64,000 nt of DNA from a virus (taxonomy: Duplodnaviria > Heunggongvirae > Uroviricota > Caudoviricetes). Under the pieces are notes generated by a model. That model was given only the letters and a program-made list of their open reading frames with translations, was not told where the DNA came from and made no database searches. The translations under genes were made by a program, and so were the position numbers. Position 1 is the first letter of the stretch. Every line of letters begins with the position of its first letter. Below are positions 1-64,000 of the stretch, piece after piece. The DNA is taken from IMG/VR virus record IMGVR_UViG_3300043447_000408, positions 1-64,000 of that record; one strand, written 5' to 3'.

Positions 1-118
1 ACTCTAAAACATCTATTAAATTTAAGACATTTTGTGTGTCGGTTTTAAGTTCTTTTATCTTTGACATTTTTAAAAAGTTTTTAATAAAAATATAGGGGTT
101 TTATTTTGTAATAACAAA

Positions 119-607
119 TTATTTGAGGTTATTTGTTCTGTCCCATTTAGCTTTTCTTGCTTCAGGTGATAACATATGCGTCTCATCAATTGTATGTGGG
201 ATTTGAACTCTCACACACGTTTGAGGTAATCTACTATTCATAAAATAATTGTTGATGTACCCCATCATATTTGCGGAACCAATTGGGTTTGCTGAGTGGA
301 TGTATATCTGTGGTAAGGGTATGTTTTTATTCATACTCTCAGCAACTAACCACTTACAACAATCATAACCTGTTTTCTCATTAACTATATTATCATAGTT
401 TAATGTGTAGTTATTTTTTACGTTTGTATAGTATTCAACCATTGAGAGTTCACCTAAGTCGTGGTCCAATGATATAACTTCATAGTTTTCCAAACCATTA
501 AGTCTTATTTGGGTAACAAACTCATCATAGTTTCTTACTACTTTCCAATCACCTTCTGTTGGTGTTCTTACATCGTCAAGATATAAGTAAATTTTATTTT
601 TATTCAT
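119..607 (-). CDS. hypothetical protein with receiver-like acidic motifs
   Basis: 162-aa ORF; motifs YLDDVRTP and ISLDHDLGE resemble a REC-fold acidic pocket; 8-nt overlap with downstream RNA ligase gene. Confidence 0.5.
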   Translation of the reverse strand: MNKNKIYLYLDDVRTPTEGDWKVVRNYDEFVTQIRLNGLENYEVISLDHDLGELSMVEYYTNVKNNYTLNYDNIVNEKTGYDCCKWLVAESMNKNIPLPQIYIHSANPIGSANMMGYINNYFMNSRLPQTCVRVQIPHTIDETHMLSPEARKAKWDRTNNLK

Positions 608-1796
608 CTTTTTTAAATGGTTTTGAATATTTTGGATAAAGATTTTTCCAAATCAAATCCGTGTAATCTTTATTATCTAACATCCTAAATAGGAGTGACT
701 GTAAATCTAATTTTTGTTCTTTTATAATTAGGGCAGACTCCTTTCTAGACATTTCAGGTTTTATAAATTTCATAAATGTTAACTCCGCCATTGTTTTTGT
801 GATATTAAACATTTGTGTAAATTTATTTTCTTCACTCTTTACCCAATCATAGAATTCGTCCGGTACTTTATCTAATATTTCATCAAGTGGTTTACCAGCT
901 CTTAGATATTCCCATATGTCACGATTGGATACATTGGTTAAAATTCTGTGAAGTCGCTTGTATTCCTCTCCTTTGATTTTCATACGAAAACCATTCTTGA
1001 AACGAACAACATATCCCTCTCTATCATTTGATATTTCCTCCTTCAACAAATCATAACCTTCTCCCCAAGTTTTATATAACATAACAACACGGAATCCGAT
1101 ATTGGAAATCATATTTTGGAAACGAATATCTTCATTGCTGTTACGAATATCAACTTCATTACCTGATTTTGTTTCAATCATTCCTAACAAAACAATATCT
1201 TCATAATCATATTCACATACTATTCTATTCTCTTTGTAAATTATCTCAAACAAATATGTGTAACCCTTATGTAGTCTCTCGAAATCATATCTATCTAAAA
1301 GTTCTTTTCCTTTAATAGATTGTGATGATGTGAATGAACCACGAGTTGCCATTATCCACTCACCTTTTGTTTTTGGTGTTGGTTCATAATATGGGTTATC
1401 AAAATCAGGTAAGTTGTTTGGGTCAAAGAACCTTTCCATACCTGTTTCATAATTGTTATTAAACCATATGTTATATCTTTTCTCGTCACTCAATTCATAT
1501 TCGTAATAGAAAAGAATACCTAATGAACCATCCATCTTTTCATAAACCTCAAAAGTTTCATTTGGTAAATCTTCTGGTTTATGTTCTTCGTAGTTGAAGA
1601 ATTTCTTAAAGGGTCGTGCAACAATATCACCTTTTGAATTGGTGACCAATCCACGACATTGGATTGTAACATCGTCCCACAACTTTTCGTATTGAACTCT
1701 TGGACCATAATTCCAAATAGTTAAATCGAGAGTTGGGTGAGTCTGTTTATGTAACAACCCGTCTTTGTGATATTTTTCTAATGTCTCTAATTTCAT
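600..1796 (-). CDS. RNA ligase (Rnl2-like nucleotidyltransferase)
   Basis: 398 aa; covalent nucleotidyltransferase KxDG motif in YEKMDGSLGILFY; size and layout like T4 RnlB-type ligases. Confidence 0.8.
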   Translation of the reverse strand: MKLETLEKYHKDGLLHKQTHPTLDLTIWNYGPRVQYEKLWDDVTIQCRGLVTNSKGDIVARPFKKFFNYEEHKPEDLPNETFEVYEKMDGSLGILFYYEYELSDEKRYNIWFNNNYETGMERFFDPNNLPDFDNPYYEPTPKTKGEWIMATRGSFTSSQSIKGKELLDRYDFERLHKGYTYLFEIIYKENRIVCEYDYEDIVLLGMIETKSGNEVDIRNSNEDIRFQNMISNIGFRVVMLYKTWGEGYDLLKEEISNDREGYVVRFKNGFRMKIKGEEYKRLHRILTNVSNRDIWEYLRAGKPLDEILDKVPDEFYDWVKSEENKFTQMFNITKTMAELTFMKFIKPEMSRKESALIIKEQKLDLQSLLFRMLDNKDYTDLIWKNLYPKYSKPFKKDE

Positions 1797-2446
1797 CTGT
1801 CAACGTTTAACATATCATCTACGTGATGGTCATCGGCACCAAGTTCTGAACCTATCTCTCTTTTCTTCATATCGTTCAATACCTTCTTCAAATCGTATGG
1901 TGCGAACTCAAGGTTACCATCCATACCAACATCCATTCTACGTCCATTACTATACTTTTTATGGTTAGGTAAATGACAATGTCCGTGAAGATGAACACGT
2001 CCTTTACGAAGTCCATTCCACGATGATATTGGATAGTGGCACATTTCTATTGTTTCACCTTGGTATGAGAATTGTTCAAACCAATTAACACTTAGAAATT
2101 TATTACGGATATCGTCTCGATTTCTATCGATGTGGTGGTCGTGATTACCCAAAACTAAATGAATATTCTTACAGATTAATCTATTGTAAAATTCTTCTAT
2201 TTGTTCAAACCCACCAAACGACCAATCACCCAAATGTATTAATACATCATCTTGACCTACCAATTCATTGATGTTGTTTACAATTGAGGAATTCATTTTA
2301 TCGATAGTTTCAAAATCTCTTGTTTGTGCTATCGGTATCGAACCATCAGGCATTCTCCATTTGGTAGTTCCGCGACATATATTACTATGATTGTAATGTG
2401 TGTCAGATGTTATCCAAACTTTCACATTATTATCTATCTTTATCAT
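1793..2446 (-). CDS. calcineurin-like metallophosphoesterase
   Basis: motifs SDTHYNH, GDWSFGG, GNHDHH, HLHGHCH typical of the MPP superfamily; ATGA overlap with ligase gene. Confidence 0.8.
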   Translation of the reverse strand: MIKIDNNVKVWITSDTHYNHSNICRGTTKWRMPDGSIPIAQTRDFETIDKMNSSIVNNINELVGQDDVLIHLGDWSFGGFEQIEEFYNRLICKNIHLVLGNHDHHIDRNRDDIRNKFLSVNWFEQFSYQGETIEMCHYPISSWNGLRKGRVHLHGHCHLPNHKKYSNGRRMDVGMDGNLEFAPYDLKKVLNDMKKREIGSELGADDHHVDDMLNVDR

Positions 2447-2877
2447 CCTCTGAAAAATTTAAATTCTTTATTTTTAGGTCTTCTGTTTGGTGGTTCTATC
2501 CTTTCTATTGCTGACCTAATCGCAACTTCTCTTTCTGATTGTGCTTGAGCAATTCGTGATATTGGTGGTGGAGGTGGAATGGATTTCCAATAATTTGGAA
2601 TTGCATTTTTATTAATTAATCCTAATGTTTGAAACCATTTCTTGTGTCTATCATTAGATTCACTTTCTTTCTTTCGTTTTTCTTTTATGATTTTTTCCTC
2701 GTCATCTCCAATTAATAAGGCCAATATTGGACCTAATATTATTGCACCCATTATTATCTCCCAAGTTAATCTCCAACGTTTACTGTGATAGACCATCACA
2801 TATGTTGCGGATATCATCCAAAAAAATGATAATACAAAAATTAATTCATTACTCATTTGATAAAATTTATTTAACAA
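2443..2877 (-). CDS. membrane protein (two TM segments, Pro-rich tail)
   Basis: hydrophobic segments plus basic/Pro-rich C-terminus; ATGA overlap upstream. Confidence 0.45.
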   Translation of the reverse strand: MLNKFYQMSNELIFVLSFFWMISATYVMVYHSKRWRLTWEIIMGAIILGPILALLIGDDEEKIIKEKRKKESESNDRHKKWFQTLGLINKNAIPNYWKSIPPPPPISRIAQAQSEREVAIRSAIERIEPPNRRPKNKEFKFFRG

Positions 2878-3371
2878 AAATCAGTTGATGAACTTACTCG
2901 AAGTCCATCGATTATTAAATCGTCATATTTTTCACTATCAGTCCAAAATGACCCGTGACCTTTTAGTCTTTCTTGTTTACGATACTCTTTATTAACAACC
3001 AAACCATCAGGTTCTCCCCAATTAAGAGCCATCACAATAAATTCATTCACATCTAACTCTTCTCCATATTCATCAACAACACGACCATCTCGAATGAATT
3101 TAAGTAATTCTTCTTTATTGGAGTAGTATTTGTTATCGTGAAAATTCCAACAGAATTTCCAACCACCACTTCGTTTACCTAAATGAATGTTAGTGCCGTC
3201 AATAAATGTATCCCAAGGTGATTCTGAACCCCATTGGTCGTCAATTGGGACTCTAAATCCACATTCAATGTTAGATGGTGATATATCTAAATTGGTGACA
3301 CCACGAATTAGTTTGGTCTTTTTGTTTTCCATCTCTTCCACCGTTGGAATTCGATAATAATTTGTTCCCAT
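2871..3371 (-). CDS. hypothetical protein
   Basis: 166-aa ORF in co-oriented block. Confidence 0.5.
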   Translation of the reverse strand: MGTNYYRIPTVEEMENKKTKLIRGVTNLDISPSNIECGFRVPIDDQWGSESPWDTFIDGTNIHLGKRSGGWKFCWNFHDNKYYSNKEELLKFIRDGRVVDEYGEELDVNEFIVMALNWGEPDGLVVNKEYRKQERLKGHGSFWTDSEKYDDLIIDGLRVSSSTDFC

Positions 3372-3427
3372 TGTTAGTAAGTTCTTTTACGTAAAAATAC
3401 ATATTATTATTGATATTACAAAATATC

Positions 3428-3454
3428 AAAAAAAATCCCCGAAAAATCGGGGAT
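3428..3454 (-). terminator. rho-independent terminator (minus strand)
   Basis: inverted repeat tccccg/cgggga with 6-nt loop; plus-strand A8 run gives T8 after the hairpin on the minus strand; lies immediately downstream of gene 3459-3893. Confidence 0.6.
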
Positions 3455-3458
3455 TGAA

Positions 3459-3893
3459 TTATAATTTAACATTGAATCGGTCTCTCATTTGTTCGACCTT
3501 TTCATCTGGTACCCCGTGTACATTACTACTTCCGTGACGATTCTCCACAACAAGAGTATGGACACGATATTTGTATCTTTCCGCAATTTCAAAGTACTTC
3601 TCCATTTCCCACTCCTCGGTAAATGTATTTGCAACAACGATTCTACTGAACTCATTCTTCATTCTCTCAGCACATTTCAAAAGACAATCATTATGTGCCT
3701 CTTTCAATTTTGAACCATCGAAATTGTAAATTCCTTTATCAGACATAAAGAAGTTATCCGCAGATAAAACATCGGGATTATCACCTCTCACACATCTCAA
3801 AATAACCTCACCAACCGTAGTTTTACCTGAACCAGGTACCCCTCGTAGTAAGATTAAATCACCAACATATTCTTTATCTTCCATATTGTACAT
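3459..3893 (-). CDS. P-loop nucleotide kinase (AAA_33/Pnk-kinase-like)
   Basis: Walker A GVPGSGKTT near N-terminus, 144 aa. Confidence 0.7.
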   Translation of the reverse strand: MYNMEDKEYVGDLILLRGVPGSGKTTVGEVILRCVRGDNPDVLSADNFFMSDKGIYNFDGSKLKEAHNDCLLKCAERMKNEFSRIVVANTFTEEWEMEKYFEIAERYKYRVHTLVVENRHGSSNVHGVPDEKVEQMRDRFNVKL

Positions 3894-3906
3894 TTTTATA
3901 AATACC

Positions 3907-4446
3907 CTACAAAGATATAAAACTTGGTAATTCTAAATCCTTATCTGATATTCTTTTTTGATTTTCTGGTATTTTCCAATCTATTTTTAAGGTTTCGTCA
4001 TTGTAAACAATTCCACCTTCAGACTCCTTATTGTATTGATTATCAACCTTGTATTGAAAGATTGCGTTAGTACTCAATACTGAGAATCCGTGAGCACATC
4101 CCCTTGGAACGAAGAGTTGTCTATTCAAAGACCATCCCAACTCCACCTTAACAACCTCACCATAGGTTGGGGAGTCCTTTCTAATATCCACCACAACGTC
4201 CAAAACACGTCCTTGTGTACACGTTACTAACTTGGCCTGTTCATACTCCCCCTTTTGAAAATGAAGTCCTCTAATGGTCCCATAATGGGAATATGACATA
4301 TTATCCTGAACGAACTCAACATCATATCCCACATTTCGATTAAAGTCTTCTTTATTGTACGGTACTGAGAAGAATCCTCTATCGTCGTGAAACGATTCGT
4401 ATGTGATAAGAAAACACCCTTCGATGTCTGTCTTAATAAATTTCAT
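3907..4446 (-). CDS. rmlC: dTDP-4-dehydrorhamnose 3,5-epimerase (RmlC-type cupin)
   Basis: 179 aa; N-terminal EGCFLI..FHDDRGFF and later RGLHFQ, CAHGF motifs characteristic of RmlC. Confidence 0.75.
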   Translation of the reverse strand: MKFIKTDIEGCFLITYESFHDDRGFFSVPYNKEDFNRNVGYDVEFVQDNMSYSHYGTIRGLHFQKGEYEQAKLVTCTQGRVLDVVVDIRKDSPTYGEVVKVELGWSLNRQLFVPRGCAHGFSVLSTNAIFQYKVDNQYNKESEGGIVYNDETLKIDWKIPENQKRISDKDLELPSFISL

Positions 4447-5390
4447 TATTGGATATTTTTAAACATTTGAGGTACTGTTCCATATACCGGTAACTTACCA
4501 TCCCACTTATTAATGTACTCTAATTGTAATAATAATGGGGTTAATGTTTGTTGTTTCATTCTATTTGATTCCGCCTCAGCCTTTGCGGATGTTAACATAG
4601 CTTGAGCATTACCCTCAGCAGTTGCTACTTTAATCTTTGCCTGTGCTTCCGCAGTTTTAACTTCATTCTCTGCCCTTAACGCTGCTTGGACTGCGTTGTT
4701 CTTAGCTTCGATTGATTTCTTAAATGTTTCAGGATAAATCAAATTAGAAGTGAATTGATTAATTACGAATCCCTCTTTTAATAATTGCCCATCTAATAAT
4801 CTACGAACTTCAATTTCAAATACCGCTCTGTTACTAATCAACTCATCAGCAGTATATTTGTTAGTTGCAAGTCTGAACGCGTCATATACCGCAGTCTTTA
4901 AAAATCCTTCTTCGATATCCTCCAATGGTCTACGATACTTACTAAAAATTGTCGGTACTTTATCTCTTTGAACTGAGTAGTTCATAATAGGTGACACACT
5001 GAACTCTGAACCGTCTTTACTGTTTACAACAAATGAATTTTCACCCTTATATTCTTTGTGTTGAATGAATGTTGGGAACTCATAAACTGTAGTTGTGAAT
5101 GGGTTGTAAAACACCATACCTGTAACTGCCACCACATCATCAACACCTTTGTTATCACCATACTGATTCACTTTGACACCAACGTGTCCTGCGTCAATTC
5201 TCTCACACGAGAAAAATAAAAAAGTTAATGTAAAAAATAATCCTACTCCGATTAAAATGTTTCTCATAATTTGTTTTCTTTTTTGTTGTTGTTGTTGATT
5301 AAATTCGCTCTCCATTCGGTCGAGCTCTTCTTTTGTTCTACGATTTCCGTATCTATCGTACTGATTATCGTATCTACTAAATGATGCCAT
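4446..5390 (-). CDS. SPFH/band-7 (prohibitin/flotillin-like) protein
   Basis: N-terminal TM, SPFH core, C-terminal Ala/Glu/Lys-rich coiled coil (AAL RAENEVKTAEAQAKIKVATAEGNAQA). Confidence 0.75.
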   Translation of the reverse strand: MASFSRYDNQYDRYGNRRTKEELDRMESEFNQQQQQKRKQIMRNILIGVGLFFTLTFLFFSCERIDAGHVGVKVNQYGDNKGVDDVVAVTGMVFYNPFTTTVYEFPTFIQHKEYKGENSFVVNSKDGSEFSVSPIMNYSVQRDKVPTIFSKYRRPLEDIEEGFLKTAVYDAFRLATNKYTADELISNRAVFEIEVRRLLDGQLLKEGFVINQFTSNLIYPETFKKSIEAKNNAVQAALRAENEVKTAEAQAKIKVATAEGNAQAMLTSAKAEAESNRMKQQTLTPLLLQLEYINKWDGKLPVYGTVPQMFKNIQ

Positions 5391-5391
5391 A

Positions 5392-5790
5392 TTATTTTGT
5401 TTTATTTATTGTTGAGTGATGAGGTTTCATTGGAAACTCAGGTTTGTTTTTCTTTCTGGTTTTCACGAAAGGTTCATCGGTCTTAACGCCATCGAATTGT
5501 TTTGAGTTTCTTTTTTTCTTTGGTTTCAATTCGTCAGGATTGATGTAATCAAGTTCGGTTTCTCCGGGTTCAATATTCATTAAACCATCAACAAACTTAT
5601 CCATATTAATGTAGTAGTAAACAAACATTAAACTAAACAAACCAAGTACTCCCGATAAGATATTGAGAATTGTACTTGATGCCGTTAGTCCTGGAAATAC
5701 AATGAATGTAAAAATTGCGAACGTTCCGAAACCAACAAAGATTGGTGAAGATGTTTTCTTAGAGAAAACTTTTTTAAAAGTGTCTTTCAT
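5392..5790 (-). CDS. membrane protein, possible NfeD-like partner of SPFH protein
   Basis: two hydrophobic helices then a soluble Lys-rich tail; immediately upstream of and co-oriented with the SPFH gene. Confidence 0.45.
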   Translation of the reverse strand: MKDTFKKVFSKKTSSPIFVGFGTFAIFTFIVFPGLTASSTILNILSGVLGLFSLMFVYYYINMDKFVDGLMNIEPGETELDYINPDELKPKKKRNSKQFDGVKTDEPFVKTRKKNKPEFPMKPHHSTINKTK

Positions 5791-5839
5791 AGTTAGTAAG
5801 TTTTATTAAAATATATTAAATAATTTTGGAATTTCCAAA

Positions 5840-6160
5840 TTATTGTTCGAATTTTTTATATGTCATCCCATAAAATCCGTAATTGGTAATTACCGATTCT
5901 TTGTCCCCCATTGAAACTGCAACTTCTTCTGTTGGGAATATTGCATCAACAGGACATTCCGGTTCACAAGCACCACAATCAATACAGGTATCGGGGTTTA
6001 TGTATAGTTGTTTACCGAATAATTCCTCCTTCGACATTGTAGAAATCTCAGAAGCAATTCTATCAATATGAATTGGTCCATTGATTGCATCCACAGGGCA
6101 CACAGATACACAACTGGTGTCCAAACAATTAATACATTTTTTTCCAATAATATATGACAT
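5840..6160 (-). CDS. 2x[4Fe-4S] ferredoxin
   Basis: cysteine clusters [14 protein letters not shown] and [12 protein letters not shown], each followed by VDAI. Confidence 0.8.
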
Positions 6161-6169
6161 ATAATAATT

Positions 6170-6586
6170 TTAACTATCGAACCAAAAGACAAATCGAGGA
6201 ACCATACCACGATTATCCAATGATTTCATTATATCTAATACAAGATGATAATCAGTACCAACAAACACATCCTCATCTTCATTCTTTAACATCTCCTCAA
6301 TTAACATTTCATATTCATTTAATGATAACCAAGAGTGTGAATGGTTATATTCATCATCCCCATTAGCTTCCCTAACTTCGAAACTTAGGTTACCTTTTGG
6401 TAGTCCTTTTGGTCTCACACCAAATTCTAATTCAGGTTCGTATCTAACAGCACCATCGGTTAAATAACCAAATAGGTTATAGTTTCTACCTAAACTAAGT
6501 TCTTCCGATACCGCATTCCATTGTGGTTCATCTCTTTTATCGTCCTTACTACGATACTCAATAAATCCGTGAATATCACAACCCAT
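6170..6586 (-). CDS. hypothetical protein
   Basis: 138-aa ORF, acidic. Confidence 0.5.
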   Translation of the reverse strand: MGCDIHGFIEYRSKDDKRDEPQWNAVSEELSLGRNYNLFGYLTDGAVRYEPELEFGVRPKGLPKGNLSFEVREANGDDEYNHSHSWLSLNEYEMLIEEMLKNEDEDVFVGTDYHLVLDIMKSLDNRGMVPRFVFWFDS

Positions 6587-7172
6587 AATTCATTTTTTTT
6601 GATTGGTAAATTACTTTATTCATTGTACTTGTTTCTTTCTTTATCACATCATTAAAGAACATCCAATCGTTTGGATATTCCTTTTTTAATTTATCCAACA
6701 ATTCTTTTTTTGTTAAATAAATTCTGTTGTATTCAAAATCATATTCTTTTTTATTATGTGGGAATTTCCCATCGAATAATGTAGATAGATTTTTTAGATT
6801 TATAAACTCAAACTTTATTTTGCTTTGAGTAATTTCTTTTAATAAAGTACTCCACAGATTTGTTGACCAATGTTCTGCGTCATTTATTTTAAACAGTTTT
6901 ATAACTGGTTTTAAATCTAATTCGTCGAGAGTACGTTCTCTACAATACGTTAAGACTTCAGTGTGGAATGCCGTTATGAAATGTTCCTCCGGTTGTCGAT
7001 AAACAAAGTAATTTGTTTTCTCGTTTCCCGTGTAATTTTTTGTTAAATCATAATGCGAATCGTACTTTGAAAATGCTAATGGTTTAGTATAGTCATAGAG
7101 CCATCTTGTCCCACTCTTTAAAGGAGCAAGAACACTAACACCATCCCCATACCAATACCTTTTTAATACCAT
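6576..7172 (-). CDS. hypothetical protein
   Basis: 198-aa ORF overlapping neighbours by a few nt. Confidence 0.5.
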   Translation of the reverse strand: MVLKRYWYGDGVSVLAPLKSGTRWLYDYTKPLAFSKYDSHYDLTKNYTGNEKTNYFVYRQPEEHFITAFHTEVLTYCRERTLDELDLKPVIKLFKINDAEHWSTNLWSTLLKEITQSKIKFEFINLKNLSTLFDGKFPHNKKEYDFEYNRIYLTKKELLDKLKKEYPNDWMFFNDVIKKETSTMNKVIYQSKKMNYGL

Positions 7173-7831
7173 CTTCTCAATACTTCAATAACATCCCACG
7201 CATCTTCCAATGCATTATGTGTAACAATACCTTTAACACCCGCACGTTCTTTACAAACTGTTAAGTTTGGTAATGACTTATCGTTTACCCAATCGACCAT
7301 TAAGATTGCCGGGTCCAAAACTCTTTGACGAGTACGAATTAACTTTTGCCACCAAGGAAGTTCTTGTAAAAATAGTTTATCAAACGTTCCAAAGTTTTTA
7401 CCCGCAACATTTAATGTGATTGGTTTGGTACCACCATTAATCATTGGTCTGGTTACACCATCAACAACTTCGGCATAACCACCACTGTTGGTTAGTCCGT
7501 GGCCAAATCCATTCTTATCTAAGAAGTAATAAAATTCTTTAATCACATCTTCTTTCTCATAAAAACTATAATCAGAATGTGTGTTCATTAAATGTCTAGT
7601 CTCATTAGTCCCTTCAAGATATTCACCAATCATTGCAATGATTTCTTTGTTCATCGTGATTGCTCTTGGTGAACCTGTGATTTCGTTTTGAAGGACTATT
7701 GCATTGAACTTGGGACATTCTTCATATGGTAACTTCTTTTCAGTATCTTCGATGATTGCACCGATGGATAATACTTTGTGTTTCTCGTGGTCAAGACCGG
7801 ATGTCTCAATATCAATTGATACGTAAATCAT
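7163..7831 (-). CDS. DEDDh 3'-5' exonuclease (DnaQ/RNase T-like)
   Basis: Exo I motif VSIDIETSGLD, C-terminal THNALEDAWDV (Exo III H-x4-D). Confidence 0.7.
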   Translation of the reverse strand: MIYVSIDIETSGLDHEKHKVLSIGAIIEDTEKKLPYEECPKFNAIVLQNEITGSPRAITMNKEIIAMIGEYLEGTNETRHLMNTHSDYSFYEKEDVIKEFYYFLDKNGFGHGLTNSGGYAEVVDGVTRPMINGGTKPITLNVAGKNFGTFDKLFLQELPWWQKLIRTRQRVLDPAILMVDWVNDKSLPNLTVCKERAGVKGIVTHNALEDAWDVIEVLRRWY

Positions 7832-7997
7832 TTTTTATGAAATTAAAGGTGTGAATAACAGATGTAAAAAATATAACAAAAAAAATCAACAATCCAAAAT
7901 CCATATTGATTTTCGGGTAAAAAATGATGAACAATCCGGGTGATGCCATCACTAAGAGTAATTTGAGGAGTTTACTTGTATTTTTCATAATATTCAA
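7812..7997 (-). CDS. small membrane protein
   Basis: 61-aa hydrophobic ORF. Confidence 0.3.
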   Translation of the reverse strand: MNIMKNTSKLLKLLLVMASPGLFIIFYPKINMDFGLLIFFVIFFTSVIHTFNFIKNDLRIN

Positions 7998-8065
7998 TTA
8001 AAATACAAATATAAAATATATTCTTGAATAACAAAAAAAAACCTCACATTTGTGAGGTTAATTTT

Positions 8066-8308
8066 TTACATAAATAATTGATGTTTGGAGTGTAGTTTCA
8101 TAACGTGTTTACAATCAGGTAGATTGTCCTTTCCTTCACACCATCTAATTGCTAAATTGGTTAGTAAAGATGCATCATCACGAGACATCGAAACCTCACT
8201 TTCTTTATTAGATTGGTAGTTTTTCAACATTTCATCCCAAGTATAGTCTTCAACTAATTTTACTACATTTTTAAGTTGTGATTCGGTAATTGCTATTTTC
8301 TTTGACAT
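8066..8308 (-). CDS. hypothetical protein
   Basis: 80-aa ORF. Confidence 0.4.
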   Translation of the reverse strand: MSKKIAITESQLKNVVKLVEDYTWDEMLKNYQSNKESEVSMSRDDASLLTNLAIRWCEGKDNLPDCKHVMKLHSKHQLFM

Positions 8309-8337
8309 TTTATATGTATTTTTTTTATTATATTATT

Positions 8338-9639
8338 TTAATCAACGTTTGTAACCTCATTTGGTTCAAATAATAATTTCTCAAGGACACTATCAGGGTT
8401 AACCTCTAAAATTTTCGAAGTTAGCTCTTGGAATAATTCTAAATATAATTGTTTAAATATGTCCAAATTCTGAACACAATTCATTGAATTTGAGTCCATA
8501 TCACCAAGTGGATATGTTACACTCGCTCTAATTGGGTCAAATAAATTTCCTCTTTTAGATGCAAATGTTTGTTGGACTGTTCTAACCGAATTTGTTGCAG
8601 TGAATATTGCATTTAATTTATAAACATCACCTGTAACGTTTCCAATAACGGTTAAGTCAGAAATAACATTAAAAGCTTTTTCACCTTTTTGAACCGCTTG
8701 TTTATATAATTTTAAAATTGGGGTTAATTCAAATTGTGATTTATCATATGCTCTTTGTTGTGGGTCCCACTTTCCGCCTGAGTAAACTTGACCAGCATAA
8801 TTTCTAACCATTTTACTCGGGTCTGGTCTTTTACCTTTTGGTTTTGCACCAGTCTCTAATGACATTCTAAAATCAAGGATTTTTTCAATTGCGTCTTGAA
8901 TATCGTTATCATCTCTAACAGTATGGTAGTTGAAATATATTTCGGGTCCACAAAACTTAGATTCTTTATCTCTGTATGGAGATAAAATATTAATGTTTGA
9001 AGTTGGTTCGGTAAAAGTTGATTCTCCCTTTAATTCAGGAATTCCACATTTATCTAAATGTGTTATTATACTTTTTTGATTAAAGAACGCATTTATTAAT
9101 GGATTAACAAGTGTTCTTTTAGCCATAGAATCGTTTTTACTTAATCCAAGTCTTTCTCTTACTTTGGCTCTTTGTTCCTCATCTTCTTTATTCCAACCGA
9201 ATTTCTTTTGTCTTGCGGCTAATTTATCAATTCTTCTATCCACTTTTACTTCAGTATCTACAGGACCTTCGTAACTTGTACCATACTTAGGTGTTCTTGG
9301 CGGGAATTTAAATGTATTAATTACATTATCATTTCCATCAATCTCAACATATCTTGTTTCTCGTTTTCCATTTTCCAAATTAAGGAATGGTACTAATCTG
9401 TGTTCTAATGGACCGGTTCTCACCGTATGAGATTTAATAGTACCTGGCTCTAATTGTTCACCTGTCTTTGAATCAATAGCATTTACGGGAATTCCTCTTA
9501 TGGAATCCACGTTAAATGTCATTTGTTGAGGTAATTCAGAGGGTGCCCACATTGCATTGAGGGCCATTTCCGATAACTCATAACTTTGAACTTCTTCAAG
9601 TATAAGTTTAGATATAAATTCTTTAGTTAAAAATTCCAT
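8338..9639 (-). CDS. hypothetical protein (433 aa)
   Basis: long ORF, no recognisable motif. Confidence 0.55.
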   Translation of the reverse strand: MEFLTKEFISKLILEEVQSYELSEMALNAMWAPSELPQQMTFNVDSIRGIPVNAIDSKTGEQLEPGTIKSHTVRTGPLEHRLVPFLNLENGKRETRYVEIDGNDNVINTFKFPPRTPKYGTSYEGPVDTEVKVDRRIDKLAARQKKFGWNKEDEEQRAKVRERLGLSKNDSMAKRTLVNPLINAFFNQKSIITHLDKCGIPELKGESTFTEPTSNINILSPYRDKESKFCGPEIYFNYHTVRDDNDIQDAIEKILDFRMSLETGAKPKGKRPDPSKMVRNYAGQVYSGGKWDPQQRAYDKSQFELTPILKLYKQAVQKGEKAFNVISDLTVIGNVTGDVYKLNAIFTATNSVRTVQQTFASKRGNLFDPIRASVTYPLGDMDSNSMNCVQNLDIFKQLYLELFQELTSKILEVNPDSVLEKLLFEPNEVTNVD

Positions 9640-9712
9640 TATGTTTTGGTTTTATTCTATAAATATACCAAAACGTACTTTAATTCTTTATATTAGTAAA
9701 GCTATAGGAACT

Positions 9713-9859
9713 TTATTTCTTTTTCTTGAATAGGTCTGATAGTTTTTTACCCGGTTTTAGGATTCTTCCGGTTTTTTCATCCATCATAGGGGCTCTGTAG
9801 ATTTCAAAAGCCGTCCATAGACCTACTACAATCATACCAATTCCAATGTAGAAAAACAT
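9713..9859 (-). CDS. small single-TM protein (48 aa), not in ORF track
   Basis: ATG at 9859, frame MFFYIGIGMIVVGLWTAFEIYRAP...KKKK, stop at 9713-9715; fills an otherwise empty gap. Confidence 0.3.
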   Translation of the reverse strand: MFFYIGIGMIVVGLWTAFEIYRAPMMDEKTGRILKPGKKLSDLFKKKK

Positions 9860-9861
9860 AG

Positions 9862-10134
9862 TTATTCGGTTTCGTGATTAAGATAATTCTCGTATTCGAG
9901 TTGAAGGTTTTTGTGTTTTTCGAAAAAAAAGTCTCTGGTTAATTCGTGTCTACCCAACTCAACAGATTTAATGAAATTCTCATCATAAAGACTGTCTTTT
10001 GTGTTGTTGAGGTTATCTATTGTGGTTTTTTGTACTTGAATGGTTGATATGTCGTTATTCCACATAACCGTCATCCACAATAGGATTAATACTAATAGTA
10101 CAATAACACCTCTTAATTTAGTTTCTAATTTCAT
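9862..10134 (-). CDS. membrane-anchored hypothetical protein
   Basis: N-terminal TM helix. Confidence 0.4.
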   Translation of the reverse strand: MKLETKLRGVIVLLVLILLWMTVMWNNDISTIQVQKTTIDNLNNTKDSLYDENFIKSVELGRHELTRDFFFEKHKNLQLEYENYLNHETE

Positions 10135-10136
10135 AG

Positions 10137-10427
10137 TTATTTAATTTTCCAAAATTGCCACCATTTTTTCTCTTTAGGTGGTAAACATTGTGAGAATGGG
10201 TTATCACCGAATGACACCTTACCATAGTATTTTGAGGTCATCATATTTAAAAAAACCTCGTGGTACTTTTCAGGTATGGTACTAAAATCAGCGGTTATTT
10301 TAACATCCAACGTTATGTCTTCAGTATCGTCTGTCAAAAGTAATGCGTTTCTTAATTCGACAGGTTTTGACGTGGTCACACCAATGTGGTCACCTTGTCC
10401 TATATGTCTTAAATCGAAGTTGTTCAT
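10137..10427 (-). CDS. hypothetical protein
   Basis: 96-aa ORF. Confidence 0.45.
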   Translation of the reverse strand: MNNFDLRHIGQGDHIGVTTSKPVELRNALLLTDDTEDITLDVKITADFSTIPEKYHEVFLNMMTSKYYGKVSFGDNPFSQCLPPKEKKWWQFWKIK

Positions 10428-10489
10428 AAGTCAAATATAAGAATATATTTGATAAATCCAAAACGATATTGAAAAATTTTAAGAAATAA

Positions 10490-12088
10490 TTAAGCCATAC
10501 TGCTAACAATCTTCTCAATCTTTCTACCTCCTTGTGCAATTAGACTGTTAGATGCTTTATTGGAAGAGCTCCAATTCTTTCTTGTTTCAACTGCAATATT
10601 TAAAAGTTCTTTAGGGTCAGTTATTCCCGAAGCCACTTTTTCATTCATAACCCTTGCAAATCTTTGGAACCAACCCGGTCCATTCCAAACAGCATATACG
10701 AAATTAAACGTAAGTCCTGCGTCACTCATTACAATTGCTCTTGCTGGTTCGGACATATAACTTCCCATATATTTTTGGAATAATGGTTTCATCATTTTAG
10801 GAACCAACTCTCTAAGTTTTGATTCTAAAGGACCACCCATATATCCATATTTCCAATTAGTTCTTGCACCCGCTTCATCAATTAGTCTCCAAAACTCTCT
10901 AGCGTCAGGACCTTGTGTTTCCCAACCACCCGTTTTTCTATCCATACCCATCATAGTCTCACCCGATGCTCCGTATCTTGAATCTTTGATTCTACCGTCA
11001 GCTAACATATCAGGATGATAATAACCACCCTCCAAATTATCGATTACGATGTTAGCCATTTTTTCAAAATCAGTTGCCGCAACACCTTTTAAGTCAACCG
11101 CACCTTTCAATCCTTTCATAGATGCATTACTTAATTTTGCAATATCTTCTTTTGTAACATTTTTAAGTTTAAGAAGTTCAATCATTTTAAGTAACATCTC
11201 TCTCGAAGCTTTAACCATATTCAATGAACTTCCACCACCCGATGCTGCAGTTGAACCTCCGGTTGCCTTTGTTAATCCATTTACATAGTCTGCTAAGTTA
11301 CCACTTGATAAACCTACGTGAACGTGAGAAGCCATACCTGGTAATGTCATAATCTTACCAATAACATCACCCTCTTTTACTTGGTCTCCTTTTTTTACAT
11401 TACTTTCAATGTGTGTGTAGAAAACATCTGGTTTACCATCAGAACTTTGTACTTTTACTTGGTCACCGTATATTTTTTTAACACCTACCTTTTTAAGTCC
11501 ACCACTACCTTTAACGAATCCCGTAACGGTTCCATTTGTTATGGAATAAACATCAGTACCCGCAGGTGCTGCAACATCCCAAGCATTATGACTTGGCCAC
11601 CCTTCAGCACTATGAGTACCTTGACCAGGATAACCAATCAAAGAACCACCACCCGCACTTGTTAAGTTTACAGCTTCGTTTACTGTTTTACCTGATTGAG
11701 TATTGGTGCTACCTGATGTTACATAATCATTTGTAAACTTTTGAACTGCCGCCGCAGTTTCAGGACCAAATAAACCGTCAATACCATAATTTGGTAATTC
11801 GTATCCTAATAATTTTAAACCGATTTGCATTGATTCAACCTCATTTTTAAATGATATTGAACCTTTTTCTTGTTGAGTTATTCCTTCTCCAGCTGCTGCC
11901 TTTTCTAAAGTTTCATAAAAGTTAGCTAGGTCATCCTTTACCGTATCTGCTTTCTTTGGGTCTGCACCATTTTCAGTTGTACCTGTAGTTGAAGCTACTT
12001 CCATTACCTTACCCAATAAATCTTCCGATAATACTCCGTAAGTTAATGTATGTATTCTTGTAATCTCCTCAAGTAATGTTCTTTTCAT
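10490..12088 (-). CDS. multidomain peptidoglycan hydrolase (PG-binding + M23 peptidase + GH108-like muramidase)
   Basis: PG_binding_1-like LKLLGYELPNYGIDGLFGPETAAAVQKF; M23 motifs HNAWDVAAPAGTDV and HVHVGL; C-terminal EGGYYHPD...GETMMGMD resembling the GH108 motif. Confidence 0.75.
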   Translation of the reverse strand: MKRTLLEEITRIHTLTYGVLSEDLLGKVMEVASTTGTTENGADPKKADTVKDDLANFYETLEKAAAGEGITQQEKGSISFKNEVESMQIGLKLLGYELPNYGIDGLFGPETAAAVQKFTNDYVTSGSTNTQSGKTVNEAVNLTSAGGGSLIGYPGQGTHSAEGWPSHNAWDVAAPAGTDVYSITNGTVTGFVKGSGGLKKVGVKKIYGDQVKVQSSDGKPDVFYTHIESNVKKGDQVKEGDVIGKIMTLPGMASHVHVGLSSGNLADYVNGLTKATGGSTAASGGGSSLNMVKASREMLLKMIELLKLKNVTKEDIAKLSNASMKGLKGAVDLKGVAATDFEKMANIVIDNLEGGYYHPDMLADGRIKDSRYGASGETMMGMDRKTGGWETQGPDAREFWRLIDEAGARTNWKYGYMGGPLESKLRELVPKMMKPLFQKYMGSYMSEPARAIVMSDAGLTFNFVYAVWNGPGWFQRFARVMNEKVASGITDPKELLNIAVETRKNWSSSNKASNSLIAQGGRKIEKIVSSMA

Positions 12089-12115
12089 AATAATATAAAT
12101 ATGTAAACATTACAA

Positions 12116-12319
12116 TTAATACCCATAATGAGAATCCATATTTCTCTTATGTTGTTGGTTAGTTTTTTCGGGTTTTTTAATGTCCCAATTTAGGAAATCC
12201 TCTCCTTTATAATCGGGATGGTTCTTTTGCATATGGTCAATACCTCTTACCCAAAAAAATGAGATGATTGCTGCTAATCCAAAACTGCAACCAATTCCAA
12301 TTAAATAACTTTCCATCAT
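12116..12319 (-). CDS. small membrane protein
   Basis: 67 aa, one TM. Confidence 0.4.
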   Translation of the reverse strand: MMESYLIGIGCSFGLAAIISFFWVRGIDHMQKNHPDYKGEDFLNWDIKKPEKTNQQHKRNMDSHYGY

Positions 12320-12912
12320 TTGTTTTCTGTTAAGTAGTTTAAAATTTTCTCTTTAATACCTGATTGTTTAATACCTTCCATACGCTTAGGTGTTAGAACA
12401 AAATTGGATAATCCCCAATCCATTTCCATATCTCCCCACGATTCGTGAACTTGAGGGATTCCCATATTCAAGTCATCAATCGCAACCCAGTGAGTAATCT
12501 CAGGATGGTCGTGTAGATATTGTGTAATTTCAATTGAACGTTCCTGCTCTAACATCCATCTCGGTGACCACACGAATGTGTGTTCGTTATAGTAAGTACA
12601 ATCGGATACCCTCTTTGTGAATGCTATTGGTTTCTTTATGATTCCTTGTGATTCATAATACTCACCCATTTCATCAACATCAGCCCATTTCTTCCAATCA
12701 GATGATACAACAATTTCCGCACCTGTCTCTTCAAGTATTTCATTTAATACTTCAATGGCTTTCTTATTAAAATTATCAAATCTCACATCAACAGGTAAAG
12801 ATAATACCGATTGACTCAACTTACGTTTTGCCTTTTGTTGTTTTTTAACTCTACCTCCCCACTCGGTTGCTAAACATATAACACCGTCGTGGTCTAAAAA
12901 AATAACTTTCAT
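12316..12912 (-). CDS. HAD-superfamily phosphatase-like protein
   Basis: motif I VIFLDHDGVI (DxDGV) at N-terminus. Confidence 0.5.
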   Translation of the reverse strand: MKVIFLDHDGVICLATEWGGRVKKQQKAKRKLSQSVLSLPVDVRFDNFNKKAIEVLNEILEETGAEIVVSSDWKKWADVDEMGEYYESQGIIKKPIAFTKRVSDCTYYNEHTFVWSPRWMLEQERSIEITQYLHDHPEITHWVAIDDLNMGIPQVHESWGDMEMDWGLSNFVLTPKRMEGIKQSGIKEKILNYLTENK

Positions 12913-12968
12913 AGTATTTTTAATTAATAGTTCAAATATACTAATAATTTCTAAAAAAAAAGAAACTA

Positions 12969-13385
12969 TTAATCAATATGTTCGGGTTGAGGTGTCCATT
13001 TACCTTCAGATATAATAGCTGGTGAGTTATTTCTATCAATCATAACCCACTCCGCTTCAACGATTCCCCAAGGTTCAAACTGTTCCATAACGTCTTGTAA
13101 TGTGAAACATTTACAACTGTAAATGTCAAATTGAGCCATTGCCGGTTGGTGGTGGTCCCAAATGTGTATTGATGAATGTGATGTTGCTAAAGTTACTGTA
13201 CCTGTTAAACCTTCATTACCAGGATAATCTACATAAACACTTGTTGGTCCCCCAACAACCTCCATCTTAACTTTGTGAACTAAGTCAACAAACCATTTAT
13301 TTAAAACTTCTACCTCTTTAGGGGGATTCTTAATCCAAATCTTCATTAAAAGATGTTGGTGGTAGGGTTCAAACTTTTCAATCAT
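12969..13385 (-). CDS. S-adenosylmethionine decarboxylase-like pyruvoyl enzyme (SpeH/SpeD class 1 fold)
   Basis: LATSHSSIHIWDHH aligns with the ESHxxIHTWPE self-cleavage motif; later FDIYSC resembles VDVFTCG. Confidence 0.55.
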   Translation of the reverse strand: MIEKFEPYHQHLLMKIWIKNPPKEVEVLNKWFVDLVHKVKMEVVGGPTSVYVDYPGNEGLTGTVTLATSHSSIHIWDHHQPAMAQFDIYSCKCFTLQDVMEQFEPWGIVEAEWVMIDRNNSPAIISEGKWTPQPEHID

Positions 13386-13428
13386 ATATGTCTTTTTACA
13401 TTACATATATATAACGAAATTTGTATTT

Positions 13429-14106
13429 TTATAAGAATTTTTTAAAATTTCTAATAAATTCTTTTTCGTATTTTTTTAGTTCTTTGGTGTCCAATCCATT
13501 ATATAAACCGGTTGACATAAATGCATTAATCTCATCATCAATAATTTTCTTGTCATCCACATATCCCATCTTCGTTAATTTCTTTTTTAACTTTTCGTAA
13601 TGTGATGGTTTTATCTTATTGATAAGTTTTTCAACTTCCTTCTTATATTCTTTATTAGTGTAATATAATCCGTGTGCGATTTCGTGGTCCAAAGTTTTCA
13701 GGTCTTTACTACTAGCACCAATTAGATACCAATTACATCTTGTCCCACTATTCTTTTCCATCGAGTCATTCGCACAATAAAAATAAATGTCGTTCATAAT
13801 ATGGTCGTATTCGGTTTCTTTATAAAAAGTGTCTATTCCCTTTTCCACCACATTACTTGGGATGTTATAACCTGACCAATCTTCAGGATATGTGAACACC
13901 CTCTTCTTCCAAGCACTTTTATAAAATCTCATATACTCCATCCAACTGAATTTTTTACCTCTAAACTCTTTGTATGGAGATTCATAAAATTCTTGATAAC
14001 GGCAAAATAACATTGCTCTGTCATAGTCGTCATCGACTAATACGCAATAAATTTTTGGTTTAATTTCTTTAACTTTCCCTTTAACTAAAGGATGTTTAAT
14101 CTTCAT
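13429..14106 (-). CDS. hypothetical protein with HExxH motif
   Basis: LDHEIAHGL zinc-metallopeptidase-like motif. Confidence 0.45.
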   Translation of the reverse strand: MKIKHPLVKGKVKEIKPKIYCVLVDDDYDRAMLFCRYQEFYESPYKEFRGKKFSWMEYMRFYKSAWKKRVFTYPEDWSGYNIPSNVVEKGIDTFYKETEYDHIMNDIYFYCANDSMEKNSGTRCNWYLIGASSKDLKTLDHEIAHGLYYTNKEYKKEVEKLINKIKPSHYEKLKKKLTKMGYVDDKKIIDDEINAFMSTGLYNGLDTKELKKYEKEFIRNFKKFL

Positions 14107-14525
14107 TATATAAGTAAATTTGTAATGTCGTTACCGTCCTTATATATGTCAAGATACCCCACGACTTTGGGTATCTTATTAGTATTCTCAAATTCAGTTG
14201 TTTTTGGCATCATACCAATAACCCATTCAGGTTCTTCAATCTTTTTTAGATTAAATGAAAAAATACCTTGTGGTGTTGAGTTAATATAATATACAGACCC
14301 CTTTTGAATAAGAGAATCCCATTTTATTTTTTCTATCAATAAATCAGAATAATCCGCTCGTCTACACTTTAACTCATAGACTTTTTTTCTAAGAGTACTA
14401 AATGCATCCGTCGGATTATACTGGTCAGTCTTTTCCAAATCAGGAATCAACTTAGTTTTAAGAAGATTAAAAAGTTTTTCTTCGTTTAAATTGATAAGAA
14501 GTCTTTTCTTTTCAATCGATAACAT
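14106..14525 (-). CDS. hypothetical protein
   Basis: 139-aa ORF. Confidence 0.45.
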   Translation of the reverse strand: MLSIEKKRLLINLNEEKLFNLLKTKLIPDLEKTDQYNPTDAFSTLRKKVYELKCRRADYSDLLIEKIKWDSLIQKGSVYYINSTPQGIFSFNLKKIEEPEWVIGMMPKTTEFENTNKIPKVVGYLDIYKDGNDITNLLI

Positions 14526-14806
14526 TAACGCAAGTATTTGAATCTATCTGCCAAGTTATTAATAAATTGTTCTTCAGTAACTGTAAGAAGGTCTCTACAC
14601 TTAGCTAACTTATCAAGACTATCCCAAAAACGTTGGTCGTTAATGTTTGGTCTGCGAACACCCGTACCTTTTTGTTTACTCGATTGGGGTGGTTCAATGT
14701 GTCCATCCTCTTCTAAGATTTCTACTAATCTTGTAAGTTCTCTTTTACTACAAGAGTCAACAAATTCACTCGGGTCGATGTCAATTTCGGTTGTAAATTC
14801 TGGCAT
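14525..14806 (-). CDS. hypothetical protein
   Basis: 93-aa ORF. Confidence 0.45.
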   Translation of the reverse strand: MPEFTTEIDIDPSEFVDSCSKRELTRLVEILEEDGHIEPPQSSKQKGTGVRRPNINDQRFWDSLDKLAKCRDLLTVTEEQFINNLADRFKYLR

Positions 14807-14810
14807 ACTA

Positions 14811-15002
14811 TTATTTTTTAGTTTCTATCAAAATGGATTTTAATGAATCCGCTTTCTTTAAATCCACTTCTTTAACAATGTTAACATTTTTCTCAGCTCT
14901 TAATTTGGCTAATTCTTTTTGTTGGAAGAAGCAGATAACCAATAAAGCAATTGCACCACCCATAGTGATGTTCTTTTGATTATTTTTAATAAATTCTATC
15001 AT
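14811..15002 (-). CDS. small membrane protein
   Basis: 63 aa, one TM. Confidence 0.35.
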   Translation of the reverse strand: MIEFIKNNQKNITMGGAIALLVICFFQQKELAKLRAEKNVNIVKEVDLKKADSLKSILIETKK

Positions 15003-15149
15003 ACTATTTGTTTTTACAATTCTTCAACAATCCCTAATAACTCCGCTAATCCTAATAGTATTGCAGTGTTGCCAAATTGTTCGTTAAATAAAAACCAACA
15101 AGCTGTCAATCTTAACACACTCTTGACTAAACTAATCCAAAAATGTGAA

Positions 15150-15416
15150 TTACTTTTTGATTCTTTTGGTTGCATTTGTTTTCTTTTTAAAACTTTTCTT
15201 CAATGTATAAATTATCTCATCAACCTCATTGACTGCCATTCCGAGACCAAGTGAAACTTCACTTGATAGTTGGAAATTTTCGTTATCCCCAAGTTTAAGA
15301 TATCTTAAAGATTCTTTACGAAAACCTGAAGCTTGTCTTTTAAGGTCTTCTTTTTTGTTTCTTAACTCTGCATATACTTTGTTAAGAGTTCTTTGGTCGT
15401 AAGTAAGTGCTTTCAT
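15150..15416 (-). CDS. hypothetical basic protein
   Basis: 88-aa ORF. Confidence 0.4.
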   Translation of the reverse strand: MKALTYDQRTLNKVYAELRNKKEDLKRQASGFRKESLRYLKLGDNENFQLSSEVSLGLGMAVNEVDEIIYTLKKSFKKKTNATKRIKK

Positions 15417-15433
15417 AATAAAAATATATTAAA

Positions 15434-16387
15434 TTATTTTGAAGATTCCAAATAATTGTGAATAAAATTTATTCTTTGACCAATCCAATACATAACATTA
15501 ACTGTCATTGAATTACCCACAGCACCTTTTACATTAGAATAACTTGGTTTTTTCCCGTTAATTTCAAAATCTAAATAACCATCAGGAAACCCTTGTAATC
15601 TTTCTAGTTCTCTTTCAGTAAATGTTCTGATACCTTTATCATCCACCCAATAGTTTGCGGTAGACACTTTACCAAACCCATCAACCAATGTTCTTGCATA
15701 GGATTTGGTTACCGTACCAGCGAGTTTAATTTGTCCGAGAATATTTTTGGTGTACTCATCCCTCTTGAGTTTATTCTTTTCTTCAACGCTTTCAAAACAT
15801 CCTTCTTCAAATAATACTGAGAATGGGACTCTCCAGTCTTTTCCACGATATCCGACAATATAGATTCTTTTGCGTCGTTGGGGAACTCCGAAGTATTGCG
15901 AGTCGAAAACCCTATAAGCGATTGAGTAGTTTTCCCCTTGGACAACCCCTTGTTTTTCGATGTCTTCTGGTCTGAAGTCAACTCCTGTAAAAGAGGAGAT
16001 GATTTCACATAAGGCTTTTTTGTGTTGACTTTTAAAAACGCCTTCGACATTTTCCCAAATGAACCACTTAGGTCGTTTTTCTTTAAGAATTTGTCCATAG
16101 CTAAGGGCGATTTGACCACGGATATCATCCATTCCTTTGTTGAGTCCTGCATCGGAAAAAGATTGACAAGGCGTTCCTCCGACCAATAAGTCGAATTTTG
16201 TTTTTTTGTACGTTTCATTCGTGTTGAGTTTAGTAATGTCAGTAAATAAAGGTGTGTTTGGGTAGTGATGCGATAGAACTTGTTGTGGGAACTTTGCAAA
16301 GTCACATACACCTTTACATTCCCAACCAAGTGGTGACCAAGCAACAGTTGCCGCTTCGATTCCACTACAGACAGATAGGTATTTCAT
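15434..16387 (-). CDS. DNA (cytosine-5)-methyltransferase
   Basis: motif I LSVCSGIEAATVA, motif IV GTPCQSFSDAG (PCQ), motif VI WENVEGV (ENV), QRRKRIYIVG. Confidence 0.85.
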   Translation of the reverse strand: MKYLSVCSGIEAATVAWSPLGWECKGVCDFAKFPQQVLSHHYPNTPLFTDITKLNTNETYKKTKFDLLVGGTPCQSFSDAGLNKGMDDIRGQIALSYGQILKEKRPKWFIWENVEGVFKSQHKKALCEIISSFTGVDFRPEDIEKQGVVQGENYSIAYRVFDSQYFGVPQRRKRIYIVGYRGKDWRVPFSVLFEEGCFESVEEKNKLKRDEYTKNILGQIKLAGTVTKSYARTLVDGFGKVSTANYWVDDKGIRTFTERELERLQGFPDGYLDFEINGKKPSYSNVKGAVGNSMTVNVMYWIGQRINFIHNYLESSK

Positions 16388-16483
16388 TGTGTTATAGTTT
16401 AGTTAAACAAATCTAACAATAAAAAAATAAAATTGAAAATTTTTTTGAAATCTTTTTTAATATATCATATAATCAACTATAAA

Positions 16484-17881
16484 TCAATTAGTTATGATTT
16501 CGTATTTCTCTTTTTTCCACACCAAATATGGATATTCTTTCAAACGTTCACATAAAATTCCCATTGCATCATCGAATATTTCTTTGTTGACCGGTGTATT
16601 TGCTTTTCCATATGCTTGTACGAATGAACCTCTTCGATATTGTAAATTAATTCTTTTTCTACCATATGATAATGCAACGTAAATGTATAATGCTCCGTGA
16701 AAAAATTGTTTGGACATACAGTTCTTCATCAATGTTCCTTCGAGAATAAAATCATCTTCAGATAAAATTACTTTTGGTATGTAAACATTATCATCAAGAA
16801 CAATCGGTTCTTCAATTGCGTTAACAACATCATCTGGTATATTATATTTTAATTTATATCCAAGAGACAAATGTTTTTTAAGTAAGGACCATTCACTTAT
16901 TAAGTAATCAATATCATCAGGTTTCTTCAACCTGATTTTTAATTCATATCCTCTTTCCTCTAAGTAATGTCTGAGGGTAAACAAATCGTAAATAACGTTG
17001 AAGGGACTTTCTAATCTATCATCATCTGACATCCATTTCTCAAGAACCTTTGTTACTGATTCCTTTTCCGCATCATTCTTACATACGAATATTTTTCTTG
17101 GTGTATTTTGAACATTACATACTGACCACCAATCAAATCGTTTGATGTATTCAATATAGTTGTCACCAAACAATTTACAAAGAAAACTTAGACATTTGAT
17201 ATTAACTTTACCATATTTGTTTGAGGATAACGCTCCCACCAAGTACTTTGATTTAATGCCGTATGAATCTAATACTGATGGTAAAAACTTGTTGTCGTTT
17301 AATTTAAGATATTTCTTTTTTGGGTACTCATCCATAATGTTTAGATAAACATTATCGTGAAATTTAATTCCCTTTTTGTGTAAATGAAAATCAACAATCA
17401 AATCAAATAAAGGATTGATTTTGGTTTTCTCATCGTAAGTTTTGTTCTTAATGAATTCATCATCTACATTTAATAGTAATTCATTTTTAATATGAGTAAA
17501 GATGGTCTCAGTAATTCTTTTGTACTTGACTCCCCAATAGTTTAATCTTTTCTCACCATAGTAAAATCCCCTATCAACTAAATCACACAACTTATCGAAG
17601 TTGTTCTTTTTTACTGTTAAAACTGATTTAACGGCCTCACCATTCTTTATGCGGTCATTTTGTAATCTATAAGTTACCTGTATATCACCTGTTACCTTAT
17701 TGATTATTAATTCGTGACAAAACCTTAATTTATTACCATCACCGAGTCTGGTGTAGTTAATGTAGAAGTCCGCGTAGTAAACTAATGTGGTATCATCAGA
17801 ACCGAGTCTTAATTCACAAGTTGAACTTGATTGTTTATTTCTCTCTACCTTTTCTTGAAAATAATGTTCTTGTGTTATCAT
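16484..17881 (-). CDS. hypothetical protein, paralog of 17920-19806
   Basis: shared blocks PKKKYLKLNDNKFLPSVLDSYGIKSK and C-terminal EEPI...EG..M.NC with the neighbouring 628-aa protein. Confidence 0.6.
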   Translation of the reverse strand: MITQEHYFQEKVERNKQSSSTCELRLGSDDTTLVYYADFYINYTRLGDGNKLRFCHELIINKVTGDIQVTYRLQNDRIKNGEAVKSVLTVKKNNFDKLCDLVDRGFYYGEKRLNYWGVKYKRITETIFTHIKNELLLNVDDEFIKNKTYDEKTKINPLFDLIVDFHLHKKGIKFHDNVYLNIMDEYPKKKYLKLNDNKFLPSVLDSYGIKSKYLVGALSSNKYGKVNIKCLSFLCKLFGDNYIEYIKRFDWWSVCNVQNTPRKIFVCKNDAEKESVTKVLEKWMSDDDRLESPFNVIYDLFTLRHYLEERGYELKIRLKKPDDIDYLISEWSLLKKHLSLGYKLKYNIPDDVVNAIEEPIVLDDNVYIPKVILSEDDFILEGTLMKNCMSKQFFHGALYIYVALSYGRKRINLQYRRGSFVQAYGKANTPVNKEIFDDAMGILCERLKEYPYLVWKKEKYEIITN

Positions 17882-17919
17882 CTACATAAAATGTAGAGAA
17901 TAACATTTACATTGTGTAG

Positions 17920-19806
17920 TTAAAATAGTCCTAACACATCATCAGTAGGAAGTGTTGTCTTTGTAACATCTATACCATTGATGGTTAAAGGGATAACTCT
18001 TTTTTCGATTGATTTGATTGGATACTTGTATTTCCCTATTCTTCTTTTTAGTGCATCCAACGCATCCTCAAAGTGTTCAGGTGGTACTTGATTACAGAAA
18101 TATCTTGATTGTGTACAACTCTTATCTCTAACATCAAACTCATTAGTAACTCTTTCACTACCAATTACACTGTCGGCTCTTAATGATACAATTATAGATA
18201 TTTCTTTATTTGAATATGACGCAACACAATGATGCATATGTGAACCCTCCTCAGAATATTCCATTTCCTGTTTCAATAATACAGGATAGTACATTCTATA
18301 TTTTTCCATACTTGGGTAGATACCATCTAATTCCCAAACTTTAATTGGTTCTTCTATCATTGAAATTAATTTCTCATCAAAGACATATTCAATTACGCTA
18401 CCCTTTTTTATCAATCTGTCAAGACGTGATAATTCTAAGTGTTCATTATGAAACTCTTTCCAGTTCTTAGCTCTCAACATCATATCAGGATAATAATCCC
18501 TCAACTTTTTAATCATTAAAAAATGGTCATCAATTTGATTTAACTGACTGTTTAAAACGGTATCCATTCTATGATTGTTTTCATTTACCGTTGCGTACTC
18601 ATTAAATAATTTAATTAGATTATATTTCTCAGTATCGTTTAAATAAAACGTATTATCATATGTGACCTTTTCTTTGTAGAAATTATTAGTGTAAGGTGAA
18701 ATAGTCTTATCTGACATATTTTTACAAAAAATATCAATATTAATATTTGATAGGTACTTAAACATCTCCTCACCAAAATATCTTTTTAATCTGAATAGAC
18801 TTGTAATATCAATATCGGGATTTTTATGTAGAAGTTTAATTGTTTGTTTAGATTTAATTCCTAATCTATCTAATATTGCGGCAACTAATTTATTATCGTT
18901 CTTTTTAAGAAAGGGTTTTGTTGGGTAACAAAACGTAATTAAATTTCTGTAATTATCGGGTGTTTTAATACCTTTAATCATCACGAACAAGTCGATTAAA
19001 TTGTTATATATCCATTGGTTAGAATCCCTTTTCACACCATAATTTGGTTCTGTCGTTTTATGGTTTTGGAAGGTATTGAAGAAATGGTATAATGTTTCAA
19101 AGAAAACCTTATCACTAAATTCTTCAGATAGTTCTTTTTGTATCTTTATTGAACTTTTAAAATCGTTATTAGTAATAAACTTATCTACTCTAGCACCAAA
19201 ATGAGTTAATAAAGAATCTAATGACATCCACAAATTACCAAAAGTATTCTTTCTGGCTTTCATTACGTTTGAATTGTACACCTTATCAAATGTTGTGATA
19301 TCACCTGTCTTTAAGTTTAAACAAATTCCATTGATGGTCGTTGCTTTTTTAAAGTACTTACAATTTACAAATCGCTTCTTTGTTTGAGCATACAATTTAA
19401 TTGTTAATTTATCCCCGTTCTGAACTATTGACCTTTCGTAATAATATGTTTCAATAGAACTGAACGCTCTACCAAAGTGTTGTTTTATTTGTCTATCATT
19501 TTTTGTATAATATGCACCGTTTTTTTTGAAGTACCCATTTAATTGTACATTAATACCGGTAGACTCAGGAGAATAAAAAAACTTAGTGTTCTTTTTTCTC
19601 ATTTCTGACTTATTCTCTAATTCAATTGTATGAGTACTATATGAACGTACGAATATATTATTCATAGATTCACTGTCGAAATCCCAATTATCTACTTTGA
19701 AAGTATTAAATGCGTTGTTTTTCGGTTTTTCAGAAAGCTTACAATAATCCCTGTATGGGTGAATTTCAGTGAAAGAGTATCTTTGAGCGAGAATTTCTTT
19801 TTTCAT
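17920..19806 (-). CDS. hypothetical protein, paralog of 16484-17881
   Basis: PTKPFLKKNDNKLVAAILDRLGIKSK and EEGSHMHHCVASY blocks. Confidence 0.6.
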   Translation of the reverse strand: MKKEILAQRYSFTEIHPYRDYCKLSEKPKNNAFNTFKVDNWDFDSESMNNIFVRSYSTHTIELENKSEMRKKNTKFFYSPESTGINVQLNGYFKKNGAYYTKNDRQIKQHFGRAFSSIETYYYERSIVQNGDKLTIKLYAQTKKRFVNCKYFKKATTINGICLNLKTGDITTFDKVYNSNVMKARKNTFGNLWMSLDSLLTHFGARVDKFITNNDFKSSIKIQKELSEEFSDKVFFETLYHFFNTFQNHKTTEPNYGVKRDSNQWIYNNLIDLFVMIKGIKTPDNYRNLITFCYPTKPFLKKNDNKLVAAILDRLGIKSKQTIKLLHKNPDIDITSLFRLKRYFGEEMFKYLSNINIDIFCKNMSDKTISPYTNNFYKEKVTYDNTFYLNDTEKYNLIKLFNEYATVNENNHRMDTVLNSQLNQIDDHFLMIKKLRDYYPDMMLRAKNWKEFHNEHLELSRLDRLIKKGSVIEYVFDEKLISMIEEPIKVWELDGIYPSMEKYRMYYPVLLKQEMEYSEEGSHMHHCVASYSNKEISIIVSLRADSVIGSERVTNEFDVRDKSCTQSRYFCNQVPPEHFEDALDALKRRIGKYKYPIKSIEKRVIPLTINGIDVTKTTLPTDDVLGLF

Positions 19807-19883
19807 ATAAGTGTATAATTAGTAGAATTCAAATATAGGAAAAAAACTGGAATATCACTATTTATTTAAAAACTTTTATATAT

Positions 19884-20012
19884 ATGGCAAAGTCTAAGGG
19901 AAGTTCTACATCAATGAAGGTATCATTTGGTAAGAAAAGTACAGGTAAAGCTCGTAAATCTTATGGTCCAAAAGACCAAAAACCAAAAAGATACAAAGGT
20001 CAAGGACGTTAA
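19884..20012 (+). CDS. small lysine-rich basic protein (42 aa), not in ORF track
   Basis: ATG preceded by ttttatatat; MAKSKGSSTSMKVSFGKKSTGKARKSYGPKDQKPKRYKGQGR; sits in gap between two minus-strand genes. Confidence 0.35.
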   Translation: MAKSKGSSTSMKVSFGKKSTGKARKSYGPKDQKPKRYKGQGR

Positions 20013-20260
20013 TCTTCTTCGTTTATCGGATATATGTGAATCGGTGTGTACTCCCCAACATACGCATTTAGTATGTTGAATTCAACCCATTCGTAAGCAT
20101 CTTCGTACGTAAACTCATTTATCCTTTGAGTTTCGGATATCAGTTTATTAATATCATAGACTGCCCTACCTTCCTGTGTAAAACCGATAATGGCCAAGTC
20201 TAACTCGTCCCATAGAATTGCGTCAGGATTAATTTCCGATATTTTTTCTCTTGTTATCAT
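20009..20260 (-). CDS. hypothetical acidic protein
   Basis: 83-aa ORF. Confidence 0.45.
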   Translation of the reverse strand: MITREKISEINPDAILWDELDLAIIGFTQEGRAVYDINKLISETQRINEFTYEDAYEWVEFNILNAYVGEYTPIHIYPINEED

Positions 20261-20799
20261 AGTCTTCCAGCTCCTTTATATGATTTTTTATATTTTGGTT
20301 CACTTAAACTACTAATCTTAACACCTTCAGCTTTATTTGCTGCGTGGACAAATTTATCATTACCAATGTAAATTCCACAATGCCAACCACTTGGGCTAAT
20401 TCGAGTATTAAAGAATACGATATCACCAATGATTAAATTAGTCTTGGTTATTCTATTAGTTTGTGACCATTGTTTATATGCAACATCTTTTAATTCTAAT
20501 CCGTAAACATCACGGTATAATCTTTTAGTGAATTGGGAACAGTCAATCCCACTTTTTGTTCGACCACCTAGTCTATACTTAACACCTAACCAATCTCTAA
20601 TGAAGGCGTCTAATTTTGCACTATCAGTTAAAGTTATTATTTCAGTTTTACCTTTAACCATAACATAAACATAATCACCATCAACCAGTGACTTTTGATA
20701 ATTTACATAATCAGAAAATTGATTCTGACTAAACGCCGATATTGTTAATAGGGTTAAAACAATTATTAACCATATTATTTCTTTAAATTTTTTATTCAT
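20257..20799 (-). CDS. secreted NlpC/P60 family cell-wall peptidase
   Basis: N-terminal signal peptide; Cys in GIDCSQF, His in HCGIYIG...FVHA. Confidence 0.75.
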   Translation of the reverse strand: MNKKFKEIIWLIIVLTLLTISAFSQNQFSDYVNYQKSLVDGDYVYVMVKGKTEIITLTDSAKLDAFIRDWLGVKYRLGGRTKSGIDCSQFTKRLYRDVYGLELKDVAYKQWSQTNRITKTNLIIGDIVFFNTRISPSGWHCGIYIGNDKFVHAANKAEGVKISSLSEPKYKKSYKGAGRL

Positions 20800-20802
20800 A
20801 TT

Positions 20803-21897
20803 TTAATTACTTATTGGTGCTTTAATTGTTGAGTGTGATTGGTAATTCTCTAATATCACATCCCGACCCCCAAATGAAAATATACCATCTCTAACGTGTA
20901 CCGTCGGTAAATCAAATGGTTCTCTCTTTATTTGTTCTTTTGCTTGTTCTATGTGGTTCTTATATAAATGCACATCTCCCAAATTCCCTATTAATTCATC
21001 GGGTACCATATTCATTTCATCCGCAATCATCATAAGTAATAAACCATATGATGCTATATTGAATGGTAGTCCTAAAAATGTGTCCACTGAACGTTGATTC
21101 CACATTAATGAAATTGCTCTTTTTGGGATATTGTACGCTTGTAATTCTTCACTTAACCCTCCACCGAATGGAACTATATCATCAACCATCAATTGAAACC
21201 TTTCATCACCAACTTTCTTCTTTAACAAATCCCATCTTTCTTCTCCTGTTAACTCTCTAGTGTATACTTGAAACCCATAATGACAAGGAGGAAGAATCAT
21301 ATGGTTTAACTCACCAACATTCCAAGCAGATACCATTAATCTTCTACTATCAGGATTTGATTTAAGTTCATCGATTAGGTTTTGAATTTGGTCAATCTCT
21401 TCACCAACTTTTAACCAACTTCTCCATTGTTTACCATATATTGGGCCTAACTCACCCCAATGTTCGGCAAACTCATCATTCATTTTTATTTTATCAATAA
21501 ACTCTTCTTGAGTTAATGGAGTTAATTTATCAGAATCACTAAACCACTCTTCTACGTGTGGTTGCATTCCCATTATATCACCACACTTGTATCCATCAAT
21601 AATGTCATTAATTTTTTTAGTGTAGTTCTTAAATGCATCACCATTCCAAATATTACATCCATTCATTACCAGATACTTGATGTTGGTGCTTCCACTTAAG
21701 AACCAAATCAACTCGGTCACCATTGTCTTCCAAGCCATCTTCTTGGTTGTAAGTAATGGAAACCCTTGTGACATTCGATGTCTTATTTGACGACCAAATA
21801 CTGATATCGTACCAGTACCTGTTCTGTCAGTTTTAACAACACCGTTATCTAAAATGTCTTGTAATAATTCTTGATACTTACTATCTATTGTGTTCAT
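20803..21897 (-). CDS. thyA: thymidylate synthase family enzyme (ThyA-type; dCMP/dUMP hydroxymethylase not excluded)
   Basis: DRTGTGT, RH, FPLLTTKK, catalytic LPPCH; 364 aa, longer than typical ThyA. Confidence 0.7.
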   Translation of the reverse strand: MNTIDSKYQELLQDILDNGVVKTDRTGTGTISVFGRQIRHRMSQGFPLLTTKKMAWKTMVTELIWFLSGSTNIKYLVMNGCNIWNGDAFKNYTKKINDIIDGYKCGDIMGMQPHVEEWFSDSDKLTPLTQEEFIDKIKMNDEFAEHWGELGPIYGKQWRSWLKVGEEIDQIQNLIDELKSNPDSRRLMVSAWNVGELNHMILPPCHYGFQVYTRELTGEERWDLLKKKVGDERFQLMVDDIVPFGGGLSEELQAYNIPKRAISLMWNQRSVDTFLGLPFNIASYGLLLMMIADEMNMVPDELIGNLGDVHLYKNHIEQAKEQIKREPFDLPTVHVRDGIFSFGGRDVILENYQSHSTIKAPISN

Positions 21898-22246
21898 AAA
21901 TGTTTAATCTTTTTTCGTTTTCAATTTTATCTTGATTGGTATATCTTTCTTTGTAAGATATAATTCTATGAAATTCTTTATATGCCGATGGGTGAGTTTC
22001 TTTTATCCTATCTAAACCATACTCATATTCAAAAAGTACGTCTTCATATCTTCTTTCTTTTTTATCAAAACCATCCTCTAGTTGTTCTAATTGTCCTTGT
22101 AAATTAATTACTTCATTTCGTAATGAATCTTCATTACAAATCGAATCAGATTTTATAGGTGTATTGTCCGGTTTATTCAGTGTAATAATTAGTAAAGTCA
22201 TTATTACAATTATTGCAATAGAAAGTCTGATTGCTACATTTTTCAT
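21881..22246 (-). CDS. membrane-anchored coiled-coil protein
   Basis: N-terminal TM, then heptad-like region. Confidence 0.4.
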   Translation of the reverse strand: MKNVAIRLSIAIIVIMTLLIITLNKPDNTPIKSDSICNEDSLRNEVINLQGQLEQLEDGFDKKERRYEDVLFEYEYGLDRIKETHPSAYKEFHRIISYKERYTNQDKIENEKRLNIYEHNR

Positions 22247-22905
22247 ATTAATTTATCTTTTAGTAATTCAAAAAATATATTGGTAAGAGTTTTATGTGCA
22301 TTCTCACCATAATGATTATCATTAACAATATTATTACTATCCATTTTTATTGTTTCAAGTTTCAATAACTTATGTACATTTAAATCAACATTATCATCAA
22401 ATGGTGTCCAATGAATTATTTTATTTTTCTTCATTGTATGATTAATAAAATGAATCCAATTATTAACTTCTCTATAATAAATTGGGTTATCTCTATTAAC
22501 AAAAATCTCCTCAATTGTGTTTCTTGACATATCGGTGTGATGAGTGATGTGATAATCCGTTACGGTGCCAGGTACAAATTTCACCCAATCACCATCTTTA
22601 GCAGCAAGTCTAAATCTAATCACACTCGACCAACCAATAATTACAATATCATTTTCTTTAATTCTATGTACGTTATTACACAAGGTTCCGAAAATAGAAT
22701 AATTATCATATCCCCCAACTCCTAAGTTCTCACTTTCAATCCCCAATTTTTCACCTAAAAAATCACAATAAACTTTTGGTAAATAACCTTTATAATCGAT
22801 GTAACTTTTACACCAATCGACGTTTGGGTTATATCTTTGTGTATAGCTATCACCAAAACACCACAACTTATTTTTTGTAGTATGCATTTTTTTGTATTTG
22901 TACAC
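22243..22905 (-). CDS. SGNH/GDSL hydrolase-like protein
   Basis: block I LWCFGDSYT, block V DNHYGENAH. Confidence 0.55.
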   Translation of the reverse strand: MYKYKKMHTTKNKLWCFGDSYTQRYNPNVDWCKSYIDYKGYLPKVYCDFLGEKLGIESENLGVGGYDNYSIFGTLCNNVHRIKENDIVIIGWSSVIRFRLAAKDGDWVKFVPGTVTDYHITHHTDMSRNTIEEIFVNRDNPIYYREVNNWIHFINHTMKKNKIIHWTPFDDNVDLNVHKLLKLETIKMDSNNIVNDNHYGENAHKTLTNIFFELLKDKLI

Positions 22906-23066
22906 CCATAAAAAATGTTAACCATCTAAACGATAAACCACACGCTGGCATCGATATACCGGTCTCAAAAAAAGTTTCTTTATTGTAAAAGAAAACAATT
23001 GTTGGTATCATAAACCAATGATGTTTCTTTTTATATATAAAAAAATCAGTTAGGTATTTTGGTTCT

Positions 23067-23369
23067 TTAATCATCTTTCTTTTTGAAAAGTGGTTTTAGT
23101 TTTTCTTTTGTTTTTTCGTAGTGTACCATTGCAAACCATTTACCTATGATACTCCCAATGATGTAAAATACTACTCCGAGATAATCTCCTTTGAATAAAC
23201 TGTCCAAGGAATAATATGTTGCACCTAACGACACTAAACTTGTCCAAACACTATTAAGTAATAAACTTCTAATCTTGTTTTCATATGTGTACTTAATCTC
23301 CATAACTTTGAAGATATTAAACATAATTTGAAAAAATAAGATTAGAAGATAATTTTTAATCATCATCAC
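23067..23369 (-). CDS. membrane protein
   Basis: three hydrophobic segments. Confidence 0.4.
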   Translation of the reverse strand: MMMIKNYLLILFFQIMFNIFKVMEIKYTYENKIRSLLLNSVWTSLVSLGATYYSLDSLFKGDYLGVVFYIIGSIIGKWFAMVHYEKTKEKLKPLFKKKDD

Positions 23370-23649
23370 CGTAATTTCCTGTTGTTCTTCTTAATAATCG
23401 GTCCACCTCATCTTCCTTCTCTCTCATTTCAATCATACGGATATAATAGGTATCAGAGCTGTTAGTTTCGGTCTTCATATTCTTATCAAACCATTTACTA
23501 AACCATTTACCTTTATATGCAAGAACTTGACATCTGTCAGAAAATTCATCTGCATCATCTTGGTCCAATAAACCTTCGTCAACAAGTTTCGCAAGTACAA
23601 TGTCTTTTACCTTGTTGTAATTTTCCATTTCTGCCGTTAAATCAATCAT
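23356..23649 (-). CDS. hypothetical acidic protein
   Basis: 97-aa ORF. Confidence 0.4.
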   Translation of the reverse strand: MIDLTAEMENYNKVKDIVLAKLVDEGLLDQDDADEFSDRCQVLAYKGKWFSKWFDKNMKTETNSSDTYYIRMIEMREKEDEVDRLLRRTTGNYGDDD

Positions 23650-23860
23650 TATCTACGTTTTTAGTTTCTTCTTTTAATTTATTTAAACATTTGTACAATG
23701 TGTGTGACTCGGCCAAAGTATAGGCACCCTGACCCTGTAAAGTCTCAATTGAGAGTTCTATAATTTTGAGTGCAGTCTCCTTATCCAACTTATCAACCAA
23801 ATAGGTATCCAACTCTTGGGATGTCCTATATTCCAAAAAATTATTAAAAATACTTGCCAT
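23642..23860 (-). CDS. hypothetical protein
   Basis: 72-aa ORF. Confidence 0.4.
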   Translation of the reverse strand: MASIFNNFLEYRTSQELDTYLVDKLDKETALKIIELSIETLQGQGAYTLAESHTLYKCLNKLKEETKNVDND

Positions 23861-23907
23861 AATTTAATATTACGAATTTATTTTGAGAAAACCAAATAAT
23901 TATAGGT

Positions 23908-24267
23908 ATGTCAGTCTTAATTAACAACCAAACATTTCCTGCAGAGTATCTATCCCAACCAGACGAACTACAAAGAGGTATGATGGGTAGAGAGTCCCTA
24001 AACGGGTGTATGGTGTTTAAAATGGGTATGGGGACACATTCATTTTGGATGAAGAAGTGTCTAATACCACTTGATATTGTTTTTGTTAATAAAAACAGAA
24101 TAAGTAACATACATCGTGATTGTCAACCTTGTGAGGACGATTGTGATAAAAGATACAGGGGTATCGGTGACCACGTAATCGAATTCCCATCAGGAACCTG
24201 TTCCAATTTCAAAATTGGTGATAAAGTTAAAATGTATCTTGGGACTCCACAGAATCCTGTTCAATAA
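23908..24267 (+). CDS. DUF192-like protein on opposite strand
   Basis: CLIPLDIVFVNKN resembles the DUF192 PLD[IV][IVA]F core; own upstream AT-rich region. Confidence 0.45.
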   Translation: MSVLINNQTFPAEYLSQPDELQRGMMGRESLNGCMVFKMGMGTHSFWMKKCLIPLDIVFVNKNRISNIHRDCQPCEDDCDKRYRGIGDHVIEFPSGTCSNFKIGDKVKMYLGTPQNPVQ

Positions 24268-24928
24268 AACTATCAACCGCATTTATAAAATCGTACTTAA
24301 CTTTTGGTTTTACCTTTTCAAATACCCAAAAGTAACTATGATATTTTCTGGCGTGTTCTTGTTTAGTCCATTTAGTACCAAAACTATTGATTCTCACATT
24401 GGAAGTAAGTACAAACATATCTCTCGGGTAAAATCCAATCTGTAAAGCCATATTCATAATTAAACAATGGGTGAAGTGGTTCTTACCACCTGATACAGTG
24501 TCCTGACATTTCATTACCACATATCCACCTTTATCACAAATTCTATACAATTCCTTTAAAGTGTTGAAGTAATTGACTTTCAAGTCATTATATGTTGTGT
24601 AACCCTCAAATCTCTTCGCAATAATGGAGCTACCTTCCTTATTACCTTTATACGATGCTCCCGCAACCACGAATGGCGGGTCGTACATAATACTCTTCAT
24701 TGAGTTGTTCTCAAATGGTAGGTTCTCAGAGTCGGCCTCTACAACTGACTCATTTACAGGGAATAAATCACTTTTGTATGTTGGGCCTGGTAAGTCTTTC
24801 CAAAAATTACCTTTCGAATAGGTACAATCCAAATCGAATCTTTCGATTTTGTACAAATCCATAATGTTTCTAATCGCCTCAAAGTTAGATGTGTAAACAC
24901 TTTTGACCGGTTTAAAGTCTTTTTCCAT
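24227..24928 (-). CDS. DPP[FYW]-motif amino-methyltransferase-like protein (MT-A70 / N6-N4 MTase-like)
   Basis: SIMYDPPFVVAG followed by LKELYRICDKGGYVV; no clear FxGxG motif seen. Confidence 0.45.
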   Translation of the reverse strand: MEKDFKPVKSVYTSNFEAIRNIMDLYKIERFDLDCTYSKGNFWKDLPGPTYKSDLFPVNESVVEADSENLPFENNSMKSIMYDPPFVVAGASYKGNKEGSSIIAKRFEGYTTYNDLKVNYFNTLKELYRICDKGGYVVMKCQDTVSGGKNHFTHCLIMNMALQIGFYPRDMFVLTSNVRINSFGTKWTKQEHARKYHSYFWVFEKVKPKVKYDFINAVDSFIEQDSVESQDTF

Positions 24929-24929
24929 T

Positions 24930-25622
24930 TTAAATTAAGTTTTTAAGTTGTGGGTATATGAAATTATCGAATATTATTTTTTGTGATTCATTTCCAAAAT
25001 GTGAGTCCTTCGGTATTGGTGGTACATTATTGTTTTTTGTGAAGTCATCAACTGTACCATAAAGTATACGTATTTTTTTTATCAATTCCAAATAACCTGA
25101 TTTTTCAGCCAATTGATGGATGTCCTCGTACCAACTAAAGAATATCACTTTTTTACCATATGATTCACAAATGTGATGTACTAACAATATTGTATGTAGA
25201 ATCTTAATTTCGAGATTATATTTTGAAATTATGGATTGTTGATAGATAAAATCTAAAACTTTATTAGTATCGTACCATTTACTAAATTCAGTTTCAAACG
25301 CCTTTTCATTCCTCATTGTGGTGAAGTTAAAATACTTAACACCGTTCACGTTTGATGGTGAATGTAATCCCCTTTCATCGGATTTAATCATCGAAGCTCC
25401 CATCATAGTTCTAGCGGGGTGAGTTAATTGAAAAACGAATAAATCTAAGTCGGGATTGTTTTCAATAATGTATTTTACTTTCTCAATATTAACTTCATTT
25501 GACCCTCCTCTCGATGAGGAATCAATAATTTCCGCATTTAGAGTTTCACCCATATGAAACCACCAAGGTTCTCCTCCGTAATTTCTTGAACTATGTGAAC
25601 ACCCTGTCACACCTATTTTCAT
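24930..25622 (-). CDS. SGNH hydrolase-like protein (GCS variant)
   Basis: likely start at MKIGVTGCSHSS (internal Met of the 275-aa track ORF); block V KDSHFGNESQ. Confidence 0.5.
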   Translation of the reverse strand: MKIGVTGCSHSSRNYGGEPWWFHMGETLNAEIIDSSSRGGSNEVNIEKVKYIIENNPDLDLFVFQLTHPARTMMGASMIKSDERGLHSPSNVNGVKYFNFTTMRNEKAFETEFSKWYDTNKVLDFIYQQSIISKYNLEIKILHTILLVHHICESYGKKVIFFSWYEDIHQLAEKSGYLELIKKIRILYGTVDDFTKNNNVPPIPKDSHFGNESQKIIFDNFIYPQLKNLI

Positions 25623-25718
25623 ATTCACTTGATTTTTAAATAAATCTTTGTTAGATTTTATTAAAATATAGTGAATAAAAAACAATAAACCAAAATATTT
25701 ATATAAAAAGAAAACAAT

Positions 25719-25907
25719 ATGGGATGCGGATGTAAAAAAAGAAATGTTCAACCACAAAACACACCTCTACCGGTTGAAGTACAAATAAACTTTTCGGAAG
25801 AAACTACCTCTACCGAATTAGGTCCTGTCACTGAAGAACAAAGTACTCTTATCAATGAAATTGCTAATAAGTTAAGAGAGATTAATTCATCAGAAGAACC
25901 TCAATAA
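25719..25907 (+). CDS. small protein beginning MGCGCKK
   Basis: 62-aa ORF followed 4 nt later by a strong intrinsic terminator. Confidence 0.35.
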   Translation: MGCGCKKRNVQPQNTPLPVEVQINFSEETTSTELGPVTEEQSTLINEIANKLREINSSEEPQ

Positions 25908-25910
25908 AGT

Positions 25911-25940
25911 TAACAATATCGGACTTCTGTCCGATATTTT
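25911..25940 (+). terminator. rho-independent terminator
   Basis: 10-bp perfect stem aatatcggac/gtccgatatt, loop ttct, then tttttt. Confidence 0.6.
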
Positions 25941-25975
25941 TTATCTATATAATATATAAAAATTTATATACAAAT

Positions 25976-26173
25976 ATGAAAGCTGAAGTTAAATTAACTA
26001 GTGTAAACATTTTAGATGATGTTTATAAAAAATTCAAAATTAAATCGATTGATGGTTCAATCAACCTACAAAAACTCGTAAACAGGTCTTTAGATTTATA
26101 TACTAAAAGTGAAGATTTCAAAGACAAGATTGACAATCATAATGGGTTAGCATCTAGCGGTTCAAAGTTTTAA
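25976..26173 (+). CDS. hypothetical protein
   Basis: 65-aa ORF leading the plus-strand glycosyltransferase block. Confidence 0.45.
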   Translation: MKAEVKLTSVNILDDVYKKFKIKSIDGSINLQKLVNRSLDLYTKSEDFKDKIDNHNGLASSGSKF

Positions 26174-26176
26174 TTA

Positions 26177-27532
26177 ATGAAAAAAAAGATATTATTATTA
26201 TCTGATGATTTGAGAATGACATCAGGTATATCTACTATGTCAAGGGAACTTGTGTTGGGGACAATTCACAAGTACGATTGGGTACAGTTGGGTGCTGCAA
26301 TTCAACATCCTGAGTTTGGTAAAGTGGTGGATGTAAATCAAGATGTGAGAGATAGAACAGGTATTGAAGATGCAAATCTTAAAATATATCCTAGCCACGG
26401 TTATGGTGATATTAATATTTTAAGAACATTATTAGCAATTGAAAAACCAGACGCAATCTTACATTTTACTGACCCACATTATTGGCAATGGTTATATGAT
26501 AATGAACACGAGATAAGACAACAAGTTCCGATATTGTATTATCACATTTGGGATGATTTACCTGACCCAAAGTACAACAGAGATTACTACGAGAGTTGTG
26601 ATTGGGTTGGTTGTATATCTAAACAAACTTATGGTATTGTTCATCGAGTTGGTAAAATGATTGATGAGGTTACACATAAACCATTGGAAGATTGGCAAAT
26701 TAGTTATGTACCTCACGGAATCAATCCAAAAGTATTCAAACCTTTAGATGATGTTAGTGATGATATTAAAAAACTAATGTTTGGTGACAAGGAATATGAT
26801 TTTGTGTTATTCTATAACAACAGAAACATAAGAAGAAAACAACCATCGGATGTAATCTACTCTTATAAATTATTCTGTGATAAATTACCAAAAGAACAAT
26901 CGGACAAATGTTTATTATTAATGCATACAGCCGCTGTTGATGAGAACGGAACTGATTTACCTGCTGTGATTGATGCGTTGTGTCCTTATGATGTTAAGTT
27001 CACAGGTTTAAAATTAGAACAAGATAAGTTAAATGAAATTTACAATCTTGTTGATTGTACCATTAACATAGCAAACAACGAAGGGTTTGGTTTAACAACT
27101 GCAGAATCATTAATGGCAGGTACACCAATCATTGTAAATGTGACTGGTGGTTTACAAGACCAATGTGGATTTAATTATAGTGCCGATGACTACATTACAT
27201 TTGGTACTCTACACGATAAGAAGACGCACGGTTCAACATTACACGGTGAATGGGTTCTTCCTATTTGGCCGGCAGCAATTAACTTAAATGGTTCAGTGCC
27301 CACACCTTACATCTTTGACGATAGAGTTAATGATGATGAGGTCGCAAATAAAATTGCCACAGTTTATTCTTGGGGTAAGGAAGAGAGAAAAAGAAGAGGT
27401 TTGTTAGGTAGAGAATTTATGATTGAGAATTTATCTTCAGACAATATGAATAACTCATTGATTGAAGGTATTGAAAGAGTTTTTGAAAACTATAAACCAA
27501 GAAAAAGATTTGACTTATATAAGATAGTATAA
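26177..27532 (+). CDS. glycosyltransferase, GT-B fold (GT4/group 1)
   Basis: NNEGFGLTTAESLMAGTPIIVNVTGG (E-x7-E-like motif). Confidence 0.8.
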   Translation: MKKKILLLSDDLRMTSGISTMSRELVLGTIHKYDWVQLGAAIQHPEFGKVVDVNQDVRDRTGIEDANLKIYPSHGYGDINILRTLLAIEKPDAILHFTDPHYWQWLYDNEHEIRQQVPILYYHIWDDLPDPKYNRDYYESCDWVGCISKQTYGIVHRVGKMIDEVTHKPLEDWQISYVPHGINPKVFKPLDDVSDDIKKLMFGDKEYDFVLFYNNRNIRRKQPSDVIYSYKLFCDKLPKEQSDKCLLLMHTAAVDENGTDLPAVIDALCPYDVKFTGLKLEQDKLNEIYNLVDCTINIANNEGFGLTTAESLMAGTPIIVNVTGGLQDQCGFNYSADDYITFGTLHDKKTHGSTLHGEWVLPIWPAAINLNGSVPTPYIFDDRVNDDEVANKIATVYSWGKEERKRRGLLGREFMIENLSSDNMNNSLIEGIERVFENYKPRKRFDLYKIV

Positions 27533-27533
27533 T

Positions 27534-28781
27534 ATGAAACCATTTTTATTATTTAGAGGACCTGTAAAAACAAGAAGTGGATATGGTGCACATTCAAGAG
27601 ATTTGTTGCAAGCATTATATGAAATGGATTTGTTTGAGATTAAGATAGATAGTTGTATGTGGGGGTCAACTCCGATGACTGCGTTAGAAAAAGATAATCA
27701 GTTTCATATGTGGATTGAATCTAACATAATTAACCCTGCCGGTGTTACCTCTGATTTTTATGTTCAAGTAACTGTACCTAATGAATTTGAAAGGAGAGGT
27801 AAGTTTAATGTTGGTATAACTGCAGGAATCGAAACTACAGTTGCACCTAAAGAGTGGATTGATGGTTGTAATAGAATGGATTTAGTTATAACGACATCGA
27901 AGTTCTCAAAAGAAGTGTTGTTATCAACTGTATACAATGAGAATGAAAACAACACAGGAAAATTAATTAAACAACATAAGATACAAAAACCGATAGAAGT
28001 TCTATTTGAAGGTGTTGATGTTTCTACATTCAATAATGAATATAATGGTATTGATTTGGATATCAAAGAAGATTTTGCGTACTTGTTTGTTGGTCATTGG
28101 TTAAAGGGTTCACTTGGTCAAGATAGAAAGGATGTGGGAATGATGATTAAATGTTTTATGGAATCATTCAAAGATATTGAAGATAAACCTGCACTTATAC
28201 TTAAGACTTCTTCGGCAACATTCTCAATTAAAGAACGTGAGAATATGAGAAGAAAGATTGAAGAGTTAACAAAAGGATATGATAATCCTCCATCCGTTTA
28301 TCTATTGTTTGGTGAATTAACTAATCAAGAAATGAATGAATTGTATAATCATCCTAAGATTAAATCGATGGTATCAATCACAAAGGGTGAAGGTTTTGGT
28401 AGACCTCTATTAGAATTTTCAATGACAGGAAAGCCAATCATAGCGTCTAACTGGTCAGGTCATAAAGATTTCTTACCAATGGATAAAGCGATTATGATTG
28501 GTGGTTCATTAACTGATGTACACGAAAGTGCTGCTGATAGTTTTATACTAAGAGGGTCTAAATGGTTTACCGCAAACTATAATGAGTTCGCAGAAGTGTT
28601 AAGATTAGTTAAAAATGATTATGACAAATTCAAAGAAAAATCTGAAACACTAAGAGAAGAAAATAAAGAAAAGTTCTCAATGGAAAAAATGAAAGATGTG
28701 TTTATGAATTTGATTAAACCATATACCGTTCAACCTAAAGAACATAATTTGGTTTTACCAAAACTTACAAAAATTAAGTAA
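27534..28781 (+). CDS. glycosyltransferase, GT-B fold (GT4/group 1)
   Basis: TKGEGFGRPLLEFSMTGKPIIASNWSG. Confidence 0.7.
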   Translation: MKPFLLFRGPVKTRSGYGAHSRDLLQALYEMDLFEIKIDSCMWGSTPMTALEKDNQFHMWIESNIINPAGVTSDFYVQVTVPNEFERRGKFNVGITAGIETTVAPKEWIDGCNRMDLVITTSKFSKEVLLSTVYNENENNTGKLIKQHKIQKPIEVLFEGVDVSTFNNEYNGIDLDIKEDFAYLFVGHWLKGSLGQDRKDVGMMIKCFMESFKDIEDKPALILKTSSATFSIKERENMRRKIEELTKGYDNPPSVYLLFGELTNQEMNELYNHPKIKSMVSITKGEGFGRPLLEFSMTGKPIIASNWSGHKDFLPMDKAIMIGGSLTDVHESAADSFILRGSKWFTANYNEFAEVLRLVKNDYDKFKEKSETLREENKEKFSMEKMKDVFMNLIKPYTVQPKEHNLVLPKLTKIK

Positions 28782-29044
28782 TGTCGTTTAAATTTTTAAG
28801 GGATAATAATAGTTTATTTTCAGATTTAGAACCGACACAAATTTTAACATTAAGTCGAGCAGCGTACTATCCTGAAAATGTTGAGTTTTGTTTTCAATTT
28901 GGTGATAATGAACCTACAGTGTTTGCCACGGGTCCTAATGAATGTACCATTCGTTTATCACCGAGTCCCAATGGTAATGTAACATTTACAAGTAATGAAG
29001 GTTCAACATTTAAATTATTTGCAAGGGAGATTCAAAATGGTTAG
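28781..29044 (+). CDS. hypothetical protein
   Basis: 87-aa ORF, ATGA coupling. Confidence 0.4.
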   Translation: MSFKFLRDNNSLFSDLEPTQILTLSRAAYYPENVEFCFQFGDNEPTVFATGPNECTIRLSPSPNGNVTFTSNEGSTFKLFAREIQNG

Positions 29045-29255
29045 TGAATTTAAATTTTTTCGAGGTATTCCTAAAAAGGCAAGAGTGTTACGTGTAGATT
29101 GGAGACCAGAATTAGTGGATGATGGTGTCAATTATACTGATATTGTATCAGAATTATCGAGAGCACTTTCTGAAACAATTTCTCGTGAAATTGATAACGA
29201 CATTGTGAATCAACTAACAAGAAGAATAAACGGAGGATTTAATCAAAGAGCATAA
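29037..29255 (+). CDS. hypothetical protein
   Basis: start chosen at MVSEFKF (ATGGTTAG overlap) rather than upstream Met of track ORF. Confidence 0.4.
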   Translation: MVSEFKFFRGIPKKARVLRVDWRPELVDDGVNYTDIVSELSRALSETISREIDNDIVNQLTRRINGGFNQRA

Positions 29256-29258
29256 AAT

Positions 29259-29879
29259 ATGATATTAAGTTACGCAATTACAGTTTGTAATGAATTAGAC
29301 GAAATCAAAAGATTGTTACCTTTCCTGATTGAGAAAAAAGGAATCAATGATGAAGTGGTAATTCTTTTTGATGAGAAAAATGGTTCTCCTGAAGTACTTG
29401 AATATTTGTTAAATTTTAATAAATTACCGAATGTACAGACTTGGAGAGGATTAGATTTTGGAAATAACTTTGCAGATTGGAAGAACAAATTATCTGACTA
29501 TTGTAAAGGTGATTACATATTCCAATTGGATGCTGATGAGTTGATTGGTGAAATGTTTATGTTAAACATTAAACCGATACTCGAAACTAATCCTGAGGTT
29601 GATTTATATTATCTATCAAGAATAAACATAGTTGATGGGATAACTGATGAACACATAAGGAAGTGGGGTTGGAGTGTAAACCAAAAGGGTTGGATAAACT
29701 TTCCTGATAAACAGGGTAGAATATTCAGGAAGAATTTAAAATGGTTTGGTAATGTTCACGAAAGAATTATGGGTGCCGAAACAATTACCTCGTTACCTGA
29801 TAGTGAAGATTTTTGTATAATCCATCATAAAAAAATTGAAAGGCAAGAAAAACAAAATAACTTTTACATAACATTATAA
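29259..29879 (+). CDS. glycosyltransferase family 2-like
   Basis: N-terminal ILSYAITVCNE, DAD motif in FQLDADELI. Confidence 0.65.
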   Translation: MILSYAITVCNELDEIKRLLPFLIEKKGINDEVVILFDEKNGSPEVLEYLLNFNKLPNVQTWRGLDFGNNFADWKNKLSDYCKGDYIFQLDADELIGEMFMLNIKPILETNPEVDLYYLSRINIVDGITDEHIRKWGWSVNQKGWINFPDKQGRIFRKNLKWFGNVHERIMGAETITSLPDSEDFCIIHHKKIERQEKQNNFYITL

Positions 29880-29880
29880 A

Positions 29881-30879
29881 ATGAAGATATTAATAACAGG
29901 AGTTGCAGGATTATTAGGGTCAAGATTAGCAGACTATATTGCTGAGAATCATCCAGATGTACACATAGTCGGTATGGATGATTTGAGTGGTGGTTACAAA
30001 GAAAATGTAAATCCAAAGGTTGAGTTTTGGCAAATGAATTTGGTTGAACATCCAATTGAAAATTGTTTCGAGGTTCATAAGTTTGATTACGTTTATCACT
30101 TTGCAGCATACGCAGCAGAAGGGTTATCACCATTCATTCGAACTTACAACTATCAAAACAATTTAGTTGCAACATCGAGAATCATAACACAATGTATCAA
30201 ACACGATGTTAAACGTTTAGTGTTTACATCAACGTTAGCGGTGTATGGTCACCAAGACGGTAATATGTTTGATGAGGTTCAAGTACCTAAACCTATTGAC
30301 CCATATGGTGTTGCTAAGTATGGTTGTGAAATGGATATTCAAATTGCTGGTGAACAACACGGATTAGATTGGTGTATCATTCGTCCTCATAATGTATTTG
30401 GAGTTAAACAAAACATATGGGACAAGTATAGAAACGTATTGGGTATTTGGATGTATCAACATATGATTGGTGAACCGATGACAATCTTTGGTGATGGTAC
30501 ACAAACAAGAGCATTTAGTTATATTGATGATAGTCTTGGACCATTATGGAAAGCGTCTCAAGATATTAGAGCAAGTAAACAAATTATAAATCTTGGTGGT
30601 ATCAAAGAATATTCAATCAATGAAGCTAACGAAATATTAAGAGAAGTTGTTGGTGGTGGTTCTGTTCAATATTATGAACAAAGACACGAAGTTAAACATT
30701 CAATACCTACTTGGCAAAAATCGATAGACCTATTAGATTTTGAGTTTAAAACGGATTTAAAAGAGGGACTAACAAAGATGTGGGATTGGGCAAAACAACA
30801 ACCTGTAAGAGAAAGATTTGTTTGGCCGTTCTATGAGTTAGATAAAGGAATTTATTCATTTTGGAAAAATAAAAAATAA
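29881..30879 (+). CDS. NAD-dependent sugar epimerase/dehydratase (SDR)
   Basis: Rossmann MKILITGVAGLLGS, catalytic YGVAKYGCE (YxxxK). Confidence 0.8.
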   Translation: MKILITGVAGLLGSRLADYIAENHPDVHIVGMDDLSGGYKENVNPKVEFWQMNLVEHPIENCFEVHKFDYVYHFAAYAAEGLSPFIRTYNYQNNLVATSRIITQCIKHDVKRLVFTSTLAVYGHQDGNMFDEVQVPKPIDPYGVAKYGCEMDIQIAGEQHGLDWCIIRPHNVFGVKQNIWDKYRNVLGIWMYQHMIGEPMTIFGDGTQTRAFSYIDDSLGPLWKASQDIRASKQIINLGGIKEYSINEANEILREVVGGGSVQYYEQRHEVKHSIPTWQKSIDLLDFEFKTDLKEGLTKMWDWAKQQPVRERFVWPFYELDKGIYSFWKNKK

Positions 30880-30882
30880 TAT

Positions 30883-31506
30883 ATGATAAGTGTAATAATG
30901 CCGACGATGTTCGTGCCTGATGGTGTTGTTGAACTAGTTAAAGAAGTTACTTCACATCCTTTAGTTAGTGAATTGATTTTGATTGATAACACAAATGATG
31001 ATGAGATTCACATAAAAGAAGAGATACCAAAATTAGTTTACATTAAAGAAGGTAGAAACACATATGTGAATCCCGCTTGGAATAAAGGTTATTCAATTGC
31101 AAAAGAAGATAAGTTAATGTTTCTTAATGATGACATAACAACTGACTGGTCTTTACTTGATAAAATTCACGATAGCATAACTGAAGATAAGGGTATCATT
31201 GGATTAGGTGATGGGTGTTGGACAGAACCTAAGGGTAGATTTTTATTAACTCCAATTTATCAATTGATTGGTGGGTTTGCTTGTTTATTCTTCATACATA
31301 AAAATTCATATCGACCTATACCTGAAGAATTAAAAGTATGGTATGGTGATAATTTTTTAATTCATAAAGGACCTAAACAAGCATTTCAAATGTTAAACTG
31401 GAAAATGGGTGGACACATATCAAAAACGGTATTAAAAGCTGAGTTTAGTCCTGTTATTAGAGAAGACGGAATTGCTTGGTCGAATGTAATAAGTAAAATG
31501 AGATGA
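30883..31506 (+). CDS. glycosyltransferase-like (GT-A)
   Basis: N-terminal ISVIMPT; LNDDIT. Confidence 0.45.
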   Translation: MISVIMPTMFVPDGVVELVKEVTSHPLVSELILIDNTNDDEIHIKEEIPKLVYIKEGRNTYVNPAWNKGYSIAKEDKLMFLNDDITTDWSLLDKIHDSITEDKGIIGLGDGCWTEPKGRFLLTPIYQLIGGFACLFFIHKNSYRPIPEELKVWYGDNFLIHKGPKQAFQMLNWKMGGHISKTVLKAEFSPVIREDGIAWSNVISKMR

Positions 31507-32615
31507 GTATATCGTTAGTAATGGCGGTCTACAATAAATTAGACCTAACAAAAAAATGTTATGAGAGGGTTCGTCTGTTATATCCCGAAGCACCATTTGT
31601 AATTAGTAGTGGTGGTTCAAGTGATGGAACGAAAGAGTGGTTAGAGTCATTAAATGATGATAACTTATCATTCATACACGATGATGATAGAATAACATTC
31701 TCGGACACATATAACGCAGGAATCAAGTTGGTTGATACTGATAAATTAGTGTTGATTCACAACGATATGATTTTAGGTGAATACTTTCTTGAAAACTTAG
31801 AATTGTTATTAGATGAGAATCCGAATACTCTTATCTCTTACACCACAATAGAACCCCCAATATTCAAAGGTCACTTAAGACCAGGTAAAGTATTGTTGAA
31901 TTTAGGTTCAAGTTTTGATGACTTCGATTACTTCCATTTTAACAGTTATGTAAATCAATGGAAGGATAGTAAAAACTTATATGATGGTGCGGTATTCTTT
32001 ATGAGTGGAACTAAAAAGATGTTTGATGATGTGGGTGGATTCGATGGATTTAGTTTCGTTCCGTGTTTCTGTGAAGATGACGATTTCTTGGTTCGTGCGA
32101 AACTAAAAGGTTACGAACTAAAAACTTGTGATTCCGCAATTGTTTATCATTTTGTTTCGCAGACTTCAAGATTCAGTGATGATATGAGAGTTGATAGAAG
32201 AATTATCGAAGTATCATCCAATAGAAACTTTGTTAGAAAGTGGGGTATACCATTCTCAGCATTCAATGAACTAAGATATTGGGAAGAGAAGAACTTTAAG
32301 TATAAAACCTTCACAATGGGTTTAACCACCAACAATAGAAATCGTTTTATGGAGATTGAACCATTCTTCGATAAAATCGAAATAGGGACGATTCCTGAGG
32401 ACTATATTGAAAATGAACAGAAGAATACCCGTTATGATTTAAGGTCGAAATTTACGTTCACAGATAACGTAGATGTGATGATTTATGAAACTGCACCATT
32501 TGATGATATGGATATTAGAACCTTACATAAATTGAGGTTATCGATACCCTACTATGAGGTGGGTGAATATCAAATTGGTAATATGATGATAGAAATAAGA
32601 AAGGAGGTTATTTAA
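31503..32615 (+). CDS. glycosyltransferase family 2
   Basis: SISLVMAVYNKLDLTKKCYERV, CEDDDF. Confidence 0.7.
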   Translation: MSISLVMAVYNKLDLTKKCYERVRLLYPEAPFVISSGGSSDGTKEWLESLNDDNLSFIHDDDRITFSDTYNAGIKLVDTDKLVLIHNDMILGEYFLENLELLLDENPNTLISYTTIEPPIFKGHLRPGKVLLNLGSSFDDFDYFHFNSYVNQWKDSKNLYDGAVFFMSGTKKMFDDVGGFDGFSFVPCFCEDDDFLVRAKLKGYELKTCDSAIVYHFVSQTSRFSDDMRVDRRIIEVSSNRNFVRKWGIPFSAFNELRYWEEKNFKYKTFTMGLTTNNRNRFMEIEPFFDKIEIGTIPEDYIENEQKNTRYDLRSKFTFTDNVDVMIYETAPFDDMDIRTLHKLRLSIPYYEVGEYQIGNMMIEIRKEVI

Positions 32616-32630
32616 CCTCCTTATTTTTTA
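32591..32630. terminator. bidirectional hairpin terminator between convergent genes
   Basis: stem aggaggtt/aacctcct, loop attt, flanked by A-run upstream and T-run downstream; spans both stop codons. Confidence 0.5.
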
Positions 32631-33075
32631 TTAGTCTGAATAAAACTATATAATTGTCTTTTGTTTTTCCTGCATTTACTAAATCCTCTTTTGTAATTTC
32701 GGGGTATTCTACCTCAATCTCTTTATCTAATAATTGGGTGTATTCCTTTTCAAATTCTAAGTAATCGGGATTTAATTTTTTTGAGATAATGACACCATTT
32801 TCGTCTTTTTCGAAAATATGCATATTAACAACAATTCTACTATTATTGTCCATCTTACCATATTTGGTTACTAATTCATCTCTCAATCCATCTACTTTTT
32901 TTCTTTCAGTTTCTAAAAATTTAGTAGTTTCAGTCAAATCGTATTTTAAGATGATTGATAATTTTTGATTTATAAATCCTTCATAATATTTTTCACCAGT
33001 CTCAGGATTAGTAAATCCGTTAATTTCACTTTCTAATTGAAGTACGTCTTTTAATTTTAATGATATCTTTTCCAT
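32608..33075 (-). CDS. hypothetical protein
   Basis: 155-aa ORF. Confidence 0.5.
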   Translation of the reverse strand: MEKISLKLKDVLQLESEINGFTNPETGEKYYEGFINQKLSIILKYDLTETTKFLETERKKVDGLRDELVTKYGKMDNNSRIVVNMHIFEKDENGVIISKKLNPDYLEFEKEYTQLLDKEIEVEYPEITKEDLVNAGKTKDNYIVLFRLIKNKEVK

Positions 33076-33112
33076 AAATTAATTATACTAAAAATTTTTA
33101 TAAATGTCAATG

Positions 33113-33484
33113 TTATTCTTCGTCCTTAGGAAACTGAGTTTTAACATCACTGATAGATTGAAACCATTGTCCTGAAGATGATATCGAACCATTTTCATTT
33201 ATTTCGTGCCATAACATATCCAATTGTTCTCCTAAATCAGGATAACTCATCTTTCTTAATGCACCGTATGGTGGGACATATGAAGGGTCAGGGTACGGCA
33301 TATATTCAATATTATCTTCAACCCAGTCTTCTTCAGGTTCTGCATCAAATAATATAGTATGGATATCACCATTTGGTGCTCTATATCTTTTATATTGGTC
33401 AATGACCTCTGTCCAAGTTTCTTGTGGTGTTTCACCATCAAGTAATAAATGAAACACTCCTAAATTATCAATAAATCTTCTCAT
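33113..33484 (-). CDS. hypothetical acidic protein
   Basis: 123-aa ORF downstream of fiber-associated paralogs. Confidence 0.5.
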   Translation of the reverse strand: MRRFIDNLGVFHLLLDGETPQETWTEVIDQYKRYRAPNGDIHTILFDAEPEEDWVEDNIEYMPYPDPSYVPPYGALRKMSYPDLGEQLDMLWHEINENGSISSSGQWFQSISDVKTQFPKDEE

Positions 33485-33496
33485 ATATTTTTAATT

Positions 33497-33985
33497 TTAT
33501 TGTACCGGTCCTCCATAATAGTTACCACTATCACTTGTTTGAACGGCTGCGATTATACTTACATTTGATTGGGTTACATCACTTCTTGTTGCGTATGCAT
33601 TCAATGTAAATCCGTTATAATAATTACTACCATTTGCATATGCTCTCAATACAATATATCCATCAGACGCAATATAAACTCCGTGTGCAGACATACCAGG
33701 GTATTGATTTCTCAAACCTATATTGTAAAGGAAACCATTAGTATACGGCATACCTGCGGTACTAATATGAAAACCCCAAGAACATCTAATAGGTGCAGCA
33801 ACTCCGTAATTATAACCAACCGCTTCGAACATCCACATATTATATGTTGTTGCACCAATTAAATTAGTCTTCATATGGATATACAATGGACTACCCGCAG
33901 TGGTGTTAAAAGTGTAGATGTACTTTTGTTGAAAGTACCAACTACTTACTGAACCTATTCTAAATGGTGGTGTTAATATTGCCAT
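33497..33985 (-). CDS. tail-fiber-associated Tyr/Gly-rich protein, paralog 3
   Basis: shares EAVGYNYG, PIRC.W.F, SAHGVY..SDGY.V.RA, FTLNAY, AVQTS..GNYY with two upstream genes. Confidence 0.6.
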   Translation of the reverse strand: MAILTPPFRIGSVSSWYFQQKYIYTFNTTAGSPLYIHMKTNLIGATTYNMWMFEAVGYNYGVAAPIRCSWGFHISTAGMPYTNGFLYNIGLRNQYPGMSAHGVYIASDGYIVLRAYANGSNYYNGFTLNAYATRSDVTQSNVSIIAAVQTSDSGNYYGGPVQ

Positions 33986-33988
33986 AGT

Positions 33989-34426
33989 TTAATAATATGT
34001 TGCCGCTGATGTTTGAACCGCAGATACTACGGACGTTATGGTTCCATAACCATTTCCTGCGGTATTATACGCATTTAACGTAAACCCACAATAATATAAA
34101 CTACTTGCATATGCTACAATCACAATTTTGTTGTCCGCAGCAACATAGTGACTATGTGCTGTTAATCCGTCATATGCTGAGTTTTGAACATTACCAAAAA
34201 AGTAACTATAACAATAAAAATTCCAAGCACATCTAATGGGTGCTGAAGTTCCGTAATTATAACCAACAGCCTCAATCATTATCATTGCATATGACTGATG
34301 GGTAATGTTCAATTTCATATGATAATATTGACCACCTCCCGATGACAAATTGGCAACATTATATATTCCAAGTTGTTCTAAGTAACCATTTTCAGGATAT
34401 ATTCCAGTTCCTTGTAAATTAGCCAT
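33989..34426 (-). CDS. tail-fiber-associated Tyr/Gly-rich protein, paralog 2
   Basis: same conserved blocks as 33497-33985 and 34426-34854. Confidence 0.6.
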   Translation of the reverse strand: MANLQGTGIYPENGYLEQLGIYNVANLSSGGGQYYHMKLNITHQSYAMIMIEAVGYNYGTSAPIRCAWNFYCYSYFFGNVQNSAYDGLTAHSHYVAADNKIVIVAYASSLYYCGFTLNAYNTAGNGYGTITSVVSAVQTSAATYY

Positions 34427-34854
34427 TAGTAGTAGTTTCCTGCATTATCTGTTTGAACGCTAGCTGTTACACTAACTACAAAATTATATCCTGTTGGATT
34501 TAAACAATACGCATTAAGAATCCATCCACTATAGTACGATGCACAGTTTGCTCTTATAACTACATATCCATCTGATGATGTGTAAACTCCGTGTGCACTT
34601 AGACCACCGTAAACATTTGATGTCCCGATTTGTATTGTTGAATTAGAACCAGCGTAAGCGTAAAAACTCCAAGCGGCTCTAATTGCTTGATTTGCACCAT
34701 ACGCATAACCAACAGCTTCAATAGTGCACATAATATTGTTCATATTGATGTTTGTTTTATAGTGAAAATAATTGTTTCCACCATAATACCTATCTCTAAA
34801 AAATCCCAACTGAACGCCAGGTGCTGGTCTCGTATTTGCTAAAAAATTAGCCAT
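34426..34854 (-). CDS. tail-fiber-associated Tyr/Gly-rich protein, paralog 1
   Basis: same conserved blocks; ATGA-type overlaps with neighbours. Confidence 0.6.
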   Translation of the reverse strand: MANFLANTRPAPGVQLGFFRDRYYGGNNYFHYKTNINMNNIMCTIEAVGYAYGANQAIRAAWSFYAYAGSNSTIQIGTSNVYGGLSAHGVYTSSDGYVVIRANCASYYSGWILNAYCLNPTGYNFVVSVTASVQTDNAGNYY

Positions 34855-37800
34855 TATTCTTTAATTCGTTTATTTCTTTTTTCAAATCTTTTATCGCCTC
34901 GATTAACACCGCTGTAATTCTACCATAAGATACGGAATCTACTTTACCTTCTGAATCGTAAAGTACCACATCAGGTAAAATTTCGGCAATTTCTTCTGCA
35001 ATAACACCCATTTCTTTAACGTTATTCTCTTTTTTAACGTAAGTAACACCTCTTAATTGTAAAACTTTATCCAAACCATAACTAATGGTTTCGATATCTT
35101 TCTTATATCTGATTGACGAGTTTTCCGTAATTGTTCCTGAAGTTGTTAAATTACCGTTTGAACCTAAAGTAATCACCGCGGAGCCGCCTCTATTTGCCGA
35201 AAAAATACGAACACCAGCACTAAATCTCATAGAACAATATGCGTCGTTTAAATCAACAATATCACCATCATCAGCCAAAATAATACCTCCACCGGTTGCA
35301 TTATTTGTTGAGATGGTTATACTACCTTCAACGGATAAACCATTCGATGTTGTTGATGTCGACACTAGACCTGAACCAATAGTCATTCCTCCGTGAACGT
35401 GTAATTTTTTACCACTCACATTTGAGCCTCCTCCACCAATCGCAAACGTTTGTGCTCCTCCGTGGTACCAAATATAGTCAGGTGAACTATTGGTATCGTC
35501 AAATTCCATACCCGCCCACGTATCGGTACTTCTTAACGAGATTTGCCAATCACTCGCACCTGACGTGAAAATTCCAGTACCATTAACAGTTAATGTTCCA
35601 TTTGAGGTTAGTCCTGCAAATGTTGGGGCGTTACTTGTTCCAACGCTTTGATTAATTGTATACGATGTAATGTTAGATGCAGTTCCTGTCGTGTTTTGAT
35701 TCCACGTAGGTATATTTCCTGCGTGATATATCGTATTTCCTCTCCAATAAGGTGCAGTTGCGTTTACTTGAAAATAAATTTCATTTATAGTACCGTTTGT
35801 TCTATAGAATCTAAAGTCTCCACTATGTTGAACTAAGGATGTTACGTCTCCTGCTGTGATGTCTCCCGCGGCGTTATTAGGGTTACCTCGGAGAATCATT
35901 CCGTGATAATTGTCAGTAAATGCTATTCTACCATAACCACTATTGTTAAATCTAAGGTCACCAGTTAATGTTCCACCCGCTAATGGTAATGCATCAGTAA
36001 TCCCATACCCAGTTAGAGTTGTTGGTTTTGATGAGACGTTTGCAAATGAAATACCTGTTATGTAACCGTTTGGATTAGTTGCGTTATATGGTGTATATCC
36101 TAATGCCGTAGTTACTGCACTTGAATTAATTCCTGTTATATAACCATTTGGATTAGTTGCGTTATATGGTGTATAACCTAAAGCAGTTGTAACAGCACTT
36201 GAGTTAATTCCTGTTATATAACCAGGTCCGTTTGTTAATTGATTAAGGTTAGTCAAGTTACCTGAATCCCAAATTGTATATCTTGTTGCTTTATTACCAC
36301 GATATATGACACCTGCAGGATTTAAATATATGTTGGCGGTAGATTCTATGGCTAAGTTATCTTCCACATTACCTACACCATCATTAGATGTACCTATTCT
36401 AAGTACTGACCTTTCAGTACCGCCAGCATCACTATAAGTTGTACTGTTATTATCAAATGTTATATAACCATAATCGTCACCGCCTGTATTAGAACCACCA
36501 AAAGATTCTTCCCTACCAAAATATAATGCATTACCTGCATCTACACCTAAATCAGAACTCATTCTTAACTTACCCGAAAGAGTAATTTGTGTGGACGAAC
36601 TTGCCCCACGTGCGGTTACCGACGCCAGTGTATCAGTTTCAGTGTATGAACTAATATATCCATTTGGATTGGTTGCGTTATATGGTGTGTATCCTAAACC
36701 ATTGGTAACTTGTGTACTTGTTAATGTAATTTGTGAACTACCAGACACTAGACCACTTGGTATACTACTAATACTTAAGAAAGTAATTTGTGAACTACCA
36801 GACACTAATGCCGGTTTATCGGTTATACCATTAAATGAAATTTGAGCGGAACCTGACACAACAGAAATTCCGTTAAAGAAACTACCCGAATGTATTGTTG
36901 TTCCTGCTAATACCTGTGAACTTCCTGATACTAAACCACTCGGTATACTACTAATACTTAAGAAAGTAATTTGTGACGAACCTGATACCACACCTGATGG
37001 TAATTGTGCGGAACCCGACCAAACTCCACTTCCGTTTAATACTTGTGAAGAACCTGAAACCAACGTAGGTTTATCAGTGATTCCGTTAAAAGATATTTGA
37101 CCAGAACCTGACACGACAGATATTCCATTAAAGAATGCACCTGAATGTATTGTTGTCCCTGCAAGTACTTGAGAAGAACCTGATACAGTTCCTGATGGTA
37201 AATTTGCTATAACCTGAGCGGAACCACTAACAACTCCTGACGGTAATTGAGCAGAACCCGACCAAACACCTGTGGATGTTAATATTGTTGCCGCAGTTAT
37301 TGAGCCACCTAATGATGTACTTGTACCTGCAATTGATATTGAACTATTTGTAAGTGAAGAGTTACCAATATTTGATAATGTGTTAGAACCTCCACTAATT
37401 GTTTTGTTTGTTAATGCTTGTGATGCTGTCTTTAACACAACTTCATCCTCAGAACCTAATGGACCGGCAACCCACTTATCGTTTGTTGAGTCCCAAAGGA
37501 ATGAACCCGAAGTAAGTGTTGGTGATGTCGCATCTCTAACAACAATACCTGCATTAGTTGCCCCTGTACCATTTAATTGAATAATGTTATCACCAATATT
37601 AACAGTTGTCGAATCAACTTGAGTTGTGGAACCTTGTACGGTTAAATTACCTTTAACGGTAACGTTTGCACCACTTAAACCAAATGCAGTATTAAATGAT
37701 GTGGTAAATGAATTCAACGCAGTAATTGCGGTTGTGTTACTACTTGTGTAAGAATTTAAACTACTTGATGCAGTTTCTAACGCGGTTAATCTACCCGAAG

Positions 37801-38677
37801 CACTACTTGTAAAACTATTCAAACTACTTGTTGCAGTATGAATAGCATTTATGTTTGTAGTGTTTGAACTTGTATATGAATTTAAACTACTTGTTGCAGT
37901 ATGAATCGAATTAATATTGGTAGTGTTACTACTCGTGTAAGAATTCAATGCATTGATTGCGGTGTTGTTCGAACCTGTATATGTGTTTAACGCCGCAATT
38001 GAACCGGTTACCCCCTCAATAGAAGTTAATCTACCATCAGCACTTGAAGAGAATGAATTCAAACTTGCGGTTGCGGTGTGAATTGCATTTATATTTGTAG
38101 TGTTTGAACTTGTATAGGTGTTCAAACTTCCTGTTGATGTTTGTAACGTACCAATAATAGTATTGTTACTTCCTGTATATGTATTCAAACTCGCAGTTGA
38201 GGTATGAATAGCATTAATATTGGTTGTATTAGATGATGTATAGGTGTTTATCGAACCTGTAGATGTCTCCAATGCGACTAACCTATCCGAAGCACTTGAT
38301 GTGAATGTGTTTAAACTTGCTGTTGAGGTTTGTAATGTACCGATAACAGTATTATTACTTCCTGTATATGTGTTTAACGAGGATATTGAACCAGTAACTC
38401 CTTCAATTGAATTTAATCTACCGTGAGCACTTGATGTGAATGTGTTTAAACTTGCTGTTGAGGTTTCTATTGCAGTTAGTCTACCGTTGGTAGTTCCTGA
38501 GTAAGCGTAAAAACTTGAGGTTAGGGTATATCTCGGAGCAAAAGATGCGGTATCTGCACTTGTGGTGTTACCACTAATGGTCGCATTAATTATTCCAAGT
38601 ACCGTTAAGTTTCCCTGAATCTCCGCTGAAGAGGATACCGACAGGGAACCCGATATGTGTGCGTCAAATATATTCAT
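34847..38677 (-). CDS. tail fiber protein with C-terminal intramolecular chaperone (peptidase S74-like) domain
   Basis: 1276 aa; about 20-aa Ser/Thr/Asn repeats; GYTPYNATNPNGYI x3; C-terminal SSIRYKKDIETISYGLDKVLQLRGVTYVKK...coiled coil typical of S74 autoproteolytic chaperone domains. Confidence 0.85.
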   Translation of the reverse strand: MNIFDAHISGSLSVSSSAEIQGNLTVLGIINATISGNTTSADTASFAPRYTLTSSFYAYSGTTNGRLTAIETSTASLNTFTSSAHGRLNSIEGVTGSISSLNTYTGSNNTVIGTLQTSTASLNTFTSSASDRLVALETSTGSINTYTSSNTTNINAIHTSTASLNTYTGSNNTIIGTLQTSTGSLNTYTSSNTTNINAIHTATASLNSFSSSADGRLTSIEGVTGSIAALNTYTGSNNTAINALNSYTSSNTTNINSIHTATSSLNSYTSSNTTNINAIHTATSSLNSFTSSASGRLTALETASSSLNSYTSSNTTAITALNSFTTSFNTAFGLSGANVTVKGNLTVQGSTTQVDSTTVNIGDNIIQLNGTGATNAGIVVRDATSPTLTSGSFLWDSTNDKWVAGPLGSEDEVVLKTASQALTNKTISGGSNTLSNIGNSSLTNSSISIAGTSTSLGGSITAATILTSTGVWSGSAQLPSGVVSGSAQVIANLPSGTVSGSSQVLAGTTIHSGAFFNGISVVSGSGQISFNGITDKPTLVSGSSQVLNGSGVWSGSAQLPSGVVSGSSQITFLSISSIPSGLVSGSSQVLAGTTIHSGSFFNGISVVSGSAQISFNGITDKPALVSGSSQITFLSISSIPSGLVSGSSQITLTSTQVTNGLGYTPYNATNPNGYISSYTETDTLASVTARGASSSTQITLSGKLRMSSDLGVDAGNALYFGREESFGGSNTGGDDYGYITFDNNSTTYSDAGGTERSVLRIGTSNDGVGNVEDNLAIESTANIYLNPAGVIYRGNKATRYTIWDSGNLTNLNQLTNGPGYITGINSSAVTTALGYTPYNATNPNGYITGINSSAVTTALGYTPYNATNPNGYITGISFANVSSKPTTLTGYGITDALPLAGGTLTGDLRFNNSGYGRIAFTDNYHGMILRGNPNNAAGDITAGDVTSLVQHSGDFRFYRTNGTINEIYFQVNATAPYWRGNTIYHAGNIPTWNQNTTGTASNITSYTINQSVGTSNAPTFAGLTSNGTLTVNGTGIFTSGASDWQISLRSTDTWAGMEFDDTNSSPDYIWYHGGAQTFAIGGGGSNVSGKKLHVHGGMTIGSGLVSTSTTSNGLSVEGSITISTNNATGGGIILADDGDIVDLNDAYCSMRFSAGVRIFSANRGGSAVITLGSNGNLTTSGTITENSSIRYKKDIETISYGLDKVLQLRGVTYVKKENNVKEMGVIAEEIAEILPDVVLYDSEGKVDSVSYGRITAVLIEAIKDLKKEINELKNNG
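37690..38500 (-). repeat. intragenic tandem repeats encoding SLNTYTGSNNT-type units
   Basis: near-identical nucleotide blocks recur, e.g. cacttgatgtgaatgtgtttaaacttgctgttgaggttt twice near 38290 and 38420. Confidence 0.6.
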
Positions 38678-38731
38678 CTAATATGTTATTATACTTAGAT
38701 AAATACTTTGTTTGTCGGTTATGACTTCCGT

Positions 38732-39505
38732 TTATTTAGGTAAATAATCGGGAAAATTGGATTTTACAAACTGAAGTAGTTTTTTGGAGTATTCTTCGTT
38801 GTGTTTTGGTGTTGCGTGTTTACCATCAATTGAGAATTCACGGAAATCTCCGTAGTCACCATCGAACCGATATTTGTCAGAATATTCGTTATCCATCAGG
38901 AAAGAACCGTTCCATATATATGGGATGCTCCTATTCTCCAAATAATTGGTGATTAGAAGATGGTTTTTGTACCAATTGATTAAATCGTTCTCGTCGTGGG
39001 TAATCCTTGCAATTGATTTGTACTCCTCTTTCCCCTCACTATCTTCCTTAAAATAACCCCAAGGAGTCATATGAAATGGTTCCAACTCTCCGTTGTATCG
39101 ATAGTATTCTTTACGGGATGGGTAGGTGTACATTAAGTTAACCAAATTAGGTCTTATCTTTTGGGTTAAGGTGATTACACATCTAGCAATGTAATCATTA
39201 CTACGTCCACCAAACCCCAAATTTAAATCTACCCCGTTCTGTATCTGTCTTGAGAAATAGTGAGGCCAAGTTTGGTTATCACTAACCCCTACACCTTCGG
39301 TGTGGGAACAACCAACTGACATTATTCTAAACCCATCCTTATATAATGAATCTCCCCTGAACCCCATTTCATTGTATGTGTAGGTATTCGTTTCGGAAAT
39401 GTCGGAACCTGATGTGTTAAATGTTTTATTCCTACGTTCATCTAATCTCCAAGAATGGTTACCCACCTCAAACCCCGAACTTGTCCAAAACTTCATTGAT
39501 TTCAT
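38732..39505 (-). CDS. SGNH hydrolase-like protein (GCS variant)
   Basis: block I SVGCSHTEGVGV, block V DGKHATPKHNEE. Confidence 0.55.
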   Translation of the reverse strand: MKSMKFWTSSGFEVGNHSWRLDERRNKTFNTSGSDISETNTYTYNEMGFRGDSLYKDGFRIMSVGCSHTEGVGVSDNQTWPHYFSRQIQNGVDLNLGFGGRSNDYIARCVITLTQKIRPNLVNLMYTYPSRKEYYRYNGELEPFHMTPWGYFKEDSEGKEEYKSIARITHDENDLINWYKNHLLITNYLENRSIPYIWNGSFLMDNEYSDKYRFDGDYGDFREFSIDGKHATPKHNEEYSKKLLQFVKSNFPDYLPK

Positions 39506-40200
39506 ATTAAATTCTTGTTTCTAATGAAATGACTAACTTTATTTTTATCCGCAATGTGACAAACCCCATTCATTGATAACTCATCAAACGATGGGTTATG
39601 TTTATATAGGTAATTTATATCATCAAAGTATAAATTTAAATATTGTTGATTTAAAGTTATTGGTGGTATCCCGTGGTAACGTTTGTTAAAAAAATCGTAA
39701 TTTGACTCAATAACATCTAAAACTTCGGAATATGCTTTATTCACATTTCTAAAGTTGCGAGACGCAATTATTGAGGTGTTATTCAATTCCATATAATCTA
39801 ACGAGGTATTTGAATATAGTTTATGTAGTTCGGTAAAATGTTCAATTTGTGAACTCGATAAAGGATGTTTGTAACATAAATTTAGTTTATCCTTTTTAAT
39901 TATATCTAATAATTTTTTAATATCCTCAACTACTAAATCATTATCCAAATGTATAAAAGGAAACTGAATTTCGGATAGTACTTTTAATTTAGGATATGAC
40001 CATATTGTTGGTTTTCGGTATCTATCCGATAGGGACAATTCAACCCAATCATATACTAAGTCTAAATTTTTAAAATAATCAATATCGGAATATATTATAG
40101 GAACTTCACCCTGTATATTCAAACTTTGAATTGAGTACTTTAAGTAAATTTCAGTAATCTCTTTGAGTCTGGTTGGTAGATATGTGAATACTATTCTCAT
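39502..40200 (-). CDS. hypothetical protein
   Basis: 232-aa ORF, ends NLI. Confidence 0.5.
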   Translation of the reverse strand: MRIVFTYLPTRLKEITEIYLKYSIQSLNIQGEVPIIYSDIDYFKNLDLVYDWVELSLSDRYRKPTIWSYPKLKVLSEIQFPFIHLDNDLVVEDIKKLLDIIKKDKLNLCYKHPLSSSQIEHFTELHKLYSNTSLDYMELNNTSIIASRNFRNVNKAYSEVLDVIESNYDFFNKRYHGIPPITLNQQYLNLYFDDINYLYKHNPSFDELSMNGVCHIADKNKVSHFIRNKNLI

Positions 40201-41444
40201 TATAGTAATGGTCGTTTTGGTATGGGTTCGTTAGATATTGTACCATTAACCATCATATCTAACATTGAATTTTCTTTATGTAATCTATCAATAAAAATGT
40301 CGTGACATTCTTTAATCCAATCCTTACATAGTTGATAATTGTTGTCAAAATCACTAATGAATGTTCTTACAAAATCCGCAAATAGTTTAGCATTTCCTTG
40401 ATATTGTTTGGACTCATCATAAAAAGGATGTTTTCTAATCCCAACCAAATCCATAATACAATCGTATGGATATGAATGAGTGGAAATGAAAGGAACGTTT
40501 GCTAAAATTAATCCTAATGACTTTTCACTTAGGTATTGACTGTGGTAATCAGCAGAATTATGAGCCCAAGATTCGTCACATATTTGAATTTTAGACATTG
40601 GTAAAATCCTCAAGAAAAAGTCAAGACCTACAGTTATGTTTGTTAATATCCTTAAGTTCTGAAAATCAATTTCAGAATCGTAATCATTTAAGTAAGCTCC
40701 TTCAATTTTTCTATATTTTGGTTGGACTGAGTTATGTTCAATAACATTCGTTTGTGAAACAAATATATCTTCTATTTGTGTTAACTCTTCAGCTATTTTA
40801 ACTCTGAGGGGTTTATGTGCTCTAACCGAATAGCCCATTTTATATTTTGGAACTATAACATCACTAACATTTTTATAATCATAAAACCACCTAATACTAA
40901 TCATTTCATTCCATTGAAAAATAATGTTAGTGAATGGATTGTATAAGTTTGGGTGTTTACTTAATACTATTTTATTAGTAAAAATATTATCAGTTAATAT
41001 ATAATGATTTGATAATCTAAGAATTTGATTCTCAATTTCTTCAATTTGTATTGTTCCGTCTGTCTTTACTTTTGCGTTATCATTCTTAATGAATATTTTT
41101 TCAGTTCTAAATAAAGATACCACCCAATTCTTTTTGTCTTCAATGAGGTCCGCCATTCTTTCGATTATGGCAAAAGAATCCGAACCTTTATGTTCGGTGT
41201 TTTCAAAATTTGTATCTTGACCTCTTTGTCTAAGTGCTCCAAAGAAATCAATTATGTGAATCCCCTCATCATCATTTATCTCAGGATTAAATGACACTTC
41301 AAAGTTCTTTCCTCCGTACTCAAATGTGATATCCCTAATCGCACCGTTAGTGTTATCCACTTCAACCATCTCTTTGTTCTTAACATTATGAAAGAACTTT
41401 TGAAATAACATATCGGTATAATAATGATGAACGAATATTTTCAT
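40200..41444 (-). CDS. hypothetical protein (414 aa)
   Basis: long ORF, no motif recognised. Confidence 0.5.
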   Translation of the reverse strand: MKIFVHHYYTDMLFQKFFHNVKNKEMVEVDNTNGAIRDITFEYGGKNFEVSFNPEINDDEGIHIIDFFGALRQRGQDTNFENTEHKGSDSFAIIERMADLIEDKKNWVVSLFRTEKIFIKNDNAKVKTDGTIQIEEIENQILRLSNHYILTDNIFTNKIVLSKHPNLYNPFTNIIFQWNEMISIRWFYDYKNVSDVIVPKYKMGYSVRAHKPLRVKIAEELTQIEDIFVSQTNVIEHNSVQPKYRKIEGAYLNDYDSEIDFQNLRILTNITVGLDFFLRILPMSKIQICDESWAHNSADYHSQYLSEKSLGLILANVPFISTHSYPYDCIMDLVGIRKHPFYDESKQYQGNAKLFADFVRTFISDFDNNYQLCKDWIKECHDIFIDRLHKENSMLDMMVNGTISNEPIPKRPLL

Positions 41445-41447
41445 AGG

Positions 41448-41945
41448 TTAAATTAATTTCTTGATTGTTTTATCTCTATCACCTTTTCTTAATCTCTCCT
41501 CACTGTTGAAATCAAAAATATCTTCATAATACGTAATTGGGACATTAAGTTTGGTGGATAAGTCACTTAACTCCTTATTCCATTTTATAATGTCGTTGTG
41601 GCACAGTTCAAAAATATCTGTAGGTATCTCTTCATAAACATAAGGTTTGTTTGAGTCATAATTTTTAATCTTTGAGAAGTATGTTTGGTAAGCGTGTGAT
41701 TCTGTACACTCTTTAACGTTTCTTCTCGTTAATAATATCACCTCATCAAAGTTTTTTGATAGTTGTATATTATCGTTGTGATGACATATTATTGTTTTAA
41801 CCACAACATTCTTTTCACTATTATATTCAACTCTACCAGTACCATCAAACGGTTCAAACAAAGGTTTTAAATTTTTCTCTTTTGCTAATTTGTGTAACAA
41901 TGAAGTAGAACCTGTTCTTGGTAGGGAGATTATTAATACACTCAT
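41448..41945 (-). CDS. NodH/Stf0-like sulfotransferase
   Basis: 5'-PSB-like loop IISLPRTGSTSLL at N-terminus; LLTRRN..ES 3'-PB-like; short (165 aa). Confidence 0.5.
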   Translation of the reverse strand: MSVLIISLPRTGSTSLLHKLAKEKNLKPLFEPFDGTGRVEYNSEKNVVVKTIICHHNDNIQLSKNFDEVILLTRRNVKECTESHAYQTYFSKIKNYDSNKPYVYEEIPTDIFELCHNDIIKWNKELSDLSTKLNVPITYYEDIFDFNSEERLRKGDRDKTIKKLI

Positions 41946-42508
41946 AACAATGTTTTATTACTTTTAACTCTCGGATAATCAAAATCAGTTTCGGTCATCC
42001 ACACATTTAACGCATATCTTATTCCCTTAGTTACCGGTAAAACTCCGTGATATGTTTCCGAACCATTGAATGAAATACTATCACCCAATTTCAAATCACA
42101 TAATGTTAAACCGTCCAATTTCTCAAAGTTGTATGGTGGATTCTCATCTTGGGTTAACACAAATTGACCACCTTCAAAATCGTCAGAAAGAACGATAACA
42201 GTCGTCAACTCACTTGACTTGTCTTTATGTAGATTAAGGTACCTACCATCATAGTACGATGTTAAACTTATATTGAAATTTTTTAAATTAAATGTTGAAT
42301 AATCAAACCATAATTTAAACTCTCCATTTTTGTAATTGGTTGTTAATAAATTAATAATTCTTTCTTTAAAATTGGAATCGTACATTCTTCTACAATCCCA
42401 TACTTCGGTTGGTTTATATGAAAAGGGTTCACCGAACTCAAGACAAAAATCAATTATATCTTTAGCGGTTTCTCTATCACAAAAATTATTGTTTATGTTA
42501 TAATTCAT
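41942..42508 (-). CDS. 2OG-Fe(II) oxygenase (prolyl-4-hydroxylase-like)
   Basis: HKD (HxD), distal YHGV His, RYALNVW Arg. Confidence 0.7.
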   Translation of the reverse strand: MNYNINNNFCDRETAKDIIDFCLEFGEPFSYKPTEVWDCRRMYDSNFKERIINLLTTNYKNGEFKLWFDYSTFNLKNFNISLTSYYDGRYLNLHKDKSSELTTVIVLSDDFEGGQFVLTQDENPPYNFEKLDGLTLCDLKLGDSISFNGSETYHGVLPVTKGIRYALNVWMTETDFDYPRVKSNKTLL

Positions 42509-43326
42509 AGTAGATATGAATTTTTCTTTTTATTATGAATTAGTAAATTACCTTCATTTATGAATTTATACAATTCCTCAGCAATTAATTTATATCCATT
42601 GTTACTTGGATGTTTACCTGCGGTTGTGTCCACCCATCGATTATTATCCTCCCAAACATCTTTTCTATTTGTGTCGATTAACAAATTAGCCATTGTTTTA
42701 TCTCTATAACCCCAATATCTTTCACCCTCAATCAAATGAGTTTTATCAACCAGAACATCAATATTTTTGTTAATCATAGTATCAAACGCATCACAAAAAA
42801 CATATCTAATCCCCAACTCTTTAAACATAAATTGTAAGTGTAGAATGTAGTTTTGGTTAACTATGTCATAGTACGTGTCATTAAACAAATTACTAATGTA
42901 GTAATCTCTAAAATTTTTTTCTGCTCTATTATAGTTTACATTATCCCCACTAACACCGTCGAAAATATATTTGAAAAGATGTTGTTTACTCTTATATCGT
43001 TGACCCCAAATATGAAAACTATTCTCGTTCGGAAAAAATGGTAATTGGTCTCTTAATGAGGAGGACCACATAATAACAACAAAATCATCTTGAGTGATGA
43101 TTTCATTTTTTAATTGATAACAAACTGTATTGAATATTGAGTTGTTTGAAAAAGCCCCAACTCCGTTATTTTTAACTTCACATTCAAGTAGTTCTGATAA
43201 GTGTTTTGGCCAACAATATTTTTGTCTTATGTTAGTTCTTTCCTCAGGAATTTCTGTTGTTAATTCTTCCTCAACATTACCCCCAACACCTTCTGTCCAA
43301 CTATCTCCATATGTGAATAACTTCAT
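42505..43326 (-). CDS. SGNH/GDSL hydrolase
   Basis: block I LFTYGDSWTEGVGG, block V AGKHPSNNGYKLIAE. Confidence 0.6.
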   Translation of the reverse strand: MKLFTYGDSWTEGVGGNVEEELTTEIPEERTNIRQKYCWPKHLSELLECEVKNNGVGAFSNNSIFNTVCYQLKNEIITQDDFVVIMWSSSLRDQLPFFPNENSFHIWGQRYKSKQHLFKYIFDGVSGDNVNYNRAEKNFRDYYISNLFNDTYYDIVNQNYILHLQFMFKELGIRYVFCDAFDTMINKNIDVLVDKTHLIEGERYWGYRDKTMANLLIDTNRKDVWEDNNRWVDTTAGKHPSNNGYKLIAEELYKFINEGNLLIHNKKKNSYLL

Positions 43327-43337
43327 AAAACATTATC

Positions 43338-43481
43338 TTATTCCCCCAAGTGTTTAACCTTAATAGCAGTTACAACCGCCTCAAACGCAGTTGCTACTTT
43401 TGTTTTTAGTTCACTTGAAATGGGTGCAACAATTGCTTTAATTGTTTGTGCGGGTCTTTCTATTCTTTCTTTTTGTGCCAT
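43338..43481 (-). CDS. small hypothetical protein (47 aa), not in ORF track
   Basis: MAQKERIERPAQTIKAIVAPISSELKTKVATAFEAVVTAIKVKHLGE fills the gap between flanking genes. Confidence 0.3.
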   Translation of the reverse strand: MAQKERIERPAQTIKAIVAPISSELKTKVATAFEAVVTAIKVKHLGE

Positions 43482-43493
43482 AATAAATTAGTT

Positions 43494-44987
43494 TTAGATT
43501 TTAGGTAATGGTACGTTACTACAACTTGGGCAGTACCAAGAATTACACCAATGTCCACAATAGTTCCAAGGACACCAACAAGTGTTGTGCATCACACTGA
43601 AATCACCGTCACCAATGTCGACTAAGAATAAATCCGAAGATTCAAAGTCCAAACTGTAAATGGTTTTTTGTGCGTGTTCCATTTCCAAACCAGTAATTTC
43701 AACAGTTGTTAATAGATTGGTATTCGCGTCTGTGATTACCAATTTGTCACCAACATACATTTTATTGACTTTTTCAAATCTGGTTGAAGTTGAGTCTTTC
43801 TCCTCAATATAATAAGTTGCTGACGGTGCGTCGGTCCAAGTTCTACCATCAGATAATGTTATTCTGATGTAAATCGTATCAACAGCGCCAGACACCATCG
43901 CATTTAATGTGGTTCCGGTTTGAATTAATGTTGAGTTGTCTTGTGCAACTGTACTATCCCACCCAAATGTTTCAATCTTACTTTGCTCAAATTTAGCTGC
44001 GTGGTTATCATTTAAGTCTACGTAATCAATTGAACGAACATAATCACCCAATTCTATGGTATCAACATCTAATAATGTTCCGTCATATTTTAATATAACA
44101 CTATCATCATCAGTGTGATAATCATTCTTTGCGTAGTTACCTAATTCCTTAGTAATATATTTGTATCTACTTTTCTGATTTAACTTATTAGTTCCCGTAA
44201 CAAATTCATCATCTGAGAATGTTAATGGTATAATTGTTGATTGTGTATATCCACCCATATGGATAACATCCAATTCAGGTCCATATATAATGTCAATACT
44301 TCTTATTATTGAATATCTACCTTGGACTAAGTTGTTTTCGGAAAAAATGAATTCTTGAGCTAAGTGATTTGGTTCTACTAAATTTGCCTTCATAGATTCT
44401 AAATCCTCATTATTTGATATTCTATATAGTGCAGGATAATCCATTGGATTATAAGAAGGGTTTCTTGGTTTTATTAAAATATTTGGGGTCGATGTGGTTG
44501 TATAATCCACTGAATCTATTGTATCAAAATTTATTTCACTAGTCTCAAAATATGTTTTTGGGATAAACTCTGACTGACCCATTAAATTAAAAAATTCAAA
44601 CTTATCCGCACAGTAGGTTTCATCGACTAAAGCGGTGGTATCAAAGGATTGTCTCAGTATAAACTTGTGAACATCGTCTTCAATGTATGGTACCGTAACA
44701 GAACCCACTGGCACAATAAATTCAGTGAATGACATATTATTTTCTTGACACTTTTCTTCTAAAATTTTCTTAAATCTATATTGTTCGGTTAAGGGTTTAT
44801 ATGCATCCCCTTCGGTCCATATTAAATAGAATTCAGTAATGTTGTTGTCAACCAACATCGTAAATAACGAGGTATAATCAAGGAAATCAGCACCCTCATT
44901 ATAAATTGTGGTGTTTGTGTTTATTTCCAAAAACTTCACCGAGTCTCCTGTTTGTAGTAAGTCACTACCAATTATAGTTGCTTTCAT
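43494..44987 (-). CDS. hypothetical protein with C-terminal Cys/Trp-rich tail
   Basis: 497 aa ending HNTCWCPWNYCGHWCNSWYCPSCSNVPLPKI. Confidence 0.55.
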   Translation of the reverse strand: MKATIIGSDLLQTGDSVKFLEINTNTTIYNEGADFLDYTSLFTMLVDNNITEFYLIWTEGDAYKPLTEQYRFKKILEEKCQENNMSFTEFIVPVGSVTVPYIEDDVHKFILRQSFDTTALVDETYCADKFEFFNLMGQSEFIPKTYFETSEINFDTIDSVDYTTTSTPNILIKPRNPSYNPMDYPALYRISNNEDLESMKANLVEPNHLAQEFIFSENNLVQGRYSIIRSIDIIYGPELDVIHMGGYTQSTIIPLTFSDDEFVTGTNKLNQKSRYKYITKELGNYAKNDYHTDDDSVILKYDGTLLDVDTIELGDYVRSIDYVDLNDNHAAKFEQSKIETFGWDSTVAQDNSTLIQTGTTLNAMVSGAVDTIYIRITLSDGRTWTDAPSATYYIEEKDSTSTRFEKVNKMYVGDKLVITDANTNLLTTVEITGLEMEHAQKTIYSLDFESSDLFLVDIGDGDFSVMHNTCWCPWNYCGHWCNSWYCPSCSNVPLPKI

Positions 44988-45078
44988 AAATTTTGTTTCC
45001 TTACAATAAATATATCTATAAAAATATTATTAGAAAAGGATATTTATAATGTTTATTTTTTTATTATATATGTATATA

Positions 45079-45366
45079 TTAAATTAAAGTACTATTTTTC
45101 TTACTCATAATGGGTGTTATATATTCTGAATCAACCTCTTCCCAATAACCTTTGGTACAAGGATTAAAATTCTTCGAAAAAACTTTTTTGTTTAATGGGC
45201 ATCCACAATCACCACAATAAGCAGACCATTTTACACCTTTCAAAACTTCTTTCCTATATTCACAACCCAAACAAACATTTAATCTTTTTTCTGCCAACTC
45301 CTCTTCTATCGGGGTTGGGTTGAATGATGTTTTCCAAGCTTCAAAAATTTCTTTATAGTCTATCAT
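45079..45366 (-). CDS. small Cys-rich (zinc-ribbon-like) protein
   Basis: CLGCEY...YCGDCGCP...NPC. Confidence 0.45.
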   Translation of the reverse strand: MIDYKEIFEAWKTSFNPTPIEEELAEKRLNVCLGCEYRKEVLKGVKWSAYCGDCGCPLNKKVFSKNFNPCTKGYWEEVDSEYITPIMSKKNSTLI

Positions 45367-46154
45367 ATTAATGTCTTGGTTAATTTTGGTAGGTCGTAAT
45401 AATCATAAATACTGTTGTATTTTTTTATAAAATCATCATCTAAATTCACAACACATTTCATATGTTTACTTGAATTAACCGAATGAAGCTCAAATGGTTT
45501 TTCTAAAATATTTGATACCCATTCCTCTAACTTATCTAATTCATCAAAATCAAACCAAATTATTGTTTGGTCATTATTTGTCCAATTTGATACGGGGGTT
45601 AATAGAATGTCAATCATATTAACTGCATATCCCTTGGTGTTAGATTTAAAATATTCTTCTTCTGATTTTTTAAATTTTGATGTTACTGAGATATCTATTT
45701 TTTCATCAATCAATTTCAAATCCATTAGAAATTCACAAATTTTATTCCATCTTTGTTTTTTAGTTGCAACATCTTCTTTTGTAAAAAAGAATAATTCATC
45801 CAATGATAGTTTGGAGAACTTTTTATAAATCTTACTAAATCCCATCCTTTTTAAATCAAATAAGACGTGTTTATATAATGAATAAAATCTTTCGTGTCTT
45901 TGTCTTTTAACAGCAATAATCGGGTAGTTTCTACCAAATTTAGTCTGTAAATCAATTAAAGATTCGTGTCCGTGATAGATATAATTCATTAAGTCTTTTG
46001 TATCTACCGATTTAAAATCAATGTCTGAATTTGCTAATTCCCACTCACCATTATGTGTCTGTACTTTAACATCATTAACTAAACAAGAATAATGAAATGC
46101 GGTAGACGCACATCTCGGTAAACTCAAATAAAAAAACTTATTTTCAACTAACAT
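45363..46154 (-). CDS. sulfotransferase-like protein
   Basis: N-terminal FYLSLPRCASTAF resembles the PSB loop of the 41448-41945 protein. Confidence 0.4.
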   Translation of the reverse strand: MLVENKFFYLSLPRCASTAFHYSCLVNDVKVQTHNGEWELANSDIDFKSVDTKDLMNYIYHGHESLIDLQTKFGRNYPIIAVKRQRHERFYSLYKHVLFDLKRMGFSKIYKKFSKLSLDELFFFTKEDVATKKQRWNKICEFLMDLKLIDEKIDISVTSKFKKSEEEYFKSNTKGYAVNMIDILLTPVSNWTNNDQTIIWFDFDELDKLEEWVSNILEKPFELHSVNSSKHMKCVVNLDDDFIKKYNSIYDYYDLPKLTKTLI

Positions 46155-46723
46155 TATATTAAGGATTTTTTAATTATTTTGGAGGGCCATACATTTATGG
46201 AGTATCTAACTCCGCTTGTTATTTCTTTTACTGAATGTACGATGTTTGAATCAAAAATGAATACACTACCTTCTTTTTTAGGTACCGAATACTCAGTTTC
46301 GTTTATCATATACTTAACATCTCCATCCTCGTATTGGTCGTTTAATTGAATTATATAAGTTATTGTTGCACCATTTACAATTTCGTGACTATCGGGATGC
46401 CAATCTAAAAAATCACCTTCCCCATATCTGTTAAATGAATAATTGTGTATTCGATTATACGTGATTCCATTATATGGGTTTAATTCATTAGATAAAGTAA
46501 TGATTTTATCGGTTAACTCTTTTAGTATTGGTAAGTCTAATAATCCGTTAGTAAAATATGTTCCCATTCTTTTATTACCACTATACTCAGTATTTTCTGT
46601 TAATACTTTCCCGTTAACCACTAATGATGATTTCATTTGTACTAAATTAGTTGATTCACCTAACTTTATTAAAGACTTGCACTCATCAGGAGTTAAAAAA
46701 TTTTCAATGTACCTCGTAAACAT
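46154..46723 (-). CDS. 2OG-Fe(II) oxygenase (P4H-like)
   Basis: WHPDSHE, HSVKE, RYSINVW. Confidence 0.7.
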   Translation of the reverse strand: MFTRYIENFLTPDECKSLIKLGESTNLVQMKSSLVVNGKVLTENTEYSGNKRMGTYFTNGLLDLPILKELTDKIITLSNELNPYNGITYNRIHNYSFNRYGEGDFLDWHPDSHEIVNGATITYIIQLNDQYEDGDVKYMINETEYSVPKKEGSVFIFDSNIVHSVKEITSGVRYSINVWPSKIIKKSLI

Positions 46724-47377
46724 TTATATCAGAGATTTTTCTTTTTTTATATAATCGAACCCAACATTACCGGCAACCACAATTCTATCTATAGTTGAGT
46801 TAGGTGCATTATTTGGGCTATGTGGCATATCCGCCTCCATAATAATTAAATCATCTTCTTCGGGTCTAATCCAATATTCTTTTTTATTGTTTCCTTTAAA
46901 ATATAAAACTCCGTCTTCACCATTCATAACATCAGGCATTTGAATATAATAAACGTACGTATAATGAGGAATAAATGATTTAATTTCTTTGTTTATGTCT
47001 GTGTGTACGTGATATTTGTCTACCCCTTTCAATTCCTCGTGTTTGAATTGTATTTGAACTGGGTCAGTCGAGCGGACAACGTTAACCCAAGCATCTGTAT
47101 TAATTTTATTATATAAAATATTTTTTTCTTTGTATAAATCTTTACAACGGTCAATTCCAATTTGAATGATTTCATCCATTTTTGTTTTAATATCAATTTC
47201 ACCAGTAAAATTGATATTCTGATTCCATTCTTTTACAAAACCATACCCATCAGTTTTAACATCTGGTTGGGATTCTATAATAGAATTGGCTTCTTTTAAT
47301 AAATCCGTTTTATCAGATAAACGATTTAATTTACCTCTCCAAATATATGTCTCTTCGTCAAAGTATAATTTCTCCAT
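46724..47377 (-). CDS. putative cupin/2OG-Fe(II) oxygenase-like protein
   Basis: HVHTD and distal MPHSP, RIVVAG; weaker match. Confidence 0.4.
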   Translation of the reverse strand: MEKLYFDEETYIWRGKLNRLSDKTDLLKEANSIIESQPDVKTDGYGFVKEWNQNINFTGEIDIKTKMDEIIQIGIDRCKDLYKEKNILYNKINTDAWVNVVRSTDPVQIQFKHEELKGVDKYHVHTDINKEIKSFIPHYTYVYYIQMPDVMNGEDGVLYFKGNNKKEYWIRPEEDDLIIMEADMPHSPNNAPNSTIDRIVVAGNVGFDYIKKEKSLI

Positions 47378-47378
47378 A

Positions 47379-48623
47379 CTATATCAATTCTTTTTTAAGT
47401 ACTTTTTTGTTCTTTCTGAAAATGGTTAGATAATTGTTTACAAAAAAAGTAAGTTCGTTTGGTGTAATATCTTCCAATTCAAATGATGATAGTAATTCCA
47501 CATCACTTCTAACTGTGATTGAGTTATTTTTGTCTAATATCTTTTTTAGTTTTGAAGGTATCGGCATTGATGTACAGTCTTTCCAAAACTGCGTGTCATC
47601 TCTCTCACACAAATAATGATATCTTATGAAATTTAAATTCTGTTCGTTTATTTGATAACACCATTTATTATATCTCTCAACATATTGTTCATCGAAGTTT
47701 AAATCAATTAACTTCTTTAACTGCATTATAGTCGACATCAATGATGTCGCTTCTAAAGGTTCAATAAACCCATAAGATAGTCCTATCGATATACTATTCC
47801 CAATCCAACTTCTTTTATGTGTACCAGGATTAAAGTTAAAAACTTTTTGTAAAGTTACTTCGTGACCTAAACGATTCTCAATCTCTTTCTTTGCATCTTC
47901 TACGGTTATATATTTGTCATTGAAAACATAACCGCAACCCCATCTATGTTGTAATGGGATTTTAAACATCCAACCACAATCCATCGACACCATCTCGGTA
48001 TATGTCTTATCATTTAATTGATATTTGTTTTCTTGTGGTAAAAAGAACGCTATTGCCTTATTCATCATCAAGTAATCGGTATACCCAATCCACTCTTCTT
48101 TATGTACACCATCAATAACGATTTTAGCAAATCCACTACAATCAAATACAAAATCTAAATCAATGGTTGTACCATCTTTCATTTTTAATTCTGAAATGAT
48201 ACTATTTTCATTTTTTATCTCACTCACCTCACCGTCAACCCAATTAACTCCTCTACTAATTGCAATTTCTTTAAAGTATTGTGCAACTAATCTTGCATCA
48301 AAATGATAAGCATACGATTTATTAAATTCGCTTGGTCCGTCACCAAAGAAAAGATGCTTTGATAATTCATTATTACCTGTCCAATTATATAAATGTAATC
48401 CACCTTTTACTGTTGATTTAGTTTTCTCAAAGAATTCATTCTGATTAATATCTAATAACACGAGCATCTTACCGAAGTTGGATGTTCCTCCTTCACCAGC
48501 ACCCAATATTCCAATTTTAGAACTCTCTACTAATGTAACACTAACATCCTTCCAAAATTTATTAACCACCAATGAGGTTAACCATCCCGCAGTACCACCG
48601 CCAATTATTACAACTTTTTTCAT
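47379..48623 (-). CDS. flavin-dependent halogenase (tryptophan halogenase family)
   Basis: N-terminal VVIIGGGTAGWLTS; GWMFKIPL resembling the WxWxIP motif (second W is F); AGEGG near N-terminus. Confidence 0.65.
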   Translation of the reverse strand: MKKVVIIGGGTAGWLTSLVVNKFWKDVSVTLVESSKIGILGAGEGGTSNFGKMLVLLDINQNEFFEKTKSTVKGGLHLYNWTGNNELSKHLFFGDGPSEFNKSYAYHFDARLVAQYFKEIAISRGVNWVDGEVSEIKNENSIISELKMKDGTTIDLDFVFDCSGFAKIVIDGVHKEEWIGYTDYLMMNKAIAFFLPQENKYQLNDKTYTEMVSMDCGWMFKIPLQHRWGCGYVFNDKYITVEDAKKEIENRLGHEVTLQKVFNFNPGTHKRSWIGNSISIGLSYGFIEPLEATSLMSTIMQLKKLIDLNFDEQYVERYNKWCYQINEQNLNFIRYHYLCERDDTQFWKDCTSMPIPSKLKKILDKNNSITVRSDVELLSSFELEDITPNELTFFVNNYLTIFRKNKKVLKKELI

Positions 48624-49168
48624 ATTAAATTTTGTTTATTTGGGGTAGTCTTAATTATCGATACCCAATTTACTAATGAATATCTTGTACCCGATTCAAC
48701 CGGTGTGACTCTATGTCTTAAACCCGATTCGAAAACATATAATGTACCTGCTCTTTTTTGTGAGGGTATGTTGTCACCTTTCGAATCTTTTATTTCTAAA
48801 AATCCACCTTCATAATCATCGTTTAAAAGAATGACAGTTGACACGATTCTTTCTTTAAAGGTGGTTGAGTCCTTATCGGTATGCCAACCATAATACTCCC
48901 CGACTTTGTATTCAGTAAATTGAAAAGAGCCGAGACCTGTGACCTCAGCACCATTCAATTTAAAAGATTCTCTTAATATTTCTTTTAATCTAATATTAAC
49001 ATCACCCAAATCATTAATCCAAGATACTGAAGATTTTCTTTCGTTCGGATTTCCGTTCGCAACTCCTGCAGTTTCTAATGTTAATTCTTTGTGACACTTG
49101 TTTAACACATAATGACATTCATCATTTGATAAAAAGTTTTCAAATATGTAGAATTCATTATTTGTCAT
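48620..49168 (-). CDS. 2OG-Fe(II) oxygenase (P4H-like)
   Basis: WHTDKD, HRVTPV, RYSLVNW. Confidence 0.7.
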   Translation of the reverse strand: MTNNEFYIFENFLSNDECHYVLNKCHKELTLETAGVANGNPNERKSSVSWINDLGDVNIRLKEILRESFKLNGAEVTGLGSFQFTEYKVGEYYGWHTDKDSTTFKERIVSTVILLNDDYEGGFLEIKDSKGDNIPSQKRAGTLYVFESGLRHRVTPVESGTRYSLVNWVSIIKTTPNKQNLI

Positions 49169-49379
49169 TTTCCTTTCTTAATCCAAATTTTATCCACTTA
49201 TACCATATCCTTTCGTGAATATAATATTGAATTGGTTTATATACAAGTTCAGCAATACCAAATGCAGCTCCGACTTTAATATCACCACTAACCCACCACA
49301 TAATTACAAATCCGATTAATGTACTTATAACTCTGTAGGATATAGTTTTGGCTATATGTCGTTTACGTTCTACTACCAT
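49158..49379 (-). CDS. small two-TM membrane protein
   Basis: 73 aa, two hydrophobic helices. Confidence 0.45.
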   Translation of the reverse strand: MVVERKRHIAKTISYRVISTLIGFVIMWWVSGDIKVGAAFGIAELVYKPIQYYIHERIWYKWIKFGLRKENDK

Positions 49380-49725
49380 CGTTGTTTATTTCTCCATTAC
49401 GGATTTTAGTACCACTTATTGCCGCAACATCTGCAGGTGGTTCGTGATAGATTACTTCATACCCAACTCCTCTACCATAATTCACCGATTCAATGTCAGG
49501 AATAATTGATAATAATAACTTATCGAAATTGTCATTAAAGAAAGGTTCTTTAATTAATTCTTCAAACACTTCTCGTGCCGTTTTGGGATTGTTTTCATCA
49601 ACTTCAACATCTCTAATTGCCACCCATACATTTTTACCTTGGTCTAATTGTTGTCTAATTAACCATTCGTGTCCTTTGTGCCAATTCTGCCATCTTCCGA
49701 TGTACAGTGCATACTTTTTACTCAT
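49363..49725 (-). CDS. HxGH nucleotidyltransferase (NMNAT/cytidylyltransferase-like)
   Basis: YIGRWQNWHKGHEWLI (HxGH) and C-terminal ISGTKIRN (ISxTxIR) motifs. Confidence 0.6.
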   Translation of the reverse strand: MSKKYALYIGRWQNWHKGHEWLIRQQLDQGKNVWVAIRDVEVDENNPKTAREVFEELIKEPFFNDNFDKLLLSIIPDIESVNYGRGVGYEVIYHEPPADVAAISGTKIRNGEINNDGSRT

Positions 49726-50156
49726 AAAAATAATTTATTGATTAATTCTGTGTACGATACCATTAATTCGGTATCGGTTGTGTTAATTGATATATAATTT
49801 TCGGTTGGGGGTTCGTAGTCCTTAACGTGAAAGTTTTCCCTACCTCTAATGTCAGTTGTATGAACGTATATTTCAATTGCACCGGATTTACCTTTAAGGT
49901 CATCCCTTAAATCTTTATATGGTGACACTAACGACGCCACCACATTGTATCCTTTTTCATTTAGAAAATATGCAATATCCATAGCCTTTTGAATATTTGC
50001 ACGTCTTCCATTTTCAGAATAATCTTTATTTTTAAAGATGTCTCTTAAATCGTCACCATCAATGTGAATGGTGTTTCCAACATTTAAATACCCAACTAAC
50101 TTTTTAGCTAAGGTTGTTTTACCTGCACCAGGTTGTCCTGTAAACCAATAAATCAT
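49722..50156 (-). CDS. cysC: adenylylsulfate (APS) kinase
   Basis: FTGQPGAGKTTLA, IDGDDLR, RRANIQKAMDIAYFL, SLVSPYKDLRDD match the CysC consensus throughout. Confidence 0.8.
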   Translation of the reverse strand: MIYWFTGQPGAGKTTLAKKLVGYLNVGNTIHIDGDDLRDIFKNKDYSENGRRANIQKAMDIAYFLNEKGYNVVASLVSPYKDLRDDLKGKSGAIEIYVHTTDIRGRENFHVKDYEPPTENYISINTTDTELMVSYTELINKLFL

Positions 50157-50188
50157 ATAATATAATATAAAGAAAAAAAACTAAAAAG

Positions 50189-51133
50189 TCAAATTCGTAA
50201 AAGATTCAAATAGTCCTCATATCCGTTTGTAATCACAATATGTGTCCATTCGTTAATTCTTTCTGTCCTATATTCCTCATTATTAACGATGTGTGATTTT
50301 TTCAACCATATGTGGTCATATTCTATTTTGGGTGTATTCCTTACAGTACCTTCATATTCCATCCAATCGGAAATGTACCCTTGTTTAAACCTGTTGTCGT
50401 ATGGGTCGGCAAATTGTATGAAAAGTCTGTTCTCAATATCACCTACCTTCAAGTCTAAATGTCTGATTGTGTATCCTAAAATATTTTGGTCCGACATTAA
50501 CCATAACCAATCTAAAACATTGTCATAAGTTTTATTTACAATTCTCATATGAAGTTCACGATACTTGTTAAGTAACAACTTATTATTAACAAATAAGAAT
50601 GATGTATTTGGTATTGCCATCCTTTCCTCAAACTCAGGCATATGTAACTTAACATCATTTAATTGATAGTCGTGGATGTACATATGACCTCTTAACATTT
50701 CCCAATGTGTATGAACAACATCATAATTAAATAACCATTTAGGTAATGGTGTCTTAATTATTAAATCTAAATCTAAAAACACAAATGGTGGTTTTTCGTG
50801 ACAAATAGAAAATATTTTACCACTAGTCCAAAATTGTGCAGGATTGACTAATGTCTTATCTAATTTATTCAATACATCAACATCAATTTCATCAAATAAA
50901 TCGATAAACCCTACCTTCTTGTAGTATTCATAACCAACGGTATCAGTATACAGTTTAATAGGGACTCCTCCATATTTTTTAGCACTGGTTATTGCCGCTA
51001 ATTGCATATACAACTCGTATGGTTGTAATTTATAATCATCCGTTTCGTCCGCAATTGTTATGTCTTTTTTATATCCATTGAATTTGTCTCGATGGAAAAA
51101 TGGTTTTGTCCAATTTACAAAAATTATTTTCAT
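50189..51133 (-). CDS. putative DXD glycosyltransferase
   Basis: FVFLDLDLI DxD-like motif. Confidence 0.4.
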   Translation of the reverse strand: MKIIFVNWTKPFFHRDKFNGYKKDITIADETDDYKLQPYELYMQLAAITSAKKYGGVPIKLYTDTVGYEYYKKVGFIDLFDEIDVDVLNKLDKTLVNPAQFWTSGKIFSICHEKPPFVFLDLDLIIKTPLPKWLFNYDVVHTHWEMLRGHMYIHDYQLNDVKLHMPEFEERMAIPNTSFLFVNNKLLLNKYRELHMRIVNKTYDNVLDWLWLMSDQNILGYTIRHLDLKVGDIENRLFIQFADPYDNRFKQGYISDWMEYEGTVRNTPKIEYDHIWLKKSHIVNNEEYRTERINEWTHIVITNGYEDYLNLLRI

Positions 51134-51759
51134 TATATATCAATTTTTGTAAATGGAATATCATTATTAGTTAAAACTATTGAAAGTGCCAACCCTTCCG
51201 CAGAACCTAATACAAATGGTCTTATATATGTATTATCATTCATTACAGAAATGTAATCAAATACTGTTTGTAGGATTTGTAATTCTTTATTAATCAGTTT
51301 ATAATTAATGGTTTTTTTAAAGACCATAACCTGTTCTAAAATTGTTGGGTAATCGATAATGGGTATGTTTTTGTAACGAAAATACTCAAACAAATATCTA
51401 AAACAAGGGTCGTCTTCATATCCATAAAAATTACCCTTTGGCCAATTCGACGTGTATATGAAGTCGGATTCCGAACGAGATGATATGTTTGTAAGAATAT
51501 GTTTAGGTAATGCAGATGTACCGTCCATATAAATGACATTCTTACCATATTCTTCAACTATTTTTAATGAAAAATGTATTTTATCAAAATAATTAAAAAT
51601 TGGTCTATTATATAATGATATATCATTTATATCATAATGTGATGGTTCGTCTGTTAGTACTTTGATAGTAAAACCTGAGTTTTTTAAGTCCCAATAATAA
51701 TCTTTTATTTCTTGGTTATAATACTCACCAACCGCCACTAATACAATAATGTCGTCCAT
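51133..51759 (-). CDS. hypothetical protein
   Basis: 208-aa ORF. Confidence 0.45.
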   Translation of the reverse strand: MDDIIVLVAVGEYYNQEIKDYYWDLKNSGFTIKVLTDEPSHYDINDISLYNRPIFNYFDKIHFSLKIVEEYGKNVIYMDGTSALPKHILTNISSRSESDFIYTSNWPKGNFYGYEDDPCFRYLFEYFRYKNIPIIDYPTILEQVMVFKKTINYKLINKELQILQTVFDYISVMNDNTYIRPFVLGSAEGLALSIVLTNNDIPFTKIDI

Positions 51760-51760
51760 T

Positions 51761-51877
51761 TTAGTGTTTATAAATGAATGGGTCTCTTTTTTTAAGTTCG
51801 GCTAATTTCTTTTTAAATTCTTTTTTCTTTTTCCATTCTACCCATTTGTGGGTTAACCATCCAATAAATGCTTTCAT
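51761..51877 (-). CDS. small basic protein (38 aa), not in ORF track
   Basis: ATG overlaps the TGA of the upstream carbamoyltransferase gene (ATGA); MKAFIGWLTHKWVEWKKKKEF... Confidence 0.3.
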   Translation of the reverse strand: MKAFIGWLTHKWVEWKKKKEFKKKLAELKKRDPFIYKH

Positions 51878-53511
51878 TTGTTTCCGTTTTTATAGATAAT
51901 ATAATCACCAATCACCAATATGTCCATAGCAGTGTCCAAATATGTTAGTATAGCATCTTCTGGTGTTAAAACCATTGTTTTATCTTTAACATTAAAAGAT
52001 GTATTCAATAATATTGGGTAATCAGTTCTCTCTTCAAATTCTTTTAATAGATGATAAATTGGGTTATTTGGTGTGACAGATTGAACTCTAGCACTACCAT
52101 CAACGTGTGTAACCGCAGGTAACTTATCTCTATATTTTTTTAACACATTAACCACTTGATTCATATATGGAATATATTCTTTTGAATCAAAGAACTCACT
52201 TTGACGTTCAAAAATTACCATAGGGGCAAATGGTCTAAACCCTTCTCTTTTTTTAATAACTTTATTAATCCTTTCTTGCATATCGGGTACTGTTGGATTT
52301 GCCAATATTGACCTATTACCCAACGCCCTTGCACCAAATTCTATTTTATCTTGGAACCACCCAACAACTAACCCCATACTTAAATATTGTGCAGTTCTTT
52401 TATATAATCTTTCTTTTGTATGTTTTCTATAAAATATTTTATGTCCGTATTTGTTTAATGTATTTTGAATTTCATTATGACTATAAGAAGGACCTAAAAA
52501 TGGTGTTGGTGAAATTCTCACATTAAGTCCTTTAACTTTTGATAGGTAGTCTAAACAAGAACCAATACAAGAACCTGCGTCAGAAGGTGCCGGTGGAACC
52601 CATACCTTTTTAAAAATTCCGTTTTTAATTATTTTACCATTAGCACATCCATTATATGCACAACCACCCCCAATACAAATGTTATCTGAATAATAAAACA
52701 ATTTCGCATCTTTTATTAATTGAAAAAACAACTCTTCATATCTTTCCTGTACTGATGCTGCTAAGTCTTTGTGGTCATCGGTAAGAGGTGTATTTGGTAA
52801 TCTGTTTTCAATACCTAACAAATCAGCTAATTTGTAATTAAACATTGTGTCATCGGATTTATTCCATATGAAACAATCCATATTACAGGATAATTTATAT
52901 CCATCAAAATTAATTAACTGAGCAACTTTACTTCTAAATCTTTCGGGGTCACCATATGCGGCCAAACCCATTACTTTATACTCACCTTCGTTTGGTTTAA
53001 AACCCAGAAAAGCAGTCATTGCAGAATAATATAACCCTAATGAATCAGGGTATTCGATTGTCTTAATATTATGAACCACTCCATTAATACCTTTACCAAA
53101 TGAAACCGTTGAAGTTTCACCAACACCGTCAACAGATACTATAACCGCCTTATCAAAATTCGATGATAAATACGAATAAGCCATATGTGACATATGGTGT
53201 GAGGTATAGTGTATCTTATCAGATATCTTTCTTAAATTCCACCAAACTTTAATGTTGGTTTTTAGTGAGGTAAAAAAAGATTTCTTTCTTTTGAATCTGA
53301 GTCTTGGGTTTTCATAATAACAAACCGCTTCAATGTCCGATTTTTTTAAATTGAAGTGGTCAAAAATGTATTCTATGGTCTTTTCAGGAAATGAACTATC
53401 GTGTTTGATTCCAGTGAACTTTTCTTCCTCACAAGCAAAGACTAATTCCCCATCTTTAAAAAGACAAGCAGAAGAATCGTGATAATATGCGGATACTCCA
53501 ATAATATACAT
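51874..53511 (-). CDS. carbamoyltransferase (NodU/CmcH family)
   Basis: 545 aa; N-terminal IIGVSAYYHDSSACL signature. Confidence 0.8.
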   Translation of the reverse strand: MYIIGVSAYYHDSSACLFKDGELVFACEEEKFTGIKHDSSFPEKTIEYIFDHFNLKKSDIEAVCYYENPRLRFKRKKSFFTSLKTNIKVWWNLRKISDKIHYTSHHMSHMAYSYLSSNFDKAVIVSVDGVGETSTVSFGKGINGVVHNIKTIEYPDSLGLYYSAMTAFLGFKPNEGEYKVMGLAAYGDPERFRSKVAQLINFDGYKLSCNMDCFIWNKSDDTMFNYKLADLLGIENRLPNTPLTDDHKDLAASVQERYEELFFQLIKDAKLFYYSDNICIGGGCAYNGCANGKIIKNGIFKKVWVPPAPSDAGSCIGSCLDYLSKVKGLNVRISPTPFLGPSYSHNEIQNTLNKYGHKIFYRKHTKERLYKRTAQYLSMGLVVGWFQDKIEFGARALGNRSILANPTVPDMQERINKVIKKREGFRPFAPMVIFERQSEFFDSKEYIPYMNQVVNVLKKYRDKLPAVTHVDGSARVQSVTPNNPIYHLLKEFEERTDYPILLNTSFNVKDKTMVLTPEDAILTYLDTAMDILVIGDYIIYKNGNK

Positions 53512-53520
53512 CTATTATAA

Positions 53521-54546
53521 TTATTTAGTTTTCATTATTAGACCGTTAAGTCTGTTGGTTAATGATAATAAGTACTTATAGTACATTAAACTAATCTCAT
53601 CAGACTTTGTCTGTTTAGGAAACATATTATCAATAATTGCAATGTAGTTTAGACCATTAAAATCTTCAATGATGCGTTCTTTTATTAAGAAAATAATCTC
53701 TTCAAAATTTTTATATCCATTCAAATGTAAAAATCCATTAAAGTCGAACATCACTCTTTTAAATAAATTGTGATAATCATCAACCATAGTTAAATCTTCA
53801 CCAGACCTTATTCCAAAAGGAAAATCCCAATCTTTACCTTTACTAAACTCAATATATGTTGGATTATATTCAAATAGGAATTTGAAGTTTTCTAAATTGT
53901 GGTCACCCTTTATCATTCTCATCGCTGCAGGAATGAATAGTTGTTCAATGATACAAGCGTTATAATAATTTGAATCGAAAAAGTCAGTATGGTTTTGGTA
54001 TAGTTCTAAACAATATTTTGAAGATTCTTTAATCAATTCAAAGTTATGTCCACCAAATACTGACATATTCGGAACATTATTGAACTTAACGTATTTTAAA
54101 AACTCTTCGGGTAACTTACTTTGGATTTCAAAACTTCTTTTTACGTATGTTGTATAAAAAGAAGTATTTGTTCTTTCAAAGTTAAGTATGTCTCCACTAC
54201 CTTCCGCAAAGGTGGAGTATATGTTTTCAAAATCATTGAAGAATATCTTTTTAAAAATAAAAGTATCTAAATCAATGTGAATGTAAGGTTCAGTTTGTTG
54301 TGAATAAACAACTAATTTAGGTACTGAAAAGGTTTTAACATTCACGTCTTTTAAAACGTCAGTGTTGATTTCATCATAGGGTAAACCTATCTTTTTAACG
54401 ATATCACCCACCTCTTGATTTGTATACAACACAACATACCCATAATGTCTTTTAGCTAACAATAGAGATAATGACATTAAATAAAATATATTTTTATTTA
54501 ATGGACCGCTATTTCCTGTTTGTATGTATGTGTGTACTATTTTCAT
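53521..54546 (-). CDS. putative DXD glycosyltransferase
   Basis: YIHIDLDTFIF. Confidence 0.4.
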   Translation of the reverse strand: MKIVHTYIQTGNSGPLNKNIFYLMSLSLLLAKRHYGYVVLYTNQEVGDIVKKIGLPYDEINTDVLKDVNVKTFSVPKLVVYSQQTEPYIHIDLDTFIFKKIFFNDFENIYSTFAEGSGDILNFERTNTSFYTTYVKRSFEIQSKLPEEFLKYVKFNNVPNMSVFGGHNFELIKESSKYCLELYQNHTDFFDSNYYNACIIEQLFIPAAMRMIKGDHNLENFKFLFEYNPTYIEFSKGKDWDFPFGIRSGEDLTMVDDYHNLFKRVMFDFNGFLHLNGYKNFEEIIFLIKERIIEDFNGLNYIAIIDNMFPKQTKSDEISLMYYKYLLSLTNRLNGLIMKTK

Positions 54547-55283
54547 ATACTTTTAAAGTCAGAGAAATCTCCACTTTTTTCAACTAATTGTTTGAAGTTA
54601 ATATATGTATTTTTTTTGTCTTTTTCAACCAATGACTCCCATTTTTCCGCAATCATATCCATACTTTCAGTATAATACTCAGGTAACCTTGTCTTTACCC
54701 AATCCAAATGGGTTGTTATTGTTGGATGTGAATCAAATTCATCAATAAAGTTATATTGTGGTTTGCCTTCATTAAAATCCATTAAATTATCTGCGGTTAA
54801 TATTTTTTGTAGTTCGTTACTACAATTAACCATTCTTTTTGGTATGTTTTCTAATGTCCCCTTTTGTGATGATATGTCAAATGCTGACATAAACTTATAC
54901 TCACAACCAATACTATCTAATAAGTACTTTACACTCAATATGTTGTACCAACTCATAAAATATCCGTGTTCATCGGTCCAATATTTGGTGACAAAATCGT
55001 GACCATATAAAGTTTGATTGTAAAGATTGCCAGCGTTTATCCAATTGGAATTTTTATCAATCATATCATTTCTGAAATATTGACTAAACATCACCAATAC
55101 TGTATCATCCTTAGTAAACTTATTTACTGAATTACATTCAAATAGTCTCGATGATATAAAATAGTTACCAGCACCAGCATTAGCCCAATTTTGATGGGTG
55201 TCAAAATTTAGTGCAACAAAATCTGCCCAAGTGGGCCAAATATAACTCGTAAAACTACAACCAAATGTAAAAAGTCTACCCAT
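54543..55283 (-). CDS. SGNH hydrolase-like protein (GCS variant)
   Basis: block I LFTFGCSFTSY, block V DSHPTITTH. Confidence 0.55.
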   Translation of the reverse strand: MGRLFTFGCSFTSYIWPTWADFVALNFDTHQNWANAGAGNYFISSRLFECNSVNKFTKDDTVLVMFSQYFRNDMIDKNSNWINAGNLYNQTLYGHDFVTKYWTDEHGYFMSWYNILSVKYLLDSIGCEYKFMSAFDISSQKGTLENIPKRMVNCSNELQKILTADNLMDFNEGKPQYNFIDEFDSHPTITTHLDWVKTRLPEYYTESMDMIAEKWESLVEKDKKNTYINFKQLVEKSGDFSDFKSI

Positions 55284-56547
55284 TTAATTCATTCCACATT
55301 TCTAATAAAACTTCCCTTATTGTTGATGATTGGTCACTCTCACTATACTTCTCTTTATAGATTCGATTATAGTTTTCTTTATTGTGAACTAATACCTCTT
55401 GTATCTCTTCTCTAATTTTAATTAACTCTTCTTTCGATTTCTGCTTCAATTTTAATAGTTCATCAACTATCATTTTACTTCTCTTATCTCTATCAGGTTC
55501 ACTATCATAACTTTCGTCCCACCATCTATCAAAAGTTTTATAACCAATTGATTTTAAATACTTTAATGAACCTTCATTACCATATAATAAGAACGGATGA
55601 CCAACCATAATCGGTTTCCATATCTTTTCCGAAAAGAATAGTGTACCAGTGTCTACCAATGTTTCAGTAACAACTGAAACAAAAGTTCTTTCAAAATCTT
55701 CAGTGGTTATGTTACACGCGAGATTGAATCGTAGTTCTGGCATACTATCAATCATAAATGGTGTGTTGTTGAAGAAAAAGTGATGAACTTCAGGAGGTAC
55801 AGGATAAGGTAACGGATGTACGATTTTATCTAAACTTATTAACCCGTCATATATTAATCCCTTTTCATATAAATCAATCATAAAACGTAATCTATGGTGT
55901 CTGGGTTGACGATTGTAGGATAGGAATAGGTATTTGTCATCACTTGGTTTAAAGTCCACCATTGGTCCTTTATATTGATTCCACGGTTCAAAATAGTGAA
56001 TACCTCTTGCTTGGTATCCAAGACCTTTGTTTTTAACAATTTGTTCAGATAATAGATTACCACAGACGTAGTAAATTGAATCGATTGGGAAATTCATCTG
56101 TAATCTCCACTTTTCAATCATTTCAAAATCATAGTTGTTTTGGATACCAGAATAACCCTCATAAATGAAGAACATCAATATTTTACACTTACCATTTCTA
56201 ATATCTTCAATATACTCAGGAGATATACACTTCAACCCAATCTCGTTGTTAAGTGTGAAAAAATCGTGACTATACACGTTGATTATGTATATGTGTTTGG
56301 AATCACCAATCTCCTCTTTTGGGGTGTATTTTATCAGACTACTATGGGTTGGTGTGATGGAATTTCTCATATGTCCGTCTTGAAACATCTCACCTTGTTC
56401 GGTGTACACATTCCATTGACCCCACATATGTGGTATTGCCAATCTCTTTAACTCCTTAATGTACCAGGTTTTGGACGAACCGTTTGGTCTATAATAGTTT
56501 AGAATACTGTCCCAATCCTCTAAACTGCAAATAATTTTTTCTTTCAC
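55276..56547 (-). CDS. putative fucosyltransferase-like glycosyltransferase, paralog of 58758-60041
   Basis: LSYNRQPRHHR, FSEKIWKPIMVGHPFLLYG (GT10-like EKxW), WDESYDSEPDRDKR shared with paralog. Confidence 0.45.
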   Translation of the reverse strand: MKEKIICSLEDWDSILNYYRPNGSSKTWYIKELKRLAIPHMWGQWNVYTEQGEMFQDGHMRNSITPTHSSLIKYTPKEEIGDSKHIYIINVYSHDFFTLNNEIGLKCISPEYIEDIRNGKCKILMFFIYEGYSGIQNNYDFEMIEKWRLQMNFPIDSIYYVCGNLLSEQIVKNKGLGYQARGIHYFEPWNQYKGPMVDFKPSDDKYLFLSYNRQPRHHRLRFMIDLYEKGLIYDGLISLDKIVHPLPYPVPPEVHHFFFNNTPFMIDSMPELRFNLACNITTEDFERTFVSVVTETLVDTGTLFFSEKIWKPIMVGHPFLLYGNEGSLKYLKSIGYKTFDRWWDESYDSEPDRDKRSKMIVDELLKLKQKSKEELIKIREEIQEVLVHNKENYNRIYKEKYSESDQSSTIREVLLEMWNELNG

Positions 56548-56628
56548 AGTTTAAATATAAAAAATTTTTTCTTAAATTTAAAGTGGTTGACTATTGATAA
56601 AAAATTATTTAAATTAGTGTTTACAGAT
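56548..56628. promoter_or_regulatory. divergent intergenic region at strand switch
   Basis: AT-rich 81-nt gap between minus and plus gene blocks. Confidence 0.25.
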
Positions 56629-57597
56629 ATGAAAATTTTAATCACAGGAGGTGCTGGATACTTAGGTTCAGTGATAACAAAAAAACTACTCGATTTGGGT
56701 CATAAAGTGACTGTAATTGACACGTTATTGTTCAATCAGATTTCCCCACTCCAATTTACTTACAATCCAAATTATAACTTCATTTATGGTGATGTTAGAA
56801 ACCTAACCCTGTTTGAAAGGGAAGTTAAATCTCACGATGTTATAATTCCACTAGCCGCAATTGTTGGGTTCCCTGCTTGTAAAAAAGACCCTGAATTAGC
56901 AACACAAATCAACTATAACCAAATCATTAATTTGATGAACTTCATTAGTCCAAATCAAATGATTATCTATCCAAACACAAATAGTGGATATGGTGTTGGT
57001 AAAGATGATAAGTTTTGCACTGAAGAATCACCATTGAATCCGATATCGGTATATGGTGAAACTAAATGTGCTGCGGAAAGACATTTACTTAATTACACCA
57101 ATGCGACTTGTTTTAGATTAGCAACTGTATTTGGTTCTTCTCCAAGAATGAGAACTGATTTGTTGGTAAATGAGTTTGTTTATAAAGCAATGACAGACAA
57201 GTACATTGTTGTATTTGAAAAACATTTCAAACGTAACTTCATTCATATTCAAGATGTTGGTGATGTGTTTACATTCGCTCTTGAAAATTATGAAACAATG
57301 AAAGAGAATGTTTACAATGTTGGGTTGAGTGACGCTAATTTAAGTAAACAAGAATTATTAGAAAAAATAAAATTATACATTCCTGATTTTGCAATCACTT
57401 ACTCAGATTTCTATGAAGACCCTGACAAAAGGGATTACATAGTTTCAAATGAAAAGATTGAAAAGACGGGATGGAAACCAAAGTGGTCTTTGGATGATGG
57501 TATTAAAGAACTGATGAAAACATATCAAGTACTAATACCAAAAATGACATCGGAATTTAGAAATGGATTTCCATTAGGATACGCAAACAATACATAA
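56629..57597 (+). CDS. NAD-dependent sugar epimerase/dehydratase
   Basis: start at ATG giving MKILITGGAGYLGS (track ORF begins at upstream TTG); YGETKCAAE. Confidence 0.8.
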   Translation: MKILITGGAGYLGSVITKKLLDLGHKVTVIDTLLFNQISPLQFTYNPNYNFIYGDVRNLTLFEREVKSHDVIIPLAAIVGFPACKKDPELATQINYNQIINLMNFISPNQMIIYPNTNSGYGVGKDDKFCTEESPLNPISVYGETKCAAERHLLNYTNATCFRLATVFGSSPRMRTDLLVNEFVYKAMTDKYIVVFEKHFKRNFIHIQDVGDVFTFALENYETMKENVYNVGLSDANLSKQELLEKIKLYIPDFAITYSDFYEDPDKRDYIVSNEKIEKTGWKPKWSLDDGIKELMKTYQVLIPKMTSEFRNGFPLGYANNT

Positions 57598-57598
57598 T

Positions 57599-58144
57599 AT
57601 GAGTAATAAATGGGATGAGTTTGTTGAAACTCCATCAAAAGTTTTTGGTTATGAAGTACCAATTTTCACTCCTTCGATTTATAGAGAATATAGGGGTGAA
57701 ATTTTTACCACGTTTCATAGTGAAGAACATCCTGTGATGAAACATATTCATTATGATAAAAGTGAAATCTCAATTCACGGAAGATTTTCAAAATCATATA
57801 AGGGTGTTCTAAGAGGATTACATTACGATACTAAAACTTGGAAATTAGTTCAGGCTGCTGTTGGTGACATTTACTTGGTTGTGTTAGATATGAGACCATC
57901 ATCACCGACATATGGTGATTGGGAATCATTTATGATAACTGAGAAAGATAGAAACCAAGTATTAGTTCCACCAGGTTTTGCAAACGGACATTACGCACTA
58001 ACTGATTGTATGTTTCACTATAATCTATTCTATAAAGATGGTTATGTGGATGCAAATGAACAAGGTGTAGTTAAATGGAATGACCCTGAGTATCAAATGG
58101 AATGGCCGACAGATAAACCAATATTACAAAAAAGAGACAGATGA
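57599..58144 (+). CDS. RmlC-like cupin sugar 3,5-epimerase
   Basis: EYRGEIFTTFH, KGVLRGLHYD, HYALTD. Confidence 0.75.
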   Translation: MSNKWDEFVETPSKVFGYEVPIFTPSIYREYRGEIFTTFHSEEHPVMKHIHYDKSEISIHGRFSKSYKGVLRGLHYDTKTWKLVQAAVGDIYLVVLDMRPSSPTYGDWESFMITEKDRNQVLVPPGFANGHYALTDCMFHYNLFYKDGYVDANEQGVVKWNDPEYQMEWPTDKPILQKRDR

Positions 58145-58773
58145 TAAAAAATTTAGATGACCATCTACCAATTGTTAGGGAGATGTTATGGGATAAAGAA
58201 GGACTTATACAATTTGAGAGAAAAATGGCCGACCATTGGGAAGCTGGTAGAGTTCGTGGACCGATTCACTTAAGTGGTGGAAATGAAGATGAACTAATTG
58301 AAATTTTCAAAAGAGTTAAAACAACAGATTGGGTATTCTCAACTTGGAGGTCTCATTATCACGCATTGTTAAAAGGTGTACCTTCTGAATGGTTAGAAGA
58401 GGAGATATTAGCTGGTAGGTCAATTACAATTGTGAATAAAGACGAGAAGTTTTATTCATCCGCAATTGTTGGTGGTACAATTCCAATTGCTGTTGGTGTT
58501 GCTATGGCTTTGAAACAACAAGGTAGTAAAGATAAGGTGTGGTGTTTCGTTGGTGATATGTCTTTCGAGACTGGTGGTTTTATGGAAAACTACAAATACG
58601 CCAAGAACTTTGACCTCCCAATTCAATTTGTAGTTGAGGATAATGGTGTATCAACAAACACTCCAACAATTGAAACTTGGAAAGTAAAAACTGAAGCACC
58701 TGAGGGTGTAATTTGGTATAATTATATTAAACAATGGCCGCACTACGGAACAGGTAAATGGGTAATTTTTTAA
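58141..58773 (+). CDS. TPP-binding subunit of split transketolase/E1-like enzyme
   Basis: thiamine-diphosphate motif GDMSFETGG...FVVEDNG. Confidence 0.7.
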   Translation: MIKNLDDHLPIVREMLWDKEGLIQFERKMADHWEAGRVRGPIHLSGGNEDELIEIFKRVKTTDWVFSTWRSHYHALLKGVPSEWLEEEILAGRSITIVNKDEKFYSSAIVGGTIPIAVGVAMALKQQGSKDKVWCFVGDMSFETGGFMENYKYAKNFDLPIQFVVEDNGVSTNTPTIETWKVKTEAPEGVIWYNYIKQWPHYGTGKWVIF

Positions 58774-60041
58774 ATTTAGTATATGACGATTGGCACCACA
58801 ATGCAACTCATCCAAATATTAATGGTGAGAAGGAATTTGGTGCGAATAATTTCAGAAGATTCGATGGTTTGATGAATTTTTATGAATTTAATAATTTCAA
58901 AAGATTTAGGATAACGGAGGTTAAGAATCATCCTAATGAAAATTTCTATTATGTTATTGGCCATATTCACGAGATTGGTCACGCATTAAAAGCTCATAAC
59001 ATATTACCATTACCAACCAAGGTAATTAAACATTTAAAAGAAAATCCAAACCTCTATGTTATTTTTCTAAATGAACACGAGGTGGAAACTGAAGAAACCG
59101 TTATTGGAATTGAAAAATGGGTAATTGATAAGGGAATCGACCCAAAACAAATATATGTTATCAACAACAATTACAATTTAAAGAAGTATAAAGAGGATAA
59201 CAATTTAAGTTTGAATGTCCATACAATTAAGTTCTTACCAATTAAAGTTGCTAAGGAGTTAGATATGTACGATACTGATTTCATAACTGATAAACAATCT
59301 GAATTTTTTGTTTCACATAACAGGACACCAAAAGTTCATAGATACGCTCTTTTAGTTTTACTTAAAAAGAACAAATTGTTACAGGAAGTTGATTGGTCTT
59401 TGGTGATGGGGTGGAATCATAAAATGGATATGAAACACACAACAATAAACACCTTCTATCACGAATTATTCACAGAAAAGGAAATTCAAAAAATGAAATC
59501 TGAGATTGATTTTTTTGAGGATATTGATATCAAGAAAAGTAAGTACGAAGACAATATTGATTGGTTTGATAGGGATTGGGATAGTCACGTAAGGAGTCTT
59601 CCGTTTCACATTGAATGGAATCGAGTTTATGAGAAGCAAACATATGAGAACTCATACGTTAACATAACTACGGAATCTTGTTTTAAAAGAGATAATGTTG
59701 TCCATTTAAGTGAGAAAACATTCAAACCTCTTTTCTTTAATCAATATCCGCTTTATGTTGCAAGTATGGACCACGTAAAGACTGTAAAAGATGTTTATGG
59801 GTTTGATGTGTTCGAAGATATATTAGACCATTCATATGATTCTGAATCTGACCAAAGAAAACGATTATTCAAATTGTTTGATGAGATAAAGAGAATATAT
59901 AAAAATAAAAACAAGTTCATTTCAAATTACATTAACCTAAAAGATAGGTTTGAAAATAATAAAAAGTTAGTACTGGAATTATTAAATAACAAAGATGATG
60001 TGGAGTTTTTCACATCACTAATCGAAAATAAGAAAAAATAA
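58758..60041 (+). CDS. putative fucosyltransferase-like glycosyltransferase, paralog of 55276-56547
   Basis: FVSHNRTPKVHR, LSEKTFKPLFFNQYPLYVAS, LDHSYDSESDQRKR. Confidence 0.45.
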   Translation: MGNFLNLVYDDWHHNATHPNINGEKEFGANNFRRFDGLMNFYEFNNFKRFRITEVKNHPNENFYYVIGHIHEIGHALKAHNILPLPTKVIKHLKENPNLYVIFLNEHEVETEETVIGIEKWVIDKGIDPKQIYVINNNYNLKKYKEDNNLSLNVHTIKFLPIKVAKELDMYDTDFITDKQSEFFVSHNRTPKVHRYALLVLLKKNKLLQEVDWSLVMGWNHKMDMKHTTINTFYHELFTEKEIQKMKSEIDFFEDIDIKKSKYEDNIDWFDRDWDSHVRSLPFHIEWNRVYEKQTYENSYVNITTESCFKRDNVVHLSEKTFKPLFFNQYPLYVASMDHVKTVKDVYGFDVFEDILDHSYDSESDQRKRLFKLFDEIKRIYKNKNKFISNYINLKDRFENNKKLVLELLNNKDDVEFFTSLIENKKK

Positions 60042-61814
60042 ATGAAAAAAATTTTAATTACAGGTTGTTCAGGTTTAGTCGGTGTTCATTTGGTTAAGGA
60101 ATCGATTATGAGAAACCATTTAGTCATTGGTGTTGACAAAGTTAAATCGGAGCATTTACCAGAATCTGATAGGTTTAAGTTTTATGAATTAGACCTTATG
60201 AATGAGGAGAACATTACAAAATTATTTGAAGAAGAAAAACCAGACGCAGTATTCAACTGCTTCGGTGTTAAGGGTTCACCATTAAAAGCTAAAACTCAAC
60301 CGGTGGACTTTCTATATCCATCACAAAAAATCAATACTGAAATAATTCACCAATGTGCCAAAAATAACGTTTGGTTAGTTTTTGTAAGTTCTGTTGGTGT
60401 TTACTCTCCTGCTGAGAAATTCTTAGAAACTGATGTATGGAAGACATTACCTTCTGAAAATGATTGGTTTCCTGCTTGGTCAAAAAGAATTGGTGAGTTA
60501 TTGGTAGGTGCATATAGAAAACAATATGGTTATAAAAAATGGACTATTGTTAGACCCGCAAACATATTTGGTGAGTATGATGATTGGAGTGGTAATGGTA
60601 CTGTAATCTCAAGTATTATTAAGAAAGTATATGAAGCCGAGGATGGTGGTGAAATTGAAGCTTGGGGAGATGGTACACCTGTTAGAGATTTTATTTATGC
60701 TAATGACGTTGCAGTTGCTATTTTAAATTGTTATAAGAATAGAGTGAATGACGTAGTTAATTTAGGTTCTGGTGAAACGATAACAATTCAATCAATGATT
60801 GAAGAGGTTATTAAAATTAGTGGTAAAAATTTAACCATTAAATGGGATAAATCAAAACCAAATGGAGATATGCGTAGACAAATGGATACCAGTCTTCAAA
60901 ACGGTTATCAACTATTACCTTTTGTAGGATTTAAGGAAGCACTTAGAAGAACGTATAGTTATTATGAAAAACACTATGGTACACTTGAATTGAATATGGA
61001 CATTGAAGAGTATCTTGAAAAGGGATTTTATGTTGGTAAAGTTAAAGAATTTATTAAAAAACACGAATGGGATGATTATCTAAAAAGATTAGAAAATATT
61101 AGAAAAAAATCTGAAGATAAGAAAGGTTATGGATATCGTTTTGAATTTAGAATACCAACAGACTATTCTGAAGAAGGATTTGATTATGTTAGAACAATAC
61201 CCGCAGATGAGATAGAAGAAAGAGAAAAATTCGTTACCGAAAAAGGTTGGGATGTTGTTCAGCGTTGGTGGGAGTTGAGGGATAGTGAAGGAAATTTCAA
61301 TGACGATATATTCTACTTTAGAGATAAGGTATCAAGATTTGTTCATAAGATATATCCTGAAGTAAAAGAATGGAATATTGGGCACAACGATGGGTTAACA
61401 ATTTATGAAAATGGTGACTTTATTGAACCTCATATTGATGGTCAAAATCCTGATAGATATTGTGTGGTATTAATTTACTTATCAGACGAAAAAGACTATA
61501 TTGATGGTGGAGGAAAATTAATATTACAAGATAAGGGATATTATGATGAAGTAATTCCAATCCATTTAAATTTTGCAATGTTAGATTTCTCAAAAAATAA
61601 TTCAAATCACACAGTTGAAATGGTTAAGAATGATTTTAAAAGATTTACATACATTAATTTCATTCAAGTTAGACCTTATAGTCCTCCCGCAAGATACAAT
61701 GGTAATGAAAAAATTGAAGAGGTGTGGGAACCTGATACTGATGTATGTTATGGTAAACCATTTGAGATTCCACAAACTAATGATGTAAAAAAAGTTAAAA
61801 AAAGTTTAATATGA
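60042..61814 (+). CDS. fusion protein: NAD-dependent epimerase/reductase + 2OG-Fe(II) oxygenase
   Basis: N-terminal MKKILITGCSGLVGVHLV Rossmann; C-terminal EPHIDG, NHTVEMV, RFTYINF; ends KKSLI like other oxygenase paralogs. Confidence 0.7.
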   Translation: MKKILITGCSGLVGVHLVKESIMRNHLVIGVDKVKSEHLPESDRFKFYELDLMNEENITKLFEEEKPDAVFNCFGVKGSPLKAKTQPVDFLYPSQKINTEIIHQCAKNNVWLVFVSSVGVYSPAEKFLETDVWKTLPSENDWFPAWSKRIGELLVGAYRKQYGYKKWTIVRPANIFGEYDDWSGNGTVISSIIKKVYEAEDGGEIEAWGDGTPVRDFIYANDVAVAILNCYKNRVNDVVNLGSGETITIQSMIEEVIKISGKNLTIKWDKSKPNGDMRRQMDTSLQNGYQLLPFVGFKEALRRTYSYYEKHYGTLELNMDIEEYLEKGFYVGKVKEFIKKHEWDDYLKRLENIRKKSEDKKGYGYRFEFRIPTDYSEEGFDYVRTIPADEIEEREKFVTEKGWDVVQRWWELRDSEGNFNDDIFYFRDKVSRFVHKIYPEVKEWNIGHNDGLTIYENGDFIEPHIDGQNPDRYCVVLIYLSDEKDYIDGGGKLILQDKGYYDEVIPIHLNFAMLDFSKNNSNHTVEMVKNDFKRFTYINFIQVRPYSPPARYNGNEKIEEVWEPDTDVCYGKPFEIPQTNDVKKVKKSLI

Positions 61815-62785
61815 TAAATAAAAATTCAAAAATTTTAATAACCGGTGGTTCTGGTTTGGTTGGGCAAAACTTAACAAATAGGTTAGTGTCCGAAGGATAC
61901 AACAACATAAGAGTTTCTTTACACGCTAGAGAACCAAGAATAAAACATATGGATGTAGAATATTGGTATTCTGATTTACAAACACAAGAAGGTTGTAAAA
62001 CTATTACCAAAGATGTTGATGTTGTTTTTCATTGTGCAGCATCTACTTCAAATGCTGTTGATACTGTCAATGACCCATTAGCTCACGTAACTCCAAATGT
62101 TGCAATGAACAATTTTTTAATTGATGCCGCTTGGAGAAATAACGTTAAACATTATGTATTTATTTCATCGAACACTGTGTATCCACCTAAAGGTGATGAA
62201 CCTGTGGTTGAAACTGATTTCTTATTTGATGAACCTTATCCTGTTTATTTCCCTGTTGGTTGGATGAAACGTTACGCTGAGGTTCAATGTGAATTGTATG
62301 CAAAATACTTACCACGAACAATGAAATGTACTGTCATCAGACCTGCTAATTTGTTTGGCCCTCACGATAAGTACGATTTCAATAAGTGTCACGTAACACC
62401 CGCAACTATTCGTAAAGTTGCTGACCAATTAAATCCAATTCCTGTTTGGGGTGATGGTACTGAGTTAAGAGACTTACTATATGTTGAAGATTTTGTTGAA
62501 TCTTTACAAGTTGTAATGGAAAATGAAACTGAAATGTTCCAAGTATATAACGTTGGTTCAAATAAAGTTTATTCAGTACTTGAAGTATTGGATGAAATGA
62601 AGAAAATTGCAAACTACGATGCACCTACTGAGTTCATTAGTGGTAAACCTTCAATGATTCCAACAAGAAAAATCGATTCAAATAAAATAAAAGATAAATT
62701 AGGTTGGGAAGCTAAAACTTCATTATCTGAAGGTTTAGAGAAAGCCTACGAATGGTATAACGAAAACAAAAACGAATTTAATTAA
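61811..62785 (+). CDS. NAD-dependent epimerase/reductase (GDP-sugar synthase-like)
   Basis: ILITGGSGLVGQNL, VFHCAAS. Confidence 0.75.
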   Translation: MINKNSKILITGGSGLVGQNLTNRLVSEGYNNIRVSLHAREPRIKHMDVEYWYSDLQTQEGCKTITKDVDVVFHCAASTSNAVDTVNDPLAHVTPNVAMNNFLIDAAWRNNVKHYVFISSNTVYPPKGDEPVVETDFLFDEPYPVYFPVGWMKRYAEVQCELYAKYLPRTMKCTVIRPANLFGPHDKYDFNKCHVTPATIRKVADQLNPIPVWGDGTELRDLLYVEDFVESLQVVMENETEMFQVYNVGSNKVYSVLEVLDEMKKIANYDAPTEFISGKPSMIPTRKIDSNKIKDKLGWEAKTSLSEGLEKAYEWYNENKNEFN

Positions 62786-63594
62786 TGAAAAAGGGAATAG
62801 TATTTGCTGGTTGTTCTTTTACTTGGGGTCAAGGTCTTTATTATTATTCAAAAATGAGTACAGTTAAAGAACCCGCACCCGAACAATTCGAACAAAAATT
62901 AGTAACAGATGCACATAAACGTTTTATGTCTACTTTAAGATTTCCAAGATTAGTCGCAAATCATTTTGAAACATTTGAAATTGTTAAAAAAGAAAATGGT
63001 GGTAGTGAGGACGAGTCGTTATTGTTTTTAGATTACATTTTTACCAATAGAAACGGATTAACTCACTTACTTGAGGAAAAATTTTCATATGAAGAAATAG
63101 GGTATGCCGTTTTCCAAACCAGTCAACCAGGTAGATGTTCATTTACATTTACACATAAGGGAAATGACCACAAAATGAATTGGATTGGTTCGTCTCAAGG
63201 AATCCAAAGAATCTTCTTTGAATGGATGGAAGAAAATGGTATTGGTGGATTTCCTGAATGGTATGTTGAACACTGTAAACAACAAGTTAAAAAAATTAAA
63301 GAGACGTTTGAATTTTTGGAGAGTAAGGGTATTAAGTGTATAATTGTTAATTGGCAAGATGACTATGTTAAGTATGTTAAGGAAGACCCTTATTTACACG
63401 ACAGAATGGTCTATCTAAATTATAACGGTACTGAATATACCAATATCGATTATATGATGAGACTTAATAATGGTTTAACCATTAGAGATGATTTTGATGA
63501 ATTAGGAGAACATCCACCGAAAGATTCTCACCCATCTAAAAAATGTCATAGAATAATTGCAGACGCAGTAATCAAAAAAATAGAATCATTATGA
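62785..63594 (+). CDS. SGNH hydrolase-like protein (GCS variant)
   Basis: block I IVFAGCSFTWGQG, block V KDSHPSKKCHRIIADAV. Confidence 0.55.
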   Translation: MKKGIVFAGCSFTWGQGLYYYSKMSTVKEPAPEQFEQKLVTDAHKRFMSTLRFPRLVANHFETFEIVKKENGGSEDESLLFLDYIFTNRNGLTHLLEEKFSYEEIGYAVFQTSQPGRCSFTFTHKGNDHKMNWIGSSQGIQRIFFEWMEENGIGGFPEWYVEHCKQQVKKIKETFEFLESKGIKCIIVNWQDDYVKYVKEDPYLHDRMVYLNYNGTEYTNIDYMMRLNNGLTIRDDFDELGEHPPKDSHPSKKCHRIIADAVIKKIESL

Positions 63595-64000
63595 GTTCAC
63601 CACAATACACCCCATATAAGGACGCTTTAACCAAATCAATGACTTACCTTGGTCAACAAGAAGATACGGTCTTCTTGGGTCAGCAAATCCTTTGGCACGG
63701 TAATCCAATGAGTACAACTATCGGAGAAGTTCCAAAAGATAAGTTAATTGAACTTCCTGTTATGGAAGAATCGCAAATGGGAATGAGTTTAGGTATGGCA
63801 ATGGCGGGTAAAACTGTTATTACATTTTATCCTCGATGGGATTTTTTAATTTGTGCAACTAATCAATTAGTAAATCACGTAGATAAAATTAAATTAATGA
63901 GTAATCAAGAATGGAATCCTAATATGATTATTCGATTAGGTAAGGGTTCTGATAAGCCATTAGACCCTGGTCATCAACATAGAGGTAGTTATTTAGCATC
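63591..64000 (+). CDS. transketolase C-terminal-like / E1-beta-like subunit (3' truncated by window end)
   Basis: ATGA overlap; ELPVMEESQMGMSLGMAMAGK...LICATNQLVNHVDKIKLMSNQ...IRLGKG matches pyrimidine-binding domain of TPP enzymes. Confidence 0.7.
   Translation, partial: MSSPQYTPYKDALTKSMTYLGQQEDTVFLGQQILWHGNPMSTTIGEVPKDKLIELPVMEESQMGMSLGMAMAGKTVITFYPRWDFLICATNQLVNHVDKIKLMSNQEWNPNMIIRLGKGSDKPLDPGHQHRGSYLA

Follow-up and report, generated by a model that had tools for sequence, protein, structure and literature searches.

A large marine phage carries the genes for a minimal two-subunit thiamine enzyme at both ends of a swappable sugar-tailoring block. In the 64,000-nt stretch of phage DNA analysed here (the window), the two genes, termed alpha and beta, are predicted to encode partner subunits of one minimal E1-type thiamine diphosphate (ThDP) enzyme, with alpha (210 aa) providing the PP domain and beta (182 aa) the PYR domain. 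Belief and doubt were evenly balanced for the full reading, in which this enzyme would add a two-carbon branch to a GDP-4-keto-heptose within an operon that also encodes a dehydrogenase and an epimerase.

The alpha gene (58141..58773, + strand, 210 aa) was assigned as a minimal E1-alpha-like ThDP/Mg-binding domain from sequence and structure matches. It matched Pfam E1_dh (E = 2.1e-15; 57 bits against a cut-off of 22) over profile positions 8-179 of 300, and NCBIfam PDH_E1_alph_y (2.2e-25). The GD...EDNG motif reported in the initial annotation was present as G138-D139-M140 ... E166-D167-N168-G169, with GDM encoded at 58552-58560 and Asn168 at 58642-58644 (both + strand), and the motif was kept in 63 distinct relatives. 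The AlphaFold model was compact (pLDDT 95.5) and superposed on human PDH E1-alpha with an rmsd of 1.7 Å over 165 columns (Foldseek E = 6e-12; TM-score of 0.68 query-normalised and 0.40 target-normalised), and all 50 of the 50 best PDB matches to the model were E1-alpha chains. One alpha homolog carried an intein one residue N-terminal of the GDM motif.

The beta gene (+ strand) starts at 63591 and is cut by the window end at 64000, leaving 136 codons. Its downstream sequence was obtained from two near-identical IMG/VR contigs, L007 (15451-15999) and L008, in both of which a complete 182 aa ORF begins with exactly these 136 residues; the expected end is at about 64139. Beta was assigned as a minimal E1-beta-like PYR domain from a Transket_pyr match slightly below the cut-off (E = 2.1e-5; 24.7 bits against 27), a match to NCBIfam PDH E1-beta PRK09212 (6e-8), and the best PDB sequence matches of the complete ORF, which were E1-beta chains (3e-6). 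Glu59 of the 'PVME' motif (63765-63767, + strand) aligned with the cofactor-activating Glu of E1-beta and is the predicted catalytic residue.

The two proteins thus aligned to partner families (E1-alpha and E1-beta were their respective best PDB matches), and the earlier proposal that they supply the PP and PYR parts of a single ThDP enzyme was borne out by profiles, PDB matches, and natural fusions. Alpha and beta are one protein in the cyanophages S-SM2 (SSM2_198, 402 aa) and P-TIM68 (AIR93527), where this family is named 'transketolase central region-containing protein'; the identity is 45% to alpha and 31-36% to beta. These fusions share the two-domain content without a third domain and the location in a phage glycan island, but unlike the window pair, they are single polypeptides of ~400 aa flanked by Zn-ADH and heptose-activation genes, with a canonical GDG where the window's lineage has Met as the third residue. 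Metagenomic proteins of ~400 aa likewise carry E1_dh plus Transket_pyr. In 11 of 12 cellular (bacterial and archaeal) loci the two genes are neighbours separated by 6-60 bp, and in all 68 of the 68 related phage loci with alpha before beta, both genes and everything between them lie on one strand. The partner subunits would presumably form a heteromer. The enzyme had been described as transketolase/E1-like, of which the E1 part (2-oxoacid dehydrogenase E1 alpha/beta) stood and the transketolase part did not, because Pfam Transketolase_N gave no match and the NCBIfam transketolase match reached only 21.7 bits.

The closest sequence and fold for both subunits are those of the heterotetrameric 2-oxoacid dehydrogenase E1 (PDH, BCKDH; alpha2beta2), in which alpha likewise carries the ThDP/Mg motif and beta the activating Glu. 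Unlike those enzymes, the window's alpha lacks the C-terminal third (phosphorylation-loop region), beta lacks the whole E2-binding C-terminal (transketolase-C) domain, the gene context is glycan biosynthesis, and no lipoyl, E2, or E3 family was found among the ORFs scanned by profile search. The early stop of beta is real relative to canonical E1-beta (~325 aa) but normal for the family, as beta genes encode 171-200 aa throughout the related loci, the fusions also stop after PYR, and the short architecture is the same in fused, adjacent, and split forms. The parts forming the cofactor site are kept, namely the Mg/diphosphate motif of alpha (GD(M)...N) and the Glu of beta that activates the cofactor. 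Since the lost parts serve reductive acylation of lipoyl-E2, the enzyme should be independent of an E2 partner and act as a free decarboxylase/carboligase.

Two ORFs far shorter than canonical E1 subunits, GDM in place of GDG, and 4.8 kb between the genes would also fit decaying, non-functional remnants of an E1 or fusion gene split by cassette insertion. We consider this highly improbable, and the conservation data effectively refute it. Both subunits are under strong purifying selection, with dN/dS of 0.02-0.07 for alpha and 0.01-0.12 for beta, in split and adjacent arrangements alike. The catalytic motifs are invariant in at least 60 distinct sequences, close homologs of equal length number >7,800, with 130 clusters at 50% identity, and the compact alpha model and the short architecture shared by fused and adjacent forms also argue against decay.

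Between 56629 and the window end, each of the eight genes abuts its neighbour or overlaps it by 1-16 nt. We therefore read them as one operon, closed by beta; a convergent PhyH-family gene comes next in related contigs. The first gene (56629..57597, + strand, 322 aa) encodes an SDR that is a predicted GDP-heptose C4-dehydrogenase; the mechanical ORF call started at TTG 56587, whereas ATG 56629 yields 322 aa as in relatives. It matched Pfam Epimerase (5.8e-33) and, with many identities over nearly its full length (residues 2-303), the chain of PDB 6VO6/6VO8 (E = 8e-115), labelled by the search tool only as 'putative sugar-nucleotide epimerase/dehydratase'. We take 6VO6 to be Campylobacter jejuni Cj1427. 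Identity as a 4,6-dehydratase was rejected for this SDR, which has the motif NTNSGYG / YGETK and no TDE. The gene heads the operon in most related loci. The second gene (57599..58144, + strand) encodes an RmlC-fold cupin (Pfam dTDP_sugar_isom, 5.6e-33), a predicted GDP-4-keto-heptose 3- or 3,5-epimerase. Its best PDB sequence matches were C. jejuni GDP-D-glycero-4-keto-D-lyxo-heptose 3-/3,5-epimerases (7M14, 8DCL, 8DCO, and 8DB5; ~1e-35), with dTDP RmlC far behind (1e-23). This epimerase is immediately 5' of alpha in 49 of 78 loci and at most two genes away in 62.

In the C. jejuni GDP-heptose pathway, the chemistry of Cj1427 (C4-dehydrogenase), Cj1430 (epimerase), and Cj1428 (C4-reductase), acting in that order, is established (PMC10680097). 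The first two genes of the phage operon are close homologs (8e-115 and 1e-35), and two downstream SDRs resemble the reductase; the neighbouring genes thus point to Cj1427/Cj1430-type GDP-heptose chemistry rather than a dTDP/CDP 6-deoxyhexose route. The Campylobacter pathway has no ThDP enzyme, whereas in the minimal phage operon alpha/beta takes the place of the reductase. That operon consists entirely of dehydrogenase, epimerase, alpha, and beta (L039, L041, L043, and L045). Three of these loci (L039, L041, and L045), viewed in full, had no further SDR-cluster gene; in each, beta is followed by a gene on the opposite strand, and in L041 and L045 the operon has such a gene in front of it as well. 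Because the upstream genes resemble GDP-heptose enzymes and the minimal operon has this content, the likely substrate is GDP-4-keto-heptose.

In the proposed pathway, the Cj1427-like SDR would oxidise C4 of GDP-D-glycero-D-manno-heptose (or a close GDP-sugar) and the Cj1430-like cupin would epimerise the 4-keto sugar at C3 and/or C5. Alpha/beta would then decarboxylate a 2-oxoacid, most simply pyruvate, to a hydroxyethyl-ThDP carbanion, whose addition to the C4 carbonyl would give a 4-C-acetyl sugar; this may later be reduced to a 4-C-(1-hydroxyethyl) sugar. Addition of a C2 branch is the likely reaction; its acceptor, donor, and product are inferred. An unusual keto or branched sugar, as suggested earlier, was judged the most plausible outcome. 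Several points count against branch formation: ketones are unusual acceptors for ThDP carboligases, this lineage has Met as the third residue of the alpha GDG motif, and the two Fcl-like reductases in the operon could use up the 4-keto intermediate without alpha/beta. GmhA, kinase, and nucleotidyltransferase were absent from the window ORFs scanned, and GDP-heptose would therefore come from the host or from genes beyond the window.

Such activation genes (GmhA phosphoheptose isomerase, a carbohydrate kinase, and nucleotidyltransferases) do flank the enzyme in S-SM2, P-TIM68, and L061. Both bacterial loci, L090 and L093, have a GHMP kinase close to the pair, and L093 also has an NTP-transferase. 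This linkage fits equally well with action on sugar phosphates. Alpha/beta would then be a mini transketolase- or DXS-like carboligase working before activation, transferring a C2 unit, drawn from pyruvate, hydroxypyruvate, or a ketose and carried by ThDP, onto an aldose phosphate and passing a higher-carbon or deoxy ketose phosphate to the GmhA, kinase, and nucleotidyltransferase route. We regard this as unlikely, even though the usual ThDP acceptors are aldehydes, an APH-family kinase is fused to one homolog, and weak DXP_synthase_N matches were seen in profile scans of window ORFs and homologs. Precedent is the LmbR, LmbN, LmbP, and LmbO logic of GDP-octose formation for lincomycin (PMC4351081). 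In the window's lineage, however, the enzyme sits amid GDP-4-keto-sugar enzymes, most often directly behind the epimerase, and genes for a kinase, an isomerase, and a nucleotidyltransferase are all missing from the minimal operon. The nearest sequence and fold are pyruvate/branched-chain E1 rather than transketolase or DXS, and the heptose-activation genes are equally explained as supplying GDP-heptose to the dehydrogenase.

Minimal two-domain ThDP decarboxylases exist, as in sulfopyruvate decarboxylase ComDE, and alpha/beta could simply decarboxylate a 2-oxoacid without attaching the product to the carbon skeleton of the sugar. The enzyme might make the aldehyde or acyl group of a non-carbohydrate substituent, or it might act on 2-oxoglutarate, the oxidant of the Cj1427-type ping-pong dehydrogenase (alpha-ketoglutarate is the Cj1427 co-substrate; PMC10680097). 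In favour of this reading, SGNH-type acyl-handling genes and several 2OG oxygenases are often found nearby. Using up 2-oxoglutarate would, however, oppose the dehydrogenase, no conserved acyl-carrier, CoA-ligase, or aldehyde dehydrogenase gene was found beside alpha/beta in related loci, and the 4-keto sugar would have no other consumer in the four-gene operon. This possibility was considered quite improbable.

Branch formation has precedents in AviB1/AviB2 (avilamycin eurekanate) and Pau11/Pau12 (paulomycose), E1 alpha/beta-like pairs genetically tied to a pyruvate-derived two-carbon acetyl branch at C4, although the transfer is described as proceeding 'through an unknown mechanism' (PMC4425429, PMC4753412; quotation from PMC4425429). 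Like them, the phage enzyme is encoded by separate E1-alpha-like and E1-beta-like genes within a sugar-tailoring cluster, has no E2/E3 partner (here, in the ORFs scanned), and has a 4-keto sugar as proposed acceptor and pyruvate as proposed donor. In paulomycose, the acetyl branch is reduced by the aldo-keto reductase Pau7 (PMC4753412), whose parallel here is the ketoreductase immediately 5' of alpha or the fusion (Zn-ADH in cyanophages, aldo-keto reductase in L090); the non-haem iron oxygenase AviO2 is paralleled by recurrent 2OG oxygenases. Compared by description, full-length Pau11 and Pau12 have 325 and 345 aa against 210 and 182 aa here, and beta lacks a transketolase C-terminal domain. 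The actinomycete proteins belong to secondary metabolism, and their substrate is believed to be a sugar that has already been attached, whereas alpha/beta is phage-encoded, probably acts on GDP-heptose, and has its genes parted by a variable cassette. The yersiniose-type precedent suggested for a two-subunit enzyme did not hold: YerE (yersiniose A) performs the chemistry proposed here, ThDP-dependent C2 transfer from pyruvate to the C4 carbonyl of an NDP-4-keto sugar (PMC4753412), but it is a flavoprotein with one chain from a different ThDP superfamily, sharing with the window enzyme only a weak match to TPP_enzyme_C at the cofactor motif.

The ~5 kb of sugar-modifying genes noted between the subunits corresponds to a gap of 4,817 bp with four genes. 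As a feature, this separation is real here, but it is not specific to the window: the interval varies throughout the lineage, holding 0-9 genes in 31 arrangements over related phage loci, and elsewhere the two genes are immediate neighbours or fused into one. Related phage loci also show signs of recombination inside the interval, which is a recurrent insertion/exchange site in the phage lineage, and the conserved alpha and beta are therefore the bookends of a variable cassette. We read the four genes as an inserted tailoring cassette, comprising a GT-B transferase, two Fcl-like reductases (one with a fused 2OG oxygenase), and an SGNH protein, whose products would draw off the same 4-keto intermediate or decorate it.

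The first cassette gene (58758..60041, + strand, 427 aa; 'U427' family) encodes a divergent GT-B-fold glycosyltransferase paralogous to 55276-56547 (minus strand). Pfam and NCBIfam profile searches gave no match, and its AlphaFold model (pLDDT 92.3) had weak best Foldseek matches in the PDB (E = 3.6e-3, probability 0.96). Except for one non-GT protein, the top eight were GT-B glycosyltransferases, including trehalose-6-P synthase, WaaA, PimA, and alpha-1,3-fucosyltransferase, with T4 beta-glucosyltransferase slightly lower. UDP-glucose 6-dehydrogenase is fused to some U427 homologs. The next gene (60042..61814, + strand, 590 aa) combines an N-terminal GDP-fucose-synthase-like SDR (Pfam Epimerase, 3.5e-42; NCBIfam GDP-L-fucose synthase, 4.4e-41, under the family cut-off) with a 2OG-Fe(II) oxygenase domain at about residues 452-541 (2OG-FeII_Oxy_3, 1.2e-6). 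The second GDP-fucose-synthase-like SDR (61811..62785, + strand, 324 aa; Pfam Epimerase, 6.4e-43), a predicted C4-reductase of a GDP-4-keto sugar, matched GDP-fucose synthetase (2.4e-31), GDP-mannose 3,5-epimerase (1e-28), and 7M13 (8e-22) in the PDB. The last cassette gene (62785..63594, + strand, 269 aa; 'U269' family) encodes an SGNH/GDSL-like protein, a predicted esterase or O-acyl-modifying enzyme. It had no match in the Pfam profile search; G9, S11 (GCSFT), G72-G73, and H249 were invariant in 40 homologs, and hhalign related it with 96% probability (E = 3e-9) to another phage family from the neighbourhood, which itself has a Lipase_GDSL_2 match.

From about position 56629 to the end of the window, the plus strand carries eight ORFs that abut or overlap by 1–16 nt, which we read as a putative single operon. 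At its head is an SDR of 322 aa (from ATG 56629), followed by an RmlC-fold cupin (57599–58144) and by alpha, an E1-alpha-like PP-domain protein of 210 aa (58141–58773). Next come a 427 aa protein without a family match (U427, 58758–60041), a 590 aa SDR fused to a 2OG-oxygenase domain, an SDR of 324 aa, and a 269 aa protein, again without a family match (U269, 62785–63594). U269 lies directly before beta, an ORF with an E1-beta-like PYR domain, whose first 136 codons lie in the window (63591–64000) and the rest beyond its end. Promoter and terminator scans of 56000–64000 gave signals at or below shuffle expectation, and megablast of 56500–64000 against cultured phages returned no match. Exact-protein look-ups for alpha and the 269 aa ORF retrieved nothing or only a 1.3 kb contig.

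The initial annotation had described alpha and beta as a split enzyme, and both motifs that it quoted, GD...EDNG and ELPVMEE...MGMSLGMAMAGK, are present in the window. Alpha matched Pfam E1_dh (2.1e-15, profile positions 8–179 of 300) and NCBIfam PDH E1-alpha (2.2e-25), and its best PDB sequence matches were PDH and BCKDH E1-alpha. It has the PP-domain fold and the ThDP/Mg motif of E1-alpha (G138-D139-M140 ... E166-D167-N168-G169, with 27 residues between GDM and N168); the third Gly of the GDG-X(24-30)-N motif is Met in the window protein. For the AlphaFold model (pLDDT 95.5), all 50 best PDB neighbours were E1-alpha chains, the best being human PDH E1-alpha (E 6e-12, rmsd 1.7 Å, TM 0.68 by query length and 0.40 by target length). 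The human chain was aligned over residues 51–206 of 365, and alpha lacks the C-terminal part whose active-site loops take part in reductive acylation. The alpha family is discrete (130 clusters at 50% identity, E ≤1e-30, nearly all of 195–255 aa), with more than 7,800 close homologs in metagenomes and 553 IMG/VR stretches encoding a relative. A 550 aa alpha homolog (P0251) contains an intein (Intein_splicing, 7.5e-17) between '...RVFVF' and 'CGDMAAETG', one residue ahead of the GDM ThDP/Mg motif; inteins typically occupy such functionally critical positions. The N-terminal region of another homolog (P0299) is LAGLIDADG-like.

The partial beta matched NCBIfam PDH E1-beta (6e-8) and Transket_pyr (2.1e-5, slightly below the cut-off). 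Two IMG/VR contigs (L007 and L008) encode a beta identical at all 136 window residues, together with an alpha that differs by one amino acid; there, the complete beta ORF is 182 aa long with the C-terminus ...VIVEYPELYYEA, and a convergent PhyH-family gene lies 30 nt past its stop. A 99%-identical contig and the 95%-identical locus L004 carry these eight genes too, with a beta that likewise ends at 182 aa. Beta is 182 aa in L007/L008, the P0001 contig, and L004, and 171–200 aa over all loci. Because these relatives give the same complete ORF, beta is a PYR domain only, short relative to E1-beta (~325 aa) and not truncated. Premature termination of this ORF had been named as a sign against the split enzyme; the protein does end at 182 aa, which is the usual PYR-only architecture of its relatives. 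Against PDB sequences, the 182 aa protein matched E1-beta chains best (PDH E1-beta, 3e-6). It contains the PYR domain and the cofactor-activating Glu of E1-beta: in the alignment, E59 ('PVME') falls on the Glu of 'DTPLNE', and all 59 sequences compared have it. The transketolase-C domain, which binds the E2 peripheral subunit, is absent.

Several observations bear on whether the two proteins work together. In cyanophages S-SM2 and P-TIM68, both halves are found in one polypeptide of ~400 aa (PP, linker, PYR, and stop) annotated as 'transketolase central region-containing protein', for which a literature search found nothing. Metagenomic representatives include further ~400 aa fusions with E1_dh and Transket_pyr, and the fusions likewise stop after PYR. 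Alpha and beta are adjacent in 11 of 12 bacterial or archaeal loci, including a 2.7 Mb Desulfosudaceae contig and a 588 kb bacterial contig. The cofactor motifs are invariant across ~60 distinct sequences per subunit, and dN/dS is low for alpha (0.02–0.07) and beta (0.01–0.12), in split and adjacent arrangements alike. On the basis of the fusions, adjacency, PDB matches, motif invariance, low dN/dS, and intein site, we conclude with high confidence that alpha and beta are the two subunits of one working ThDP enzyme. That they are decayed remnants or pseudogenes has a negligible probability; the conservation data exclude it, and we rejected it on domain content, the invariant motifs, and low dN/dS.

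Compared with the canonical heterotetrameric E1, alpha lacks approximately the C-terminal third and beta the whole transketolase-C domain. In E1 structures, the regions missing here are those used for docking E2 and for reductive acylation. No lipoyl or 2-oxoacid-dehydrogenase acyltransferase family was found by a Pfam scan of 38 distinct window ORFs (which was not exhaustive for 1–20 kb of the window) or among neighbours in related loci, and so neither a lipoyl-bearing E2 nor an E3 partner accompanies the pair in this set. Two defining features of E1 dehydrogenases are lacking, so the pair should not be filed as one; it is predicted to work like the decarboxylase/carboligase half of E1. Of the earlier interpretation, the two halves of one ThDP enzyme and the sugar-gene setting stood, and alpha and beta aligned to the partner families E1-alpha and E1-beta, respectively. 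The transketolase type did not stand, the pair being E1-type by Pfam and NCBIfam: there was no Pfam Transketolase_N match, NCBIfam transketolase scored 21.7 bits against a cut-off of 488, and the C-terminal domain is missing. Clusters of the yersiniose type had also been given as an example of where two-subunit enzymes of this kind occur. The single-chain TPP_enzyme_N/middle/TPP_enzyme_C layout is not seen in the window pair, which has no TPP_enzyme_N and no FAD/middle domain and whose PYR part is of the Transket_pyr type. We thus rejected a YerE- or acetolactate-synthase-like ThDP flavoenzyme, whose only trace was a weak TPP_enzyme_C hit (3.9e-6) at the cofactor motif that the families share.

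The ~5 kb gap between the two genes belongs to an interval that varies throughout the lineage. Among 80 IMG/VR loci and L004, alpha is followed by beta in 68, with the pair and interval on one strand in all 68. The interval holds no gene in 6 loci, one in 17, two in 1, and four to nine in 44, giving 31 distinct arrangements. The order is reversed in two IMG/VR loci (L066 and L072), where beta lies ~2.9 kb upstream of alpha on the same strand. Beta also precedes alpha, ~1.3 kb apart, in a 735 kb uncultured phage (one record, LR756501/LR756503). Within one alpha clade (≥80% identity) the interval has 1, 4, 5, 6, or 9 genes, and it is empty in the nearest separate alpha cluster (L015). In comparisons between loci (L004–L086), alpha identity and beta identity correlated only moderately (r = 0.69), and 132 of 2,415 pairs were discordant by more than 12 points (e.g., L013 and L031, alpha 70% and beta 93%). 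This discordance indicates probable recombination between the two genes, inside the interval. Since the cellular homologs are adjacent and the cyanophage homologs fused, adjacency would most simply be ancestral and the cassette an insertion. The usual cassette comprises four kinds of gene: U427, one or two GDP-fucose-synthase-like SDRs, often a 2OG-Fe(II) oxygenase, and U269. What is new here is that phage glycan islands encode an E1-type ThDP enzyme of minimal size, with its two genes on either side of a tailoring cassette that is hypervariable.

The genes upstream of alpha point to a substrate. The operon-head SDR matched PDB 6VO6/6VO8 over nearly its full length (8e-115); the PDB molecule name is generic, and we take 6VO6 to be Cj1427, the GDP-heptose C4-dehydrogenase of Campylobacter jejuni. 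The best matches of the cupin were GDP-D-glycero-4-keto-D-lyxo-heptose 3-/3,5-epimerases (~1e-35), with dTDP RmlC far behind (1e-23). In the Campylobacter route, the C4-dehydrogenase is followed by a C3/C5-epimerase and a C4-reductase (PMC10680097). By homology, a 4-keto sugar acceptor would be available to alpha/beta. Four loci (L039, L041, L043, and L045) have an operon of just four genes: dehydrogenase, epimerase, alpha, and beta. In three of them (L039, L041, and L045), an opposite-strand gene follows beta without any further SDR-cluster gene, and in L041 and L045 another opposite-strand gene precedes the operon. In these four-gene operons, alpha/beta is left as the sole candidate for consuming the 4-keto sugar. 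In our view it is quite improbable that the pair is a plain decarboxylase whose product is unconnected to the sugar skeleton.

The wider contexts point the same way, in apparent agreement with a GDP-4-keto-heptose substrate. Genes for GDP-heptose-type supply (phosphoheptose isomerase, kinase, and nucleotidyltransferase) flank the enzyme in S-SM2, P-TIM68, and L061. A GHMP kinase lies near the pair in the bacterial loci L090 and L093, the latter also with an NTP-transferase, and the gene immediately ahead of alpha or the fusion encodes a ketoreductase (an aldo-keto reductase in L090, Zn-ADH in the cyanophages). The scan of window ORFs turned up no nucleotidyltransferase. A cyanophage-type alpha with the GDG motif (P0322) carries an APH-family phosphotransferase domain fused at its N-terminus, which appears to link the enzyme to a kinase step. 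These kinase associations and the APH-kinase fusion would suit the main alternative, an enzyme that acts on sugar phosphates and whose product enters a GmhA/kinase/nucleotidyltransferase route, by analogy with LmbR and GDP-octose (PMC4351081); we consider this unlikely, as the enzyme is embedded among GDP-4-keto-sugar enzymes and the minimal operon is kinase-free. The glycan locus of L090, the 588 kb bacterial contig, also contains SDRs and GT2 genes, and it has two pairs ~5 kb apart (L090:2843–4720 and L090:9986–11156), one of canonical-size ORFs (310 and 312 aa; tblastn gave an E1-alpha-like match for the first) and one of minimal alpha/beta.

In the AviB1/AviB2 and Pau11/Pau12 systems, an E1-like pair installs a pyruvate-derived acetyl group as a two-carbon branch at C4, and the aldo-keto reductase Pau7 reduces the acetyl to hydroxyethyl; both pairs are known from genetics only, and the transfer step is described as unknown (PMC4425429, PMC4753412). 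The phage pair resembles them in having separate E1-alpha-like and E1-beta-like genes in a sugar cluster without E2/E3, and it follows the same logic of an E1-like pair with a ketoreductase beside alpha or the fusion. Unlike the full-length Pau11 (325 aa) and Pau12 (345 aa; PMC4425429), the window subunits are 210 and 182 aa; with 392 residues altogether, the phage family is a far smaller form of the E1-like sugar-branching pair. A paper on aldgamycin yielded nothing useful on E1-like genes. From the upstream GDP-heptose enzymes, the minimal operon, the contexts, and this shared logic, we propose that alpha/beta would add a 2-oxoacid-derived C2 unit to C4 of GDP-4-keto-heptose, a reaction whose inferred acceptor, donor, and product we give about an even chance of being right. 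The probable acceptor can be made in vitro with characterised Campylobacter-type enzymes, so this chemistry is directly testable. More tentatively, it is possible that in marine phages a previously undescribed minimal E1 carboligase, with a PP-only alpha and a PYR-only beta, makes a GDP-linked C4-branched heptose, of a nine-carbon class unreported so far, and that its two genes also serve as recombination anchors for cassette exchange among phages. If the anchor reading is true, they would be the phage counterpart of the conserved flanks in bacterial O-antigen and capsule loci. Being abundant in marine metagenomes, the enzyme probably shapes a common phage-directed glycan on the host surface or virion. 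For ThDP-enzyme evolution, it represents an E1 reduced to two cofactor-binding domains, and for phage genome evolution, a subunit gene pair bracketing a hypervariable cassette.

Profile searches of U427 and U269 against PDB sequences gave no significant match, and U427 also had no match in Pfam or NCBIfam. Its AlphaFold model (pLDDT 92.3) had weak best fold neighbours, mostly GT-B glycosyltransferases, making U427 a candidate unclassified glycosyltransferase family. Besides the operon copy, the window has a U427 paralog on the minus strand (55276–56547). The 80 related loci contain 165 copies, each locus having several paralogs; tandem duplication (~830 aa) or fusion to UDP-glucose 6-dehydrogenase was seen in some homologs. 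U269 has SGNH-type invariant residues and is related to a GDSL-like neighbour family, as judged from motifs and hhalign.

The window is part of a large tailed phage. A divergent minus-strand block (38.7–56.5 kb) encodes a carbamoyltransferase, an APS-kinase-like protein, a flavin halogenase, several 2OG oxygenases, DUF6734 proteins, and U427/U269 paralogs. The halogenase (47379–48623, 1.4e-88) is of the flavin-dependent tryptophan-halogenase family, and four separate 2OG-Fe(II) oxygenase genes lie around it (48620–49168, 46724–47377, 46154–46723, and 41942–42508). The NodU/CmcH-type carbamoyltransferase (51874–53511) has ~30% identical homologs in cyanophages and Pelagibacter phage HTVC008M, and together with the APS-kinase-like P-loop protein (49722–50156) it hints at sulfated and carbamoylated glycans. 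The three DUF6734-family proteins of the glycan island are encoded at 53521–54546, 50189–51133, and 39502–40200, all of these genes being on the minus strand. A second glycan cluster on the plus strand (26177–32615) has two GT1-type and three GT2-type glycosyltransferases and an epimerase-type SDR.

Two genes bear on the host. A T4 RnlA-like gene points to actinophages at ~32% identity. A 364 aa thymidylate-synthase-family protein (20803–21897, minus strand) shares 61% identity with its counterpart in Flavobacterium phage vB_FspM_immuto, and no closer match to a cultured phage was found for any other window gene. The latter match hints that the host may be a marine Bacteroidota. The last 130–180 residues of a 1276 aa tail fibre (34847–38677, minus strand) resemble a gp37-like distal long-tail-fibre tip, with matches in Vibrio and Synechococcus T4-like phages.
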